From the sequence record MH560358: a stretch of DNA of 64,000 nucleotides, one strand, 5' to 3'. The notes beneath the pieces were generated by a model. That model was not told where the DNA came from. It ran no database searches and worked only from the letters and a program-made list of their open reading frames with translations. Positions 1 through 64,000 of this stretch are shown here, piece after piece (position 1 is the first letter of the stretch; each line of letters opens with the position of its first letter). This DNA is from Escherichia virus KFS-EC. Position numbers and translations under genes: made by a program.

Positions 1-278
1 TAAAATAATTTTTTGATATTTTTCTATGATGTTTGTGTAGGTCACGTCAACCGCTAGCACCGTTGCTTCGAATCCACCGTTTAACCAATGGCTATGATCA
101 TGATCGTGAAAGAAACCTAGACCAGTACGAAGACCTTCTTTATATTCGGCGCGTACATTTAGATCATCATCGATAAACAGATAAAACCATGAATTTTTAC
201 TAGGATTGATGATACAACCTTTCAGATTAGGGAGAATATCACGACTAAGAATAAACTTATCACCTACTTTGAACATAA
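1..278 (-). CDS. hypothetical protein, paralog family A member (3' end cut by window edge)
   Basis: Minus-strand open frame from ATG near 278 running off the window; predicted C-terminal HDHDHSHW...ATVLAVDV motif shared with four nearby ORFs. Confidence 0.4.
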
Positions 279-280
279 TA

Positions 281-682
281 TTAGTCCTCACTTATAAGGT
301 CAAACCAATTGTTTTTCGCATAATGCTTAATGCGTGCTTGATCTGCTTCCGCTGGTGATAGATTCCATGCAACCACTACAACTTCTGACGCATCGTCATC
401 CGTTTCTGATACCCAATGATTGTGATTCATACAGTTATTTGCTATCGAGTGAGCAAATGATTTCATCACTGGAGACGTATAATCATAGTAACGGATTTTC
501 AGATTTTCATCAACATACAAGTAGATCGTATAAGGTTTATATTCAGTAACCAGTAACAGACAGTTACGCAATTCTGGGAAAATCTTTTTAGTTAATTTCA
601 TTTTATAATCCTCGGTCTCGGCTATAGTACACGGTACGCCATACAATTTCATGTTTCGTGTCGCTCCAGCACACGATCTCAT
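281..682 (-). CDS. hypothetical protein, paralog family A member
   Basis: ORF track; motif NHNHW...EVVVVAW; real start probably an internal ATG at 652 or 601 because the track start overlaps the upstream gene. Confidence 0.45.
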   Translation of the reverse strand: MRSCAGATRNMKLYGVPCTIAETEDYKMKLTKKIFPELRNCLLLVTEYKPYTIYLYVDENLKIRYYDYTSPVMKSFAHSIANNCMNHNHWVSETDDDASEVVVVAWNLSPAEADQARIKHYAKNNWFDLISED

Positions 683-842
683 TTACTCTTAAATCTTTGT
701 TATCAACAAAAGATGAACATTGTGACGCTTCTTTCATCATTTTATCTGCTGTTTTCTCATCAAATACAGCACAGATTTCTTTATACACTCGATAATCTTT
801 GAATTGACTCTGAATACCCATAATTAACACCATTCCAACCAA
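603..842 (-). CDS. hypothetical protein, paralog family B member
   Basis: ORF track; N-terminal FKDYRVYKEI...DKMMKEASQCSSF aligns with the neighbouring ORF 781-1044. Confidence 0.4.
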   Translation of the reverse strand: MVGMVLIMGIQSQFKDYRVYKEICAVFDEKTADKMMKEASQCSSFVDNKDLRVNEIVCWSDTKHEIVWRTVYYSRDRGL

Positions 843-1044
843 TTGTTTTTGAGAAAACGTTTATCCACTGTTGAGTGTAGCATGTTTCTTTCCATGATAC
901 AATACGAGTGGAATAATGGTTTTTGTTTCCAGAAAAGGACGGGCATTTTGATGCATCTTCCATCATCTTTTCGGCGAACTCTGGTGCGTATACTCGCAGG
1001 ATCTGTTGATATGCTTTGTATTCTTTAAATTTGCTCATAATCAT
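781..1044 (-). CDS. hypothetical protein, paralog family B member
   Basis: ORF track; FKEYKAYQQI...EKMMEDASKCPSF aligns with 603-842; 3' end overlaps the paralog. Confidence 0.4.
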   Translation of the reverse strand: MIMSKFKEYKAYQQILRVYAPEFAEKMMEDASKCPSFSGNKNHYSTRIVSWKETCYTQQWINVFSKTIGWNGVNYGYSESIQRLSSV

Positions 1045-1303
1045 TCACTACCTTATCAGCTTCTTTTGTTGTTTTTACATCAACTGCGATAACTCGTAAA
1101 GGTTCGTCATGGTTCCACCAGTGGTCATGAATATCAGCTTGTGATTTATCACCAAAGGAATCACGAATATCATTTTTACATTTATAGCTAATGTGACCTT
1201 CATAGTCAACATAAAGGTAATTATCGAAAATCGGCGTTTTTAAGATCATACCGAAAAATCTTTCTTTGTGTGTCTTATCCAGCGTTACAGTAATTCGCAT
1301 CAT
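1025..1303 (-). CDS. hypothetical protein, paralog family A member
   Basis: ORF track, ATG start; motif YLYVDYEG...HDHWWNHDEPLRVIAVDV. Confidence 0.5.
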   Translation of the reverse strand: MMRITVTLDKTHKERFFGMILKTPIFDNYLYVDYEGHISYKCKNDIRDSFGDKSQADIHDHWWNHDEPLRVIAVDVKTTKEADKVVNDYEQI

Positions 1304-1315
1304 AATATATTCCTC

Positions 1316-1495
1316 TTAGAAAGGGATGGTCATTTCTTGAGCTTGTACATTCTCGTTAGGATTAAACTTCATCCAACCGATATTGTCTACCAGCATATGT
1401 ACATTTTTATCATATCCTACGTGAGTAGTCAACACTAAATGTGCTTTACCTTCAACGATGATTTCCATGTACTTCTGAACTTCGATAGCTTTCAT
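1316..1495 (-). CDS. hypothetical small protein (59 aa), not in ORF track
   Basis: ATG at 1495 preceded by GGAGAATCAAA leader and a stem-loop promoter; TAA at 1316; hand-translated MKAIEVQKYMEIIVEG... Confidence 0.4.
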   Translation of the reverse strand: MKAIEVQKYMEIIVEGKAHLVLTTHVGYDKNVHMLVDNIGWMKFNPNENVQAQEMTIPF

Positions 1496-1527
1496 TTTGA
1501 TTCTCCGTTTGTTGTCTTGATGGGAGT

Positions 1528-1556
1528 ATCTTACTACTCCCTTTAATCATTGTCAA
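1528..1556 (-). promoter_or_regulatory. sigma70-like promoter TTGACA-N17-TAAGAT; hairpin GGGAGTAGTAAGATACTCCC (1522-1541) overlaps the -10
   Basis: Read on minus strand upstream of gene 1316-1495. Confidence 0.5.
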
Positions 1557-1559
1557 CTA

Positions 1560-1727
1560 TTATTTGTTAATTTCCGGTGCGTTGCTCGGATAGTAACCTT
1601 CTTTAACACCTAGATATTTTGCAACCATTCCGGTGATCTTCTGTGCTACTACGATATCGAATTTCAGGTAGTCTTCACCGTGGTTTGCTACAATGTATGC
1701 TTCGCATTCTGCTTTAGTCTGGAACAT
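1560..1727 (-). CDS. hypothetical small protein (55 aa)
   Basis: ORF-track frame; start moved to internal ATG (MFQTKAEC...) because the track N-terminus translates the promoter; SD AGGAG upstream. Confidence 0.4.
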   Translation of the reverse strand: MFQTKAECEAYIVANHGEDYLKFDIVVAQKITGMVAKYLGVKEGYYPSNAPEINK

Positions 1728-1761
1728 TTTTGATTCTCCTATATCTCGTTGGTATGTGTGC

Positions 1762-1790
1762 ATTATAGGGGATCGGTGATCCCCTGTCAA
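1762..1790 (-). promoter_or_regulatory. sigma70-like promoter TTGACA-N17-TATAAT with palindromic spacer GGGGATCACCGATCCCC
   Basis: Exact consensus hexamers with 17-nt spacer on minus strand upstream of gene 1560-1727. Confidence 0.6.
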
Positions 1791-1795
1791 CAACT

Positions 1796-2089
1796 TTATA
1801 ATGCTTTATATGCGTATTTCATAAATTTGTCTGCCACTTCATTGGCATGTTCAGATTCTACGCCTGATTCGAGAACAATAGCTAGGTCGGTTTCGTCATT
1901 CCCGCCGTACCAATGATTTGATGTTCGATTTTTTTCAATTGGAAATTGGTCACTTTTATCTGTGCGACAAAATACATCTAAATGCTCGTCGATGTAAAAG
2001 ATCCAATCTTCATAAAGAATAACGGTATTAGCAAGATTTTTATTGCCTTCAACGAAAGGTTCGGCTACAAACAAATTAGTATGTTCCAT
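1796..2089 (-). CDS. hypothetical protein, paralog family A member
   Basis: ORF-track frame; start at internal ATG (MEHTNLF...) with SD GAGGAAAA; motif IFYIDEH...SNHWYGGNDETDLAIVLE. Confidence 0.5.
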   Translation of the reverse strand: MEHTNLFVAEPFVEGNKNLANTVILYEDWIFYIDEHLDVFCRTDKSDQFPIEKNRTSNHWYGGNDETDLAIVLESGVESEHANEVADKFMKYAYKAL

Positions 2090-2105
2090 AGTATTTTCCT
2101 CAAAA

Positions 2106-2297
2106 TTATACAGCTTCGTAAACTTCCCAATGTCCAACACCAGCACGCTTAACGAAAAGGTTTTCTTTGATGTTATTCATAAACGTCTGGATGGATTTAA
2201 TGCGGTTTGAAGGTTTCCATTCTTCGTTGGCATTGCGTCGATACATCATAACATTACCAGTTCGCTTATATTCAGCAACCATTTTAAGACCACACAT
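2106..2297 (-). CDS. hypothetical small protein (63 aa)
   Basis: ORF track; ATG with SD GAGGA upstream. Confidence 0.35.
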   Translation of the reverse strand: MCGLKMVAEYKRTGNVMMYRRNANEEWKPSNRIKSIQTFMNNIKENLFVKRAGVGHWEVYEAV

Positions 2298-2354
2298 AAT
2301 ATTATCCTCAATTTGTGGGAGAGTATTACCCCTCCCAATGATTGTTATGTTATA

Positions 2355-2675
2355 TCACACAAAATGGCGTGTCAATGCTTCTTTTGCGGTTCCGCTAAGA
2401 CTTTCGATCTCGCCTGGCATAACATCAACCGCCAGAACTTCTACAACATCCTCGGACCCTAACCAGTGAGTATGACCTTTGTAGAACTTGATAACCAGAC
2501 TACCTTCCTCGTCCCATTTAACGCTATCGCTAGCCCACCACACATCACCGTCGATAAAGTTGATGTAAAGCACACTACGCCACATTGAATTAATTACTTT
2601 CAATACTGCGCCTTTCATCTCTTCCACGGTATGGTCTTCCATTTTGAAGACCTCACCTACCTGAACTTTTGCCAT
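2355..2675 (-). CDS. hypothetical protein, paralog family A member
   Basis: ORF track, ATG start; motif LYINFIDGD...HTHWLGSEDVVEVLAVDV. Confidence 0.5.
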   Translation of the reverse strand: MAKVQVGEVFKMEDHTVEEMKGAVLKVINSMWRSVLYINFIDGDVWWASDSVKWDEEGSLVIKFYKGHTHWLGSEDVVEVLAVDVMPGEIESLSGTAKEALTRHFV

Positions 2676-2692
2676 TTAGTCACCTCTCTTTA

Positions 2693-2872
2693 TTACATAA
2701 CACTCACGCCAGCCGTTGAAAGTTGATGTTTCAACTGAGCATTTTCTGCTACCGTCAAATCAATGATTTCTTGTGACGCTGCAATCATATAGCCATTGGT
2801 GATATTGTTTTGCATCAGTTCAATGGTTTCTTCGTTGTAGCGGATTTTAGCGATGATTTCGTTGAAGTTCAT
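2693..2872 (-). CDS. hypothetical small protein (59 aa), not in ORF track
   Basis: ATG at 2872 after GGAGAATCAATT leader and stem-loop promoter; TAA at 2693. Confidence 0.35.
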   Translation of the reverse strand: MNFNEIIAKIRYNEETIELMQNNITNGYMIAASQEIIDLTVAENAQLKHQLSTAGVSVM

Positions 2873-2906
2873 AATTGATTCTCCTAGTTCGTTTCGGTAT
2901 GTGTGT

Positions 2907-2936
2907 AGTATAGGGGAGTTTAACCTCCCCTGTCAA
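2907..2936 (-). promoter_or_regulatory. sigma70-like promoter TTGACA-N18-TATACT with palindromic spacer GGGGAGGTTAAACTCCCC
   Basis: Minus-strand motif upstream of gene 2693-2872. Confidence 0.5.
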
Positions 2937-2944
2937 CAACTTTT

Positions 2945-3256
2945 TTAAAGTTTTTCCATGATAACGGTCATAATTACATCTTCTGCGCGAGCGGTCAGAT
3001 TATCAGCGTCAGCATGTGGGCGGTTGGTTGTTACAGAGATAACACCGTTGCGCACTGGTTTGATATTGATATCAAGATGATCCGCGAAACGTTCGCCAGT
3101 TACAGAATGAATTTTGGTGTTAAATTCTTTTGCCAGTGCCTTGCGAACTTCACGAATCAGGATAGCGTTTTTCAGTTGGTTCTCCGCGCTCATGGTCTTC
3201 TGGGTGTTCATGGTTCCGTCGAAGTCAATCATTGGCAGCGTTACGATGTATTTCAT
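2945..3256 (-). CDS. hypothetical protein (103 aa)
   Basis: ORF track, ATG start after GGAGAATCAAAA leader. Confidence 0.45.
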   Translation of the reverse strand: MKYIVTLPMIDFDGTMNTQKTMSAENQLKNAILIREVRKALAKEFNTKIHSVTGERFADHLDINIKPVRNGVISVTTNRPHADADNLTARAEDVIMTVIMEKL

Positions 3257-3301
3257 TTTTGATTCTCCGTTTAAGAAAGTGTGTTTCGTTTTGATGTGTG
3301 T

Positions 3302-3330
3302 AGTATAGGGGATACGTGATCCCCTGTCAA
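3302..3330 (-). promoter_or_regulatory. sigma70-like promoter TTGACA-N17-TATACT with palindromic spacer GGGGATCACGTATCCCC
   Basis: Minus-strand motif upstream of gene 2945-3256. Confidence 0.5.
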
Positions 3331-3343
3331 CAACTTTTTTGAA

Positions 3344-3688
3344 TTATTTTTTCATGAGCTTAATGGCTTCTTCCATAGCCAGCACATTTCGATAGTTAGG
3401 GTATCGTGTTAGATCGTCATACATTCGCTTAAGGGTGGAAACTTCCTCAAACTCTGGGTTTTCTAGATACAGTTGAACAAATTGTTTCTCTACCATCTCG
3501 GCTTTTAGCTTGTCTGCTTGTTCCTGTTCATATGATTTCGTTGGACCCAACACCAACAAAATGATAAAGGTGATCAACGGGCTAATGATCAATGATAGGA
3601 TAACATAACCGATAACGCTACGGTTTAAACGGCTTGCATACATGCCTACCAGGAAAACAAAAAGGATATAGATAAACAGAAAGAACAT
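3344..3688 (-). CDS. hypothetical membrane protein (two predicted hydrophobic segments)
   Basis: ORF track; N-terminal FFLFIYILFVFLVGMYA and second hydrophobic stretch. Confidence 0.5.
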   Translation of the reverse strand: MFFLFIYILFVFLVGMYASRLNRSVIGYVILSLIISPLITFIILLVLGPTKSYEQEQADKLKAEMVEKQFVQLYLENPEFEEVSTLKRMYDDLTRYPNYRNVLAMEEAIKLMKK

Positions 3689-3695
3689 ATAATGG

Positions 3696-4169
3696 TTACT
3701 CCTTATTTTCGCGCTCGTACTTTTCGAAATAAAATTCTACTGGCTGGTCATGAATTGACAGCAAGCCAAAGCGTTTAGCCGCTCGCAATCCCATATTGCG
3801 CTGAATGTACTTCTGGAAGTTCTCGCGTATACACTTACGCCAGTATTCTAAGCCCATACAGCTTTTATAAAGATTGCATTGCACACACGCCGGATTCATG
3901 TTATCAAGTATATCATGTTCCGGTTTATGCATTCCTACAACCTTATACTTCCACGATCCATCATCATTACGGGCAATTCGTCCATTTTCATCATAGACTA
4001 CCTTTGAGCGTCGCAATACTGGTTTGATGTGGTCTGCGTGCCAGCGATCCCCTAGTTCCTCGCCACAATAGGCACAGCGTCCACCATATTTCATTTTCAG
4101 GATCTGGCGTTGCTCTTTCTTTGACAATTTTTTAGGTTTAGGGGCTTTCGACCCTTCATTATCACACAT
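3696..4169 (-). CDS. HNH endonuclease (zinc-finger type), putative homing endonuclease
   Basis: CAYCGEEL...HADHIKP...N...CVQCN motif set. Confidence 0.7.
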   Translation of the reverse strand: MCDNEGSKAPKPKKLSKKEQRQILKMKYGGRCAYCGEELGDRWHADHIKPVLRRSKVVYDENGRIARNDDGSWKYKVVGMHKPEHDILDNMNPACVQCNLYKSCMGLEYWRKCIRENFQKYIQRNMGLRAAKRFGLLSIHDQPVEFYFEKYERENKE

Positions 4170-5658
4170 CGAATACCTCTTTTACTGTATTTGCAGTGGT
4201 CTTGTCGTAGCGAATACGTTTGATGATCGGGAGAAATAAAGAGAACTCCGGTTCATCTTCTTTACGTGATTTGCTGCGAATGTACCCGTTGCATGTCATC
4301 TCAATGACTTTTCCAATCAGGTTATGACGGTCAGCCCATAACATTTCTCGGTCTAGTTCATTTCGACGATCGAACGGAATTACACGTTCAATACCATCAT
4401 CACCTTTTTCGGTTGTGGTGTCGGTTAATCCCGATCCGGTGTTAGTCATCATTCGTCCGCACGCACTACGGACAGTAAAACCGCCTACCTTATTAGGATC
4501 TTTACTATGCGGATATACATCAACAATTTCAGCGTCGAAGTCAATCACTTCTTTAAATTTAACCTGATCTTTACTGCGACGATCTTCAAATACACCATGT
4601 AAATTTTTAAGGATAATACCTTCTAAGCCCATGTTTACATAGCGATGATATACTTCGCGAGCTTCATCGATATTGTTAACTACAGTATTTTCGATTATCT
4701 GAACACGAGGATCGTTAAGTTCTTCAACAATCTGTTTTAGTTCTTCGAATCGATCTTTATATTGCTTCGTTGCTTTCTCGTTTCCGTAATACACATCACG
4801 GTCGATAACATCCCAGACAGTATAAACAATACATTGGGCTTCTTCTTTTGGAATAGTTCCTTTAAGTGATTTGTTGAGGATACCATTTCCGGTCTGACGG
4901 TCTGCAACAACGGATTCTTTTACTGCTTCCGCTACTGGCGTTAATGGCATTTCCTCTTCTTCAAATATCCATGACAGAGTACCATCATAAACGCTTTCAA
5001 CGAAGTTCTGCGCTGGTGTTTGCGAAAGGGTAGGCATATATACCAATTCGCCATCTAGAACAATTCCACGGCCTCGTAGACGCTCTAAAACCGCAAACAA
5101 ATCATCAAGTCCCTGATAGGTATTACCTGAACGGGTATAGATTGCTAATGTTTCCCCGTCAATATCAGCCATACCACGAGCGCCATCGCTTTTAAGTTGT
5201 GCATACGCCGGATACTTGATATTAGCAATAGTCTTATCAGAACATGACGATGCAAGGTGGCACGGCTGCTGGGGGATCAGTTTCTTCCATACCTTGTTTG
5301 CGGTGGTAGCGGAACAACCGCATTCCAAATCACGATTCAGGACCATCATTGCAACTTTAGCATCATCTTCTGACAAGCAGGTCAGAGTATCGGTAACTAG
5401 CTGTAATGCTGCGTTACCAGTTACTTGACGCGTGGCAAGTTTATTTTTAAAGACCTGTAATGCACCGGATAAAGACAATACAGACGAATAACGCGATGGT
5501 TTATCGTATTTCTTTACGCCAAACGTAACCTGTTTGCAATATGCCAGATAAAAGCATTCTTTCAGCGTTTCATTGCTCGCGGATTCTTTCAGGATCTTTT
5601 CTTTCAGCGATGTTTTGTCTGTTGCTGCAAGCTGGTTAATGATATTAAGAATTGACAT
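4162..5658 (-). CDS. 30: ATP-dependent DNA ligase
   Basis: Adenylation motif AQLKSDGARG (KxDG); ~500 aa; T4-like position; start set at internal ATG (track start is GTG). Confidence 0.9.
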   Translation of the reverse strand: MSILNIINQLAATDKTSLKEKILKESASNETLKECFYLAYCKQVTFGVKKYDKPSRYSSVLSLSGALQVFKNKLATRQVTGNAALQLVTDTLTCLSEDDAKVAMMVLNRDLECGCSATTANKVWKKLIPQQPCHLASSCSDKTIANIKYPAYAQLKSDGARGMADIDGETLAIYTRSGNTYQGLDDLFAVLERLRGRGIVLDGELVYMPTLSQTPAQNFVESVYDGTLSWIFEEEEMPLTPVAEAVKESVVADRQTGNGILNKSLKGTIPKEEAQCIVYTVWDVIDRDVYYGNEKATKQYKDRFEELKQIVEELNDPRVQIIENTVVNNIDEAREVYHRYVNMGLEGIILKNLHGVFEDRRSKDQVKFKEVIDFDAEIVDVYPHSKDPNKVGGFTVRSACGRMMTNTGSGLTDTTTEKGDDGIERVIPFDRRNELDREMLWADRHNLIGKVIEMTCNGYIRSKSRKEDEPEFSLFLPIIKRIRYDKTTANTVKEVFDV

Positions 5659-6124
5659 TTTCACCTCGTTTTGTTAAACGTTCACGAATATCATTGAGGA
5701 TACTACAAAATTCCGATTCAGTCAATATAGTCTTTAACGGATCAGTTCCACCTATGCTATGACGTAATTTCTTATTTCCGGTAGCGAGTAATGCTTTACA
5801 AAATTCTGGGTTATTCCGTGCCATCGTAACAAATGCCAGATGTACCAGTCTGTAATAATGCTCACTCATTCGATGAATCGGGCGACCCTGAAAATATAAC
5901 ATGTGATTCTCAATCTTTTCAGATCTTCCGGTTCTTTTTGCTTTGCCACCGTGCATCAAAAAGATTTCTCTTTGTCTCTGAGGGTTCTTAAATCTTAGCC
6001 CCTGTAAAAATCCTTCTGTGCTGTTAATATCGCAACCAAATAGACGGAATGGTCTTTTATTGAAATTACTCAATTCACCCGATGGATAAGGTCCACCCGC
6101 ATAGATATCAATTTCAGAAGTCAT
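5645..6124 (-). CDS. NADAR (YbiA-like) domain protein
   Basis: 159 aa; SNFNKRPFRLFG...TEGFLQGLRF and ...ALLATGNKKLRH resemble the E. coli YbiA/NADAR fold (alignment from memory); 3' end overlaps ligase start. Confidence 0.55.
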   Translation of the reverse strand: MTSEIDIYAGGPYPSGELSNFNKRPFRLFGCDINSTEGFLQGLRFKNPQRQREIFLMHGGKAKRTGRSEKIENHMLYFQGRPIHRMSEHYYRLVHLAFVTMARNNPEFCKALLATGNKKLRHSIGGTDPLKTILTESEFCSILNDIRERLTKRGENVNS

Positions 6125-6360
6125 TGAAACTAATCTCGCTAATCAGAGAGAACGGATCATAATCGTCATTAGGAATATCGATAGTAATCGAATGAGGATT
6201 TACCCATACACCAAACTGGTCTTCATCGGTGAATACTTCGGTATGGATTTCGTGGATGTTTACATTCATAGTTTTCATAATAAAATTCCTTAATAATCAA
6301 TAACTTACAAAATCATATAGCCAAAATATAGGCGGGATTATTTCCCGCCGTTTAAAATCA

Positions 6361-6684
6361 TTAACCGTAAACTACAACAATATTCTGTTTGTGTGTTACA
6401 GTCCATTTCAGATCGATCTCTTCTTCCTTCTTAACGCCATTAATAACGTCTGGATGAGGAACTTTATTAAGTTTCCCATGAGGAAGCAATACAGTCTTGC
6501 CCAGCAATTCTTTATCAACGTTATCACCGATATCAATAATCTTACCGACTAAAGGAATCTCTCCCATAGTTCGTTTTTGCTCGATGATAATACCAAAATC
6601 GCTCTTTACTTCGGTCCCTGCGCTTTCCGCTTTAGCTTCAATGATCACATAGTCACCAAGTGCTTTAGGAGTTTTAACGGTCAT
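6361..6684 (-). CDS. 31: GroES-like co-chaperonin (gp31 family)
   Basis: 107 aa; GDYVII and NKVPHP motifs; position between cd and ligase as in T4. Confidence 0.75.
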   Translation of the reverse strand: MTVKTPKALGDYVIIEAKAESAGTEVKSDFGIIIEQKRTMGEIPLVGKIIDIGDNVDKELLGKTVLLPHGKLNKVPHPDVINGVKKEEEIDLKWTVTHKQNIVVVYG

Positions 6685-6720
6685 AATTTTCTTACCTCTT
6701 CAATTCATCTCAATAGTAAA

Positions 6721-7332
6721 TTATTTATATTTCGCGACCTTTGGATTTCTCCGCAGACCGGAATGTATTTGCGCTATACAACAATAAGAAACATTAAACA
6801 TATCAGCTATAATTTGCTTCTTAACTTTTCCTTTAAGCCGCATTATTTCTTCGACTTGCGCATTTGTCAGTTTTGCCCGTGAGTGGTTTTCACCGACATT
6901 GTTATTGAGTCCAGTTCTAAATGAATGTCTCATATTTTCTAGTAAGGTTACTATTTCTAGATTCCACACATAATTGCAGGTTTTTACACCATTGATGTGA
7001 TTAACCTCAAGTCCGGTAACGTCTCCTAGAAATGCATTTGCTACAAGTCGATGTATCTTTTCGGCTTTAACTGAGATTTTACCATTGTCTTTTTGTTTTG
7101 ACAATGTTGAATAATAATATCCATATCGGTCTAAAATTGGTTTTATTATTTTACCAGCACGTTTTTGTTTTACGAGCTTAATATTACCGGGAGAAACTTC
7201 TCTATAAAATTCGATACTTCGGTCAATAGATCTCAATCTACCATAATTAGAGATTTCATACCACGGATAACCTACAGCTTGTCTCCATTCTTCCGGCGCT
7301 GGTAATACGATATTATCATCTTTTGTTTCCAT
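6721..7332 (-). CDS. HNH homing endonuclease with NUMOD4-like N-terminal motif
   Basis: WRQAVGYPWYEISNYGRLRS (NUMOD4-like) followed by HRLVANAFLG...EVNHINGVKTCN (HNH_3); start at internal ATG. Confidence 0.7.
   Translation of the reverse strand: METKDDNIVLPAPEEWRQAVGYPWYEISNYGRLRSIDRSIEFYREVSPGNIKLVKQKRAGKIIKPILDRYGYYYSTLSKQKDNGKISVKAEKIHRLVANAFLGDVTGLEVNHINGVKTCNYVWNLEIVTLLENMRHSFRTGLNNNVGENHSRAKLTNAQVEEIMRLKGKVKKQIIADMFNVSYCCIAQIHSGLRRNPKVAKYK
6722..6729 (-). promoter_or_regulatory. T4-type late promoter box TATAAATA
   Basis: Exact TATAAATA on minus strand about 40 nt upstream of gene 31 start. Confidence 0.4.
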
Positions 7333-7334
7333 TG

Positions 7335-7655
7335 TCAACTACCACCGTAAATTTCTACGATCTGTGCTGGAGTCAGCCCGTCTACATTAATCAGACTATC
7401 AAGCCCAAAACTACGGAAACCTTCAACTGCAATTTCATATACTGGCAAAGATGTTTCTGATTCTTTACGCGGTTTTTCAACATTAGGAACTAACCACTTT
7501 TCGTATGTTTCGAAAGGCATCAGTGCCGGATCTCGCGTGGCGATCATCTCGCGGACAGTACCATCTTTCTTAGTAAACTGCAAAGAGTGAGTACCGACCG
7601 AAAACATTTTCTTTAGTGCTTCACGAAGTGCGATATTATCAATTTGTTCGGTCAT
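7335..7655 (-). CDS. hypothetical protein (106 aa)
   Basis: ORF-track frame; start moved to internal ATG (track start is TTG). Confidence 0.4.
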   Translation of the reverse strand: MTEQIDNIALREALKKMFSVGTHSLQFTKKDGTVREMIATRDPALMPFETYEKWLVPNVEKPRKESETSLPVYEIAVEGFRSFGLDSLINVDGLTPAQIVEIYGGS

Positions 7656-8154
7656 TATCAATACCCTTCAAATCAGTCAATAATGCTTTTGGAATACGCG
7701 TGATCGTAATATCTGCATTATTCAGAATATCAGCCCAATCACGCCCACCATTTCGATCATATGTGTCGCAATAGTATAGATGTTTAATTCCACTGTTTGC
7801 AATTGCTTTAGCGCAATCTGGACACGGTGAAGCAGTACACCACATACTAGCGCCTTCAATCGATACACCGCTACGGGCAGCAAACAAAATAGCATTTAAT
7901 TCAGCGTGGATCTCGTTTTTCTGTGACCATGCACTATGCTCTGGTCGTTTTTCTGGGATCATTTTGCCGTCATCATCCAGCCAACCGCTTTTATGTGCAT
8001 GACAGCTACAATTTATTTGCCCTGCTGGAGTTCCGTTAAATCCAGTAGAAATGATTCGCCCGTCTTTTTCGATCAGTGCGCCTACCTTCCACGAAACACA
8101 TTTAGAGTTCTTTGCGATCAGATAGGCGATCTGCATGTAAGTTTGTGACAACAT
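7639..8154 (-). CDS. cd: dCMP deaminase
   Basis: Zinc-binding motifs HAELNAI and PCPDCAK. Confidence 0.85.
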   Translation of the reverse strand: MLSQTYMQIAYLIAKNSKCVSWKVGALIEKDGRIISTGFNGTPAGQINCSCHAHKSGWLDDDGKMIPEKRPEHSAWSQKNEIHAELNAILFAARSGVSIEGASMWCTASPCPDCAKAIANSGIKHLYYCDTYDRNGGRDWADILNNADITITRIPKALLTDLKGIDNDRTN

Positions 8155-8175
8155 AATATAATCCTCACATATTAA

Positions 8176-8379
8176 TTAACCGTATACGCGAAAGTATTCT
8201 ACTGATCCGTCGCTATACTGTTTTACATTGAATGTATTCACACCATGATTATTTCTCATGATGACATATACACTGCGACGTTCATCGCTAAACGGCATAA
8301 CTGGCGCTGGTTCAATATCAACACTAAAACCACGTTTAGCAAGTGCTTCGCCTAATTGCTTGAGTTTATCGGTAAACAT
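8176..8379 (-). CDS. hypothetical small protein (67 aa)
   Basis: ORF track. Confidence 0.35.
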   Translation of the reverse strand: MFTDKLKQLGEALAKRGFSVDIEPAPVMPFSDERRSVYVIMRNNHGVNTFNVKQYSDGSVEYFRVYG

Positions 8380-9257
8380 TAAAATTCTCCGTAGTTAACC
8401 TGAAAACATTCTACACCAATTGAGCGGTACATGTCAACCACTTGATCACGGTCATCTACCGCCAAAACAACATGATAACGCGGTGCAATTTCAGAGAAGA
8501 AGATCTCTTTCTTCACTTCATGATCAGGACGACGATCATTAGTTTCACGTTGAAAGTGATCACTAGGTTCAATACCCTGTTCACGCAACCATTGCAGAGT
8601 ATCTTCTTCGCAAACATCCTCACGCCCTGAGCATGTGATGATACGATAACCATTATCACGATACAGTTTAAGCATTTCGATCACTTGCGGACGCGGTTTA
8701 TCTTCTTTGACCTTTGTCCAGTCAAACGGATGACGACCGCCCTTATCCGCTAATGTCCCATCAATATCAAAGATCACTGCCTTTGGCAGCATGGTATTCG
8801 GTTTGTATACTTCTTGACCCATATATTCCTGCATCAGATAAAATTGGTTGCGCAAATGAGAAAGTGGGATTGCTTTCTCTCCGCGATAGAAATTACGTTT
8901 CTTTAGTGTCTCAAATGATTCATTGAACACTTGTTCAGTATACACCGCGTTAAATTCTTTTGCAAGTTCTTTGTAGAATACACGATGTTTTTCTTTCAGG
9001 TTAGTATCAGAGATAATGATACTTAATCCGCGTGATAGAGTCTCACGAGCAATCATTCTCTGAATAGACTCTACCAGCTTTTCTTTTTCCTTAGTATACT
9101 TGTATTTCAAATGTGAGTCAACACCAAACAACATAAGACGAAGGTCATCACGATTCACATTACGATAATTACTAAACCGGTTACATGTTTCCATAGCCCA
9201 TGTAGTTTTACCAGACCCAGAACAACCAACGGTTAAAATCACTTCACATTTCGGCAT
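8379..9257 (-). CDS. pseT: polynucleotide 5'-kinase/3'-phosphatase
   Basis: Walker A GCSGSGKTT plus HAD phosphatase motif DIDGTL; start at internal ATG with SD AAGGAG. Confidence 0.9.
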   Translation of the reverse strand: MPKCEVILTVGCSGSGKTTWAMETCNRFSNYRNVNRDDLRLMLFGVDSHLKYKYTKEKEKLVESIQRMIARETLSRGLSIIISDTNLKEKHRVFYKELAKEFNAVYTEQVFNESFETLKKRNFYRGEKAIPLSHLRNQFYLMQEYMGQEVYKPNTMLPKAVIFDIDGTLADKGGRHPFDWTKVKEDKPRPQVIEMLKLYRDNGYRIITCSGREDVCEEDTLQWLREQGIEPSDHFQRETNDRRPDHEVKKEIFFSEIAPRYHVVLAVDDRDQVVDMYRSIGVECFQVNYGEF

Positions 9258-9709
9258 TATTTCTCCTTCGGTTTGCACCGTTCCTCATTAAGTTCTTTGC
9301 GATAATAACACATGATCAACTTACTTTCAAGTGTATATCTCTTAATATCCGCAAGCCAGACTCTAAATTTTTGGGAGTCCTCCCACGACATAGAAACTCT
9401 AGGTTTACCGTCTATTGTATCCACTTTCAGGTCAATGTCAACTTTTTCTATTGGTGCTGGTAGTGAAGGATGTAATTTCGGTTCCTGTGAATAATGGTCC
9501 ATTGTACACGAAGAAAGCGCAAATACAATAGGCACAGCGAAGACGTGGATTATGGCGGTCTGGAAATTCTTATGTGCTTTCTTAAACATCCAGTGTATCA
9601 CGAAAATTGAAAACACCATCAGGATAATAATGCTTGCACCTATCCACAGATAATCAACCAGATTAAAATTGCTTATCTGCTCTTGTGTAGGCAATATTTC
9701 TATGCTCAT
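9257..9709 (-). CDS. membrane protein with lipobox-like FALSSC; possible spanin component
   Basis: Two hydrophobic segments; ATGA overlap with upstream gene; strong SD AAGGGAGG; sits next to pseT where T4 has its spanin genes. Confidence 0.4.
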   Translation of the reverse strand: MSIEILPTQEQISNFNLVDYLWIGASIIILMVFSIFVIHWMFKKAHKNFQTAIIHVFAVPIVFALSSCTMDHYSQEPKLHPSLPAPIEKVDIDLKVDTIDGKPRVSMSWEDSQKFRVWLADIKRYTLESKLIMCYYRKELNEERCKPKEK

Positions 9710-10029
9710 TTAGTAGCCTCCCTTAACTCTTCGGTAAACTCCTTAAATGAATCATTAAGCTGTTTCTCTACCAACTTGGGTTTTTGTGCTACTACATAGC
9801 CTCGTGTAGCGTCTTTCATTGCTTTGTTTTGTTCTTCTGCAAACTTAGTTCTTATTCCGTGCATCTCTTTTTGCAGCGAGTCTACAATCTTCATCTTCTC
9901 ATCGGTCTTTTTCTTATACTCTGTAAATTCCTGATTCAGTCGATCTACCTCCTTTTTATTTTCCCACCACATATTGCCACCTACCCCCAGCAATACAGAG
10001 ATGATAACAATGTATATCAGCTTTGACAT
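9706..10029 (-). CDS. type II membrane protein with coiled-coil, i-spanin-like
   Basis: Start at internal ATG (MSKLIYIVIISVLLGVGG...); N-terminal TM then charged helical region. Confidence 0.45.
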   Translation of the reverse strand: MSKLIYIVIISVLLGVGGNMWWENKKEVDRLNQEFTEYKKKTDEKMKIVDSLQKEMHGIRTKFAEEQNKAMKDATRGYVVAQKPKLVEKQLNDSFKEFTEELREATK

Positions 10030-10043
10030 ATTACCCCCAACGA

Positions 10044-10070
10044 CAAAAGGCGGGGAACTAGCCCCGCTTA
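10044..10070 (-). terminator. hairpin GCGGGGCTAGTTCCCCGC followed by short T-run
   Basis: Immediately downstream of rnlA stop on minus strand. Confidence 0.45.
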
Positions 10071-10073
10071 TTA

Positions 10074-11243
10074 TTACCAATCAATCTTATCAGCCGGAAT
10101 CAGTTTCTTATAATTCCGTAGATAGTAAGTTTTCATTGAATCCAGAATACGGTCATAATCAAGACCATCAAATGCAATCATCAGACACATGAAAATATAT
10201 GCTTGTGCATCACCATGTTTACGTGATTCGATAGTCGCATTTGATGCATATGTCTTTCTGTCTTCTCCCGCGTGTGCGTTATAAAATTCTGTTGCTGTCG
10301 TGAAGGCATTGCGAAGAATAGACCTGAATGCTTCCTCGAATAGCTCGATTCTTTCCAGTGCTTCCGGTTCGCCTTCATATGCAGCACGCAAATCATCGGT
10401 TTCGCTTTCTACGACATAGTAGATCAGGTTATTAGGAAACATCGATGTGTTTTTAATGTTATGCACACCAATATACCATTCACTCTTCACTTTGAACAGT
10501 TGACCGTCTTTAGTGCGTGCAACAATTCCTTCGATACCTTCTGCGGTCCGAACTTCGTCAAGAATATTGCTAAAACGCGCTGAATCAACCTGTAACGCAT
10601 TTACCAGATGAGGACGTAGGATTGCGTCAGCAAATAGCATTTGATGCGGTACGTACTCTCCTGTGACGTTATGACGTACATTCAGAAGTGTTAGCGACGG
10701 TTCAGAATATTCTACAACAATTCGGTTGCTGGGCGCTGTATATTCAAAGTTGAAAGTATAATCAGACCCAATATCAGCAATCTTAGCGCGTAGATCCGCA
10801 TACTTCTCTGAATACAGAAGACCGTTTGCTCTCTCTGCCTGGCTTGAGTACAAGGCCGCTTTAGACTTCAACTGAACATAGCCGTTATCAATGTAGGTGC
10901 TTACTAGACTACCGTCCATTTTGTCCATGACCATTTCCACATCTTCCGGCTTAAAGCGAGCGCGATCATTCTCGCCTAAATTAAAAAACTTCTCCATAGG
11001 ACGAGATGCAATGCGGACTGGTCGGTCTTTATCGTCAATTTCAAACATGATCCCGCGACACTCTAACGCATCTGGTTTATTCCACATTTCAGGTTTGCTC
11101 AAGTACAGATAGCTAAAAATGCGCATACGGGTTTGCATCGCCGTAATTTCATCTTTGTAATAGAACGTATCAGATCCGTCACATAGTGCCATCAGATTTT
11201 TGAACAATGCTAAAACTTTTTTGTTGTTTTCTTTTGTTGACAT
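10074..11243 (-). CDS. rnlA: RNA ligase 1
   Basis: Nucleotidyltransferase motif KMDGSLVSTY (KxDG); 389 aa. Confidence 0.8.
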   Translation of the reverse strand: MSTKENNKKVLALFKNLMALCDGSDTFYYKDEITAMQTRMRIFSYLYLSKPEMWNKPDALECRGIMFEIDDKDRPVRIASRPMEKFFNLGENDRARFKPEDVEMVMDKMDGSLVSTYIDNGYVQLKSKAALYSSQAERANGLLYSEKYADLRAKIADIGSDYTFNFEYTAPSNRIVVEYSEPSLTLLNVRHNVTGEYVPHQMLFADAILRPHLVNALQVDSARFSNILDEVRTAEGIEGIVARTKDGQLFKVKSEWYIGVHNIKNTSMFPNNLIYYVVESETDDLRAAYEGEPEALERIELFEEAFRSILRNAFTTATEFYNAHAGEDRKTYASNATIESRKHGDAQAYIFMCLMIAFDGLDYDRILDSMKTYYLRNYKKLIPADKIDW

Positions 11244-11640
11244 AATTTGTGTTCCATTCTGGTTTAAATTTGGTGATCAAAACAGGTTCTTCGATATCGG
11301 CAGTGCTTATAATATCCTTACCTGTTGGATTTTCTATGCACAACTCAAAGCACTGGCGGTAATAGAATGTTACTATCTTCCCTTCCTCTAGCGCCTTATG
11401 AATATTCTTACTCTTGCGAGTATCTGCCGTTGGTGTTTGTCTGTTAATGCTCGTCCGGTAATAATTGATCCGCTTTCTGAGATTGATAGTCTGACCAATG
11501 TATACCAGTTCATCATCAACCGCAATAGCATAAAGAACATTTAAACGGTTTTTCTGAGGAGGTAGAATCACATCACCATCTTTACACTCTAAACATGAAT
11601 ATTTAACGAATCCATAGTTTTCTATTAGCTCATTAATCAT
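11179..11640 (-). CDS. GIY-YIG-like small endonuclease domain protein
   Basis: VLYAIAVDDELVYIGQTINLRKRINYY matches the GIY...YIG...R pattern; 153 aa; 3' end overlaps rnlA start. Confidence 0.45.
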   Translation of the reverse strand: MINELIENYGFVKYSCLECKDGDVILPPQKNRLNVLYAIAVDDELVYIGQTINLRKRINYYRTSINRQTPTADTRKSKNIHKALEEGKIVTFYYRQCFELCIENPTGKDIISTADIEEPVLITKFKPEWNTNYVNKRKQQKSFSIVQKSDGTM

Positions 11641-11690
11641 TATCCTTTCCTCACGTCACAACAAAGGCGGGATTTCTCCCGCCCACCTTA

Positions 11691-12089
11691 TTAACTTTCC
11701 AGAATATCGCGAGCTTCGTTACGATCCTTGATGATTTTCAAGACAAATTCCAGTTTTTCTTTGTTCAGCGTTCCATTTTCCATTGCTTCTTTGACGGTAA
11801 ACACTCCGCCACCTTGCCCGTATACAGTGACAGTGATTTCACCTAACATCGTGGTATGAAAACCGCCAATTTTCGGTGATTCGAAAGAAACAATTACCTC
11901 GCGAACAGTATTACCGTCGTTGATTTCTGAGAGGGTAATGTCGTTTTTGTAGGCGGTTGCTTTAACCATACGGATCAGCATAGTCTGATCTGGGGAGATG
12001 GTCATTTTGTCCATTGTATGTTGCAATGCAGCGTAACCGAAAACTTTAACGAAGTCCAGAACGTCTTTGCGAGTTTGAAATTTAATCAT
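11691..12089 (-). CDS. hypothetical protein (132 aa)
   Basis: ORF track, ATG start after stem-loop promoter. Confidence 0.4.
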   Translation of the reverse strand: MIKFQTRKDVLDFVKVFGYAALQHTMDKMTISPDQTMLIRMVKATAYKNDITLSEINDGNTVREVIVSFESPKIGGFHTTMLGEITVTVYGQGGGVFTVKEAMENGTLNKEKLEFVLKIIKDRNEARDILES

Positions 12090-12122
12090 CTTGATACTCC
12101 TTAGTTGTTTTGGTATGGGAGT

Positions 12123-12151
12123 ATCTTACTACTCCCGTGATATGCTGTCAA
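12123..12151 (-). promoter_or_regulatory. sigma70-like promoter TTGACA-N17-TAAGAT; hairpin GGGAGTAGTAAGATACTCCC (12117-12136)
   Basis: Minus-strand motif upstream of gene 11691-12089; hairpin identical to the one at 1522-1541. Confidence 0.5.
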
Positions 12152-12159
12152 CTGCTTTT

Positions 12160-12309
12160 TTATGCAACCGCAAACATCAACATTTGAACATTCTTGGCTG
12201 TCTGGCTTTCAAAGTTCTGACATTCTTTGATAATGTCCTCTACTTTCTCGCCGGAGATCTCCGCGTAAGTTTCGATTGCCATTTTCAGTACCGCGTCAAA
12301 GTTGTTCAT
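12160..12309 (-). CDS. hypothetical small protein (49 aa), not in ORF track
   Basis: ATG at 12309 after GGAGAATCAAATG leader; TAA at 12160. Confidence 0.3.
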   Translation of the reverse strand: MNNFDAVLKMAIETYAEISGEKVEDIIKECQNFESQTAKNVQMLMFAVA

Positions 12310-12347
12310 TTGATTCTCCTTAAAGTGTATTTCGTTTCGATGGGGGT

Positions 12348-12376
12348 ATATTACTACCCCCGTTTCATGCTGTCAA
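12348..12376 (-). promoter_or_regulatory. sigma70-like promoter TTGACA-N17-TAATAT; hairpin GGGGGTAGTAATATACCCCC (12342-12361)
   Basis: Minus-strand motif upstream of gene 12160-12309. Confidence 0.5.
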
Positions 12377-12595
12377 CTACTTTTTAATGACAAGTTCGAA
12401 TTTTGCTACCTTGCGTCCTCGTTTATTGAAAGCAACCCACGGACGGTTTTCAATGTAGAACAATTCTTCGCCAATAATGAATACTGGCTGATTGTAAAGG
12501 CGACCCATCAGGTCACGCTGGCGAATGGTAGTAGATTCGTATACTTCGCCTACTACAAAGTGCTTGCTGATAGAGTCGGTGCAAGTAAATTTCAT
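12377..12595 (-). CDS. hypothetical protein (72 aa)
   Basis: ORF track, ATG start. Confidence 0.4.
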   Translation of the reverse strand: MKFTCTDSISKHFVVGEVYESTTIRQRDLMGRLYNQPVFIIGEELFYIENRPWVAFNKRGRKVAKFELVIKK

Positions 12596-12628
12596 TTTGA
12601 TTCTCCTTTGTTTCGTTTCGATGGGGGT

Positions 12629-12658
12629 ATATTACTACCCCCGTTATTCAGTGTCAAC
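12629..12658 (-). promoter_or_regulatory. sigma70-like promoter TTGACA-N18-TAATAT; hairpin GGGGGTAGTAATATACCCCC (12623-12642)
   Basis: Minus-strand motif upstream of gene 12377-12595; hairpin identical to 12342-12361. Confidence 0.5.
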
Positions 12659-12664
12659 TACTTT

Positions 12665-12883
12665 TTACTTGTTGTATTCATTCCACCATTGGGTTAGCTT
12701 ATCAATTATTTTTGTGTTTCTATCCAACTTCTCCCACCGTTTTCTAGGGTTTATCAACCGGAATAGGTAAGGTGTACTTGTTAAGTGAACTCGGTCAATG
12801 TAGTGATTGATGTACTGCTTTTCGATTCTAAGTTTCATCTTTTTACGATGAAAATATGCAATGACTTGTTCTTCTGTTTCCAT
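12665..12883 (-). CDS. hypothetical protein (72 aa)
   Basis: ORF track. Confidence 0.4.
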   Translation of the reverse strand: METEEQVIAYFHRKKMKLRIEKQYINHYIDRVHLTSTPYLFRLINPRKRWEKLDRNTKIIDKLTQWWNEYNK

Positions 12884-12905
12884 ATGTTCCTCCGTTTCGA
12901 TGTGT

Positions 12906-12934
12906 ATTATGCTATGGCAAGATCAGATTGTCAA
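12906..12934 (-). promoter_or_regulatory. sigma70-like promoter TTGACA-N17-CATAAT
   Basis: Minus-strand motif upstream of gene 12665-12883. Confidence 0.45.
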
Positions 12935-12944
12935 CACCCAATAA

Positions 12945-12969
12945 CAAAAAAGTCGCCACTATGGGCGAC
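12945..12969 (-). terminator. rho-independent terminator, hairpin GTCGCCCATAGTGGCGAC plus T6
   Basis: Directly downstream of the HAD-like gene stop on minus strand. Confidence 0.55.
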
Positions 12970-12981
12970 TTTGAACAAACA

Positions 12982-13458
12982 TTAATCATGACCGTGATTT
13001 GCAATATCCGCTCGCGTCTTATCTTTGTGATTTCCTACGTCAAAGACACGATAACCATTTTCACGCAAAACTTTAATCACTTCTGGGTTATCCTCAAAGA
13101 CTCCGACAACTTCATCTTTATCAAAGGATTTAATTACCTCTAATTTGATGTGATAGTCTTTACGGGAATCGGTACGGCCTCTCATAAAGATTTTATCAAA
13201 ACACACCCCGTTAGAAATTAACCAATCAATTGTTTCCATGTAAGCATGTGAACTTCGTCCGGTGAGGATGTAAATCAAATGCCCGTTGTCTGAAAGAGCA
13301 TTAATAACACGAATTACATCGTAAATGGGGGAATCTCCCCCACATGCCTTGTTATATTCGATCCATGACTCGACTTTATCAAGATTTTCGGTTGGCATCT
13401 TTGCTAGTCGATGTGTTGGATCTGTGATCGTAAAATCTAAATCGACAAAATATATCAT
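12982..13458 (-). CDS. HAD-superfamily hydrolase/phosphatase-like protein
   Basis: N-terminal FVDLDFTIT (DxD motif); 158 aa; ATGA overlap with nrdB. Confidence 0.5.
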   Translation of the reverse strand: MIYFVDLDFTITDPTHRLAKMPTENLDKVESWIEYNKACGGDSPIYDVIRVINALSDNGHLIYILTGRSSHAYMETIDWLISNGVCFDKIFMRGRTDSRKDYHIKLEVIKSFDKDEVVGVFEDNPEVIKVLRENGYRVFDVGNHKDKTRADIANHGHD

Positions 13459-14618
13459 AGATATTTCCCGAATCGGTTGTAGTCTTCGTCTGTTAAATCG
13501 GTATTAACCTGAGATACCAGATACATAATCTCTACTTCCTGCGCTGCATTCTGTACTTCGTCAGAGTTCAACCATTTACGCATCCACGGTAACGGATGAC
13601 GACGAACACTAAACGGGCTTTTCAGTCCGGCAGCACGCATACGGGAATCTGCCAGGTATTCTACATAGGTTTTCAGAATTTCCGGTGACAAGCCAGGAAT
13701 TGCCCCCATTGCGAATAAGTGATCTACCCATTCTTTTTCTTGCTCGACAACATCCAGAAAGATTTTCGTTGCTTCGCCTTCAAGTTCTTCCGCAATCTGT
13801 TTCCACTCATCACCATCAGCCCCCGTTTGCCATTGACGAATAATGTATTGTGTTCCTTTTAAGTGAAGTTGTTCATCACGCGCAATAAATTTCATGATCT
13901 TCGCGTTACCTTCCAGCAAACCACGTTCGGCAAAGCTGAAAGTACATGCAAAAGACACATAAAAACGGATTGCTTCCAGTGCATTAACGCAATGCATACA
14001 CAGATAGAGTGAGTCCATCAGATTGCGTTTAGTTTCTTCCACGTACGAAATGCTATCAGAATATGCATCAAGGTCAAATTCATTTTCAGAAGAACGACTA
14101 AAACTTTCTTTAGCGTCCTCGTATTCACGGATTTTCACCAGAACATCATCATAATATTGCCCGATAGATTCCGCTCGCTTCATGATAGCAGGGTTATCGA
14201 TGATCTGGTCGAACTCACTAGCCGGATCAATGAAACAGTTACGCATAATGTGTGTATAGCTTCGGCTATGAATCGTTTCGCTGAATGTCCATGTTTGCAA
14301 CCATGTATCGAGAGTTGGATCAGATACAATTGGACCAAATGCTGCGGACGGTGCGCGACCTTGAATAGAATCAAGTAATGTCTGATACTTCAAGTTTTCA
14401 GTAAAGAAACGCTTTTCAACGTCACCCATATTAAGATATTGAATGCGGTCGGTTGCAAGTGAAATTTCTTCTGGACGCCAGAAAAATGACAGAGATTTTT
14501 CAATTAATTCTTCAAATACTTGATGACGCTGAATATCATAGCGAGCGATACCCAACCCACTACCCAGAAACATCGGTTCGTTCATAATATCAACATGTTC
14601 GCGGTTAAATACGCTCAT
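13455..14618 (-). CDS. nrdB: ribonucleotide reductase small subunit (class Ia)
   Basis: 387 aa; adjacent to nrdA; continuous ORF. Confidence 0.9.
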   Translation of the reverse strand: MSVFNREHVDIMNEPMFLGSGLGIARYDIQRHQVFEELIEKSLSFFWRPEEISLATDRIQYLNMGDVEKRFFTENLKYQTLLDSIQGRAPSAAFGPIVSDPTLDTWLQTWTFSETIHSRSYTHIMRNCFIDPASEFDQIIDNPAIMKRAESIGQYYDDVLVKIREYEDAKESFSRSSENEFDLDAYSDSISYVEETKRNLMDSLYLCMHCVNALEAIRFYVSFACTFSFAERGLLEGNAKIMKFIARDEQLHLKGTQYIIRQWQTGADGDEWKQIAEELEGEATKIFLDVVEQEKEWVDHLFAMGAIPGLSPEILKTYVEYLADSRMRAAGLKSPFSVRRHPLPWMRKWLNSDEVQNAAQEVEIMYLVSQVNTDLTDEDYNRFGKYL

Positions 14619-14633
14619 TAATTCACCTCACTA

Positions 14634-14801
14634 TCACTTTTTAACACAAAAGAACTTAGTATTTCTGTTTATTTCGCTATCCTGCTGCAATTCCTGCACA
14701 GCTTCAAAACAATTTTGATGTGATGAAAACTCTACGCTGGTAACAGTTCCTTTATTATATACGCCTACGCTAACGGAAAGTAATAACCATATTGTAGCCA
14801 T
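14634..14801 (-). CDS. hypothetical small hydrophobic protein (55 aa), not in ORF track
   Basis: MATIWLLLSVSVGVY...; TAATG overlap with upstream paralog; stop 17 nt before nrdB ATG. Confidence 0.35.
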   Translation of the reverse strand: MATIWLLLSVSVGVYNKGTVTSVEFSSHQNCFEAVQELQQDSEINRNTKFFCVKK

Positions 14802-14974
14802 TAGTTCACCTTCTGCTTTTCAACACAGTACAGATTCATAAAGCGTTTATTGTCTTCGCGGATAACCTCGCGAGCTTTAACGCAATCCTGCTTTGTTGCA
14901 AACTCAATGCTTGACATATTTCCGTAATTATACATTGAATTGCTGATTGCAATCAATAACCATACAGTAGCCAT
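14801..14974 (-). CDS. hypothetical small hydrophobic protein (57 aa), not in ORF track
   Basis: MATVWLLIAISNSMY...; paralog of 14634-14801. Confidence 0.35.
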   Translation of the reverse strand: MATVWLLIAISNSMYNYGNMSSIEFATKQDCVKAREVIREDNKRFMNLYCVEKQKVN

Positions 14975-15141
14975 TATTCGACAACCTCAAAGCATTTATC
15001 ATCAGGAAGAATAGCCCATTCTACGCCATATTCATCCTCAACGTAGTAGCAAGCCCCATCATGTCGAGCATCATATTCATCACCGACAACAAAGCTATCA
15101 GCTAGCTCAAAATCTACAGCAACACATTTTAATTTGGTCAT
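14974..15141 (-). CDS. hypothetical small acidic protein (55 aa)
   Basis: ORF-track frame; start at internal ATG (MTKLKCVAV...) with SD GTGAGGA. Confidence 0.35.
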   Translation of the reverse strand: MTKLKCVAVDFELADSFVVGDEYDARHDGACYYVEDEYGVEWAILPDDKCFEVVE

Positions 15142-15172
15142 AATAAAATCCTCACTTGTTTTTGATGGTTGT

Positions 15173-15201
15173 ATTATAGCGGGGATTTCTCCCCGCGTCA
15201 A
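15173..15201 (-). promoter_or_regulatory. sigma70-like promoter TTGACG-N17-TATAAT with palindromic spacer CGGGGAGAAATCCCCG
   Basis: Just downstream of nrdA stop on minus strand, upstream of the small-gene trio and nrdB. Confidence 0.55.
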
Positions 15202-15209
15202 CACTTATT

Positions 15210-17453
15210 TTACAGCTTGCAAGATGAGCACTCGCTAGCGTCTTCCGTACCATCTGCACCGTCGCGAACGTTCGCATAATACAGGGTTTTCAGACCGTAA
15301 TATTGAGCAAACAGCATATCATCTAACACATCAGCAATATCGACTTTACCAGTCTTATAAGTGCTTGGATCGTAGGATGTATTGGAACTAATCGCCTGAT
15401 CTACAAACTTCTGCATGATCGCTGCCAGTGTCAGATAAGGCTTGTTACCTTTCTTGATCAGTGTCCAAAGCAGGTCAATAACATCAGCATTATTCTCTAC
15501 GTTCGGAATAACCTGATTAAATTGCCCTTCTTTCGATCCTTTAACCGATACAATCCCGCGAGGCGGTTCAATACCGTTTGTGCTGTTAGATACCTGAGAA
15601 GACGACTCACAAGGCATCAGCGCCGAAAGCGTACTGTTACGAATGCCATATTTTTTCAGGTCTTCGCGCAGTTCTTCCCAATCCATCTCATACACCGGAT
15701 CAACCAGTTCATCTACTGTCTTTTTGTACCAGTCGATAGGCAGTTCACCGCGACCATAGCGTGTTTCGTGCATCAGTTCGCAAGCACCCTTCTCTTTAGC
15801 CAGTCGCACACTAGCCTTAATCAGAGCATATTGCAAGCGTTCAAACGTTTTATGCGTAAACTCGTTAGCGTCTTCATATGTGAAGAAATTATCTGCTAGA
15901 TATGATGCAAAGTTAGTAACACCAATACCCAGAGAGCGACGTTTTTTGGCTGTCAGAGCTTGTTCTACAGGATAATCCTGATAATCTAACAGGTTGTCAA
16001 GTGCACGCACCATAACCATAGCAATGCGTTCTACTTCTTCCATATTTTCGATATCAAAGTTTCCTAAAACATATGCTGCCAAAGTGCATAGGCTGATCTC
16101 TGAATCATCACGACCCATCGGTTTTGTTGGCAGAGCAATTTCACAACACAGGTTAGATTGTTTAATCGGTGCTACATTACGAATAAACGCCCCGTGATTG
16201 TTCATGTTGTCTGTGAACGTTGGGTAGATTCGACCAGTGTTAAAACGTTCAATTGCCACCGCTAAAAACAGGTCTTCGGCTTTAACACGAGTTTTACGAA
16301 CACTCGGATCTTTTTCCAGTTTTTCGTAAAGCTGGCGGAAACCTTCCTCATCTCGGAAGTATAGATCCCACAACAAGCCACCCGCAACATCTGGACTAAA
16401 CAGAGTAATGTAATCCCGTTTAAGGAATCGCTCTACCATCAGGTTATTAATCTGTACGCCGTAATCAAGATGACGAATGCGGTTATCTTCCACCCCCTTA
16501 TTGTTCTTTAACACAATCAGACTTTCAAACTCTAAATGCCACATTGGGTAATAGAGTGTCGCTGCCCCGCCACGAATACCGCCTTGTGAGCATGACTTAA
16601 CGGCAGTCTGAAAATGTTTCCAGAATGGGATAACGCCAGTATGACGAACTTCACCATGCCCGATCTTAGATCCTTCCGCGCGAATCATACCAGCATTGAT
16701 ACCGATGCCAGCACGCTTGCTAATATACTTGATGATTGCATTTGCTGTTTCGTTGATGCCCTGCAATGAGTCATCACTTTCAATCACCACACACGAACTA
16801 AATTGGCGTGTTGGGGTACGCACACCTGCCATAATCGGAGTAGGCAGAGAGATTTGCTTATTCGCAACAGCATTATAAAAATCAATCACATGTTCAAGTC
16901 GATTTTCTGTCTCTTCTTGATGCAAGCACATACCGATCAGCATATACGCAAATTGCGGTGTTTCAATGATTTTCTTAGTGCTGCGATCCTGAACAAGATA
17001 TTTCTCTTTTAACTGCATCGCACCAGCATAGGTCATTTTAAAATCAAGTTTATGGTCGATGAATTTCTCCAGATATTCCACTTCTTCACGGGAATATTTT
17101 TGCAGAATTTCGCGATCATATTTTCCGGTTGCAATATTACGCTCAATATGGCTATAAAAATCAATAGGTTGGAATTGACCGTATACTGATTTACGAAGCG
17201 CGAACATTGCAAGGTTACTTGCTACATATTGATAATCAGGTGTTTCTACAGTAATGTTATCTGCGGCGACCTTAATCAATACTTTCTGGATATCATTGGT
17301 AGACATACCTTCTGTCAGAAGTGGTTCAACCATATCAAACAATTCATATGGATCAACGTTATGACCTTCGGCTGCCGCTTCCAGAATTTTCATTACTTTT
17401 TCTTTTTCAAACGGAACAGTCAGACCGGAAGACTTAACAACATTTTTAATCAT
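15210..17453 (-). CDS. nrdA: ribonucleotide reductase large subunit (class Ia)
   Basis: 747 aa; active-site NLCCEI; C-terminal CSSC tail. Confidence 0.95.
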   Translation of the reverse strand: MIKNVVKSSGLTVPFEKEKVMKILEAAAEGHNVDPYELFDMVEPLLTEGMSTNDIQKVLIKVAADNITVETPDYQYVASNLAMFALRKSVYGQFQPIDFYSHIERNIATGKYDREILQKYSREEVEYLEKFIDHKLDFKMTYAGAMQLKEKYLVQDRSTKKIIETPQFAYMLIGMCLHQEETENRLEHVIDFYNAVANKQISLPTPIMAGVRTPTRQFSSCVVIESDDSLQGINETANAIIKYISKRAGIGINAGMIRAEGSKIGHGEVRHTGVIPFWKHFQTAVKSCSQGGIRGGAATLYYPMWHLEFESLIVLKNNKGVEDNRIRHLDYGVQINNLMVERFLKRDYITLFSPDVAGGLLWDLYFRDEEGFRQLYEKLEKDPSVRKTRVKAEDLFLAVAIERFNTGRIYPTFTDNMNNHGAFIRNVAPIKQSNLCCEIALPTKPMGRDDSEISLCTLAAYVLGNFDIENMEEVERIAMVMVRALDNLLDYQDYPVEQALTAKKRRSLGIGVTNFASYLADNFFTYEDANEFTHKTFERLQYALIKASVRLAKEKGACELMHETRYGRGELPIDWYKKTVDELVDPVYEMDWEELREDLKKYGIRNSTLSALMPCESSSQVSNSTNGIEPPRGIVSVKGSKEGQFNQVIPNVENNADVIDLLWTLIKKGNKPYLTLAAIMQKFVDQAISSNTSYDPSTYKTGKVDIADVLDDMLFAQYYGLKTLYYANVRDGADGTEDASECSSCKL

Positions 17454-17525
17454 ATTACCTCACTTCATATTTTAGCAGGAACAAGTTTATCCTCCATATT
17501 GGGGGGCTTTCGCCCCCCCTTTTGT

Positions 17526-18761
17526 TTATACTGCCATTTGAGCGGTGATTGCTGGATGGCTTTGATAGTTGTGAATTTTAAAATCTTTCGGAGTCTTTGT
17601 CAATACCTCATCTAAAGATTTAAATTCCGGCAACTCAATTGTTGGTTTATCAAACGGAACACGGCTTAACTGTTCCATAACTTGATCAAAATGGTTTTTG
17701 TAAATGTGGCAATCCCCACACTGATAAACCAGTTCGCCAACTTCTAACCCGCAAATCTTCGCGATGATATGCGTTAACAGTGCATAGCTCGCTACGTTGA
17801 ACGGATTCCCTAAAAAGAGATCATTCGAACGCATGAAAAATAAACAACTCAATTTGTTGTCGTTGGAAACATAAAACTGTACCATCGGATGACATACACC
17901 TAACACAGCATTATGCGTTTCCTGTACGTTCCATGAATCAATGATAATACGACGACTATACGGATCATTCTTGATCATGTCAATAACTTTTTGTAACTGG
18001 TCTTCCCAAATCTTCGGGCGATAGACATATTCTTCATCGTCTTTAGTGCTTGATGTGTCTACGTCCATACTAACAAACATCGTGGTATCTGGTGCTAAAA
18101 TATCCCCGCCCAGATAATCACTATCAAGCAGATAACCGAAATAACCATCATCTACCCATTCCTGGAATCCCCACAAGCAATATGCATCATTAACAAAATT
18201 AGATTGAGTCTTCCAGTGGTCTGCTACTAAGAATAGATTATATTCAGAATCAAACTCTTCATAACGCATACCACGCCAGATAGCACATAAACGGTCTTCT
18301 GTGTCATTGGTTGGCGTAAAGTCTTCTACCCACGGGTGCTTAAATGTATGTGTATATTTGCTCTTAACGCGCTTAATTTTGATTTCACCATGTGGATGAA
18401 TCGGTTTGCGTCGCCACGCCATACCATACATATTGCCGACATTATAACCATTGAATCGCAAAGGATTCTTTTCTTTCATATCAAGACAGTTACCGCGCCA
18501 AATGTCGAAGGCTTCTTCGTCAAACTGACCGCGTGTAATTTCCTGTAAGCGACGGCGGTCAAGTGATCCCTCCATAAACCATAGCAACTCGCCAATTATA
18601 GAGGCTGTAGCCATCTTTTTAGTGGTCAGTAATGGGAAACCCTTGCTTAAATCGATTCGCATCTCCGCGCCGAATTTAGAGAGCGTACCTACCCCCGTGC
18701 GGTCTTCACGAGGACAGCCATTATCAAGAACATCACGCAATAGTTTCAAATATTCTTTCAT
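17526..18761 (-). CDS. td: thymidylate synthase family enzyme with ~115-aa internal insertion
   Basis: DRTGVGT, SRRIIIDSWN, VCH, DLFLGNPFNVASY, HIYKNH motifs; 411 aa versus about 265-290 typical. Confidence 0.8.
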   Translation of the reverse strand: MKEYLKLLRDVLDNGCPREDRTGVGTLSKFGAEMRIDLSKGFPLLTTKKMATASIIGELLWFMEGSLDRRRLQEITRGQFDEEAFDIWRGNCLDMKEKNPLRFNGYNVGNMYGMAWRRKPIHPHGEIKIKRVKSKYTHTFKHPWVEDFTPTNDTEDRLCAIWRGMRYEEFDSEYNLFLVADHWKTQSNFVNDAYCLWGFQEWVDDGYFGYLLDSDYLGGDILAPDTTMFVSMDVDTSSTKDDEEYVYRPKIWEDQLQKVIDMIKNDPYSRRIIIDSWNVQETHNAVLGVCHPMVQFYVSNDNKLSCLFFMRSNDLFLGNPFNVASYALLTHIIAKICGLEVGELVYQCGDCHIYKNHFDQVMEQLSRVPFDKPTIELPEFKSLDEVLTKTPKDFKIHNYQSHPAITAQMAV

Positions 18762-19002
18762 CCCACATCACCTTTTTCTTATTGATTGCTTTCTTACGCA
18801 GTTTTGCTACTGTCTCGTCAATGTCTATAAAGATAACACCACGGTCGAATATAGTAGCAGGTCTTGATATATCGCTATTTTCTTGCACAGGAAGCCATGA
18901 TGCGCTAGCTTCATCATAGAGATATTGTAAACCGTAATAATCTACGGCTACTGCGTAGTTTTCACTGGTAGCCGTCCATAATTGAATAATACCGACTTTC
19001 AT
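18733..19002 (-). CDS. hypothetical protein (89 aa)
   Basis: ORF-track frame; start at internal ATG; overlaps td start. Confidence 0.35.
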   Translation of the reverse strand: MKVGIIQLWTATSENYAVAVDYYGLQYLYDEASASWLPVQENSDISRPATIFDRGVIFIDIDETVAKLRKKAINKKKVMWDERIFETIA

Positions 19003-19095
19003 TATTGTTCCCGTCCGCAATGTAAACACCGACTACCAGCAAACATCAAAGATTCACCACAATGTTTGCACTCATAATCTGTCAGAATTTTCATG

Positions 19096-19665
19096 TTACA
19101 CCTTCTTACGTTCTAAAATTTGTTCGCTGATCAGGTAATCATCAAGGAAGTAACTATGTTCTTCTTTTGTTGCAAAGTCAAAATATAATTCCTGAATCAT
19201 TTCCTTAGAGATCCCAACATCATATTCGAACGGATCATTAATTCCTGCTCGTTGAACATATGTTAACACAATACGATCCGAAAAGTCAACCGCTTTTTCA
19301 ATCAGGGAAGGTCCGCCGATAACACTTACCAAACCTTGCGTTTTCTCTAGGGCTTTTAACAGATCCTTCAATTCAATTCCAGTATACACATCAGGTTGGT
19401 CGCCGTTTTTAGCTTTCGGTTCTGGCTTGTTGGTATCGGTGCTAACAACCACATTCAAACGTCCCCAAAGTGCTTTAGGCAGACTTTCAAAGGTATTGCG
19501 TCCCATTACTACCGCAGAAAAATCAACCTCGCCAATAGTGCGGATTTGAAAGTTTTCCATATCTTTTTTGATTGGACGACCCCACGGTAAACCGCCTTTA
19601 AAACCAAAAGCCCAATTTTCATCCGACATTTTAGTGTTACCAATCGCAAATACACATTGAATCAT
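19096..19665 (-). CDS. frd: dihydrofolate reductase
   Basis: GGLPWGRP motif; 189 aa; directly upstream of td. Confidence 0.85.
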   Translation of the reverse strand: MIQCVFAIGNTKMSDENWAFGFKGGLPWGRPIKKDMENFQIRTIGEVDFSAVVMGRNTFESLPKALWGRLNVVVSTDTNKPEPKAKNGDQPDVYTGIELKDLLKALEKTQGLVSVIGGPSLIEKAVDFSDRIVLTYVQRAGINDPFEYDVGISKEMIQELYFDFATKEEHSYFLDDYLISEQILERKKV

Positions 19666-19681
19666 AATATATGATCTCCTA

Positions 19682-20011
19682 TTAAATCAGTTTAAAGAAG
19701 TTTTCGTTTACATTTTCTTCGGTGATTGCTGTCTTAAATTCAGTCCCATCATCAGGAGAAACATAATAGCGTTCGGAATAATCACGCCACATTTTCAGTA
19801 AGCTGACACCGACATTGACACCGTTTTCCCAGAAACGGAATACAATTTTATGTGCGGTGTAACGATAATCACTTTGAATCAAGCTACCATCACCGCGACG
19901 GGATTCATAAACAGTAATACATTCACGGTTAGCGGCTTTAAGGCATTCTTCAATAGTGCCGCACGAGATAATACTTACTTTTTCATCTACGATTTGTTCT
20001 ACAGTCCACAT
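19682..20011 (-). CDS. hypothetical protein (109 aa)
   Basis: ORF track. Confidence 0.45.
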   Translation of the reverse strand: MWTVEQIVDEKVSIISCGTIEECLKAANRECITVYESRRGDGSLIQSDYRYTAHKIVFRFWENGVNVGVSLLKMWRDYSERYYVSPDDGTEFKTAITEENVNENFFKLI

Positions 20012-20042
20012 AATATAGTCCTCTCTTTGTTTCGATGTTTGT

Positions 20043-20070
20043 ATTATACATCATCTGTGTTCGGCGTCAA
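20043..20070 (-). promoter_or_regulatory. sigma70-like promoter TTGACG-N16-TATAAT
   Basis: Minus-strand motif upstream of gene 19682-20011. Confidence 0.5.
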
Positions 20071-20396
20071 CCTTTTTGTTCCATGAAAAGCGGTGCTGTT
20101 TCTTCTTTCAGTTTAATAACTAGCGCGGAAACTTCATCAAGAAAATCTTTTTCCATATGAGCAAGCATTGATTTAGAATCTTTGATGACTCTCAAAGAAT
20201 ATTCACTTAGATTTCCTTTTCCTAACAATAATGCGGGACACACACTATGTGGGATCTCGATTTCATGATATTCACTCATAGTATAATATTTGTGAATTTT
20301 TAAATCTATATTTCTTCGTTGTACGTCTACATCAGCAATGACATACAGACGTTCGATTTTATCACTTTTTTGAGAAAGGGTAGCATTCAAAAACAT
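20067..20396 (-). CDS. hypothetical protein (109 aa)
   Basis: ORF track. Confidence 0.45.
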   Translation of the reverse strand: MFLNATLSQKSDKIERLYVIADVDVQRRNIDLKIHKYYTMSEYHEIEIPHSVCPALLLGKGNLSEYSLRVIKDSKSMLAHMEKDFLDEVSALVIKLKEETAPLFMEQKG

Positions 20397-20426
20397 TGTT
20401 AATCCTCCGTTGTTTCGATGTGTGTA

Positions 20427-20454
20427 TTATACATTACCACATCAGCATGTCAAC
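20427..20454 (-). promoter_or_regulatory. sigma70-like promoter TTGACA-N16-TATAAT
   Basis: Minus-strand motif upstream of gene 20067-20396. Confidence 0.5.
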
Positions 20455-20478
20455 ACCTTTTTCATAAAATTTTAGGCA

Positions 20479-20505
20479 ATAAAAAAGCCTCCCCGAAGGA
20501 AGGCT
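20479..20505 (-). terminator. rho-independent terminator (GC hairpin plus T6) after gene 32
   Basis: AGCCTTCCTTCGGGGAGGCT hairpin followed by TTTTTTATT on minus strand, downstream of gene 32 stop. Confidence 0.55.
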
Positions 20506-20515
20506 TTAAAATTCA

Positions 20516-21484
20516 TTACATCCCTAACAGAGCGTCAAGATCATCCAGATCAGAAGCGGAGGAAGTACCGCCACCCAGGTCCAGAGATGCCATCAGGTCA
20601 TCAGCGGAAGAACTCGACGCTGCGATAGCTGCGGTAGAAACAGACGCGGCGATAGCTGAGGTAGTGCCAGCATCGAATGCATTCATCTGTGCGTCAAAAT
20701 CGTCAAGCTGGCTGTTAATCGCTGCCGCAGCACTGGAAGCCGCCGCACCAGCTACCATAGAAACGCCCATAGTTTTCTTAAATTTGGTTTCCAGTTCATC
20801 GAACGGTTTAAACTGGCTAGGCGCTACAATCTCACCCAGATCAACCATGTTTTCCATCAGATATTTCTGATATGCTTCGTCTTCAATCTTCGGAAGCTGT
20901 GATTGCTGCATGAAACGAGAATCATCATAGTTCTGGTGTTTATCAACCTTCTTAGCTTTCAGGAGGAAGTTAGCACCGGAGAACACACAAGTTACATCTA
21001 CCGGAACTTCGCCCATATCGGTATTCACGTTCACCATTGCAACGATCTTATCATAAATTTTCTGACCGAAGCGGAATTTGAATACATTACCTTCATTTTC
21101 TGGTGCTTGAGGATCTTTCAGTACCAGAATATTTGCGTAGTAAGAGGCTTTACGCTTAATCAGTTGCCATTCGGTTTTATCGGTATTGTACAGGTCTTTT
21201 TCGTTAATATATTTGCACACAGGGCAAGAATCAAAATCACCGTGGGTGCTTGAGCAGTTTTCCCAATACCATTTACCATTAACTTTGAAGGAATGGTTTA
21301 CCAGTTTCACAATCGGCAGACCGTCTTCTGTCTTAGACGGCAGGAAGCGAATCAGGGCTTCACCGTTACCTGCTGCATCAGTCTTAATCTTCCACTCTTT
21401 CGGGTCTTCTTTGGAGAAACCGTTGCCACCTTTCAGTGCGGCCAGTTGAGCTTGCAGTTTGGAAGAATCTTGGCGTTTAAACAT
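20516..21484 (-). CDS. 32: single-stranded DNA-binding protein
   Basis: Zinc-binding [14 protein letters not shown]; acidic Ala/Ser/Asp-rich C-terminus; start at internal ATG with SD AAGGA. Confidence 0.95.
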
Positions 21485-21520
21485 ATTCACTATTCCTTCT
21501 TTTGATTAATTTACTAGACT

Positions 21521-21548
21521 ATTATACAGATTTAAATTTACTTGTCAA
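21521..21548 (-). promoter_or_regulatory. sigma70-like promoter TTGACA-N16-TATAAT upstream of gene 32
   Basis: Exact consensus hexamers on minus strand. Confidence 0.55.
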
Positions 21549-22225
21549 CTATTTGTTTCGGCTTTTAATTGAGATATTTCTTTACACTCTTTAACTACTT
21601 TAACAAATAATGCTCTTGCTTTTGCGGCGTCAATAACAAGTAGTTTCTTGTACGCCTTCATTTTAACACTATAAGTTTGCCAAATCAAGTCTTTGGCTAC
21701 CTTGTCGTGTGCGTCGATTATATTTAGAAAGCTATCTAACAACATAAACGACTCAAACGATATAATCCGATTTTGCAGTAGTTTAAAGATACCGCTAGTT
21801 TCGGTTGCGGGATTGTATGTAATTAGCTCTTTAAGAGTAACCCCGCGTTTCTCTGAGAAGTATACCAGACTTTTAATGTCATCGTCAAATCGTGTTGCCG
21901 CATCAGTGATTTTACCGATGTACTCCATGTAAAACCCGTATGCGTCAACATCAGTGATTTCACCTACCCATGCATCGGTATTAGCTACCAGATTGCTTAG
22001 GAATAGGAAGTATAATTCTCTTAGATTGTACTTTTCCGCTAATTTTGCGAAATAATACTTATCTCTGCGTTTATTGAATGCGGCATTAGACAACCGCATC
22101 CTCCAATTGTATTTTACGCAATCATAACGCCCGTTCATATGAGCTTTCATCATGCAATATAACATATACACAGATTTAGCATTAATTCGCATATCTGGAT
22201 CTGGAGGAAGACGGTTTCTGATCAT
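21545..22225 (-). CDS. 59: helicase loader (gp59-like)
   Basis: 226 aa; position directly upstream of gene 32; YNWRMRLSNAAF...ISFESFMLLDSFLNIID. Confidence 0.75.
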   Translation of the reverse strand: MIRNRLPPDPDMRINAKSVYMLYCMMKAHMNGRYDCVKYNWRMRLSNAAFNKRRDKYYFAKLAEKYNLRELYFLFLSNLVANTDAWVGEITDVDAYGFYMEYIGKITDAATRFDDDIKSLVYFSEKRGVTLKELITYNPATETSGIFKLLQNRIISFESFMLLDSFLNIIDAHDKVAKDLIWQTYSVKMKAYKKLLVIDAAKARALFVKVVKECKEISQLKAETNS

Positions 22226-22234
22226 ACATACCCC

Positions 22235-22504
22235 TTAAATATCGAGAGTGTTGGTCGGTTCGTCGATCACTCCCTTCCTGAGCGTTCTATTTACTATACA
22301 TTCTTGTGTGATCTTGTCAATAATGGACACCGGAATATACTTCTGATAGTGACCATATTCGATAGAGTTTTCCTCTACAAACTGCGTTGTCGCTTCAAGA
22401 TAAGTCAATCCCTTTTCAACAACCAGTTTTTCGATTGCAAGACCGTTTGCTGTTTTGTTCGCGGCTTTTACCGCATGTTCATTAAGCATTGAACACCCGA
22501 TCAT
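22235..22504 (-). CDS. 33: late transcription accessory protein (gp33-like)
   Basis: Position and size; start uncertain. Confidence 0.55.
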   Translation of the reverse strand: MIGCSMLNEHAVKAANKTANGLAIEKLVVEKGLTYLEATTQFVEENSIEYGHYQKYIPVSIIDKITQECIVNRTLRKGVIDEPTNTLDI

Positions 22505-22757
22505 AGAGTTCTACCGCTTCGTCGCGTTCTGCTTCGAAGGTTTCTCGCTGTTGCTGGTGATACAGTTTAAACAGAATGCCCCACATTTTACCATCTACGC
22601 CTAATTCTTCTTTAGCACGCTGTTTGATCTCTTTGATCTTATCGCCATATGCTTCTTGAATGGTTTTCTGATCACTGGCTTCTTTAATCAGTTGTGCCAG
22701 GGTATTTCCGTGCACTGCTTCGTCAAATACTACTTTTTCTTTTTTCTGTTCAGTCAT
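22482..22757 (-). CDS. dsbA: DsbA-like dsDNA-binding late-transcription protein
   Basis: 91 aa; position between rnh and 33. Confidence 0.6.
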   Translation of the reverse strand: MTEQKKEKVVFDEAVHGNTLAQLIKEASDQKTIQEAYGDKIKEIKQRAKEELGVDGKMWGILFKLYHQQQRETFEAERDEAVELYDRVFNA

Positions 22758-22761
22758 AATA

Positions 22762-23358
22762 TTAACCCTCTTTCGTCATTAATTGAAAACCACGTTCAGC
22801 TTTTGAAATTTCGCTAGGACTTAAATCGTCACCAACATATTCTAGCATCATTTCTCGGATAATGTCAAGTGCTTTTTCATCACCTGATTTTAACTCGAAC
22901 TCAAGTTCATAGTGAGCCTCTCCCATTCTTTCGCCGACTTTGCAATAATAGAAAGTGTCTTTGCACATTTCCACTATAGCACCCTCAAGGTCAAGTGTCA
23001 ATGACTTGCGGTATGTCATTACTTGAAGTAAAGGAACGATAAGGTCGGAGTTTACGCCTAGACTATCAACATAGTGATAGAAATCATCCGTTGTTGAAAA
23101 AGTAATTTCTTCTCGGTTGAAGAGTCCAGATTCACTATCACCTATTTTGACCATGATCAATGATCTATTAACGTCAAGTCGAGCATAAATTCCTTTTCGA
23201 CGTAGTGCATGATCTTCGGTATCATAATAAAATTCGTGTTTTAGAGTGTTAGCACGATCTACTAGATTGTACCCGTCATACATTGCTACCCACAAATCAC
23301 AGATTGTTTCGACGCCAATTTGTGAGTGTGCATAGTATTTTAATTCAAGTTCTTTCAT
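22762..23358 (-). CDS. CYTH-like (triphosphate tunnel metalloenzyme) domain protein
   Basis: N-terminal ExExK (MKELELKY), central RRKGIYARL...VKI and C-terminal YELEFELK acidic strand pattern. Confidence 0.45.
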   Translation of the reverse strand: MKELELKYYAHSQIGVETICDLWVAMYDGYNLVDRANTLKHEFYYDTEDHALRRKGIYARLDVNRSLIMVKIGDSESGLFNREEITFSTTDDFYHYVDSLGVNSDLIVPLLQVMTYRKSLTLDLEGAIVEMCKDTFYYCKVGERMGEAHYELEFELKSGDEKALDIIREMMLEYVGDDLSPSEISKAERGFQLMTKEG

Positions 23359-23368
23359 ATGTCAACCC

Positions 23369-24316
23369 TTAGAACTCACCAATTTTCTGCAACATTTTAA
23401 CCAACGCATTTGTTACAAAATAGTTATAAATTTTACCGCGTGGTGCTGGTTTAGATTTTTCCCATGCTAACAAAATTTCATATTCGATGTTATCGGGAAT
23501 AAATTCGAAATCAATAAGTTCGCGGTTTTCGTCAAAGCGTCGTGCTTCTTCCTCTGTCATCAAAGACTTTGGATCTTCGGCATCGAAAATTTGCTCTAAC
23601 CATTTGGTTGCAATTGGTTTAGCCCTTTCTCCTTCCAGTCGTGAGATAATGAAATCACTACGGCACTTGATAGAAGCTACACCGTCTTTTGCGTCACCCT
23701 TAACACATTTTACCATAAGGTCTTTGTAAGGGCTACCATATTTGCATTTCTTCCACGCTTTCTGTACTGGCGCCCACTGTTTCACGTTTTTGTATTTGTG
23801 CAACTGTGTGTAGTCACCATCGCCTGAGTTGATCAGCACCTGGCGACCTTCGACAGAAAACTTTTTAGTTAATACAGCGATTATATCATCTGCTTCAACT
23901 TTGTCAACCTTAATAACGTGATAAGGCATGTTCTCTTTAAACTCTTCGGTGATCTTATTGATCGCAGCAAAGATCATCTCCCAATCACGCGGATCTGCGT
24001 CTCGTTTTTCCTTACGGTTGCGTTTATAGTAAGGGGCGATATCACGTCGCCAGTAACCTTTGCTTGAATCAAAAGCAAGTACCGTAATAGGGTATTGCTC
24101 TTTGAATTTTGTCATATTATAACGCATGGTGTCAAGGATAAGATGACGGATCATGCCTTCATTAATAGGATCTTCCGGTTTAAAGGTATGTGAGATAGTA
24201 GCAATCATAAGCTGCGACATATCAATCAAATGCACACCTTCCGGCAGTTTATCTTCTGGATCATCAAAGAAATCATTAAGTGTAGCGGTAGTTTTTGTAA
24301 ACGGGTTATACGTCAT
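23369..24316 (-). CDS. rnh: RNase H / FEN-type 5'-3' exonuclease
   Basis: 315 aa; acidic active-site clusters (GDGDYTQLHKY); T4-like position upstream of the tail-fibre genes. Confidence 0.85.
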   Translation of the reverse strand: MTYNPFTKTTATLNDFFDDPEDKLPEGVHLIDMSQLMIATISHTFKPEDPINEGMIRHLILDTMRYNMTKFKEQYPITVLAFDSSKGYWRRDIAPYYKRNRKEKRDADPRDWEMIFAAINKITEEFKENMPYHVIKVDKVEADDIIAVLTKKFSVEGRQVLINSGDGDYTQLHKYKNVKQWAPVQKAWKKCKYGSPYKDLMVKCVKGDAKDGVASIKCRSDFIISRLEGERAKPIATKWLEQIFDAEDPKSLMTEEEARRFDENRELIDFEFIPDNIEYEILLAWEKSKPAPRGKIYNYFVTNALVKMLQKIGEF

Positions 24317-24318
24317 AA

Positions 24319-24504
24319 TTAAGTTCTCTCCACTCTCACAACAACATATTCGCCAAACGAGTTAGATACTTCACGATCATACCCGTATTTCTCCATAACT
24401 CGCAGAATTGCATTGTTTAATTCGGCACGGAAATAATTGTAATCCTTATCTGGGATTCTGTCAACTATCCATTTTGCACCGTCTGACAAATCAACTTTAA
24501 CCAT
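24319..24504 (-). CDS. hypothetical small protein (61 aa)
   Basis: ORF track. Confidence 0.35.
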   Translation of the reverse strand: MVKVDLSDGAKWIVDRIPDKDYNYFRAELNNAILRVMEKYGYDREVSNSFGEYVVVRVERT

Positions 24505-24510
24505 AATATA

Positions 24511-25092
24511 TCATCCTCTTTTTGGAAAATTTAAATAAGCATACTCGCCAACTATTTCATGTGCTGCACGGTCATAAGCCTTAGCCGCCTCAACTTCTGT
24601 CTCAAAGTATCCTAGATGTATATTCTTTCGATTGATAACAATATACGCCTTCCACGGCTTTTTCTTGCTTGGTGATAATGATACACCTTTATATTTGCTA
24701 TGGCAAGCCTTTTTCTTTGAGACGTTAAACTGATTTTGCTGTTCGGTTGCTTCTCTCATGTTTGACGGTCTATTGTTAGTTTTGTCTTGGTCTATGTGAT
24801 CTATTCGTTCAACCTGAGTACCATACTCTAAAAACCAGACAACTCTATGTACAAACAGATTAAGTTTATGACCATTGTTGTAAAATGTAAAGTATAAATA
24901 TCCTTCTTTATGGAGACATACCCTTACCACATCACCTTTTTTGTATATGGACCCTTCTTTTCGGAATCCAGCAGCTACAGAATCCTTTAAATGGTATAAT
25001 ATTCCATCGACATGATAGAATCTACCTTTTATCGCTTTCTGTGTCTCGATATCCCAAAATTTTGTTTTTGCCACAACAAACACCACACACAA
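24511..25092 (-). CDS. HNH homing endonuclease with C-terminal AP2-like DNA-binding domain
   Basis: HRVVWFLEYG...IDHIDQDKTNNRPSNMREAT (HNH_3) plus YKGVSL...WKAYI...LGYFETEVEAAKAYD (AP2-like). Confidence 0.7.
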   Translation of the reverse strand: MCVVFVVAKTKFWDIETQKAIKGRFYHVDGILYHLKDSVAAGFRKEGSIYKKGDVVRVCLHKEGYLYFTFYNNGHKLNLFVHRVVWFLEYGTQVERIDHIDQDKTNNRPSNMREATEQQNQFNVSKKKACHSKYKGVSLSPSKKKPWKAYIVINRKNIHLGYFETEVEAAKAYDRAAHEIVGEYAYLNFPKRG

Positions 25093-25126
25093 TAAATAAT
25101 TTCATATTATAACAGGAGACCCAATA

Positions 25127-28100
25127 ATGGCAGATTTTTCTCAACATTTCAAGGCCACCTTTGGCTTTGACGCTGGTAATGAAAAGGTCGTCAATGTAGC
25201 ATACGCAGATAAAAACACATCAACGGATGCGGTCAACGTTGAATTTTTCAATTACCATAATGGTATTACTCAGTATGACACAACTCGCGGTTATGATCAA
25301 TACGGAACTACAATCTATCAAAACCGTCCGTATTATGCAAAAGAAGATATCACAAAGCCAGCAGGTGATTTTGACCCGACTAAATGGCAAGCACTGCGCA
25401 CGGACCCACGTTGGGATTATATTGCAGCAACTTCCGGTGATACTCCTTTAAAGTCTGGTGATTATATCGCAGCAGATGGTCAATTTGCAAACTTGACTTT
25501 CTCGATGCCAACTAAACCAGCAGAGGGAGACACTATAACAGTAAAAGATATCGGTGGCAAGTGTGGTGTTAACGAATTATCGTTCTTGAGTTCAGGACAT
25601 GAGTTTTACCATAACGGTAATGTGTATAACCGAAAATGGTATTGCACTACCCCGTATGCAATGAACTATTTCATCTTTGTTCGGAATCGTTGGCATGTTT
25701 ATCAGACGGGAACAGAGCCGCGCGGTGTGTACGCACAGCCAGCGATTGATGCTATTCAAATGCAGAATGGTGATCAGGTATTTCGTCGTAGTTCGTTGGG
25801 TAATATTACCTTAGTGCTTCCTAAGTTTGCCAACAATGGCGACATGATCCAGACTACAGACCTTGACGGATTAACCGCAACCAACCACGTTACGGTTAAA
25901 GTTCATGAGCACGCAGAAGAACAATCAATTGGCACGTCCGGTCTAAAAGAGATTATTGGTAAGCGTAGCGGTCATGGTGTATTCATCTTTGACAAGACGG
26001 AAAACTTATGGCGTTTGTGGGATGGTGATCAGTCTGTTCGTCTTAAACCGATCATCGATGACACTCGCTTGCAACCTAATAGCTATGTTGCTGTATTTGG
26101 TGGTCGTGATGTTACTCTGACGCTGCCAACCAATGTCGAGCCGGGTGATCGTATTCAAGTTTCTATGCAGTATATGCACGGAAACCAGAATTGCCGTATT
26201 ATCACCCCCACAGAGGATACAAAAATCCTTATGCCGAAAAACATGGTTCAGTTTCCGAAGCGTAGCGAGTACCCATTCAACGGGACCGACACATGGAAGG
26301 AAGTGTCTGAATTGTCGTTCAATGCGGCTAGTGATTATGTACCTTATCTGGAGTTCTCTTATTCAGAAGGTGATGATGGTAAGAAATACTGGTTGGTGGC
26401 ACACGCTCATCCGATCGTAGAACGAGTAGATCCGACTCGTAAAGCGCGTGTCGGTGTAATTGCACTGGCTACCCAGACTGAAACGAATAAAAACCATGAA
26501 GAGAATCCTAGCGACGAAGTTGCAGTAACACCAAAAATGCTGGCTAATAAAACAGCCAACGAAACTCGACGCGGTATTGCTCGCATTGCGACTCAAGCGG
26601 AAACGCATCAAGATACTGGTTCCAACTTCATGGATGATGTTATCGTTACGCCTAAAAAGTTAAATGACTGTGTTGCTACCGAAGCCCGTCGTGGTGTGAT
26701 GGAAATTGCAACCCAGCACGAAACCAATGAAGGTTTAGACGATACCCGCGCTATTACTCCTAAGAAATTAGAAGAACGTCGCGCTTCCGAAGATTTAGCT
26801 GGTATTGCTGAAATTGTTCAGGCTGGCGGTAGTGCTGCCGCTCGACGTGGCGAAGCTGGTACAGGGATCTATAACATCAACGACCATGCTAAAATTGTTA
26901 CTCCACAAAACATCAACGAAGTCAAGGCGACAGAAACTTCCCGTGGTGTTGGCTATCTGGCAACTGACGCGGAAGTGCAAGGGGCTACAGAATCAACCCC
27001 GCAAGATGCTTTACTAATCACGACTCGCACGCTAACGAAACGTACTGCTACCGAATCGCGCACTGGTATCGCTGAAATTGCAACCCAGGAAGAAACAAAC
27101 TTAGGTCAAAGTGATAACCATATCATCACGCCTAAAAAGCTGCATACTCGCCGCGCAACGGAAACTTTACATGGTTTAGCAGAAATTGCAACTCAGCCGG
27201 AATTTGATGCAGGTCTTGATGATGCTCGCATTTCTACCCCATTGAAGATTAAAACCTTCTTTGAGAATGCACAGCGTTTGAAAGTAGATCCGACTCAGGG
27301 GCTTAACCTTACTGGTGATTTGTGGCAAGGTATCATGATCAGCGGTCTGGATGCAACCGAAGACACAAAAGGTGTCGCTAAAGTTGCTACTACTCAGCTT
27401 ACGGATGCTGGTCAAGATGATACTACAATCATCACGCCTAAAAAGCTGCAAGGCAAAAAAGCCACCGAAGGTAAAGAAGGTATTATCCGCGTTGGTACTC
27501 AAGACGAAACCGTCGCTGGTACTATGGACAATGTAGCAATTTCGCCTAAAAACTTCAAATATGTTGTTCAGACAGAAGAAACATGGCAAGCAACGGAAGC
27601 CCGTCGCGGATTCCTGAAAGTAGCAACACAAGAAAACTGTTTTGTTGGTGATAATCTGCAAGGTTCTACTCAAGAGCTTGATGAATATCAGCATGATGGG
27701 ATTGCGGTAACTCCGAAAGGATTAAACTACGCACTTGCTAATTTCTTACCTAAAATGGCAACCGCTCAGAATAGTTTGAAATTGGGTAACGTAGAGGCCG
27801 CTAAATGGGCGCGTAGAGACATTGACCAGACCATTGAGAGCAATTACACGTTTAATAAAAACGTTAACTTGAAGGGCGATTTAGAGTGCTTAAAATCCGG
27901 TTCCTTTGAAACTCTGTTTGTGACTAAGAACTCGACTGACGATCCGAGTAATGGTCATCTGGTATTGGGTGAGCGTGGAGTTGACGGTCACACCGGAATT
28001 ACTCTGCATGGCACAACCTTGTCAGAAGGTATGGAAAACTCATGGTCTATTATCGTTGGTGGTACTGGAACGGCGCAAGCAGTTAATAGTGATGCTATCG

Positions 28101-28867
28101 CTTTCTGTAAGATTGACGATTCTGGATCTGTTGAGCATTATGCCTTTGCTATGGAACGTGACGGCGATGCGTTAGCATATAGAGACTTCATAGCAGGTCG
28201 TAACCTGTATGCGAAACAAGGCGGTTTATATATTGTAGACCACGCCAATCCGGCAATGACTCGCTCTACAGACGGTATGTTGAATATCGGTCACGGTGGA
28301 AGTGTTAACATCAAAGCCGGTTATCAGAATCTGACTACAGAGATCGCAGGACAGAAATACCAGATCGTTCACGCAGGAAACGCAGACGAAGTTCTCGACC
28401 GTCAGTTTGTCAAGAATGCTGGCGATACGATGACCGGAAAGCTGATTATGGATAATGCGCCTATTGTTTCTGTTAAGCATGAGGCTATCGCGGCAACCGC
28501 TCCGGCAATCGGTAACATCGGTTTCTGGAACATGCGAGTAACTACCCAAAACATCAAAGAAACCTATCCAGAGAAGAAAAACGGCACATTGATGCAATGG
28601 GGTACTGATGAAAACGGCCTTACCCAAATCTGGTCGCCTGATGGTACTCATAAGCATTATATCCGTTCCGGTACAGATGGTCAATGGACCGCATGGGGCG
28701 AAATTTACACCAAACAGAACAAGCCTACCGCTCAGGAAATCGGGGCAGTTGTTGCCGAAGGTGGATTGATGAACTCTATGACGGTTCGTGACTGGATCAA
28801 GGTTGGTAATGTTAAAATTATTGCCAATAATCTGACTCGTACCGTAGATTTTATCTGGGAAGACTAA
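25127..28867 (+). CDS. 34: long tail fibre proximal subunit
   Basis: 1246 aa; repeated ATE-RRG-IAEIATQ motifs; first gene of the plus-strand tail-fibre module. Confidence 0.85.
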   Translation: MADFSQHFKATFGFDAGNEKVVNVAYADKNTSTDAVNVEFFNYHNGITQYDTTRGYDQYGTTIYQNRPYYAKEDITKPAGDFDPTKWQALRTDPRWDYIAATSGDTPLKSGDYIAADGQFANLTFSMPTKPAEGDTITVKDIGGKCGVNELSFLSSGHEFYHNGNVYNRKWYCTTPYAMNYFIFVRNRWHVYQTGTEPRGVYAQPAIDAIQMQNGDQVFRRSSLGNITLVLPKFANNGDMIQTTDLDGLTATNHVTVKVHEHAEEQSIGTSGLKEIIGKRSGHGVFIFDKTENLWRLWDGDQSVRLKPIIDDTRLQPNSYVAVFGGRDVTLTLPTNVEPGDRIQVSMQYMHGNQNCRIITPTEDTKILMPKNMVQFPKRSEYPFNGTDTWKEVSELSFNAASDYVPYLEFSYSEGDDGKKYWLVAHAHPIVERVDPTRKARVGVIALATQTETNKNHEENPSDEVAVTPKMLANKTANETRRGIARIATQAETHQDTGSNFMDDVIVTPKKLNDCVATEARRGVMEIATQHETNEGLDDTRAITPKKLEERRASEDLAGIAEIVQAGGSAAARRGEAGTGIYNINDHAKIVTPQNINEVKATETSRGVGYLATDAEVQGATESTPQDALLITTRTLTKRTATESRTGIAEIATQEETNLGQSDNHIITPKKLHTRRATETLHGLAEIATQPEFDAGLDDARISTPLKIKTFFENAQRLKVDPTQGLNLTGDLWQGIMISGLDATEDTKGVAKVATTQLTDAGQDDTTIITPKKLQGKKATEGKEGIIRVGTQDETVAGTMDNVAISPKNFKYVVQTEETWQATEARRGFLKVATQENCFVGDNLQGSTQELDEYQHDGIAVTPKGLNYALANFLPKMATAQNSLKLGNVEAAKWARRDIDQTIESNYTFNKNVNLKGDLECLKSGSFETLFVTKNSTDDPSNGHLVLGERGVDGHTGITLHGTTLSEGMENSWSIIVGGTGTAQAVNSDAIAFCKIDDSGSVEHYAFAMERDGDALAYRDFIAGRNLYAKQGGLYIVDHANPAMTRSTDGMLNIGHGGSVNIKAGYQNLTTEIAGQKYQIVHAGNADEVLDRQFVKNAGDTMTGKLIMDNAPIVSVKHEAIAATAPAIGNIGFWNMRVTTQNIKETYPEKKNGTLMQWGTDENGLTQIWSPDGTHKHYIRSGTDGQWTAWGEIYTKQNKPTAQEIGAVVAEGGLMNSMTVRDWIKVGNVKIIANNLTRTVDFIWED

Positions 28868-28871
28868 TTAA

Positions 28872-28889
28872 AGGGGGCGAAAGCCCCCT
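28872..28889 (+). promoter_or_regulatory. intercistronic stem-loop AGGGGGC-GAAA-GCCCCCT (GNRA loop) between genes 34 and 35
   Basis: 7-bp GC stem with GAAA tetraloop, no T-run, 12 nt before gene 35 ATG. Confidence 0.45.
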
Positions 28890-28900
28890 ATGGGGTTATT

Positions 28901-30040
28901 ATGACACAAGAGATAGAATTACGCAATACTGGAATTAAGTTTGCGCATTTCGACGAAGACTCCGCGACATTTACAAGCATTTCAGAAAACAACTCTGTGA
29001 TGTATAAGCTGGAAGTGCGCGGATCTAATGCGGATTCTTCCAAACCAGCAAGGATTAGATTTAATGGAGTGGAGATCGTCGGGACTGGCTATGAAACTGG
29101 CCTAAATTTTAAAGTTCTTACTCCAACTGGAAAACTACACGAAGAAAAGGTATTCTATGGTCGCGGTGCTGTTTTGGCAATGCGTGATTATCTTTCTTTG
29201 TTGAAAGGTGACTATATCATTGCGATGGCAACGCATGGAGAATTGTTTGCAGATCCGATAAGTGATGTTGTATTTTCTAAGATGGGATCTGTATCATTCC
29301 CGAATCACATTTTGTTACAGCAAATTCCTCGTGTATCCTATGCAGCAATTTATTCTACTAAAATGGGTAAAATTGTGTGCGAAGGGATGCAAGCAACGCA
29401 CGGAGAAGGTCAAGATTCGTCTATACAAATTGAGAAGGTTTATGATACTATAGATGATCTTGCGGTCACAGGAACACCACAACGATTTTTAGATTATCCG
29501 GTTGAGTATGTTAGCGAAGATGCCGAACATTTCGAGCTAATACAATGGCCTCATGATGAGATCAGCGCACCACTTGAATATTTTAACATAAAGGCAGGTG
29601 ACAAACTATCAATATCCTTTGAATTGTTCCGTGATAGTGCCGCAGCCGCAGCCAACGTAACAGCGCGTTTCTATCACAACTACTTCACTGATGGACAATA
29701 TCAAACTGGCGTTCGTTATAATGCCAGCCAGAAAGATCAATGGGAAAAGTTTGAAGCCGTCTATACCGTACCGGAAGGAGTTGATAGTGTTGCCACTGGT
29801 TGTATCAGATATCCAACCAACTCAAATGAAGGTATTGTTAAAATTAGAAACATACTAATAACGCCGATCAGTGGAGTCGTCAAAACTACTGGTCCTACTT
29901 CATTTGGTGTTAATGGTGTTAGAACAACTCATATTCAGGATAACGGTGATTTTACTAACCCTGTAATGAGTCTTCTTAAACTGCCTAGAGATAATAAACA
30001 CATCACATCCAACAACTTTAAAGAGTTCGATGTTGATTAA
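28901..30040 (+). CDS. 35: tail fibre hinge protein (gp35-like)
   Basis: 379 aa; position between 34 and 36. Confidence 0.6.
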   Translation: MTQEIELRNTGIKFAHFDEDSATFTSISENNSVMYKLEVRGSNADSSKPARIRFNGVEIVGTGYETGLNFKVLTPTGKLHEEKVFYGRGAVLAMRDYLSLLKGDYIIAMATHGELFADPISDVVFSKMGSVSFPNHILLQQIPRVSYAAIYSTKMGKIVCEGMQATHGEGQDSSIQIEKVYDTIDDLAVTGTPQRFLDYPVEYVSEDAEHFELIQWPHDEISAPLEYFNIKAGDKLSISFELFRDSAAAAANVTARFYHNYFTDGQYQTGVRYNASQKDQWEKFEAVYTVPEGVDSVATGCIRYPTNSNEGIVKIRNILITPISGVVKTTGPTSFGVNGVRTTHIQDNGDFTNPVMSLLKLPRDNKHITSNNFKEFDVD

Positions 30041-30051
30041 CATTTTTAACA

Positions 30052-30083
30052 AGCCGATCCTCGTGGTCGGCTTTATTTTTATA
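30052..30083 (+). terminator. rho-independent terminator (AGCCGA...TCGGCT hairpin plus T-run)
   Basis: Downstream of gene 35 stop on plus strand. Confidence 0.5.
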
Positions 30084-30201
30084 CAGTTGGTTAAAACATA
30101 ACCAAAACGAAGAAAGATCTTTAGAATAATAGAAAATTTGTTTCGGTTAAAAAATAGTCAGTGCCTACGGCACGTCGCGAAGCGATATTTTGTTAACATT
30201 C

Positions 30202-30209
30202 TATAAATA
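30202..30209 (+). promoter_or_regulatory. T4-type late promoter box TATAAATA
   Basis: Exact TATAAATA about 34 nt upstream of gene 36 ATG. Confidence 0.5.
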
Positions 30210-30242
30210 CTCGGAACTATAACTAATTTTTGAGGTTACTTT

Positions 30243-31733
30243 ATGGCAGATTTGAAACATGGATCTACTGTAGGCGGATCTCCCATTTGGACGCAAGGAA
30301 ACTTGACGATCCAGCCAGCGGGGGATCAGCTTTTCTACAAAGGTCATAAAATCTATACCGCTTTTGATAAACCTTCGGCTGCCGATTTTGATGCTGTTAG
30401 TGCTAAAGACGGTGGCACATTTCAAAAGCAGGTCCATTTTGAGGAAGGTTTAAGCGTCGGTAGTGCATCGGCTGGAGAAACCAAAAAGAACGGGATCTTT
30501 AAAGGAAATAGTGATGCGGCTAACTTTGATGGTGTAAGTTGGGGTTTCCATTCGTGGAAATCTATTGGTTTTGTTAATGCTCGTGATGATGTTATCATGG
30601 CTTATATTGACACTACCACAGGTGATTTTAAAACTAAAGGGACTATCGAAGGGACAACCATTAAAGACACAGGTCAACGCGTCTATAGCCCTGTTAATAA
30701 ACCAACGAATAATGATTTAGATTTGGTGTCTCGTCGCGGTGATACCCTCACAGGAACATATAATTTAAACACTGTCACTGTTAAACTATCGGTTGATTCG
30801 AAATTAATTGCAAGGGAACGTGATTTAATTAATTTTGATGCGACTAAGATCTATTATGGTAACGTTCTTGATACGTTGGTCTTCCGAAGTAAAGATGAGC
30901 CTACCATTTTTGTTAATGGCAGAGAAGGTCGTTTTTATCACACCAACAATAAACCAACTAAAGCCGATGTTGGGCTAGGCAATGTCACCAATGATGCACA
31001 GGTTAAACGTGCTGGTGATATTATGGAAGGTAACTTGCAAGCGCCTAGAATGTTGGCGACAAACGATCCGGCTGGTCCTAATGAATTGGTTCGTTTGAGC
31101 TACTTTGAGAGAAAATCAATGGTAGCAAATCCAACCATCATAGGAAACGTTGATTGGAACACTCTTATTAATCGCGGTATCTATCGTGTGGAAAATGCTG
31201 GGTCAGGTACTAATAAACCGTCTGATAGCTATTATAACGGCGTTTTGATGGTATATCGCCCAGAAGATGCGGTCGGTACTCGTCGAATTGTTCAGGTGTA
31301 TTATCCTGAATCTATTGACCATCCGATGTGCTGGCGTTCGTGTTCTAATGAATCATGGACTGCATGGAACTATGTAGATCACCGTAAATTGGCTGATATT
31401 CGCTATGTTAACGTAACTGGAGATACCATGACAGGACCGTTAACTGTTCCGGCTGCAAACGGTGTTAGCACAGCTAGAGGTGCATATAATGGTGATAACT
31501 ACTATGCTGGGTTAAATAGTGCCGATGGCACGGCTATGATTCACCGTATCAGCGATATTAAAGCCACTGAAAAATTGGGTATTACACATGATTCGAAAGC
31601 TGTTTTCGTTAAATCGCGTGGAAATACTCAAGCCACCGACCGCTATGAACTTTACCACGAAGGGCATAAACCTACCCCTGCCGAAGTTGGCGCGGTTCCG
31701 CTCAATGCGGTAATTGATTTTGGTACTTTCTAA
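30243..31733 (+). CDS. 36: tail fibre protein, gp36-like N-terminus with extended C-terminal region
   Basis: MADLKHGSTVGGSPIW N-terminus; 496 aa. Confidence 0.7.
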   Translation: MADLKHGSTVGGSPIWTQGNLTIQPAGDQLFYKGHKIYTAFDKPSAADFDAVSAKDGGTFQKQVHFEEGLSVGSASAGETKKNGIFKGNSDAANFDGVSWGFHSWKSIGFVNARDDVIMAYIDTTTGDFKTKGTIEGTTIKDTGQRVYSPVNKPTNNDLDLVSRRGDTLTGTYNLNTVTVKLSVDSKLIARERDLINFDATKIYYGNVLDTLVFRSKDEPTIFVNGREGRFYHTNNKPTKADVGLGNVTNDAQVKRAGDIMEGNLQAPRMLATNDPAGPNELVRLSYFERKSMVANPTIIGNVDWNTLINRGIYRVENAGSGTNKPSDSYYNGVLMVYRPEDAVGTRRIVQVYYPESIDHPMCWRSCSNESWTAWNYVDHRKLADIRYVNVTGDTMTGPLTVPAANGVSTARGAYNGDNYYAGLNSADGTAMIHRISDIKATEKLGITHDSKAVFVKSRGNTQATDRYELYHEGHKPTPAEVGAVPLNAVIDFGTF

Positions 31734-31738
31734 TATTA

Positions 31739-31765
31739 GCGGGGATTATCTCCCCGCTTTTCTAA
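31739..31765 (+). terminator. rho-independent terminator (AGCGGGGATTATCTCCCCGCT plus TTTTCT)
   Basis: Downstream of gene 36 stop on plus strand. Confidence 0.5.
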
Positions 31766-31803
31766 ATAATATTATTCTAATAACCGTTTAAGGATTTTAT
31801 AAA

Positions 31804-34566
31804 ATGGCAGATTTAAACAGAATCCAGTTTAAACGCACTAGCGCAGCCGGACGTAAACCGGATGCTGGTACGATGAATCCGGGAGAGTTGGCAATTAACT
31901 TAGCAGACCAATATCTGCTTACAAAAAATGATGGTGGGCAAATTGTTAATTTAAGCTGCCCTCCAGTTTATGACAAGAGCGTTAATGTAAAAGGTCGTGT
32001 GGTTGCAGATGACCTTATGTGGAGTAATACCGCAAACTATTTCGATGACCCGACCGCACGAAATCTTGATAAATTTGGGGCATTTCGTACTAATGATATG
32101 GATGGTCATCTAGCACTTGCTTTGCATATTCCCCATCCTAGCGGTATAAATCATGCTCGTGGGTTTGATTTTACTTATGGTTCTAACGTTGTTCCTACTG
32201 TAAAAACCTATGGTTATAACGCTGATGGTGTATTGGCATATTCATATCGCATGTATCACGAAGGTGATAAGCCTAGTCCGTCAGAATTAAATGTATACAG
32301 CAAACAAGAAGTAGACCGGATGTTCCAGAAGACCATCAACTTTGGTGTAGAAACTGGATGGTTTAAAATTGCTACCGCCTTTATTCCGCAAAATGATGGA
32401 CGTAGCTTGAAAATTAGATTGATTGGTGGAAGTGGGTGGAACGTAGGACAAACTGGACAATGTAATATTATTGAACTTGTTATAAGGACTAGCAACGGTT
32501 CGCCTAAAGGAATTAACTTTGTTGCGTATCATCATGTTTCTGGTTACGAAAATCAATTTTGTGCCATTAATACAGGTGATGACACTTATGATATCTATGC
32601 ATATTACTTCGAATTTACTAATATGGTAATGGCTGAATATCAAGCGTCCAGCGGTGTTAATTTAACTGTACTTGATCGACCTGAATATGTCGGCGAAAAA
32701 CCTGTAGCTGATCATATCTATGATGCATATACAATATACTCCTTTAACAGTTTCAGTAACCGTGGAACGTTAAATTTTGCTGGAAACCCTCAAGGCCAAT
32801 ATGACATTGAGCATTTGAACGTGCAACAAACTAACAGCAAAAAGATGTTGCGTCGCTTCCGTAGTTCTGGTCCTGCCACTATCTGGCATGAGACAGTTGA
32901 TGATAACCAGTATCGTCTTGCTACTGGATACGAAGATACAAATCAGGAATTATTGCTGACAGCAACATCCGGGTTACATGTCAAGAAATTAACATTGGAT
33001 GGCGGTGTCACTGGAAATTCTGGTATTGATATTCGTCGAGGACCAAACGAATCAAGCCATTTTAATTTCATGGATTATCGCACTGGACAAGATGTTCGTA
33101 ATGGTTGGTTTGGTTTTGGTGATGGAACAACCAAAGATTTTATTTGGTGGAACGATAACGGTCAAAACTCTATAAACCTGATTGAAGACGGTGAATTACA
33201 TATTACTGGCGGTAGAGGCCAGAAAATTGTAATGAATAGCGAAGTTGCATTATCTGAAAATGCTCGTTTGGCTGTTAAAGGTGGCAATTATGGCTTAATT
33301 TTTAGAAATGATGGCGTTGGCTTCCATATTCTTACCACAGATCTCGGTGATTCATTTGGACCGTGGAATACTCGTAGACCATTCAGCTATGATTTTGCGG
33401 ACGGTGGATTGTATTTAGGTGGTACTGCAACCGCTCGTTGTTTGCATCTGGGAATTGATGGTAGCACTCGTCTCGAAGACAACCTTTTCTTTAAAGCTGG
33501 TTCTCGTCAATCTATGGACTATATGGAACTAGTCCATTGGGGGGCAAGCAATACAGGTCGAAATAACGTTTTAAGTCTTCGTGACTCAAAAGGATTTTTC
33601 GCAGAATTTGAACGATTGGGTGATGATACCATTAAAAACACCTTCTTCGGGAAACTTAAAGTTAATCGTGGTTCTGACGCAATCGTCATGAATGCCGAAA
33701 CGGGTGATTCGTCTATATATTTGCTGGGTACTTGTGCTGATAATAACAACTGGTATATCGGTAAAGGTGGTGCTGATAATGGATTAGCGTTCTATAGCTA
33801 TGCTACTAATGCTGCTATCAATATTACAAACGCTGGTGATATCGCGCTAAGTCCAAAAGGTGTCGAAATGACTCATGTCAATAACGTTCGATTCTATGTT
33901 CATGGTGAACGTTGGACTGCTAGCCAATCTGGAGGCTGGGGCGATCAATGGGGATTAGAAGCGCCGATATTTGTCGATCATGGTTATGTTGGACCAGATA
34001 GCTATTATCCAATTATTAAAGGAAGAAGTTTAATCACCAATCAAGGGTATACAACTGCCGTCGATTTTGGTCTTCGTCGTGTTCCTCAAAATTGGGGGCA
34101 AGCTATTATTCGTGTTGGATCTGCGGATGCATCGCCAGCGGCTGGTCATCCTCAAGCTGTATTCGAGTTCCATCATGATGGTACTTTCTATTCTCCTGGT
34201 AATGGTAACTTTAACGATGTTTATATTCGTTCCGATGGTCGTCTGAAAATTAATGTTGAAGATTACGAAGAAAATGCGGTGGATAAGGTAAATAAACTCA
34301 AAGTTAAAACCTACGATAAAGTTAAATCTCTTAATGACCGAGAAGTTATAGGTCATGAGATTGGTATTATCGCACAGGATTTACAAGAGGTATTACCGGA
34401 AGCTGTTAAAACCGCAAAAATTGGTGGTCTTGATAACCCAGAAGAAATTTTAACAATTTCAAACTCCGCAGTGAACGCGCTTTTAATTAAAGCGGTCCAA
34501 GAAATGAGCGAAGAAAATAAACTTCTTCGTGAACGTCTTGCTGCAATTGAAGCTAAATTAGGGTAA
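31804..34566 (+). CDS. 37: long tail fibre distal subunit with C-terminal chaperone-like domain
   Basis: MADLNRIQFKRTSAAGRKPDAG...GELAINL N-terminus; 920 aa; C-terminal SDGRLKINVE...GIIAQDLQEVLPEAV...coiled-coil tail. Confidence 0.85.
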   Translation: MADLNRIQFKRTSAAGRKPDAGTMNPGELAINLADQYLLTKNDGGQIVNLSCPPVYDKSVNVKGRVVADDLMWSNTANYFDDPTARNLDKFGAFRTNDMDGHLALALHIPHPSGINHARGFDFTYGSNVVPTVKTYGYNADGVLAYSYRMYHEGDKPSPSELNVYSKQEVDRMFQKTINFGVETGWFKIATAFIPQNDGRSLKIRLIGGSGWNVGQTGQCNIIELVIRTSNGSPKGINFVAYHHVSGYENQFCAINTGDDTYDIYAYYFEFTNMVMAEYQASSGVNLTVLDRPEYVGEKPVADHIYDAYTIYSFNSFSNRGTLNFAGNPQGQYDIEHLNVQQTNSKKMLRRFRSSGPATIWHETVDDNQYRLATGYEDTNQELLLTATSGLHVKKLTLDGGVTGNSGIDIRRGPNESSHFNFMDYRTGQDVRNGWFGFGDGTTKDFIWWNDNGQNSINLIEDGELHITGGRGQKIVMNSEVALSENARLAVKGGNYGLIFRNDGVGFHILTTDLGDSFGPWNTRRPFSYDFADGGLYLGGTATARCLHLGIDGSTRLEDNLFFKAGSRQSMDYMELVHWGASNTGRNNVLSLRDSKGFFAEFERLGDDTIKNTFFGKLKVNRGSDAIVMNAETGDSSIYLLGTCADNNNWYIGKGGADNGLAFYSYATNAAINITNAGDIALSPKGVEMTHVNNVRFYVHGERWTASQSGGWGDQWGLEAPIFVDHGYVGPDSYYPIIKGRSLITNQGYTTAVDFGLRRVPQNWGQAIIRVGSADASPAAGHPQAVFEFHHDGTFYSPGNGNFNDVYIRSDGRLKINVEDYEENAVDKVNKLKVKTYDKVKSLNDREVIGHEIGIIAQDLQEVLPEAVKTAKIGGLDNPEEILTISNSAVNALLIKAVQEMSEENKLLRERLAAIEAKLG

Positions 34567-34604
34567 TTGGAAAGCGGGGAGAAATCTCCGCTAAGGATTC
34601 TTAT

Positions 34605-34928
34605 ATGGGATATTGGGTAAGTAGTGAAATTAATACTAAAATCGATGCTTTAAAATGGCATGTATTTGATATTCCTAACGGCTATGGTACTGCTCGTGCT
34701 GGTGTCGCTGTAATGCGTCATAATGCTGGTGGTGGGTGGTCTGATGCACATATTAACGTAGATGGTTTGACCGTTGCTCGTCGTCGTGGTGGGACCAATT
34801 GGGGATCTACTATAAATTCGTTTGTTCCTGCTGGCTGCACCGTCTCCTTTGGTTTAGGGGGTGAAGGTGGTGACTCAGAATTGCTTTTGCATGGCTTTTG
34901 TGTGTCTGGAAGTCATAAGGGGTCATGA
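34605..34928 (+). CDS. hypothetical glycine-rich protein downstream of gene 37
   Basis: 107 aa; GGGW, GGEGGD glycine-rich stretches; SD AAGGA upstream. Confidence 0.4.
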   Translation: MGYWVSSEINTKIDALKWHVFDIPNGYGTARAGVAVMRHNAGGGWSDAHINVDGLTVARRRGGTNWGSTINSFVPAGCTVSFGLGGEGGDSELLLHGFCVSGSHKGS

Positions 34929-35087
34929 TTGGGGACAGATCCATTCTTGTATTGTGCCGCAGGGAGTAACGATCACGGTAACTACAAACAGGGGTATTTC
35001 CCATCTTCGTTATAGACGCTTGAGCAACCGTTAAAAAAAGAATTAAGGAAAACTCCCAGGGAAGGGAACTACTAAGGAGAAACGGCT

Positions 35088-35306
35088 ATGGTCTATAATA
35101 TCGTCATTGGTGCTTTGTCTAATTTCGGAATGAAACTATTGTCAAAGTTAATTAGTGAAAAGATGCTCACTAAAATTTTCTTCTATTGCGCTCGTCGTCT
35201 TGCGGCTTATACCAATACGCCAATTGATGATCGTTTTGTGGAAGAACTTTATAAGGAGTTTAATAAAGATCAGTCAGAAGATAGCAACGAGCAAAATAAA
35301 AAATAG
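35088..35306 (+). CDS. hypothetical small protein (72 aa)
   Basis: ORF track; SD AAGGAGAAA upstream. Confidence 0.35.
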   Translation: MVYNIVIGALSNFGMKLLSKLISEKMLTKIFFYCARRLAAYTNTPIDDRFVEELYKEFNKDQSEDSNEQNKK

Positions 35307-35361
35307 TGATAGTCAAGTACCTAAATAAGAGTACACTGTCATAGTTATCTTAGGGCATTAT

Positions 35362-36018
35362 ATGCAAGTTTCTGAAAAAGGGAAAGACTTTTCTATCTCA
35401 AATGTCCTGCGCGCTATTTTCACAACTAAAAGCACGGAGTTGCTCGTACTTCGTGTTTTTGCTGCCGTCGTGTTGTCCATATTAGCATTTGTCGTTTATA
35501 GTAAAAACGAGTTATTTGCGCTTTATAAAGAGACTCGTTATGAGACTTATGCTCACGTTCTCCAGGTAGAGAAAGACCGCAATTTTGATAATGCAGCACA
35601 GGAGCAGTTACAGATAGTTCATGTGTCGGCTGATGCCGATTTTTCTGCTGTTTTTAGTTTTCGTCCGAAAAACCTAAACTATTTTGTTGATTTGGTGGCA
35701 TATGAAGGAAAGTTACCGCATACAATCGATGAAAAAAATTTAGGCGGATTCCCTATCAATAAAACGAGTGAAGAATATCGTAGGCATCTTTTAGGTAAAT
35801 CCTATTTTACCGATAAAGATTTCCAGTATATTCCATCAAGAGAAAAGAAATTAGAGAGTATCGATATAGGGGTTATGTATTCTTGTCCTATATTCAATCT
35901 CGACAATGTCTATTCTGGTAGTATCTCCATTGCATGGAAGAATAAACCGGATATTGACATTGAGAATTTAGATACTCTTTGCAATCAATCTGCCAGAATC
36001 CTCGGAAGGATTAGATAA
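35362..36018 (+). CDS. t: holin (T4 t family)
   Basis: 218 aa; single N-terminal TM (VLRVFAAVVLSILAFVVY) then large periplasmic domain; position after tail-fibre genes. Confidence 0.85.
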   Translation: MQVSEKGKDFSISNVLRAIFTTKSTELLVLRVFAAVVLSILAFVVYSKNELFALYKETRYETYAHVLQVEKDRNFDNAAQEQLQIVHVSADADFSAVFSFRPKNLNYFVDLVAYEGKLPHTIDEKNLGGFPINKTSEEYRRHLLGKSYFTDKDFQYIPSREKKLESIDIGVMYSCPIFNLDNVYSGSISIAWKNKPDIDIENLDTLCNQSARILGRIR

Positions 36019-36022
36019 CTTA

Positions 36023-36056
36023 AAGGGGAAGCCTTTCGGCCTCCCCTTCTTTTTAT
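36023..36056. terminator. bidirectional terminator between convergent holin gene and minus-strand gene
   Basis: GGGGAAGCC-TTTC-GGCCTCCCC hairpin flanked by A-run and T-run. Confidence 0.5.
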
Positions 36057-36301
36057 TGGCGCATAGAAGCCCCTGAATCACATTTTGACGCTGTATGATG
36101 AAAACAGGTAGCGTACCAGTCATCGGCTTGTTTGTCTTCGTCAGAAAACGCGTAATTGCGTTGTATGCCGTTTTCTACTTTGACCAGTGCAATAGCTGTT
36201 TCTGGAAGATCAATCAATCGGACAAAATCACCATCTTCCCACTCTACACGAGCAATATCATAGCCCATCTCAAAGTATACAATCGCTTGTTCTAATTTCA
36301 T
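36053..36301 (-). CDS. hypothetical protein (82 aa)
   Basis: ORF track. Confidence 0.4.
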   Translation of the reverse strand: MKLEQAIVYFEMGYDIARVEWEDGDFVRLIDLPETAIALVKVENGIQRNYAFSDEDKQADDWYATCFHHTASKCDSGASMRQ

Positions 36302-36627
36302 TCTGGAAACTTCCCGTAAACATTCTCTGCCAGCTTACGTGCATCTTTTACAATATCTTTCATATAATGACTATAATTTTTAGCTAGATCAATGATGCAA
36401 TCAACAAAGAAGTAATAGCGTCGCAGTGCTACCAGCTCAACATCTTCAAGATGACCATTTTCTCCAATCGCTGAAATATGTTTAAATTCCTTTCGGATCG
36501 CGTCCATCGCTACATTAACTTCTTTTATAATATCTTTCGTATTATATGCACCTCGACTAATCAAAATTTTGGTTAGGTCTTCTGCTTTTTCGTGAAAGTT
36601 GTCAATTTCAAACTCGATCATAATCAC
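36298..36627 (-). CDS. hypothetical protein (109 aa), paralog of 36736-37068
   Basis: C-terminal IVKDARKLAENVYGKF matches IVDEARIMTENIFGKF in the neighbour. Confidence 0.4.
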   Translation of the reverse strand: MIMIEFEIDNFHEKAEDLTKILISRGAYNTKDIIKEVNVAMDAIRKEFKHISAIGENGHLEDVELVALRRYYFFVDCIIDLAKNYSHYMKDIVKDARKLAENVYGKFPE

Positions 36628-36735
36628 CTCTCATAATTTCACGCTGTTGTTTCAACATTTTTTCGTGGTTTGCTAATTCTATACCTTGTAATAGCATAAC
36701 CAGTGCAATTTTCAATGATTCATCATCTTTCATAA

Positions 36736-37068
36736 TCAAAATTTACCGAAAATATTCTCTGTCATAATTCTTGCTTCGTCGACTATTTTCGTCATGTTCA
36801 TGGTGTAGTTATGATCATTTAGTGCCTTAATGACAACGAGCAAGGAATCTAAAAACACTCGATATCGGGTATATTCTACGCTATTTGTGAATACCGATGT
36901 TTTCTCTACTTTATCGATCAGATAGCCTAAAGCCGATAGCGCCTCGTTTACTTCCCTTGTTACTTTATCGGCGCTAAACAACACCGGATAAAGACGCGGT
37001 GTGATTAACCGCGCTGCCTCTTTCAATTCGGTCGCTTTCCATGATTCATATTTGTCATAGTTAAACAT
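36736..37068 (-). CDS. hypothetical protein (110 aa), paralog of 36298-36627
   Basis: ORF track; shared C-terminal motif. Confidence 0.4.
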   Translation of the reverse strand: MFNYDKYESWKATELKEAARLITPRLYPVLFSADKVTREVNEALSALGYLIDKVEKTSVFTNSVEYTRYRVFLDSLLVVIKALNDHNYTMNMTKIVDEARIMTENIFGKF

Positions 37069-37080
37069 TGTATAGTCTCC

Positions 37081-37413
37081 TTACAGATGAAAACCTGTTA
37101 CGATCACCGCGTCGATCATACCGCTAGGAATAAACGGTTCGCCCTCTTTTATTTCAACTTTGAATTGATGCCATTTCGCTAATACTTCTTCCGGTACACC
37201 CAGCGATTCGGCGTCTGCTTTAGTTTCATCCATAATCCAACTAGGCTGCATGAGAGCATAGTTTACATAGTCCATTTCTGGGGTCATGTCATCAATGTTA
37301 ATATATTTGCAGTTGACGCGTTTCAGAATTTCAAATTCTTTATTATCAACCTGTACCATGTATAATTCAGTAGTTTCTGGAATCAGTTCCCACACAATCA
37401 GTACATTTTTCAT
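37081..37413 (-). CDS. hypothetical protein (110 aa)
   Basis: ORF track. Confidence 0.4.
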   Translation of the reverse strand: MKNVLIVWELIPETTELYMVQVDNKEFEILKRVNCKYINIDDMTPEMDYVNYALMQPSWIMDETKADAESLGVPEEVLAKWHQFKVEIKEGEPFIPSGMIDAVIVTGFHL

Positions 37414-37421
37414 AGTTCACC

Positions 37422-37790
37422 TCACTTAACAAAGATTTTCTTTAATGCTTTCAGGATCGTTGCTTCCGGCGCTTCTTCCGGTGGAGGAAGCAATTCTACC
37501 ACTTCCTCTTCCAACTCGATATAGTCTACCAGATATTCTACATAGAATGCAAGTGCTTCCATGAAATTAGATGCTACATCCGATTCACCACACGCGCCTA
37601 CATGCATTGTATAAACATCACTGCGATCAAGTTTGTGGATGCTTCCAAGATAGTTTCGGTTATACCAGACTTCCCACACTTTCAACTTTCCGGTTTTGGT
37701 TGCTGTTTTATAATCGGTTTCGTAATGATGCAATTGACGTTGCAAATCATTGATAATAACACATTTTTCGTAATTGTTTTGAATTTCCAT
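37422..37790 (-). CDS. hypothetical protein (122 aa)
   Basis: ORF track. Confidence 0.4.
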   Translation of the reverse strand: MEIQNNYEKCVIINDLQRQLHHYETDYKTATKTGKLKVWEVWYNRNYLGSIHKLDRSDVYTMHVGACGESDVASNFMEALAFYVEYLVDYIELEEEVVELLPPPEEAPEATILKALKKIFVK

Positions 37791-37800
37791 GATGTAATCC

Positions 37801-37992
37801 TCACTTATCGTTAAGAAGTTCTAAAACTTTCTGTCGTACTTTGTCAATATTAGTTGATTCAAAAACTGTACGGTATCCCCAGCTTTGACCGTATGAGCGG
37901 TTGCAATCTCCATATCCCCATTGTTCAACCTGATAGTATTCAAGGAATGGGTGCTGCCGAACTATGATACCATCGCGATTAAAAATTACCAT
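37801..37992 (-). CDS. hypothetical small protein (63 aa)
   Basis: ORF track. Confidence 0.35.
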   Translation of the reverse strand: MVIFNRDGIIVRQHPFLEYYQVEQWGYGDCNRSYGQSWGYRTVFESTNIDKVRQKVLELLNDK

Positions 37993-38015
37993 AATATAAT
38001 CCTCACGTCAACAAC

Positions 38016-38297
38016 TTATTTTCGGTTGTACTTCTGCCACTTTCGGTAATACTGCTTGTAAAATTGTTTTGCGTTTTCACCATCTTTACTATACATGTTA
38101 TCTACCATCAAGTCAATAAGACCTCCCGGTGTCTGGTAGTTCCCCGCTCGGATAAGTTCTTTAATTAAATTGTCCTGATGATCTTTGTATACTACGTTAA
38201 TGATGGTCTTTTCTGCTTTCTTCGTCCCGATCATCCGGTGATTAGCTTTCATCGCATCCCACCAATCTTTTGTGATCTTCATGTTATTGAATTGCAT
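38016..38297 (-). CDS. hypothetical basic protein (93 aa)
   Basis: ORF track. Confidence 0.4.
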   Translation of the reverse strand: MQFNNMKITKDWWDAMKANHRMIGTKKAEKTIINVVYKDHQDNLIKELIRAGNYQTPGGLIDLMVDNMYSKDGENAKQFYKQYYRKWQKYNRK

Positions 38298-38308
38298 AAT
38301 TTAACCTC

Positions 38309-39067
38309 TTACTTGCAAACGTATTGATCTACATCAATTGCGCCACCGAATGTAGGATGACGTTTTTCGAATCGAATAGTTCCGTCGTTTGGTTCGAAAA
38401 CGGAGTATTCATATAGATCTTTCTTGCCAACATTCTTATAAAACCCGCCTTTAGTCATAACGGTTTCTTGTACGTTTGCTTTGTGTACGTTGTATTCATC
38501 AATGTATACAAAATCAACCATCTTCCCATTTTTAATTGTTACTTTAAGATCTCCTGGTTGGTTTCCATATTTTGCATACAGTGGGGCTTCTTTAATTTTG
38601 GTGGAAATTCCATCTTTCATACTCCACTCATAACGAACGGTGCATTGATAGGTAAAAGTTTCGACCTTCGGTTCTTCTACAACTTTTGCTTCCTGTTTCG
38701 GTTGTTCTTCGTCAACCTTCGCAGAAGTCTCTGAATCGCTTTCCGACGCAGTTTCTTCTTTAGGTAATACATTCATCAAGTTTTGAATTTGAGCGTTATA
38801 TACAGCCTCCAGTGGCTGAATCTGCCCGATATTGATCATTGTATCACGAACAGTTTTATTCCAGTTGCGTTGCTCTTGTTTAAGCGACAGATCAATCTTA
38901 ACAGCCTTAACATATACTTCATGAAGTTTAGAATCCAGTGCGGAGATTGACTCATTGGCACAAATAAACTTCTCTGATTTGGTAGTGGCTTTAGCGCAAT
39001 CAAAGGACGCAGCATTAGCACCGAAAGCAGTAGCAGAAAGAACGATAGCAGCGATAATGTTTTTCAT
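38309..39067 (-). CDS. secreted protein with DUF1311/LprI-like (lysozyme-inhibitor-type) N-terminal domain
   Basis: Signal peptide MKNIIAAIVLSATAFGANA-AS; then FDCAKATTKSEKFICANESISALDSKLHEVY...EQRNW pattern; own promoter. Confidence 0.55.
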   Translation of the reverse strand: MKNIIAAIVLSATAFGANAASFDCAKATTKSEKFICANESISALDSKLHEVYVKAVKIDLSLKQEQRNWNKTVRDTMINIGQIQPLEAVYNAQIQNLMNVLPKEETASESDSETSAKVDEEQPKQEAKVVEEPKVETFTYQCTVRYEWSMKDGISTKIKEAPLYAKYGNQPGDLKVTIKNGKMVDFVYIDEYNVHKANVQETVMTKGGFYKNVGKKDLYEYSVFEPNDGTIRFEKRHPTFGGAIDVDQYVCK

Positions 39068-39101
39068 AATATATTCCTCAATGTTTTGTCTTGATGGGAG
39101 T

Positions 39102-39130
39102 ATCTTACTACTCCCTTAATCCGGTGTCAA
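39102..39130 (-). promoter_or_regulatory. sigma70-like promoter TTGACA-N17-TAAGAT; hairpin GGGAGTAGTAAGATACTCCC (39096-39115)
   Basis: Upstream of gene 38309-39067; hairpin identical to 1522-1541 and 12117-12136. Confidence 0.5.
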
Positions 39131-39137
39131 CTACTTT

Positions 39138-39293
39138 TTAAATTTCTTCTACAGTAAAGTCTTCAATGTTGTTGTGCTCGGAGAACGTTGCCAGACCAGC
39201 ATTCCATGCATCATCCTCAGAGAAGAATACACCGTAACGTTCATATCCTTTAGCGCCTTCAAATTTAATCATTAATTTGTGAGTATGTTTCAT
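39138..39293 (-). CDS. hypothetical small protein (51 aa)
   Basis: ORF-track frame; start at internal ATG after GGAGAATCAAA leader. Confidence 0.35.
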   Translation of the reverse strand: MKHTHKLMIKFEGAKGYERYGVFFSEDDAWNAGLATFSEHNNIEDFTVEEI

Positions 39294-39324
39294 TTTGATT
39301 CTCCTTCGTTGTCTTGATGGGTTT

Positions 39325-39353
39325 AGTATAGGGGATCGCCGATCCCCTGTCAA
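39325..39353 (-). promoter_or_regulatory. sigma70-like promoter TTGACA-N17-TATACT with palindromic spacer GGGGATCGGCGATCCCC
   Basis: Upstream of gene 39138-39293. Confidence 0.5.
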
Positions 39354-39363
39354 CATCTATTTT

Positions 39364-39576
39364 TTAATTTTTACCCGCTCGTGCATTAATACGCATTTTC
39401 TGCATAGCCATGATCTGGCTTACTGCTTCTTCTTTACGTTCTTGCGTGATAACGTGACCAGATTCCGCAAACTCTCCCGCAACTTCTTCTACGATCTCGC
39501 GAACTTGAGAACGTCCAAAGATGCGGTTTCCTTCGTAGCTCATAAATTCAGTCACTACTTGCTCAATAGATTTCAT
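39364..39576 (-). CDS. hypothetical small protein (70 aa)
   Basis: ORF-track frame; start at internal ATG after GGAGAATCACATG leader. Confidence 0.35.
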   Translation of the reverse strand: MKSIEQVVTEFMSYEGNRIFGRSQVREIVEEVAGEFAESGHVITQERKEEAVSQIMAMQKMRINARAGKN

Positions 39577-39605
39577 GTGATTCTCCTTTCGTTTGGTATG
39601 GGAGT

Positions 39606-39634
39606 ATAATACTACTCCCATTTCTTTACGTCAA
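39606..39634 (-). promoter_or_regulatory. sigma70-like promoter TTGACG-N17-TATTAT; hairpin GGGAGTAGTATTATACTCCC (39600-39619)
   Basis: Upstream of gene 39364-39576. Confidence 0.5.
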
Positions 39635-39637
39635 CAA

Positions 39638-39799
39638 CTATTTTAAATTATTTTCGACCTTCACCCATTCCGCGTATTCTTGCGCGGCTACTTTCGGATT
39701 TAGTCCGTCTTCGTACATTGCATCAAGTAATTCTTTGTCGGTGGGCTTATACCCTAGATAAGCCTCCACCTGATTTTTCCAAATTTTATACCAGTTCAT
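39638..39799 (-). CDS. hypothetical small protein (53 aa)
   Basis: ORF-track frame; start at internal ATG. Confidence 0.3.
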   Translation of the reverse strand: MNWYKIWKNQVEAYLGYKPTDKELLDAMYEDGLNPKVAAQEYAEWVKVENNLK

Positions 39800-39803
39800 A
39801 TTA

Positions 39804-40076
39804 TCACCAATCAAGAGCGCGTGTCTCTGCGTCTTCCCATGCTTGATCCATAACAGCCTTGAAAACATATTCTAGAGTATCATCTTTAGAGAATCCGAAG
39901 ACTTTAGACGGAATATCTTCGATTGCTACTCCCGCAACTTCTGCATTACGCGCTTGGCAATAATGCAACTCTAAGTTATCGAGATAGCGACCGCCTAATT
40001 TCTCCATATCATCCCAGCATTTCCAGTAACCTACTTTATTTGCAATTGCTAACACTTTGCTGTTTTCGTTGCTCAT
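39804..40076 (-). CDS. hypothetical protein (90 aa)
   Basis: ORF-track frame; start at internal ATG after GGAGAATCAAAGATG leader. Confidence 0.4.
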   Translation of the reverse strand: MSNENSKVLAIANKVGYWKCWDDMEKLGGRYLDNLELHYCQARNAEVAGVAIEDIPSKVFGFSKDDTLEYVFKAVMDQAWEDAETRALDW

Positions 40077-40107
40077 CTTTGATTCTCCTTTTGTTTGGTA
40101 TGTGTGT

Positions 40108-40136
40108 ATTATGCGAGGCTGGATTCGTGAAGTCAA
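40108..40136 (-). promoter_or_regulatory. sigma70-like promoter TTGACT-N17-CATAAT
   Basis: Upstream of gene 39804-40076. Confidence 0.45.
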
Positions 40137-40144
40137 CAACTTTT

Positions 40145-40176
40145 TAAAATAAAAAAGCCGACCACAAGGATCGGCT
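40145..40176 (-). terminator. rho-independent terminator (AGCCGATCCTTGTGGTCGGCT plus T6ATTTT)
   Basis: Directly downstream of gene 40187-40582 stop on minus strand. Confidence 0.6.
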
Positions 40177-40186
40177 TAATAATCAG

Positions 40187-40582
40187 TTACTTACTAAATT
40201 TCTTTTTGGCTTCGTCTACCGCATGAGATGCCAGTACCGCAGCCGCATGTGCACTTTTATCTGTGTTGCAGAGAACGCCCAGATAAACATCACGCCAAAG
40301 TTTAATCATCTCGTAGATCATATCAATATCATTTTCTTGTTTGTTGGCGATGCTATTCGTCGTTATCTGGTAAGGTAACGGCTTGATCTGTACTGGTTCC
40401 GCCATCGGGCTAATCGGTTTCGGATCAGTCATAATAGGTGCTGTTGTGGGTGGTGTTTTCCATACATCATTATTCCACGGTTTAATCGTTGTGTCGTAAA
40501 GTTTATAAGGATTTTTGTCTGGGTCAACCATCCATGCATGATGAGTACCCAAACCATTTGAAGTGATGCGTCGTTCAGTCAT
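40187..40582 (-). CDS. hypothetical proline-rich protein (131 aa)
   Basis: ORF track. Confidence 0.4.
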   Translation of the reverse strand: MTERRITSNGLGTHHAWMVDPDKNPYKLYDTTIKPWNNDVWKTPPTTAPIMTDPKPISPMAEPVQIKPLPYQITTNSIANKQENDIDMIYEMIKLWRDVYLGVLCNTDKSAHAAAVLASHAVDEAKKKFSK

Positions 40583-40784
40583 ACTTTCCCTCCAAAAATT
40601 CTTTCATCAAATAGTCTATCGTTGCTCTGTGTTCTGGTGTGTTTGTTATCTCTGCTAACTTATTCAGAGATTCAATAGTGATCCGGTTGGCTTCTTCCAT
40701 AGTCTCAACGACCATTGGCACAATCTTTTTATTGTTGTACACAAATGCAATATAACCGCCTTCTGGATATTCTTTCATAATCAA
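40575..40784 (-). CDS. hypothetical small protein (69 aa)
   Basis: ORF track; overlaps neighbours. Confidence 0.35.
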   Translation of the reverse strand: MIMKEYPEGGYIAFVYNNKKIVPMVVETMEEANRITIESLNKLAEITNTPEHRATIDYLMKEFLEGKYD

Positions 40785-42142
40785 CCCTTCTTAAGTTCTT
40801 TAAGATCTTTCTTATATTCCTTCATTGCGGTCGTCTTTGTCCAATACTCATATTCACTATGATGTTTATCGGCATCTTTGACCAGTCGATCATACTCTTC
40901 TTGAGTAACGCTATATAATGGCATAGAAACTAGCTTATCGGCGTATGGACGCAGTTTTTCATGTCCATTTATGGATTGCATTACCTCGGCCTTTTTCTTG
41001 CCCTGTAGCTCGATTTCGCCCTTAATTACGCGATCGATAAATTCGGCTTTAGCCATTGCATAATTGTATGCTTCCAGCGTTTCCGCTTGCATCAATTCAA
41101 TGCGTTTATCGACATACCCTAATCGGATTTCGACGAATCGACGGATCAGATCGCTCGCTTTCTCGAATACTTCTACTAAACCACGTTCGTTAACTACTAC
41201 GATATTCTGGGCTACTAACTGCGTTAGTTTAAAATCCTTCATGATTTGCTCATGTCGAGCGGATTCATCTTCGCTTTTGAAATAATCGCGTTTCAGTGTT
41301 ACTTCAAATCTGAATCCGTCCTTAGAGCAACGGTCATTATACGATACAATCAGATCTTTTTCTTCCAGTGCATCCAGTACCGCTACATATTCTTCACGGT
41401 CGAACTTATAAGGAACTTCTGATATTGTCAGTTTAGTCTTGCCGTTTAGTTCATATGTACCCTCAAGAATCACACCATCGCGATCATCTCGCGGGATAAC
41501 TTTACCTGTGAATTTCGGGAATTGAACACTAGGTTCTTTATCCAGTTTTCCGGCAAGTGCTAGCTCTGTGCATTCAATAAGGCTTTCCAGTGAATGCGGT
41601 AAAATGTCAGTTTTATACCCTGTAGCAATACCACTAATACCATTAGCCAATACCATTGGCACAACTGGCAAGTAGAAAGCTGGCGGGATGTGTTCCAGAT
41701 CTTCGTGCTTAGGTGCGCAATTCATATCTTTATAGATTTTAAAGAAGTTTTCATGCACACGAGCAAAGATATAACGTGCCGCACCTGCTTTCTGGACTAA
41801 ACGCGATCCGAAGTTACCTTGACCGTCAAGCAGTGGAGTATTATTGCTCCATGTATTCGCCATGAGTGATCCGGCTTCTACGGCATTAGTTTCCCCGTGG
41901 TGATAACCCAACTCAGCAACACCAGATCCAATATCTGCCATCTTACGGAATTTCTTACGGTCGCCTTTACTCTTTTGCAAAGCACATTCCATAACAAAGC
42001 GTTGCACTGGTTTAAGTCCGTCTACCAATTGAGGAATCCCGCGTTCCTCGGCAGAATAGATCGCATATTCCTTAGCTTCATTATGTACAATGCTTTCAAG
42101 GCTGCGGTAAGTAACTGATTTATTCATCTTCACCTCATACAC
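40781..42142 (-). CDS. 52: DNA topoisomerase II medium subunit (GyrA-like cleavage-religation)
   Basis: 453 aa; LKPVQRF and GYHHGE motifs. Confidence 0.85.
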   Translation of the reverse strand: MYEVKMNKSVTYRSLESIVHNEAKEYAIYSAEERGIPQLVDGLKPVQRFVMECALQKSKGDRKKFRKMADIGSGVAELGYHHGETNAVEAGSLMANTWSNNTPLLDGQGNFGSRLVQKAGAARYIFARVHENFFKIYKDMNCAPKHEDLEHIPPAFYLPVVPMVLANGISGIATGYKTDILPHSLESLIECTELALAGKLDKEPSVQFPKFTGKVIPRDDRDGVILEGTYELNGKTKLTISEVPYKFDREEYVAVLDALEEKDLIVSYNDRCSKDGFRFEVTLKRDYFKSEDESARHEQIMKDFKLTQLVAQNIVVVNERGLVEVFEKASDLIRRFVEIRLGYVDKRIELMQAETLEAYNYAMAKAEFIDRVIKGEIELQGKKKAEVMQSINGHEKLRPYADKLVSMPLYSVTQEEYDRLVKDADKHHSEYEYWTKTTAMKEYKKDLKELKKG

Positions 42143-42497
42143 GCTTACAAATCACATTCTTTACTTTATCAGATTTATCAGCCCAATCCAATAGCCATTT
42201 TAACGGAAGGATTGAAACAATAAACGGGGCAGCAATCAAAGCAAACATGATACACCGGATAATCAGGAAAGCGCAAGTAACAAAGCTAGCGATACTGATC
42301 CCGACAAAACAAAATACCATAGAAAACAGAGTAATGATATAGAAAGGCCAGAATACCCACTCCCGCATCTTAACGCCTTTGTATTCTCTGAATTGCTTAA
42401 AATCTACAAACAACTCTCGGATAGACGCATACAGGACCGAAAAATCATCTTTCATTGCTCTGAATGAGCAATCTTCTATTTTAGAATGACCTAGCAT
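42135..42497 (-). CDS. hypothetical membrane protein (120 aa)
   Basis: Two to three hydrophobic segments. Confidence 0.45.
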   Translation of the reverse strand: MLGHSKIEDCSFRAMKDDFSVLYASIRELFVDFKQFREYKGVKMREWVFWPFYIITLFSMVFCFVGISIASFVTCAFLIIRCIMFALIAAPFIVSILPLKWLLDWADKSDKVKNVICKRV

Positions 42498-42499
42498 TA

Positions 42500-42793
42500 T
42501 TAACCGCCTTTCATCATTGATACTGGAATTGTTTTCTGATTTGTGTATAATTGGCCTACTTCAATTTTTTCTTGAATCACCACGACGTTACAATATCCAC
42601 TGTCTTTAAGTTTTCTGATAATGACTCGCTTTTGTTCGTCGGTAATAGGATTGACTGTTCTCACCAATTCACCGCAAATAATAGCACCATCTTTACAATT
42701 ACCAGTAACTTTCATGCTACGACCGTGAACAACAACCACGTCACCGTAAATCACATTTTCGTCGTCGTATTTGGTAATAACCGTTACCGTCAT
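42500..42793 (-). CDS. hypothetical protein (97 aa)
   Basis: ORF track. Confidence 0.4.
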   Translation of the reverse strand: MTVTVITKYDDENVIYGDVVVVHGRSMKVTGNCKDGAIICGELVRTVNPITDEQKRVIIRKLKDSGYCNVVVIQEKIEVGQLYTNQKTIPVSMMKGG

Positions 42794-42805
42794 AATGTAT
42801 TCCCT

Positions 42806-42832
42806 CTAAGAAAGGCCGCGCAAAGCGGCCTA
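42806..42832 (-). terminator. hairpin AGGCCGCTTTGCGCGGCCT followed by TTTCTT
   Basis: Downstream of gene 42839-43165 stop on minus strand. Confidence 0.45.
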
Positions 42833-42838
42833 TGTTGA

Positions 42839-43165
42839 TTATTGTTCTACAGTATAGCCGTTGTTTTCAAGCCATGCAATAACAATCTTTTCACCAATTT
42901 CATCGAGCATTTCATCAGCGCCATATTCTTTGATGAAAATCGATGGATCATTATTGCTTACTACGTGCTGGATCACAACATGTTCAGGAATTGCGTCTAG
43001 CAGTTCGCTATGATCATACTCATTAACGATATCTTCAACACTAACACTATTAACCAAATCAACATCATCCATAGTCACAGTAACGCGACCGGACGGACGA
43101 AGTGAATATTGGCTACTTTCAACTTCAACATGTGCACTTTCGCAAGTAACTTTCATATCAACCAT
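42839..43165 (-). CDS. hypothetical acidic protein (108 aa)
   Basis: ORF track. Confidence 0.4.
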   Translation of the reverse strand: MVDMKVTCESAHVEVESSQYSLRPSGRVTVTMDDVDLVNSVSVEDIVNEYDHSELLDAIPEHVVIQHVVSNNDPSIFIKEYGADEMLDEIGEKIVIAWLENNGYTVEQ

Positions 43166-43179
43166 AATTAATTCCTCTG

Positions 43180-44181
43180 TTAGTAATGGCTAAAACCTTC
43201 GGTTACATCTTCAACCACATAGTAACGATGACAGCGCATTTTGGCATTCGCATAATCTTTCGGAATACTTACAACATGACGCGGATCAACTTTACATTTA
43301 ATGATTCGGCCTCTTCCACCGCCATAGTGCGGAATATAGTGTTTCGCTGCAACGTGGAGGCCATTAGAGCAAGTGCGATCATCATCTGGGTCCACGTCTT
43401 TACGCTTCATTTTAACCGTGCGCCCTGGGCTATTATCAAACGTATGCGTAAAGAAATCTTTATAATCAACATCAACACGTTTCCATGCATAGAAACAACC
43501 ATCTTCCCCGATCTCAATGTCGTTGTGCTCTAAGAAGTCAAACAGACGATCTACGGCCTTACGGCTAGGGTTTTTCTTGCACTTCTCAAAGAAGTTCAGA
43601 TAGTGCGTATATGGCTTATTCTCTTTAATCGACTCCACAACTCGACGAGTCAGATTATTATCAAGAACAATATTATGATAATACACAATACCATTTTCGA
43701 TACGGAAAGCGCCGTGATAATATACTTCAACCGCTTTCTTAATGTCAATCAGCGTAATTGCTTTAATAAAATCATTCTGCTTAACCGCTTCCAGTGCTTC
43801 ATTAAAGTTAACATGTGATGGATCAGCAGTATAAACAATGTCACCACATGTAATAGTAATAAACTTAGTTGAGGCTATGGCTACGATTTTTGAGGAAGTA
43901 GTCACGGGCTTTTTTGCGCGTTCACCGCCTTTTCCTTTACTGGTTTTACGGCGTGCTTTACGTTTTTCTAGTGCCTTGCGACCTTCCGCTACTGCGTCTT
44001 TCTGAATCAGTAATACGCGGGAAGCAGTACGACGAGATACACCAAATGCTGCCGCAAGTGCTTCGCGGGTAGTAAACTTACCTTCGCCCCACTGTTTAGC
44101 CAGTTTGATTTGTTTTTCAGAATCCAGGCATTGAACGTTACGGTCAGAGACGGTGATTTTTGCTTTAGTCATAGTATTCAT
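43180..44181 (-). CDS. rIIB: rIIB-like membrane-associated protein
   Basis: 333 aa; position downstream of rIIA; conserved stretch RLFDFLEHNDIEIGEDGCFYAWK...FDNSPGRTVKM. Confidence 0.75.
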   Translation of the reverse strand: MNTMTKAKITVSDRNVQCLDSEKQIKLAKQWGEGKFTTREALAAAFGVSRRTASRVLLIQKDAVAEGRKALEKRKARRKTSKGKGGERAKKPVTTSSKIVAIASTKFITITCGDIVYTADPSHVNFNEALEAVKQNDFIKAITLIDIKKAVEVYYHGAFRIENGIVYYHNIVLDNNLTRRVVESIKENKPYTHYLNFFEKCKKNPSRKAVDRLFDFLEHNDIEIGEDGCFYAWKRVDVDYKDFFTHTFDNSPGRTVKMKRKDVDPDDDRTCSNGLHVAAKHYIPHYGGGRGRIIKCKVDPRHVVSIPKDYANAKMRCHRYYVVEDVTEGFSHY

Positions 44182-44234
44182 TCCTCTATTAGTTGGGCGA
44201 CTATCGCCGCCCGATTCACATCATTATACCAGAA

Positions 44235-44366
44235 TTATTTTGCTTCGACAACCTTGCGGATTGTGCGGTCTGATACATTATAGATTCGTGCCAGTTCGCC
44301 TTTAGTCAAGCCGCGAGCGTATTGTTTACGGATGGTTTCTTTCTGGATAGCGGTCAGTTTAGTCAT
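44235..44366 (-). CDS. hypothetical small helix-turn-helix-like protein (43 aa), not in ORF track
   Basis: ATG with SD; ARGLTKGELARIYNVSDRTIRKVV resembles an HTH; coordinates +/-1. Confidence 0.3.
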   Translation of the reverse strand: MTKLTAIQKETIRKQYARGLTKGELARIYNVSDRTIRKVVEAK

Positions 44367-44377
44367 AATATCACCTC

Positions 44378-46486
44378 TTAAAATTTAACATTCTTAACCA
44401 GTTTCATAAAGTCTTGTGCGCGTTTGTCATTATGCAGAATACGATACCAGTTATCTACAATATCATACAGTAACGGGCTATTCTCTTTAAACTTCGCACA
44501 AACTGCTTTAATTCGTTCGTTTGCTACCGTGAATTTTTCATCACAAATCTTTTTAGTTTCTTCGTCCATAATCCAACGAGTACGAAGGAGTAACTTGGAA
44601 ACCTCTTTATTATAATGACGACCGTACAGTCTGTCAATAAATTCTGGAACACAGCGTTCTAGTTCATCGTCATGAAACAACATAGTGATCACACCCAGAT
44701 ATTCGCCATACCCCAGATGATTGGTCTTAACCTTCTTAGCCAGACCAGCCAGCTTACCGCAAACAAATTCTAGCGCACATTCCAATTGTTCGTCAACGAG
44801 ATATTTTTGTGTCTCGTTTCGAGTAATAATATACTTTGTTACCCCGAAGTAGTCAAGCGCCGTGTGTAATGTATTTTCACTATGGATCGATTTACGACTA
44901 CGGCTTTCGAATGCATCACCTACGCGGAACATGTGCAAGCCTGATAACTCGCGAATCTCTGCCGCTTTCATGTGATGGCTGGTTTTATGCCAATTGTCAC
45001 CAATCTTTTCCATAATATACACGTTAGGCAGCTTGGGAGTAGCTTCACGTTGTGTACGCTCGGTCTTTTCCGGTTTAACTGCTTTAGCACGCAGATCATC
45101 GGCCTCAGACACTTTAATCACGGTCATTTCAGAATCATCATAATACTGTTTGATGTACTCGAAAGTCTCCATATGTTTTTCGTTGTTCTGACGGAACACC
45201 AGTACCTTTTTATTGATTCCGTATTCCTGGACCATGCCGTTAAGAGTCAGTGCACGCAGTTTCGGTTTATCTGTATCATCAATAAGACACGTAATATCTT
45301 CTTTATGCATCCATACAAAATGCGTAATGTTGTATTGACTGCTAACGAAAGCAGGGCGCAATTTACTGATTGTGTGACGAGTACGATACAGAGTATACAC
45401 CTGACCTTCTACGTCATTTGGCGAATCTTTACCAGCATTCACAAACTTATTATAGATTGCTACCGGATCATCCCACTGACCGATCTTACCCATCTTGCTA
45501 ATAATATTGCGTTGCGTCGATGAATACTCGCTCATAAATTGAGCAAGTTTACGCTCTGTTTTAATGTTGGCGATCTTTTCTTTAACCTTTTCCAACATCA
45601 TTTCATTGATTTCTGCAATGCGTTTTTCGATGTTCGCTTTAGTCTCAATTGACAAGTGAACTTCTTCACGCGATGGCATAAGGTCCAGATCACCCAACTC
45701 AAAATTAATGTAAATGGTCTGGTGCTGGCGGTTTACAGCTTCTAACCATGTTCCGCGAACATATTCATACGGGATCGGATACTGGATCTTACCCATGATT
45801 GCATATACTACATAGGAATCGTTATCACGCCCATTACAAACATAATAATTATCAAAGCTAGGGAAATAATTAATTTCGATTGCATTGATATTAGGTTTGT
45901 GTTCCCCAAAATGACGCAGTACAAATTGCGCTTCTCGATGCCATGTCTGAATGTCTTTTTCTTTCACCGGAATAGTGATTTTCAGACCATTGTCTTCATA
46001 GGTCGGTTCGTCGAAAATCTGCACCATTTTCGGCATCGAGTTTTGCACAAATGCCGTAAAGCCATAAGCGCGACCATTGTAATAGTTTACGATTGTAAAG
46101 GTGTCGGTATAGCTATAAGCAGATTTCGCACCTAAACCAAAAGATCCGATATAATCATTAGTCTGGTCTTTTGTTGATTCAAAGTAAACCGTAAACAGTT
46201 GTTCTAATTCTTTCTTAGACGGAATACCAGTACCATAATCACGCACAGAAAAATACGGTTCGATTGCAGTCGGTAAATGAATATCAAACGGACGATCTAA
46301 GGTTCCGGCTTCTTTGTGAGTGTCGGTAGCATTGCACGAATACTCACGGACGCAAGCACGCTCACAATATTGATAAGTGTTCTTAGAAAGCACCATAAAA
46401 GCCTTGCTACTTGCTTTCAGTGAAAAATCAACCGCACCGCTCAAGTCACTGCCAAATACTTCTTCATTATCAATATGCATTTTCAT
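44378..46486 (-). CDS. rIIA: rIIA-like protein
   Basis: 702 aa; N-terminal GHKL-like ATPase region (GTGIP, GxGxKS); position between topoisomerase gene and rIIB. Confidence 0.75.
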   Translation of the reverse strand: MKMHIDNEEVFGSDLSGAVDFSLKASSKAFMVLSKNTYQYCERACVREYSCNATDTHKEAGTLDRPFDIHLPTAIEPYFSVRDYGTGIPSKKELEQLFTVYFESTKDQTNDYIGSFGLGAKSAYSYTDTFTIVNYYNGRAYGFTAFVQNSMPKMVQIFDEPTYEDNGLKITIPVKEKDIQTWHREAQFVLRHFGEHKPNINAIEINYFPSFDNYYVCNGRDNDSYVVYAIMGKIQYPIPYEYVRGTWLEAVNRQHQTIYINFELGDLDLMPSREEVHLSIETKANIEKRIAEINEMMLEKVKEKIANIKTERKLAQFMSEYSSTQRNIISKMGKIGQWDDPVAIYNKFVNAGKDSPNDVEGQVYTLYRTRHTISKLRPAFVSSQYNITHFVWMHKEDITCLIDDTDKPKLRALTLNGMVQEYGINKKVLVFRQNNEKHMETFEYIKQYYDDSEMTVIKVSEADDLRAKAVKPEKTERTQREATPKLPNVYIMEKIGDNWHKTSHHMKAAEIRELSGLHMFRVGDAFESRSRKSIHSENTLHTALDYFGVTKYIITRNETQKYLVDEQLECALEFVCGKLAGLAKKVKTNHLGYGEYLGVITMLFHDDELERCVPEFIDRLYGRHYNKEVSKLLLRTRWIMDEETKKICDEKFTVANERIKAVCAKFKENSPLLYDIVDNWYRILHNDKRAQDFMKLVKNVKF

Positions 46487-46500
46487 AATATAATCCTCAC

Positions 46501-46758
46501 TTAATTAAAATCTTCTTTGTCCATCTCTGCGTAGATTACATCCCACGCCCATAAATCAATAAACGCATTATATGTCACGGTGCAATCGTTGTCAATCACT
46601 TCTTTCGCATATTTCTTGATGTTTTCGTAGGAAACTTGCGGATCAATTTTGTGTTTACGAAGGTGTGCATATTCATACCTCAAACATTTCATAAACAGGT
46701 CCATCGATTTCTTTTCTCGATGACACTTGGCGATCAGAAAATCAAAACTTCGACTCAT
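46501..46758 (-). CDS. hypothetical protein (85 aa)
   Basis: ORF track. Confidence 0.4.
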   Translation of the reverse strand: MSRSFDFLIAKCHREKKSMDLFMKCLRYEYAHLRKHKIDPQVSYENIKKYAKEVIDNDCTVTYNAFIDLWAWDVIYAEMDKEDFN

Positions 46759-46768
46759 TTTCTACTCC

Positions 46769-46963
46769 TTATACATTTTCAATCACCCATTGCAGATGGG
46801 CTTCTGCGTCAACCAGTTCAGCGCGGCTTTTCTCTAAACACTTGCTGTATTCTTTACGTTCCCAATCAGCAATTTCGTTTTTCAGGACTTCTTCATAGTA
46901 AGCAATTACGCCTTTCAGGTCTGAAACTTTACGGCTTGCCAGTTCGATGTAATGGTTACGCAT
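46769..46963 (-). CDS. hypothetical small protein (64 aa)
   Basis: ORF track; GGAGAATCAAAATG leader. Confidence 0.35.
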   Translation of the reverse strand: MRNHYIELASRKVSDLKGVIAYYEEVLKNEIADWERKEYSKCLEKSRAELVDAEAHLQWVIENV

Positions 46964-47150
46964 TTTGATTCTCCTTTGTTACTAGATAACGAATTTGGTC
47001 TTGCATTGCGATCAGTTCCCAGCGTGCTACTTTCATCATGGAAACCGACTCTTTGAACATAATATTAGCTTTTTCCTTATTCCCTGTCAAGTAGATTTCT
47101 GCAATTTTTTCACAAAATTTTTGAGTTTCTTCATTCTTAAACGGTTTCAT
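46956..47150 (-). CDS. hypothetical small protein (64 aa)
   Basis: ORF-track frame; start moved to ATG (track start is TTG). Confidence 0.35.
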   Translation of the reverse strand: MKPFKNEETQKFCEKIAEIYLTGNKEKANIMFKESVSMMKVARWELIAMQDQIRYLVTKENQNA

Positions 47151-47180
47151 ATAAGTCAACCTTTTGTTTTCGATGGGGAC

Positions 47181-47209
47181 ATTATGATATATCCCCGATC
47201 CAGTGTCAA
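47181..47209 (-). promoter_or_regulatory. sigma70-like promoter TTGACA-N17-CATAAT; flanking GGGGA...TCCCC inverted repeat
   Basis: Upstream of gene 46956-47150. Confidence 0.45.
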
Positions 47210-47216
47210 CAGATTT

Positions 47217-47516
47217 TTAATCTTTTTTCAGTACATCCATTACTCGCTCTGCGATCAGTTCTCGTAAGCACTGATAACCATGATATTTGATGGCAATGTC
47301 ACGCAGATCATTAACCAGTTCCCGTACTTCATGGTCTTTCAGATCGTCTCTGTATTTCGATTTAACCGTGTCTTTAGGTGGACTGTGGATAACCTGAAAA
47401 CCTTGTTCTGCAATCACTGCGGCTTCTCGCTGGCGTTCATGTTGTACTGTATTTTTGATCAGGTCTGCTTCCATGAACTTTGCCATACTCATCATCATGT
47501 TATTCTTTTTGCTCAT
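47217..47516 (-). CDS. hypothetical protein (99 aa)
   Basis: ORF-track frame; start at internal ATG with SD GAGGA. Confidence 0.4.
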   Translation of the reverse strand: MSKKNNMMMSMAKFMEADLIKNTVQHERQREAAVIAEQGFQVIHSPPKDTVKSKYRDDLKDHEVRELVNDLRDIAIKYHGYQCLRELIAERVMDVLKKD

Positions 47517-47550
47517 TATTAAATCCTCATAAAAGAAAAGGGAGACTCCC

Positions 47551-47578
47551 ATTATAGAGAATCTCCCTTGTATGTCAA
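47551..47578 (-). promoter_or_regulatory. sigma70-like promoter TTGACA-N16-TATAAT
   Basis: Just downstream of topoisomerase gene stop on minus strand. Confidence 0.5.
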
Positions 47579-47581
47579 GTG

Positions 47582-49405
47582 TTATGATTGCATCCAAATT
47601 TTGCGTTGATCTGCATCTTCACTATAGAGCAAATCGAATAGCTCTTTATAGTTTTCCGGCAACGTGATGATCTCCATGACAGGATCGTTGATCACGCGAT
47701 GATAGTCTGATTCTGTGAGCGATGCTAAACCTTTGATATATCGAATGTTGTAACCTTTGATATTATCTCGGTCGTTCTCGAAATCTTCTAGGTCATAATA
47801 CCATCGAACATCATCACCTTTCTTTGGTTCCGCAATGATAATAGGTGTTTTGATAAACCGGATTCGTCCATCTTCGAACAATTCAGGCCAACGTGCAAAG
47901 AAAGAGATCAGACTAGGTTTAATAGACCCGATGCCGTCAGTATCAGCGTCAGTCATAATCGCAATATTTTTGTATTGCATAACTTCCAATGCATCAACAC
48001 CAAATTGCAAGCCAGTGATCGCCATGATGTTAAAAATTTCGGCGTTCTTAACGATCTTTGCCTCCGGTTGTTCCCACGTTGTAAGAGTTTTGCCTCGCAA
48101 CGGGAAACCGCCATGTAAATCTTGGTCACGTACAGAGATCAGATAGTTGATCGCGGAATCACCTTCCGTCAAAAACAGGGTAGTTTCTGCGTCAGTTCCA
48201 ATAAGGTTAGCTTTAACGTGTTTTGACACCTTAGCCCGTTTTGCTGCCTTTGCTGCCTTAGTCGCTGCCGCTTTATCTGCTGCCTCTTTGCGTGCCAGGA
48301 CTACAGCAATAATAGGCATGATAATGTTTTCTTTCTTCGCAATGACTTTAGCCAGCTTTTTAAAATCAAGATCAATATGACGCTTGATATCACCAGTCGG
48401 GTTAGTCAAGCGTTCTTTTGTCTGTGAATCAAAACGAAGGTTAGGCAATTCACGAACAATAAGAATACAGGTCAATCCAGATTTAACCGCAGCTTTAGTA
48501 ACATCAACCTTATATTCTTTCTTGATTCGTTTTACAATCTCTTCACAAAGATCATCTGTCACATAATCAACGTGTGTTCCCCCGTTTTTGGTAAACAGAC
48601 CGTTAGCAAAGGATACTGATTTAAAACCTTCTCCCTCGACCGCCGGAACTAGGGCAAGTGAAAAGTTTTTATCTTCAATGACAAACGGATCATCATTGTA
48701 TAGTTTAGCATAATCCTTGAACTTACTAACAATACGTTTACCATTAAACTTAAACGTGATCTTAGGAAATATTACGCTCAATGATTGCAGACGATCATGA
48801 ACAATATCTAAAACAGAGTTGTCCATCATATAACCTTCGAAGTGGTCGAAGTCTGGACAAAATGTAACCTTCGTTCCCTTCAATTTTGATGGTTTTGATG
48901 ACCATGTGACATTTTCAGCACCGTTTGTGCATTGAACGGTCATTTCTGTTTCGCCGTCACAGGTCACACCAGTAAACCAATCGCTAAAGAAATTTGATAA
49001 CGACGACCCAACACCGTTCATCCCTTGCGTTAATCGATTGGTATCATCAAAGTTAGACCCTGCTTTTGTTCGTGTCCATGCGGCTACAGGTTGCGGAATC
49101 TGCGTACCCTCTGGGGTAGTAACCATATGTTGAGGAATACCGCGACCATTGTCTGTTACCGTAACAATATTGTTTTGGATATCGACGCTAATCACATTGG
49201 CAAATTCAAAGTTAGTGCGGATCGCCTCGTCTACAGAGTTGTCGATGATCTCATCAATGATTTTAACCAGTCCTGGAACATATGAAATTTTTGTCCATTT
49301 ACCGAACAGGAAACGTTGATGTTCTTCGTAAGTTGTTGATCCTATATACATTCCTGCACGCTTAAGGACATGTTCACGATCAGATAAAATGCGAAACTCA
49401 CTCAT
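47582..49405 (-). CDS. 39: DNA topoisomerase II large subunit (GyrB-like), single ORF covering the T4 gene 39 and gene 60 parts
   Basis: 607 aa; GHKL motifs EIIDNSVDEA and DNGRGIP; TOPRIM region; uninterrupted. Confidence 0.9.
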   Translation of the reverse strand: MSEFRILSDREHVLKRAGMYIGSTTYEEHQRFLFGKWTKISYVPGLVKIIDEIIDNSVDEAIRTNFEFANVISVDIQNNIVTVTDNGRGIPQHMVTTPEGTQIPQPVAAWTRTKAGSNFDDTNRLTQGMNGVGSSLSNFFSDWFTGVTCDGETEMTVQCTNGAENVTWSSKPSKLKGTKVTFCPDFDHFEGYMMDNSVLDIVHDRLQSLSVIFPKITFKFNGKRIVSKFKDYAKLYNDDPFVIEDKNFSLALVPAVEGEGFKSVSFANGLFTKNGGTHVDYVTDDLCEEIVKRIKKEYKVDVTKAAVKSGLTCILIVRELPNLRFDSQTKERLTNPTGDIKRHIDLDFKKLAKVIAKKENIIMPIIAVVLARKEAADKAAATKAAKAAKRAKVSKHVKANLIGTDAETTLFLTEGDSAINYLISVRDQDLHGGFPLRGKTLTTWEQPEAKIVKNAEIFNIMAITGLQFGVDALEVMQYKNIAIMTDADTDGIGSIKPSLISFFARWPELFEDGRIRFIKTPIIIAEPKKGDDVRWYYDLEDFENDRDNIKGYNIRYIKGLASLTESDYHRVINDPVMEIITLPENYKELFDLLYSEDADQRKIWMQS

Positions 49406-49504
49406 TATTAAACCTCTTCATAACATAACCATAACTTACTGCAACCGCCACAAAGACGGCTGCAACAATCATATTAAAAATTGAGTGATTGTCAAGTATA
49501 TGAC

Positions 49505-49678
49505 TCATGACACGCGCACATTTTTATCATAGTACCCGCCATTAATCCCGCGCGGGGCAGTTAATCCCTGTTTGCATTCTTTACCACATTCAGGGCATTC
49601 TGCCTTTTCACGCTCGGAAATTTTGCGGATTTTCTGAAATTGACCGTGTTCTTCACAAGAATAATCGTATAATGGCAT
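49505..49678 (-). CDS. FmdB-family zinc-ribbon small protein
   Basis: MPLYDYSCEEHG...CPECGKEC; start at internal ATG. Confidence 0.45.
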   Translation of the reverse strand: MPLYDYSCEEHGQFQKIRKISEREKAECPECGKECKQGLTAPRGINGGYYDKNVRVS

Positions 49679-49679
49679 A

Positions 49680-50348
49680 TTATCCCCTTTGTTTCTTAAC
49701 TGAATTTGGATCTGGATTTTCTGGTAGGTCTTCCAGACCCATAGCATAACGTTGTGCATAGATTAGCATAAGAATATCGCGAGCGCAATCATGAATTGCA
49801 TCATGTGCGATAAAACCATCTAGCGTACCCATTGGTAACGGACACTCACACATCCCGCGATGCATCAATGTACGCTCAATGGCGGTGCGAACATCTCGGA
49901 TATTCCAGAATCGCACAGGTTCAAGGCTGAACGTCTCTCGTGTATTGTGTGCACGGCGGATCATATCAACTAGTAACGGAATATCAAACGCATTACCGCG
50001 TGACCACAATACGGATTTAACCGGATCTACTCCTACGGCTTCATAGAATGCGTTAAAACGCGCTAAACCTTCTTTAGTTGATACTTCCGTACCATTTGTG
50101 ATTAATTGCTTTCTCATGCCTTCTGAGGCGGTATTCTTCCACCATTCAACCACACCATGATCAAACACCCTTACACCTTTCTGGGAAGGAATATCAAATT
50201 TTACCAGAAAGGAATTGTCAACCAGTTCTTTAAATGTAGGTGGATTGTGCGGATCTTCTTTAAATCCGATTGCCGCCATATTGATAACCGCCCCATCAGG
50301 CGGATAACCTAAACTTTCAAAGTCAATCATTAAATCCACTGGAAGCAT
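49680..50348 (-). CDS. dexA: DEDDh 3'-5' exonuclease (DexA-like)
   Basis: MIDFESLG (DxE) and HDAIHD motifs; start at internal ATG with SD GGAGGA. Confidence 0.8.
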   Translation of the reverse strand: MLPVDLMIDFESLGYPPDGAVINMAAIGFKEDPHNPPTFKELVDNSFLVKFDIPSQKGVRVFDHGVVEWWKNTASEGMRKQLITNGTEVSTKEGLARFNAFYEAVGVDPVKSVLWSRGNAFDIPLLVDMIRRAHNTRETFSLEPVRFWNIRDVRTAIERTLMHRGMCECPLPMGTLDGFIAHDAIHDCARDILMLIYAQRYAMGLEDLPENPDPNSVKKQRG

Positions 50349-50349
50349 T

Positions 50350-50589
50350 TTAAATATCCTCCGCGATGTGCCGGAATAACTCCAGATCATTTTTATCTAA
50401 CACTAGATTGCATTTGGTTGACCGATAATTGCAAACATTAATCAGTAAACTTTCCATCGCCTGTACCGACTGTACTTTATGTCGAAAAGACATTACATGT
50501 TGTGCATAATCAGCGTGAATTTTATCACGATGGAATGTTACGATGGCATCTAAACATAACAGTTTATCAATTTCATCAATAATCATCAT
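50350..50589 (-). CDS. hypothetical protein (79 aa)
   Basis: ORF track. Confidence 0.35.
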   Translation of the reverse strand: MMIIDEIDKLLCLDAIVTFHRDKIHADYAQHVMSFRHKVQSVQAMESLLINVCNYRSTKCNLVLDKNDLELFRHIAEDI

Positions 50590-50590
50590 A

Positions 50591-50773
50591 TCAGTAACCC
50601 CGCTTAGTGAAGTGATCTATCATGGAATTAATACAATCGGCCTCGCTGATTCCAGATATACCCCATCCGTAGTTACCCCACCTGAAATGCATGTATACAC
50701 ATTCGCCATGATACGATACTTTCACTTCGTCAAATTCTGGGATACTTCGCATAATCATAATAATATTCCTCAA
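50591..50773 (-). CDS. hypothetical small protein (60 aa)
   Basis: ORF track; ATGA overlap with dda. Confidence 0.35.
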   Translation of the reverse strand: MRNIIMIMRSIPEFDEVKVSYHGECVYMHFRWGNYGWGISGISEADCINSMIDHFTKRGY

Positions 50774-52161
50774 ATATAGTCTACACGATACCGAGCACGG
50801 GTAACACCAACATATAATAACTGCATTGCCAATTCAAAGTCAACATTGTCTGTACACATGCAAGGGGTATACAGGAACACGCGGTCTACGCTGATCCCTT
50901 GTGACTTATGAATGGTGCAAGCTGGTAATGCTTTTACATTCAAGAACATACGCCTCATCGTCCAGAAGGAATCCCAATCTGGTTTAAATTTTGGATTCTC
51001 TTTCTTCATTTCGCGATATTGTCCGGCGACCGTATTCAGATAGATAGAGAAAATGTTCTTCTGACGTTGTTCTGTCAGAATGTTGATTTCTACTAAATCC
51101 GGTTTATCTGTAGTGATTCCGACTGCATCTAAACCGACTTTCTGATTTAGGATTTCTTTGTCTTCGTCATCATCGACGCTTTCCACTTTCAGAGTATAGC
51201 CTAAAACTGGTTGCGGATCTACCCCCGTGCAACGTAATGTAAATTCGCGCGGGATGACCTCTTTAACTCGGATCATCTCACCATTGTTAAAAATAACATT
51301 GGGAATCTTCTTCCCGCGTTCATCTCGCAGATATTCGATCAACGGTTCCTGAGTAACCAGAATTTCATCTACAATCACTGGTTCATCGGTGTTATAAACG
51401 CGCTTACGTACAATTTCATTGAGTTTTTCGACGCTCTTGTTAGTGTAGGCCAGAATACGGTTTTCTAGAAGGTCTTCCGGCGTTTTAACGGTTTCGAAAT
51501 AATGCTTCATAAACTCCGGCAGAGTTGAGCTATGGAATACACCCTCGTTACCGCACTGCTTTTCGAATACCCATTTACCGTTACGGACAGCGGTCGCCAC
51601 ATCAATTATTGGCGCATTAGATCGTTTAATCTCTGTAAGTTCTACATTCTGGAACCTTTCATCGGTGAAGAAAGGAGAGATCGACGTTGCACCGCTCGTA
51701 TCAACTGGTCGTAACTGGTACAGATCACCCACAGCAATAATAACAATTCGACCGTTAATACTCTTCATGAGGATATCAAATAGTTTCTTATCGACCATAC
51801 TCGCTTCATCAACAATGATGATCTGAACATCATCAAGTTTAGGAGTATCTTTTTGCTCAAATACTTGAGTGTCTTCATAGTTGGTCGGATTGAGTCGCAG
51901 AAGTGCATGTAAGGTAAACGCTTGACGGCCTACCGCCTTACTCAAAACTTTTTTAGCCTGGTGGGTAGGCGTTGCCAAAACCACACCAGTTACACCACGG
52001 CGGACCATTTCCTGAACAATGAATTTCATCATTGCGGTTTTACCAGTACCCGCCGCACCACGGACAGTTGTATGCTTCTTTTGTTCAATACGTTTCATTA
52101 GAACATCAAAAGCATGTTTTTGCCCGTCTGTTAACATATCGAAAGTTAATACTCTGCTCAT
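50770..52161 (-). CDS. dda: SF1 DNA helicase (Dda-like)
   Basis: Walker A GAAGTGKT; 463 aa. Confidence 0.9.
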   Translation of the reverse strand: MSRVLTFDMLTDGQKHAFDVLMKRIEQKKHTTVRGAAGTGKTAMMKFIVQEMVRRGVTGVVLATPTHQAKKVLSKAVGRQAFTLHALLRLNPTNYEDTQVFEQKDTPKLDDVQIIIVDEASMVDKKLFDILMKSINGRIVIIAVGDLYQLRPVDTSGATSISPFFTDERFQNVELTEIKRSNAPIIDVATAVRNGKWVFEKQCGNEGVFHSSTLPEFMKHYFETVKTPEDLLENRILAYTNKSVEKLNEIVRKRVYNTDEPVIVDEILVTQEPLIEYLRDERGKKIPNVIFNNGEMIRVKEVIPREFTLRCTGVDPQPVLGYTLKVESVDDDEDKEILNQKVGLDAVGITTDKPDLVEINILTEQRQKNIFSIYLNTVAGQYREMKKENPKFKPDWDSFWTMRRMFLNVKALPACTIHKSQGISVDRVFLYTPCMCTDNVDFELAMQLLYVGVTRARYRVDYI

Positions 52162-52475
52162 TATCCTAAAATCCTCACCTTGCGAACACAGATAGTATTG
52201 AGTTCTCGCCGTACCCGTTCTTTTTCATATTCAGGAATTTTATATTCGATACCATCCCGAACAATTTCAGAAGACCGGATTATGCCAAATTTTCGTTTAG
52301 GTACAACCTTGTATTTCGGTTCACCCGCCAATAGACTCTCACAATAATCTATCTGATCACACATTGACGCTAACGCAGCATCATGTGTTTCGCAAGTTAG
52401 GACGCGACCCTTCGCGTCCACTGAGTATTGAAAGAATCCGTCTTTATCACGATAACATATAGCAAATACATGCAT
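52161..52475 (-). CDS. hypothetical protein (104 aa)
   Basis: ORF track; ATGA overlap with dda. Confidence 0.4.
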   Translation of the reverse strand: MHVFAICYRDKDGFFQYSVDAKGRVLTCETHDAALASMCDQIDYCESLLAGEPKYKVVPKRKFGIIRSSEIVRDGIEYKIPEYEKERVRRELNTICVRKVRILG

Positions 52476-53230
52476 TATAAACCTACCTTCGCTTTCATCA
52501 ATTCAATCCACGACGCATCAATCGGAAGCCCGTATTTCACGCGTTCTTTTTGTGCTGGCGTTAAGTTCTCATACTTAGAAAGAGATTCAATCAAAACGCT
52601 GGTATATTTTAGCACGATTTCGGTATTGTTTGCAATAGCCTTAAGTTTTTCTTCTTTCTTGTTGATTTCGCTAAGGGCTTGCTTGAGATCTGCAATTTTC
52701 TGATAACGTTCTTCCATACGGAAGAGAGTATTTTTAATCGCTCGCTCGGCTGCCTCTGCTTTCTCCGGTTCGTTGTGCTTTTTGTGGCGCTCGATTGCTA
52801 ATTTCTTTTCTTCGATTGCTATTTCCTGATTTTTGATGCGATTCTCGTTAAGTTCGATCCACTCGATGTACTTCGCACGTAGGGTAATTTCATCATCAGA
52901 AAGTTTACCGTTAGTTCCTAGTTCCTGGATCTCTTTAAGAGATTCGATAGTGTGATTGCCACGGAAAGAATTGTATTTCCGTTTAACCGGAATTACATTG
53001 CCATCAACATATCCTAGATTGCAATCAATGCGCTCTAAGGAGAGTCCATCATCACCTTCACCGAACGCTTCACCTGAATATGCGCAATGAGTCTGACGGT
53101 AAATGTTACGCACAGTGACTAAGCTCATAGAGAAGTCTTTGTTGCGACGTGAAGCGCCAGTCATGATAGAGTTCAGACGGAAAACAACCAGCGCCAATTC
53201 TTCGTTAGATTTAAAAGCAAACAGTTTCAT
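52475..53230 (-). CDS. hypothetical protein with degenerate HNH-like N-terminal region and C-terminal coiled coil
   Basis: HCAYSGEAF...LSLERIDCNLGYVDGNVIPV pattern; 251 aa; own promoter. Confidence 0.4.
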   Translation of the reverse strand: MKLFAFKSNEELALVVFRLNSIMTGASRRNKDFSMSLVTVRNIYRQTHCAYSGEAFGEGDDGLSLERIDCNLGYVDGNVIPVKRKYNSFRGNHTIESLKEIQELGTNGKLSDDEITLRAKYIEWIELNENRIKNQEIAIEEKKLAIERHKKHNEPEKAEAAERAIKNTLFRMEERYQKIADLKQALSEINKKEEKLKAIANNTEIVLKYTSVLIESLSKYENLTPAQKERVKYGLPIDASWIELMKAKVGL

Positions 53231-53259
53231 AATTGATTCTCCTTAGTTGGTATGTGTGT

Positions 53260-53288
53260 ATTATTGTCTATCTGGTTTGTGCTGTCAA
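53260..53288 (-). promoter_or_regulatory. sigma70-like promoter TTGACA-N17-AATAAT
   Basis: Upstream of gene 52475-53230 with GGAGAATCAATT leader. Confidence 0.45.
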
Positions 53289-53291
53289 CAC

Positions 53292-53795
53292 TTAAATTAA
53301 AGAAAATTTGTAAATCTCTATCAGATCGCCATTACACGCGTAAACTTCCTCGATCTCATCAAGGATCATGGTCGTCCCTGTCTTGTATATGCACTCGCGC
53401 TCATCTGCCAACATAGCATACAAAGACAGTCGAGTAGTTGGATTGTCATACTCTTTAGACACCACTCGGTCAATAGCATGTTCGTAATAATTCATGCAAG
53501 GCTTGGTAGGTTTTATTGCAATAATCTTTCCTGTTGCATAAACATCGGTTGCAAAGTCCTCTGCTGTTGATTGCAGTGGCGTAAAGCTCATAGGACGCTC
53601 TACAACGAAAGAATCACCCACAATTAAGGTATCCAGCTTACGGCCTTCTCTTTTGCTCACACCGCGATACAAGGCTTCATGATGCACTAACCGCTCAGTC
53701 TTTTCGATCAATCCATTAAGGATCGACATATCGATATTTTCTTTAGAGTTCATCACTTCATCAATGATGTTAAGTTCTTCTGGTGTAAATTGCAT
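53292..53795 (-). CDS. hypothetical protein (167 aa)
   Basis: ORF track. Confidence 0.4.
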   Translation of the reverse strand: MQFTPEELNIIDEVMNSKENIDMSILNGLIEKTERLVHHEALYRGVSKREGRKLDTLIVGDSFVVERPMSFTPLQSTAEDFATDVYATGKIIAIKPTKPCMNYYEHAIDRVVSKEYDNPTTRLSLYAMLADERECIYKTGTTMILDEIEEVYACNGDLIEIYKFSLI

Positions 53796-53864
53796 AATAA
53801 AAAAGCCTCCAATCTTTCGACGGGAGGCATAATAAAACCATTATAGAGTAGTGTCAACTAATTT

Positions 53865-54383
53865 TTAGTAGCCGCGTTCTTGACGGGCGAAGTTTTCAGC
53901 ATTTTTCAGATAGTACAGCTTGAAGATATCCTTAGCGGTTAAACCTAAGCCCAGCATTTTAATCAGCACAAAATGCCAGATATCGATCAATTCCATCGAA
54001 ATTTCGGTTTTATCGTCATCTGACAGGTCAGCAAATTTACGCGATCGTGCTTCGCCGTGGTTTTTCTTCCACACTTTAGTAATTGCGCTTGCATCTTTGC
54101 CATTTGACATGCCACCCAGGGCAACATAAAGTTCTCGTGTCTCGTCGTCGATTGCGTCATCCCACAACTTCATCCAGTCAAGGATTTCTCCACAAGTTTC
54201 CAGCTTATCAGGATGCGGCACCCACTCAAATTTATCAGCTAGTGCGACCTGTAATCCTTTTTGCATATCTAACATTACTTGCAGCGGATCTTTGCCGCTA
54301 GTGATTGCCTCGGAATACGCAATACCAGCTTTAGACATAGTTTCATCATTAACAAGACCAGCACAAGAATTAAATTCACTCAT
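53865..54383 (-). CDS. 56: NTP pyrophosphatase, gp56 (dCTPase/dUTPase)-like
   Basis: 172 aa; position adjacent to gene 61; conserved C-terminal LYYLKNAENFARQERGY; start at internal ATG. Confidence 0.6.
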   Translation of the reverse strand: MSEFNSCAGLVNDETMSKAGIAYSEAITSGKDPLQVMLDMQKGLQVALADKFEWVPHPDKLETCGEILDWMKLWDDAIDDETRELYVALGGMSNGKDASAITKVWKKNHGEARSRKFADLSDDDKTEISMELIDIWHFVLIKMLGLGLTAKDIFKLYYLKNAENFARQERGY

Positions 54384-54393
54384 AATAAACCTC

Positions 54394-54957
54394 TCAAATA
54401 ACATTAAACACTGCAAATTCACCGTGATACTTATACGCATAGTCATTATATACTATTGCGGCGTCTATTTCTAGGTCAAATTGTCCTATATAGACTTTAT
54501 TTCCTTCATTGTCCCTTATCTGGGCGACCCATTTACCCGAACGACTATTATAATGCACTCCTTTAAAATTGCTAGTTTTAGTTTGGTTATTTCTTCTCAT
54601 ATTTTGGGTATTCTGTTTTTGTGTCGCCTCTCTTAAGTTTGGAGGGTCGTTGTTTTCTGGATTCCCGTCAATATGGTCAATGACAGGTGGGCAATACCCA
54701 TGCTCTAAGAAGAATACTATTCTATGCACAAGCTCAAAATATTGTTTTCCTTCAAAAGAAAACGAGACTTTTAGGTGTCCGGCTGTGACTTTAGATACCT
54801 TTACTATATCACCAACCTTATAAAACTGGCCTTCTTTCGTCGTTCGGCTTGCTTTGCTGTTTGTTTTATGAATCAATATACCACTTTCGTGTCTATATCT
54901 TCGACGTATTTCATCCTTTAGTTCATCGCTCCATTCTTTGGCTTTCCTTACCCTCAC
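54394..54957 (-). CDS. HNH homing endonuclease with C-terminal AP2-like domain
   Basis: HRIVFFLEHG...IDHIDGNPENNDPPNLREAT plus FKGVHY...WVAQI...IGQFDLEIDAAIVYN; paralog of 24511-25092. Confidence 0.7.
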   Translation of the reverse strand: MRVRKAKEWSDELKDEIRRRYRHESGILIHKTNSKASRTTKEGQFYKVGDIVKVSKVTAGHLKVSFSFEGKQYFELVHRIVFFLEHGYCPPVIDHIDGNPENNDPPNLREATQKQNTQNMRRNNQTKTSNFKGVHYNSRSGKWVAQIRDNEGNKVYIGQFDLEIDAAIVYNDYAYKYHGEFAVFNVI

Positions 54958-54974
54958 AATACAACCCTCATTAA

Positions 54975-56003
54975 TTAAAATTTACAATATTTCATAAACC
55001 GCATTTTAGCCATCAGACCTTGTACGGTGTTCTCTTTGATATATTCCATGATCTGGTCGCGTGTAGCGCCCTCGTCCTGAATCATGGCGTTAACGTCTTT
55101 AGAATGCCACGGGCAACGGTCCCACAATACAATCTTTTCCCCTGCATTGATAAACTTTTCCAGTCGGTGCATTGTATCGGCAGACCGTGGTTCCGCATCA
55201 AGTACAAACACTCGCTGGTCTGGGAAAGGGATTTCATCTAATCCCAAAGTACCGCCAGTAATTGCACACCCGTTATCAATAAACAATGAATCGATCGGAC
55301 CTTCTAAGAAATACACTGGTTTACTCGGATCGGCGCGTTCAAGACCATAGACCTTACTCGCTAACTCGTGAGTTTTAATCGTCATATATTTGGTCTTTCC
55401 GTAATCCTTTCTCAATGCTCGCCCCTGAATGGATTCTATCTTGTTCTCGCGGTTAAAGATAGGAATCACTAAACGTGGTTCAGGTTGTGGATTCTTGAAA
55501 GTATCAGCCTTAATGTGATTTGCTACCTTTTGCCATTCTCTCGTGAAATACAGAAGATCCCATTTATCGTGAGGGATGCAACGATCACTGACATACTTTA
55601 TTATAGGATGATTAGCCGGAAGAGTATCTAATCTCTCGCAGAAAGGCAATGTTTGCACTTTCTTAATCTCCGACTTTTCTACCTTTTTCAGTGGCTTGAA
55701 CGTGGTGTTCTTGTGGTCGCCTTGTTCCTTCCGTCGTTCCATAAGCCATTCCCTGAATAGGTCCGGCTTATACTGTTTGAGAAATTCACCTAACGGCTGA
55801 TTGTAGTTACAGTTGAAACAGCCGCAACGCAAACTATCCTTATAGGTATAGATACGGAATCGCGCTTGAGTATGATTTTTCTTTGAGTCACCGCAGATCG
55901 GACAACTACAGACCAGCGTAAATGAGCTAGTATGCAACCGTTTAAAATTTCGTTCGCCGTATATGGCTTTTTCCGCTATTTCATAATCTGCGTAGTAAAT
56001 CAT
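54975..56003 (-). CDS. 61: DNA primase
   Basis: Zinc ribbon CPICGDSKKN...CFNC plus TOPRIM region; 342 aa. Confidence 0.9.
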   Translation of the reverse strand: MIYYADYEIAEKAIYGERNFKRLHTSSFTLVCSCPICGDSKKNHTQARFRIYTYKDSLRCGCFNCNYNQPLGEFLKQYKPDLFREWLMERRKEQGDHKNTTFKPLKKVEKSEIKKVQTLPFCERLDTLPANHPIIKYVSDRCIPHDKWDLLYFTREWQKVANHIKADTFKNPQPEPRLVIPIFNRENKIESIQGRALRKDYGKTKYMTIKTHELASKVYGLERADPSKPVYFLEGPIDSLFIDNGCAITGGTLGLDEIPFPDQRVFVLDAEPRSADTMHRLEKFINAGEKIVLWDRCPWHSKDVNAMIQDEGATRDQIMEYIKENTVQGLMAKMRFMKYCKF

Positions 56004-56012
56004 AATAACCTC

Positions 56013-56216
56013 TTATAGCTCAAATTTCATGAAAGTTCCTACACTTTCATTTTCATTCTCTCCGTTTTCATCTAAGCCAAATTTGTAGACACTACCATCT
56101 GGCGATGTGTAAGAGAATACACGAAAACGGCCTACCGAATCAAGTTCTGTAAATTCATATTCTTTTCCGGCTTCAAAAAGTGCATATGTGCTTTTAAGAC
56201 ATTTCATCGTAATCAT
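56013..56216 (-). CDS. hypothetical small protein (67 aa)
   Basis: ORF track. Confidence 0.35.
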   Translation of the reverse strand: MITMKCLKSTYALFEAGKEYEFTELDSVGRFRVFSYTSPDGSVYKFGLDENGENENESVGTFMKFEL

Positions 56217-56536
56217 TTAAGCGCCACCGACAACAGAATGAGAACTACACCAACATACATTGTGATCTCGGATAACTTTTCTGTTTTTGTTTTGTGTCCA
56301 GATAATCCGAAAACAACAACACCGATAATAGCGGACAGCAAGCCAACGATAAACATGATGATACTAAGCACCGTCTTTCTCCTTTTTGCGTTTTTCTTTA
56401 CCCGCTACACTAGGTCCACGATTGGTAATAGATCCGCTCGTTTCACCTGCTGCGATCTTCTCAGGATTGCCGCCAGCATCGCCAGTGGTCATATCTTCTT
56501 TGAGTTTATTTTCTTCAACAAACTGTTTAAATCCAA

Positions 56537-56914
56537 TCATAGAATAATCTCTTTCAGTAAGTCAACAATCTGGTCTTTCGTCAGTTTATCCTGATTCTCT
56601 ACAATCTTGATAACACAAGCATTAACATCTTTTCGAGTCACGCGGGAGATCGTTTTAATACGATGAAACGGTTCGTAGAAATATACTGCTTCATTATAGA
56701 GCGCAGCAATTTTTCGACGCATTTGATCTTTATCTGACAAGAAAACAAGTGCTGTTTTATGACCTTCTACACCCGCCACGTTATATAGTTCAGCAACACC
56801 CCAGCGACCTTCCGGTTCAATCATTCCGGCGTGTTTACCGTCGATAAAAATAAGAATATCTCCGTTGAATGCGGTTTTGAATGCTACATCTTCCGGCGTA
56901 ATCATATTTTTCAT
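56537..56914 (-). CDS. hypothetical protein (125 aa)
   Basis: ORF track. Confidence 0.4.
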   Translation of the reverse strand: MKNMITPEDVAFKTAFNGDILIFIDGKHAGMIEPEGRWGVAELYNVAGVEGHKTALVFLSDKDQMRRKIAALYNEAVYFYEPFHRIKTISRVTRKDVNACVIKIVENQDKLTKDQIVDLLKEIIL

Positions 56915-56944
56915 AATATAGTCTCCTTAGAGTTTCATTATAGA

Positions 56945-57580
56945 TCAAGCGAATGTAGAAAGCAAATGTTTTGTTTCTTTCAGTTGTCGTTCAAGATCTT
57001 TGCGTTTCTCTTTAAGTTGCATTTTAGCATTATTTCGCTGTTTTTCAACATCTTTATCAATACTCTTATTCCAGTTATCAATATCAGAATAAGTTGGCAT
57101 ACCCAATTCTAGACCTAATGCGGTTGGATACAAGGTAACAGTCCATAAACCGCTAATCTTCTTAAATAGGTCGGGGTGTAGTGTACTATCTACATCTTCC
57201 GGTGTCAACTCTTTTTCTTCTTTCAGTGGTGGGATCTCGTCATATGGTTCCAGTGCATTTACTTTAATGTCAGATACCTCATCAAAGAATCCGCGTACAT
57301 CCGCAGGAAATACACAAGCAATTTCCCAACCGTGATCACGCAGAGAAGTAATATTTTTCACTCCCCCACCATGTGTGATGATTGATGTGACATTGCCATC
57401 AAGGTCCACCGAATTTACGAGAAATGGCTTATCGTCTGTCAGATCATTATAAAACTGTGCTTCGGCTGTAGTCATCTCCAGAAACAGATCTCGGATCGGA
57501 CGACCATCAGGTGCGTTACCTTCCTTGAGAGTATAAAAGCGACTTACGATCCATTTTGGCGGTAAAGCATTAGCGATCAT
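56945..57580 (-). CDS. hypothetical protein (211 aa)
   Basis: ORF track; SD AGGAGA upstream. Confidence 0.45.
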   Translation of the reverse strand: MIANALPPKWIVSRFYTLKEGNAPDGRPIRDLFLEMTTAEAQFYNDLTDDKPFLVNSVDLDGNVTSIITHGGGVKNITSLRDHGWEIACVFPADVRGFFDEVSDIKVNALEPYDEIPPLKEEKELTPEDVDSTLHPDLFKKISGLWTVTLYPTALGLELGMPTYSDIDNWNKSIDKDVEKQRNNAKMQLKEKRKDLERQLKETKHLLSTFA

Positions 57581-57630
57581 GTTATATCTCCTATCAAATC
57601 ATTCACCAGCGCCCCGCAGGGCGCATTTTA

Positions 57631-59043
57631 TTAGAAAGTCATGTTATTTGCTAGCTCGTCGAGTTTTTCTCGTTTCTCGGCTTGCTGTGCGCTTTGTGGT
57701 TTAACCTGTGCATTCTCCTGATCTGCGATCTGGTTTGGGACTTCATACCAACGCTGATTGCCTTTTTTCACACCAACGTTAAACCGTGAATAATAGTTCT
57801 TATCACCGTAACGAGACTTGATCTGCTTCATGAGTTGGACGCCCATTTTAGCCAGGTCTTCGGTTTCGATAACACCCAACATAAAGTCGGCAGTAGCCGG
57901 AAGACCTGCCGATTCAGCGGTATCACTCATGTTAAGGTCGGAAGCATCCCAACCCGCGCGGGTAGTCTGTGCCGCAGTCCAACCAACAACATCCCACTTA
58001 ACAAAAAATCCTCGCAGTTCTTCCGCAATCGCCTTAACTAGTGTGTAACTATTTTCAGAGTATACACGCAAGCGAGACGATGCGCAAATCCCAAGATAGT
58101 CAACAATCACAACATCAGGTTTAAACTGTTTCTTGAGTCGCAATTCATTCATTAACGCCTCAAAGTGATTGGAGTTCGCGCCACCAGTCGGATACTGCTT
58201 GATCATCAATTTTCCAACCGGACGATCTCCGTTCTTCTTATTCTTAACCCGCTTCATACGTGCGGAATATTCCGCAAAAGAAACATTACCATTATCCAAT
58301 TCATCTAATGTAATGTCAAGCAAGTTTGCGTCAATACGTTTGGCTACGACATGCTCTGCCATCTCCATTGAGATATACAATACATCATAACCACATTCCA
58401 TATAATCCGCAGCAAGAGAACACAGTCCAAGCGATTTGCCAACGTTTACACCAGCAAGCAACACATTTAGCGTTTTTCTTTCCGCCCCTCCTTTCGTGAT
58501 TTTATTCAACATCGGCAGCTTAAATGGGATCTTATTCGCCTTAGTCTGATATAACAGGAATCGTTTTTCAAAGTCATTAAACCAGTCATGACCTACATCA
58601 GAATCAAACGTAATGGATAGTGCTTCCTGCATAATTTCAGGAATAGCGCCCTCACTAGGCAATTTCTTATTCTGTTTCTCTTTTGGTAGTTGTGCGTTCG
58701 CCTGAATCTCTAGCGCCCGTGACATTGCATTGTACATAGCACGGTCACGAATAAATTTTTCGGTTTCCTTCATTAACCAATCAAGGTCTTCCGGTGTATT
58801 CTCCAGCGAATCGAGAAGAGTTTTAGCCCCTTCATATGTTGTCTGATTGCCTCTCTCCTTGTCTAAAGCAATCTGTAATGCAGTTGGCGTAGGAATATTG
58901 GAATATTCGTCTACGTGCTTTTTAATCAGCTTATAAATCAGTTTTTCTTCGTCTTCGGTGAAGTAGTCCGCTTTAAGGTGAGGCCATACATTCGTAAAGA
59001 ATGCGCCATTGTAAATCAACTGTGAAAAGATAGTTTTAATCAT
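57631..59043 (-). CDS. 41: replicative DNA helicase (DnaB-like)
   Basis: Walker A GVNVGKS; 470 aa. Confidence 0.95.
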   Translation of the reverse strand: MIKTIFSQLIYNGAFFTNVWPHLKADYFTEDEEKLIYKLIKKHVDEYSNIPTPTALQIALDKERGNQTTYEGAKTLLDSLENTPEDLDWLMKETEKFIRDRAMYNAMSRALEIQANAQLPKEKQNKKLPSEGAIPEIMQEALSITFDSDVGHDWFNDFEKRFLLYQTKANKIPFKLPMLNKITKGGAERKTLNVLLAGVNVGKSLGLCSLAADYMECGYDVLYISMEMAEHVVAKRIDANLLDITLDELDNGNVSFAEYSARMKRVKNKKNGDRPVGKLMIKQYPTGGANSNHFEALMNELRLKKQFKPDVVIVDYLGICASSRLRVYSENSYTLVKAIAEELRGFFVKWDVVGWTAAQTTRAGWDASDLNMSDTAESAGLPATADFMLGVIETEDLAKMGVQLMKQIKSRYGDKNYYSRFNVGVKKGNQRWYEVPNQIADQENAQVKPQSAQQAEKREKLDELANNMTF

Positions 59044-59357
59044 ACGTAGCCCCCAACTACACGCATAACAAAGGTCTTGAGTTTATACCAGAAAGTTTCT
59101 TTTTTCAACTTTTCTTCTGCTTCTTTGATCTGCGCGGTTAACGCCTTAATGACGTGTGGATATACCACATCACGATCTGACGGCGTGGAGTAGTCGACCA
59201 CAATACCTTTAGTGTCTGGATCGTATTCAACATTATGAATATAGACAATATGATGTTCTCCCTCTTCATCAACAATTATCAGTTCCTGAATAACTGTCTT
59301 CATTGCTTCTTGAATCAAGCTGTGTGCTTCTTCTAAACTTGTTGGTTTCTTATCCAT
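59040..59357 (-). CDS. hypothetical protein at the gene 40 position
   Basis: 105 aa between uvsX and 41; assignment by position only. Confidence 0.35.
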   Translation of the reverse strand: MDKKPTSLEEAHSLIQEAMKTVIQELIIVDEEGEHHIVYIHNVEYDPDTKGIVVDYSTPSDRDVVYPHVIKALTAQIKEAEEKLKKETFWYKLKTFVMRVVGGYV

Positions 59358-59398
59358 AATATAATCCTCTCAGTCAAAATATCATTTTACTACTTTAA

Positions 59399-60148
59399 TT
59401 ATTCTATGTCAACAAATTTCCAATTTGGAAAGTCTGGACTCATACAACGACGCCGAACGGTTCCGCGCTCGTTTCCTAGTACCTTAGATACTTCCGATAC
59501 AGATTTATAAATCACACCATCAACAAATACAGCCTTTCGGTCTTTCCTGTTTTGGTTTTTGCTCTTTTCTCTTCTGGCTTCTACGTTATCCGAATCATTC
59601 CATTGTCTCTTTGCTGTCTCTCTGGAAGATATTGCCTTTTGTTCTTTAACAATATCTTTAACGAGTTGTTCTTGTCCTGTTATCTTCGCCCACACATTAA
59701 CAGACTGGATAGCATTAGCCTCACTCATTCCCCAGCGTTTGCCGGATATATTCTTACGACGCACGCGTAGAAATTCGTTAAAGACTTCTTCGCATTGGTG
59801 CATATAATCACGAAATCCATATTTCTTAGCCCATGCCTCTTTAATTGCATCAGACATATTTTCGGCAATACGTCTACGCATCCATGCATACTCCTTATTA
59901 TTGCGACCGTGACTGGTCATGCACATCATACGCGAAGCCATAATAAGACCCACATGTTTAGGATACATTTTAGCTAAAAGTAGATGTGCTGTAAAGTGTT
60001 CCTCTGGAGTCAATGGAACGAGATTTTCGTGGTCATCGGTTCCACCCATACAACGTGGTTTAACGTGATGGATCTCTACATATCCGGTCGGCTTCTCGCG
60101 GGTTCTTGCTCGTTCAATCAATTTTTCGTAATGTGCTTTGTAGTTCAT
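59399..60148 (-). CDS. HNH homing endonuclease
   Basis: EIHHVKPRCMGGTDDHENLVPLTPEEH motif; start at internal ATG with SD GGAGGA. Confidence 0.7.
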   Translation of the reverse strand: MNYKAHYEKLIERARTREKPTGYVEIHHVKPRCMGGTDDHENLVPLTPEEHFTAHLLLAKMYPKHVGLIMASRMMCMTSHGRNNKEYAWMRRRIAENMSDAIKEAWAKKYGFRDYMHQCEEVFNEFLRVRRKNISGKRWGMSEANAIQSVNVWAKITGQEQLVKDIVKEQKAISSRETAKRQWNDSDNVEARREKSKNQNRKDRKAVFVDGVIYKSVSEVSKVLGNERGTVRRRCMSPDFPNWKFVDIE

Positions 60149-60161
60149 GTGATCCTCCATA

Positions 60162-60185
60162 TGAAAAAGGGGCATAACGCCCCTT
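60162..60185 (-). terminator. rho-independent terminator (AAGGGGCGTTATGCCCCTT plus TTTTCAT) after uvsX
   Basis: Between uvsX stop and the HNH gene start on minus strand. Confidence 0.5.
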
Positions 60186-60199
60186 AACTGTCACTGATA

Positions 60200-61270
60200 T
60201 TATGCTAACATATCTTCGATTTCTTTGTCAACTGCTTCGTCGCTGATAATCTGGCCTAACTGATAATGATCGTTGATTGCTTTCTGGAAGTGCTCATTGG
60301 TCAGTAGAGGTTTCCAGAACTCCACACTGTCAGTGTCTTTTGCACGCACCTTGCGGTCTTCAACTTCCATTTCTCCGGTCTCCTCGTTAAGAATAGCGCG
60401 AGAATACCAGCCATTTGATGGTTTAACTACCCAACCCAACTCCACCGCAAGATCCAGCAATCCAGAATAAGGATCGATGCCACCACTAAACGTTACGCTA
60501 ATCGGGAACTTTGATCCCTCTCTAACCGTTCGTGATTTCTCGGCTTTCAGAATAAAGTCATAACCCGTAACCTCGGTTCCTTCTTTCTGCTGGCGACGCC
60601 CAATGATGAAAATTTCATTGGAAGAGTAAACGCCACCAGTACCGCCACCCATGATATCTTTCGGGTAAAGATCCATTGAGCTATAAACGTGGTTAATCGC
60701 AATGCACGGAATATCATTCATGGTCAGATACGGCGTAATCATACGGAACAAGCCTTTAAGTGCTTTAGCTCTCGTCATATCCTGCGCCGATTTCTCATTA
60801 ATCGCGTCTTCAACTTCTTTTTTACTTGCCAAGTTACCGATTGAGTCAATAAAGATGATCACTTTATCTTCACGGGTAATTTGCTCAAGCTGGTTCATGA
60901 TCTCAAATTTAAGTTCTTCGATGTTCTTGATTGGAACGTGCACCACTCGATCAGGATCTACACCCATAGATGACAGATACGCGGAAGTAATGCCAAATTC
61001 TGAATCAAAGAACAAACAAGCCGCATCTGGATTCTGTTTCATGTATGCACTAACACAAGTTAATCCCATGTTTGATTTAAAGTGCTTAGACGGACCAGCA
61101 AAGAAAATCAGACCAGATTGAAAGCCTTTTTTAAGATCACCAGAAAACGCAATATTCAGCATCGGGTTCTTAGTGCGAGTATTTGTTTTTTCGTTAAAGA
61201 AGCTGGATTTAGACAGTACCGCAGTAGTTTTCAGGGTAGAGTTCTTTTTCAGTTTTTCCAGTACAGACAT
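60200..61270 (-). CDS. uvsX: RecA-like recombinase
   Basis: Walker A AGPSKHFKS; 356 aa. Confidence 0.95.
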   Translation of the reverse strand: MSVLEKLKKNSTLKTTAVLSKSSFFNEKTNTRTKNPMLNIAFSGDLKKGFQSGLIFFAGPSKHFKSNMGLTCVSAYMKQNPDAACLFFDSEFGITSAYLSSMGVDPDRVVHVPIKNIEELKFEIMNQLEQITREDKVIIFIDSIGNLASKKEVEDAINEKSAQDMTRAKALKGLFRMITPYLTMNDIPCIAINHVYSSMDLYPKDIMGGGTGGVYSSNEIFIIGRRQQKEGTEVTGYDFILKAEKSRTVREGSKFPISVTFSGGIDPYSGLLDLAVELGWVVKPSNGWYSRAILNEETGEMEVEDRKVRAKDTDSVEFWKPLLTNEHFQKAINDHYQLGQIISDEAVDKEIEDMLA

Positions 61271-61281
61271 TATTAATACCT

Positions 61282-61470
61282 CTATTCAGTTAATCCGTAA
61301 TACTTTAATTGCTTCATTGTTATTCGATCTTTGTAGTGCTCTTGAATTAACTTTTTCATCACATCAACATCGATCGTCACAAATACTTCGTTGCTGTGAT
61401 TTCCGTGAACTTTCTTGAAATGCTCTATGCCTTCCTCACGTTCACGTTTAATCTTTTCAATGTCTCTCAT
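61282..61470 (-). CDS. hypothetical small protein (62 aa)
   Basis: ORF-track frame; start at internal ATG; only gene between 43 and uvsX. Confidence 0.35.
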   Translation of the reverse strand: MRDIEKIKREREEGIEHFKKVHGNHSNEVFVTIDVDVMKKLIQEHYKDRITMKQLKYYGLTE

Positions 61471-61531
61471 AATATATTTCTCACATTGGCGGGTATCGTA
61501 ACCCAACACCCGCCATTATACACACTTTATC

Positions 61532-64000
61532 TTAAATGTCAAACAGGTCCGTAAGCGATGCCACCTTTTCATATTGCAGCTTTGCAGCCGTGGTAATGTT
61601 CTCCAGTGGTTTGACGAAAGTCTTATTAAACAACAAAGGCCAGTCCAACCACTTCAACACCTCTGATTCAATTTCTGGAGGAATACGAGTACCAGACAAC
61701 CAACCAAAACAGATTTCTCCAAACGGATTTCGATCTTTAAGCGGTACAATCATAACCTTCTCGCCTTCACGAATCGGATCTAGTCCGAATTTTCGAGCAT
61801 TACGATTATAACACAATACACTCTTAACCGCATACGGACAACCCTTAATCGGATACCCGTTTGAATCGCTGTATTTCTGTAGGTTGTTTGCAGATGATAC
61901 CGCAGCAACATCAAGATAGTCAAGTTTTCTAAATTCTTGCTCAAAAATACCGTAGTATTCCTGCAATGACTCTTCACCTTCCTGCAACATACGGCGAATA
62001 CATTCTTTCAGTGATTTCTGACATGCTTTAGGGGTGGAGCTACGTTGCGTTTCCAAGCCCATGATTTTTAGCTTAGGTTCAGCAAAGCGCGTTCCTTCCA
62101 TATCCCAAACATTAAGAGCATAACGCTTTTTGCCAGTCCAGAATCCACCGATACCCGCAGATTTCAACGGAGGACCAGCAATTGCCTCACGGTCCATAAA
62201 CATCAAGTGCTCATAGTTATTCATGTACTCGCATAACTCGCGATATCCCTTGTCGATAATAGGTTCCATCCGATGTTTACCGAAATTATCAAGGAAGTCA
62301 ACAAGTTTTTCGGTATCGTCGAAACGATCTTCCCCGCCAACCTTATCAACAACATTGTTAACCAGCACATAAACGGAGTCAGTATCACAATAACGAACAT
62401 ATGCAAAATCGGTTGTTCCGCAAAGCTCGTTTAAGTATTCGTTAATCTTACGCTCAATCCACTGAATTGCAAGCTGACCAAACAAGGTGATCGCACTAGC
62501 GTTACGGAGATCATAAAAACGGAATTTAGGATTCCCCAACGCACCATAAAGGGAGTTGATCAAAACTTTTCGAGAAAGCTGGTTTGTATTGCACAAGATC
62601 GACTCGTCTTTACATTCTTCCAGCAATTTCTCTAAGGCATCTTTACTTAATTCAGAAAGCATCGATTTAAACGCTTCATCAAAGTCGTGACGCACTTCAA
62701 CGCTATAGCTAATGGTTCCCCCATAAACATGATTTTCATCGTGTAGAATCGCTTTACAGAGTTCAGCATTGCGATCACATGCCAGCATCATATTTTTGTA
62801 CTGCTTGCGCTGGTCGAATACCTTTTTAATCTCAATCGGTACGATACCATGAATATCTTTTCGATACATCCACCCGTTAGGCGAGCAAGAATACTCATCG
62901 CTCGGACGCGGGGCAGTTTTATTGATATACTCGTGCATCGGTGCAGCATCAAAAGATCCAGCGATTGTTTCCGGCGAAATGTTAACCTGACGGATGATTG
63001 ATGGATACAGACTTGTTAAGTCAAAGCTCATCATCCAGCGATAAGCATTAGGTACAGGTTCTTTTACAAAAGCACCTGGATAAGTCTGCTTAGGCTGTAT
63101 CTTGTTCTCCGGTACTACTTTACCCTCAGCTTTCAGAGATCCGAAAATAATAGCATCCCATACTTTCATCGGGTTATAAACATGGTTAAATTTAATCTTT
63201 GCATAGAAACATAGGCTATACACCAGATCGATAAATCCGCGCTTTTTATCAATCGCCAGCACACGATCAACGTCGCCGATGTTATAATCGATGTAAAGTT
63301 GATGGTTGTCATCACGCAATTTCTTTAACGGACCGTCATAATCAACCTTACCGATTCCTGTCTCATATTCAGCAACATAATCTAATGCATATGTTGGTTG
63401 AGTCGTAAAGCTAAATTTCTTGTACAGGTCAATATAATCAAGGCTTTCGATCCCCATGATCGTAAATGCTTCACGCTCGTTGCCAAAATCATCCTGTGAG
63501 ATTCGGGATTTAATCTTACCGCACGGGCTTAGACGGGTAGCGGTTCTACTTCCGAACTTATTACTGATACGCTTAATGATATATGGAATATCGAATGTTT
63601 CTGTGTTCCAGCCAGTGAAACCAACTGGTCGGTTTTCCTCAAAGAATCGGATGTATTCTAACAGCAATTCATCTTCTGTATCATAGACATTATAAACAAC
63701 GCGCTCTACAATATCTGGACGAAGAATGGATTTGCTTGCTTCCCAAGATTCACCGTTTTTTCCTTTCAAGTCAAATACAAAGAAACGATCATGTACGGAA
63801 TCATAATGCGTAATTGCATCGATAGGATATTTCGCTTCTTCTGGTTTAGGAAATTCCGGTGCAGTGACCTCAATATCAACCCAGGATACACGGATTTTAT
63901 TTCGGTCATATCGAATCTCACCTTTATATGTATCGGACAGATAGGAGATGATAAAATCATCCATCCCTAGTGCCTCCTGCCCCATTTCTCCCATCTTTTT
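61532..64000 (-). CDS. 43: family B DNA polymerase (partial; N-terminus beyond window end)
   Basis: Exo motif VDIEVT, pol motifs SFDLTSLYPSII, KVLINSLYG, VRYCDTDSVYV; frame remains open to position 64000. Confidence 0.95.
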   Translation of the reverse strand, partial: KKMGEMGQEALGMDDFIISYLSDTYKGEIRYDRNKIRVSWVDIEVTAPEFPKPEEAKYPIDAITHYDSVHDRFFVFDLKGKNGESWEASKSILRPDIVERVVYNVYDTEDELLLEYIRFFEENRPVGFTGWNTETFDIPYIIKRISNKFGSRTATRLSPCGKIKSRISQDDFGNEREAFTIMGIESLDYIDLYKKFSFTTQPTYALDYVAEYETGIGKVDYDGPLKKLRDDNHQLYIDYNIGDVDRVLAIDKKRGFIDLVYSLCFYAKIKFNHVYNPMKVWDAIIFGSLKAEGKVVPENKIQPKQTYPGAFVKEPVPNAYRWMMSFDLTSLYPSIIRQVNISPETIAGSFDAAPMHEYINKTAPRPSDEYSCSPNGWMYRKDIHGIVPIEIKKVFDQRKQYKNMMLACDRNAELCKAILHDENHVYGGTISYSVEVRHDFDEAFKSMLSELSKDALEKLLEECKDESILCNTNQLSRKVLINSLYGALGNPKFRFYDLRNASAITLFGQLAIQWIERKINEYLNELCGTTDFAYVRYCDTDSVYVLVNNVVDKVGGEDRFDDTEKLVDFLDNFGKHRMEPIIDKGYRELCEYMNNYEHLMFMDREAIAGPPLKSAGIGGFWTGKKRYALNVWDMEGTRFAEPKLKIMGLETQRSSTPKACQKSLKECIRRMLQEGEESLQEYYGIFEQEFRKLDYLDVAAVSSANNLQKYSDSNGYPIKGCPYAVKSVLCYNRNARKFGLDPIREGEKVMIVPLKDRNPFGEICFGWLSGTRIPPEIESEVLKWLDWPLLFNKTFVKPLENITTAAKLQYEKVASLTDLFDI

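Follow-up and report, generated by a model that had tools for sequence, protein, structure and literature searches.

The interval between genes 43 and uvsX of T4 (23562-27196, about 3.6 kb) holds segA, beta-gt, 42, imm and imm.1. Gene 42, together with alc and denB, is confined to the T-even, JS98, RB69, CC31, Acinetobacter and 44RR-type phages (Petrov et al. 2010; PMC2993671, Table 4), and glucosyltransferases are confined to the T-evens and CC31 (PMC2993671). Gene 56 has a much wider distribution, being found in all T4 relatives apart from four giant phages that have a host-like dUTPase; its dUTPase function is described as essential, and cd, td, frd, 56 and denA are counted among the genes of auxiliary metabolism that are widespread (PMC2993671). 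RB49- and RB43-type phages keep homologues of DenA and of the dCTPase-dUTPase, are without every known enzyme for a non-canonical base, and transduce canonical DNA (PMC8056088; PMC12115623). The genus Krischvirus, to which RB49 belongs, has been scored as positive for 56 and denA and negative for hmC, denB and alc (PMC12115623, Table 4). On the DNA itself, RB49 has served as an unmodified control, a phage without hydroxymethylase and beta-gt whose DNA is cut by HpaII and NheI (Yaung et al. 2014; PMC4041780), and TB34, also a Krischvirus, had only canonical nucleosides by HPLC-MS (PMC13390438). Unmodified DNA is what allows RB49-type phages to be used as such controls, and it leaves them sensitive to ordinary restriction and CRISPR and able to transduce plasmids.

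The sequence examined here, which we call the window, is a stretch of 64,000 nt and belongs to an RB49-like, T4-related coliphage of the 'pseudo-T-even' group (Krischvirus, Straboviridae). Its last 7 kb are 98.8% identical to vB_ESM-pEJ01 (OP114734) and 95.9% identical to RB49 (NC_005066), with identities of about 96% also to Phi1, JSE, ECD7, SAP, TB34 and around 50 further records, every one a Krischvirus. Collinearity with RB49, pEJ01 and SAP extends over the full window at 92-99%, bar a few indels and insertions. It resembles RB49 and the genus at large in gene order, in its set of nucleotide genes (cd, 56, td, frd, denA and nrd), and in the missing 42, gt, alc and denB.

A preliminary description made from the window had pointed to a short gap between genes 43 and uvsX with a single 62-aa ORF, at the place where T4 has imm, 42 and beta-gt. 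The gap is as described, measuring 261 bp (61271-61531) with one plausible ORF; the T4 gene list is correct as far as it goes but leaves out segA and imm.1. On one side lies uvsX, encoding the RecA-like recombinase (60200-61270, minus strand, 356 aa, start ATG at 61270), which is annotated in the relatives and is 59% identical by tblastn to T4 UvsX over 350 aa. On the other side lie the 3' 2.47 kb of gene 43, the DNA polymerase (61532..64000, minus strand), 56% identical by tblastn to residues 71-897 of T4 gp43 and ending in a TAA stop at 61534-61532. Gene 43 is cut by the end of the window and its 5' end lies beyond; the homologous CDS has 2679 nt in pEJ01 and RB49, and the 820-aa version in the mechanical ORF list begins at an internal ATG. 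The flanks are thus orthologous to those of T4, and the genus shares with T4 homologues of 56, cd, denA, td, frd and dam, whereas the interval is 261 bp against about 3.6 kb and the genus is without imm.1, imm, 42, beta-gt and segA in this slot. Chance is no issue for genes that are missing from a syntenic slot. A stretch of 801 nt comprising uvsX, the ORF and gene 43 occurs in one unbroken piece in 57 phage records at an identity of at least 95%. The short gap is real but ordinary, typical of the whole genus Krischvirus, and as a feature it is already explained in the literature on RB49-type phages and is nothing new.

In the 5' to 3' direction of the coding strand, the interval contains a promoter, a GC-rich hairpin, the 62-aa ORF and an 11-nt spacer with a GAGG ribosome-binding site ahead of uvsX. 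The promoter is a perfect sigma-70 early promoter, TTGACA-16 nt-TATAAT (61515..61542, minus strand, 12/12 consensus matches), with its -35 box overlapping the final codons of gene 43. The window has 8 perfect TTGACA-N15-18-TATAAT matches where 0.14 are expected, and every one of the 8 is on the minus strand; the RB49 annotation has a 'hypothetical early promoter' at the equivalent spot. Directly after the -10 box comes the hairpin, GGCGGGT...ACCCGCC (61488..61514, minus strand); the RNA fold of 61478-61524 has an energy of -23.7 kcal/mol with z = -4.6, and none of 200 shuffles folds as well. Such a combination has been described in RB49 and phi1 under the name PeSL (promoter-early stem-loop), a near-perfect TTGACA-N17-TATAAT accompanied by a stem with a G-rich and a C-rich arm (Arbiol et al. 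2010; PMC4122927). The cassette in the window is built in the same way, a near-consensus sigma-70 promoter (N16 here) and then a hairpin of a G-run and a C-run, with a small accessory ORF adjoining. It differs from the RB49 and phi1 cassettes in sitting between two core genes and not in a hyperplastic region, and no shuffling is seen at its site among 57 genomes.

The 62-aa ORF (61282..61470, minus strand, ATG at 61470, stop at 61282) is the sole gene in the gap and the equivalent of RB49p025, the counterpart junction in RB49 being RB49p024-026 with the same layout. A 75-aa version with a GTG start, which appears in the ORF list, would begin inside the hairpin. The product matches phrog_12120, a family of unknown function, over its full length (E = 3e-41) and has no Pfam match. 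It is 97-100% identical in RB49, pEJ01 and SAP and is found at an identity of at least 95% in 57 phage records, with distant partial homologues at 45-50% identity in about 13 unrelated siphophages with genomes of 45-50 kb. We considered whether the ORF might be a remnant of imm, 42, beta-gt or segA, and this was ruled out by its having no similarity to T4 at 12-45 kb, which includes the T4 43-uvsX interval, or at 125-169 kb. The ORF would probably be co-transcribed toward uvsX from the promoter-hairpin cassette, and any role it has is inferred from this setting. Where T4 has imm.1-imm-42-beta-gt-segA, then, the genus has no more than the cassette and the small conserved ORF.

What we consider very probable, then, is that the RB49-like lineage is without the T-even replacement of cytosine, that it uses ordinary dCTP and has cytosine DNA, and that its gp56 homologue is a dUTP-sanitising enzyme, the specificity of the latter being deduced from its sequence. 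The phage would replicate with ordinary dCTP and package cytosine DNA, and nrdAB, cd, 56, td, frd, tk and gene 1 would form a pathway for thymidylate supply and dUTP sanitation, not for cytosine exclusion. Of the two alternatives offered in the preliminary description, modification genes lying elsewhere in the genome or the use of unmodified cytosine, it is the second that finds support, from the close relatives, from the cutting of RB49 DNA (PMC4041780) and from the canonical nucleosides of TB34 (PMC13390438).

For the first alternative, the window, the complete genomes of RB49 and pEJ01, and likewise SAP were searched by tblastn with T4 proteins; all 5,410 ORFs of at least 40 aa from the same four sequences were also searched, at maximum sensitivity, with phmmer and a TS-superfamily profile. 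T4 orthologues were found for gp43 (56%), UvsX (59%), gp56 (51%), Cd (55%), DenA (50%), Frd (35%) and Dam, where the dam matches are only in RB49, pEJ01 and SAP and the homologues of gp56, Cd, DenA, Td and Frd are in the window. By tblastn and phmmer, alpha-gt, beta-gt, imm, alc, denB, arn and ndd have no match in the window, RB49, pEJ01 or SAP, and imm.1 has no tblastn match in the window or in complete RB49 and pEJ01. For glucosyltransferases, nothing better than E of about 1 was obtained by tblastn or phmmer in the four genomes, a search that very divergent ones could escape. The T4 gp42 query finds by tblastn only the paralogous td, and weakly (E = 5e-4 to 0.015). There is exactly one member of the TS superfamily in each of the window, RB49, pEJ01 and SAP, and in each it is td; a hidden hydroxymethylase is ruled out among all ORFs of at least 40 aa in these four sequences. 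Pfam scans of 17 larger ORFs of unassigned or doubtful function, 10 from the window and 7 from RB49, gave no glycosyltransferase or base-modifying domain. The RB49 annotation names none of the genes of the hmC system. The marks of the T-even hmC system, an Asp179-type gp42, alpha- and beta-gt, and alc, denB and arn, are accordingly absent from what was searched. One further candidate for a modifying enzyme was RB49p189, annotated in RB49 and TB34 as 'DNA methyltransferase / C-5 cytosine methylase', which lies outside the window and has no Pfam support at E of 0.01 or better.

The visible part of the source genome is 64 kb, and absence from the remaining 100 kb or so is deduced from the relatives. 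Could gene 42 and glucosyltransferases lie in that remainder? In favor of this are the mosaic make-up of T4-related genomes and the inserted endonuclease genes and divergent alleles that distinguish this window from its relatives. Against this, the genes are present in 0 of 3 complete Krischvirus genomes. Furthermore, among 72 IMG/VR loci carrying gene 56 that we surveyed with 10-kb flanks, all 40 with a TS-like gene in view have it in the 43-uvsX slot, the slot that is empty here. Finally, alc and denB, the companions of gene 42 (PMC2993671), are missing from pseT-rnlA and rIIB-52, the syntenic positions at which the window would have them. We regard a location outside the window as extremely unlikely. 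The suggestion that the modification genes lie elsewhere is contradicted by complete RB49, pEJ01 and SAP, where td is the only candidate, and the genome search proposed for gene 42 and glucosyltransferases yields none in the window or in the three complete Krischvirus genomes.

The TS-superfamily member of the window, td (17526..18761, minus strand), matches Pfam Thymidylat_synt with E = 4e-84. In an alignment with E. coli ThyA and T4 gp42, it has the catalytic Cys and the motif LGNPFNVASY, with the dUMP-type Asn where T4 gp42 has Asp179. Adjoining it is frd, encoding dihydrofolate reductase (19096..19665, minus strand), 35% identical to T4 Frd (E = 3e-21). Dihydrofolate reductase recycles the dihydrofolate made by a true thymidylate synthase, and a hydroxymethylase makes none. 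The Asn177-type motif and the frd neighbor fit a td product that is a true thymidylate synthase (ThyA), and by the same two features we ruled out td as a disguised hydroxymethylase. The restriction data on RB49 DNA (PMC4041780) give no hint of a dUMP hydroxymethylase activity of td.

The dCMP deaminase gene cd is at 7639..8154 on the minus strand, and its product is 55% identical to T4 Cd, matching Pfam PF00383 (dCMP_cyt_deam_1) with E = 6e-23 and PDB ID: 1VQ2, T4 Cd itself, with E = 1e-58, which makes it a T4 Cd-type enzyme of the zinc-dependent CDA fold. It was correctly noticed beforehand that cd and a 56-like gene are present, as the homologies to T4 Cd (55%) and gp56 (51%) confirm. The accompanying premise, that cd serves cytosine exclusion, was overstated, since many organisms whose DNA is canonical use dCMP deaminase to supply dTMP synthesis. 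Homologues are known from a cyanophage, from bacteria and from humans, and the T4 annotation gives both dCTP and hm-dCTP as activators of T4 Cd. In the pathway that we favor, cd would convert dCMP to dUMP, the gp56 homologue would convert dUTP and dUDP to dUMP with little or no action on dCTP, and td with frd would carry dUMP to dTMP.

The window also has denA, encoding a homologue of endonuclease II (11179..11640, minus strand), 50% identical to T4 DenA (E = 8e-42) and with a weak GIY-YIG Pfam match. It is kept although its T4 counterpart cuts cytosine DNA, an observation that counts against the main explanation.

The gene 56 homologue (53865..54383, minus strand) encodes 172 aa that are 51% identical to T4 gp56 over the full length, and we identify it as an all-alpha pyrophosphatase of the dimeric dUTPase/dCTPase family. 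The match to PF08761 (dUTPase_2), confined to the C-terminal 27 residues, reaches 26.0 bits where the cutoff is 22.9, and phrog_173, an NTP pyrophosphohydrolase family, is also matched. The acidic metal ligands and the motif-IV His-Phe couple that mark the family are conserved, D80, E81, E84, E127, E131, D134, H137 and F138 being invariant in the alignment of gp56 orthologues, and residue 141 is the one difference from T4 gp56 in the catalytic motifs. Gene 56, which roughly 1,400 phage genomes carry, is kept by nearly all T4 relatives, with or without gene 42. The Krischvirus genomes have no trimeric dUTPase and no second gp56 paralogue, and gp56 is the only dUTPase candidate in them. No solved structure was found for it by sequence, a profile giving only a marginal match to PDB ID: 1W2Y, the C. 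jejuni dUTPase; a single-sequence AlphaFold model with a mean pLDDT of 42 was kept out of the fold search.

The efficient dCTPase of T4 empties the dCTP pool and blocks the synthesis of cytosine DNA (PMC6071114). Because of that block, a T4-like dCTPase would be self-defeating in an RB49-type phage, and we therefore looked for a correlate in the gp56 sequence. Nine orthologues were aligned, six from lineages containing gene 42 and three from phages with cytosine DNA. Only one column is invariant in the six gene-42 lineages and changed in all three cytosine-DNA sequences. It is an Asn (HFxL-N), three residues after the motif-IV His-Phe, at residue 141. The residue is Asn in the T4 type, Ile in the allele of the window, Ser in RB49 and pEJ01, and Cys in the Pseudotevenvirus Lw1. 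In the IMG/VR survey, the 40 loci having a TS-like gene in the 43-uvsX slot, always of the dCMP type with Asp179, have Asn in gp56 in 40 of 40 cases. Where the slot lies inside the locus and is empty (14 loci), the residue is Ser or Cys in 11, which are Krischvirus and Pseudotevenvirus, and Asn in 3. The 3 that keep Asn are VR20-like Gaprivervirus, a group without gene 42 that retains alc and denB (PMC12115623). The covariation comes from two independent clades plus two Krischvirus alleles; chance alone would give about 0.2 such columns.

As to what residue 141 might do, the uracil-specific C. jejuni dUTPase has the motif EIVDIWHFILS, which the gp56 profile matches with E = 0.04 and which has Ser at the position of the Asn, as RB49 does. 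Both T4 gp56 and 1W2Y belong with the window protein to the dUTPase_2 family, the motifs E..VD..HF and the C-terminal K N..N..RQ..GY being alignable, whereas the overall similarity to 1W2Y is marginal at that E value and the window allele has Ile where 1W2Y has Ser. In the dimeric dUTPases the deoxyribose is clamped by the His-Phe couple, of which the His is the proposed uracil determinant (PMC5608427). Residue 141 shares the helix of the couple, four positions on from the His (i+4) and three from the Phe (i+3). Its replacement is a lead to a possible loss of dCTPase activity in the cytosine-DNA phages, and the residue a candidate determinant. It is plausible on these sequence comparisons that the gp56 homologue of the window acts as a dUTPase, as the preliminary description had proposed.

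An alternative reading of the same enzyme is that it is still a dual dCTPase-dUTPase, which together with cd would drain deoxycytidine nucleotides by way of dUMP to dTMP for a genome of about 60% A+T, with enough dCTP surviving through lower activity, timing or channelling. The 51% identity to T4 gp56 is in keeping with this, as is the conservation of the acidic ligands, the His-Phe couple and the C-terminal motif; annotations do name the gene 56 product a dCTP pyrophosphatase, and cd is in the same pathway. However, in T4 that activity abolishes the synthesis of cytosine DNA (PMC6071114), the cytosine-DNA genera have three different substitutes for the one residue that tracks gene 42 through the 72 loci, and at site 141 the RB49 allele carries the residue of a uracil-specific dUTPase. 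We judge retained dCTPase activity to be unlikely. The practical value is for annotation, in that gene 56 in an RB49-type genome is not to be taken as a sign of cytosine exclusion.

One recent report is at odds with the picture of cytosine DNA throughout Krischvirus. The DNA of SAP, a member of the genus, was found to contain 5-hmdC and alpha-glucosyl- and alpha-gentiobiosyl-methyl-dC with no identifiable pathway, and SAP was sensitive to BrxU (2026; PMC13390438). Read at face value, this would mean that at least some Krischvirus isolates swap cytosine for bases of the hmC or glucosyl type without a TS-like hydroxymethylase or known glucosyltransferases, and 56, cd and denA would then be part of a genuine cytosine-exclusion system. 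The question touches the window, which shares with SAP both its gene 56 allele (98% identical, against 69% to that of RB49) and the HNH endonuclease gene adjacent to it. By implication TB34 shares this allele, as SAP is 99.96% identical to TB34, whose DNA is canonical (PMC13390438). The modification profile of SAP groups with those of seven Tequatrovirus phages of the same collection (PMC13390438), and SAP has no TS-like gene besides td and no glucosyltransferase homologue. The cutting of RB49 DNA by HpaII and NheI (PMC4041780) also speaks against a cryptic pathway in the genus. We hold such a pathway to be very improbable, and infer that a mixed lysate or a sample swap is a simpler and likelier source of the SAP modification.

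A genetic cause for the difference between SAP and TB34 was sought in their first 50 kb. There are 8 substitutions, all of them C/G in SAP against T/A in TB34, together with eleven single-base indels and one intergenic indel of 83 bp, and several essential genes are split in the TB34 record. Apart from the 83-bp intergenic indel, these differences look like sequencing noise, and they were rejected as the cause.

Apart from the question of cytosine, several inserted homing-endonuclease genes and divergent alleles set the window apart from every relative. The extra HNH gene already mentioned, which RB49 does not have, lies between 56 and 61, and further HNH genes additional to those of RB49 are found near cd, before gene 34, and between gene 40 and uvsX. 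The window also differs from RB49 in having a different distal tail fiber gene, and in the divergence of some of its alleles.

The codon for gp56 residue 141 lies at about 53961-53963 in gene 56 of the window (53865-54383, minus strand), which encodes a homolog of the T4-type dCTPase-dUTPase, and it marks the site where, in many relatives, an Asn follows the His-Phe of motif IV. All 40 of the 40 loci with an Asp179-type thymidylate synthase (TS)-like gene, that is, one of the gene-42 hydroxymethylase type, in the interval between genes 43 and uvsX have the Asn in their gp56. In Krischvirus and Pseudotevenvirus the position is Ser, Ile or Cys, not Asn, and the matching position in the Campylobacter jejuni dUTPase 1W2Y is likewise Ser. 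This pattern in the alignments makes the site a candidate for setting the enzyme's specificity between dCTP and dUTP. The VR20-like loci of Gaprivervirus (L035, L055 and L070) have imm in the 43-uvsX interval, with the TS-like gene missing, and their gp56 retains the Asn typical of cytosine-excluding phages. Published work suspects that Gaprivervirus makes a non-canonical base by some route yet to be found (PMC8056088), and an Asn that is kept where the TS-like gene is missing fits with that suspicion.

Adjacent to gene 56, between it and gene 61, there is a free-standing endonuclease gene with HNH_3 and AP2 domains (54394-54957, minus strand), which is found at this junction in the complete Krischvirus genome SAP and not in RB49 or pEJ01, the other 2 complete Krischvirus genomes compared. 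The window gp56 has a protein identity of 98% to that of SAP and only 69% to that of RB49, and nucleotide identity to RB49 around the endonuclease gene is 91.7% on the 56 side versus 98.6% on the 61 side. Judged by these identities, the endonuclease gene together with the divergent 56 allele (53865-54957) looks like a case of homing-endonuclease co-conversion. The arrangement is reminiscent of T4, where SegF adjoins gene 56. Four further free-standing HNH-type endonuclease reading frames are each limited to some Krischvirus genomes: an HNH endonuclease at 3696-4169, a NUMOD4 plus HNH_3 endonuclease adjoining cd at 6721-7338, an HNH_3 plus AP2 endonuclease before gene 34 at 24511-25092, and, between gene 40 and uvsX at 59399-60175, an HNH endonuclease whose DNA-binding domain is of the I-TevI type.

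The window's thymidylate synthase allele (td, 17526-18761) differs from those in RB49, pEJ01 and SAP. Relative to Escherichia coli ThyA, the protein has an insertion of about 125 aa, roughly from residue 120 to 250, which brings it to 411 aa and in which no Pfam domain was detected. The insertion is in the small-domain region, where certain other TS enzymes are enlarged as well. Against the same 3 genomes, no segment of the window diverges more than the distal long-tail-fiber gene (32325-35034), with about 74% identity or no alignment.

The DNA of SAP has been reported as modified and that of the Krischvirus TB34 as canonical. Over the first 50 kb compared, the two differ by 8 substitutions, all of them C/G in SAP versus T/A in TB34, and otherwise by indels of one base and one intergenic indel of 83 bp (SAP 39705). 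The TB34 record has uvsW, gp29, and inh each split, which suggests assembly errors. The gene annotated "DNA methyltransferase" in RB49 (RB49p189; 15890-16606 of the RB49 stretch L004, outside the window), which the TB34 record labels "hypothetical C-5 cytosine DNA methylase", matches no Pfam family at a cutoff of E = 0.01.

Perfect matches to the promoter pattern TTGACA-N15-18-TATAAT number 8 in the window, against 0.14 expected by chance, and all are on the minus strand (1762, 20426, 21521, 23880, 44609, 46567, 47551, and 61515). The spacer of the one at 1762-1790 contains the palindrome GGGGATC...GATCCCC.
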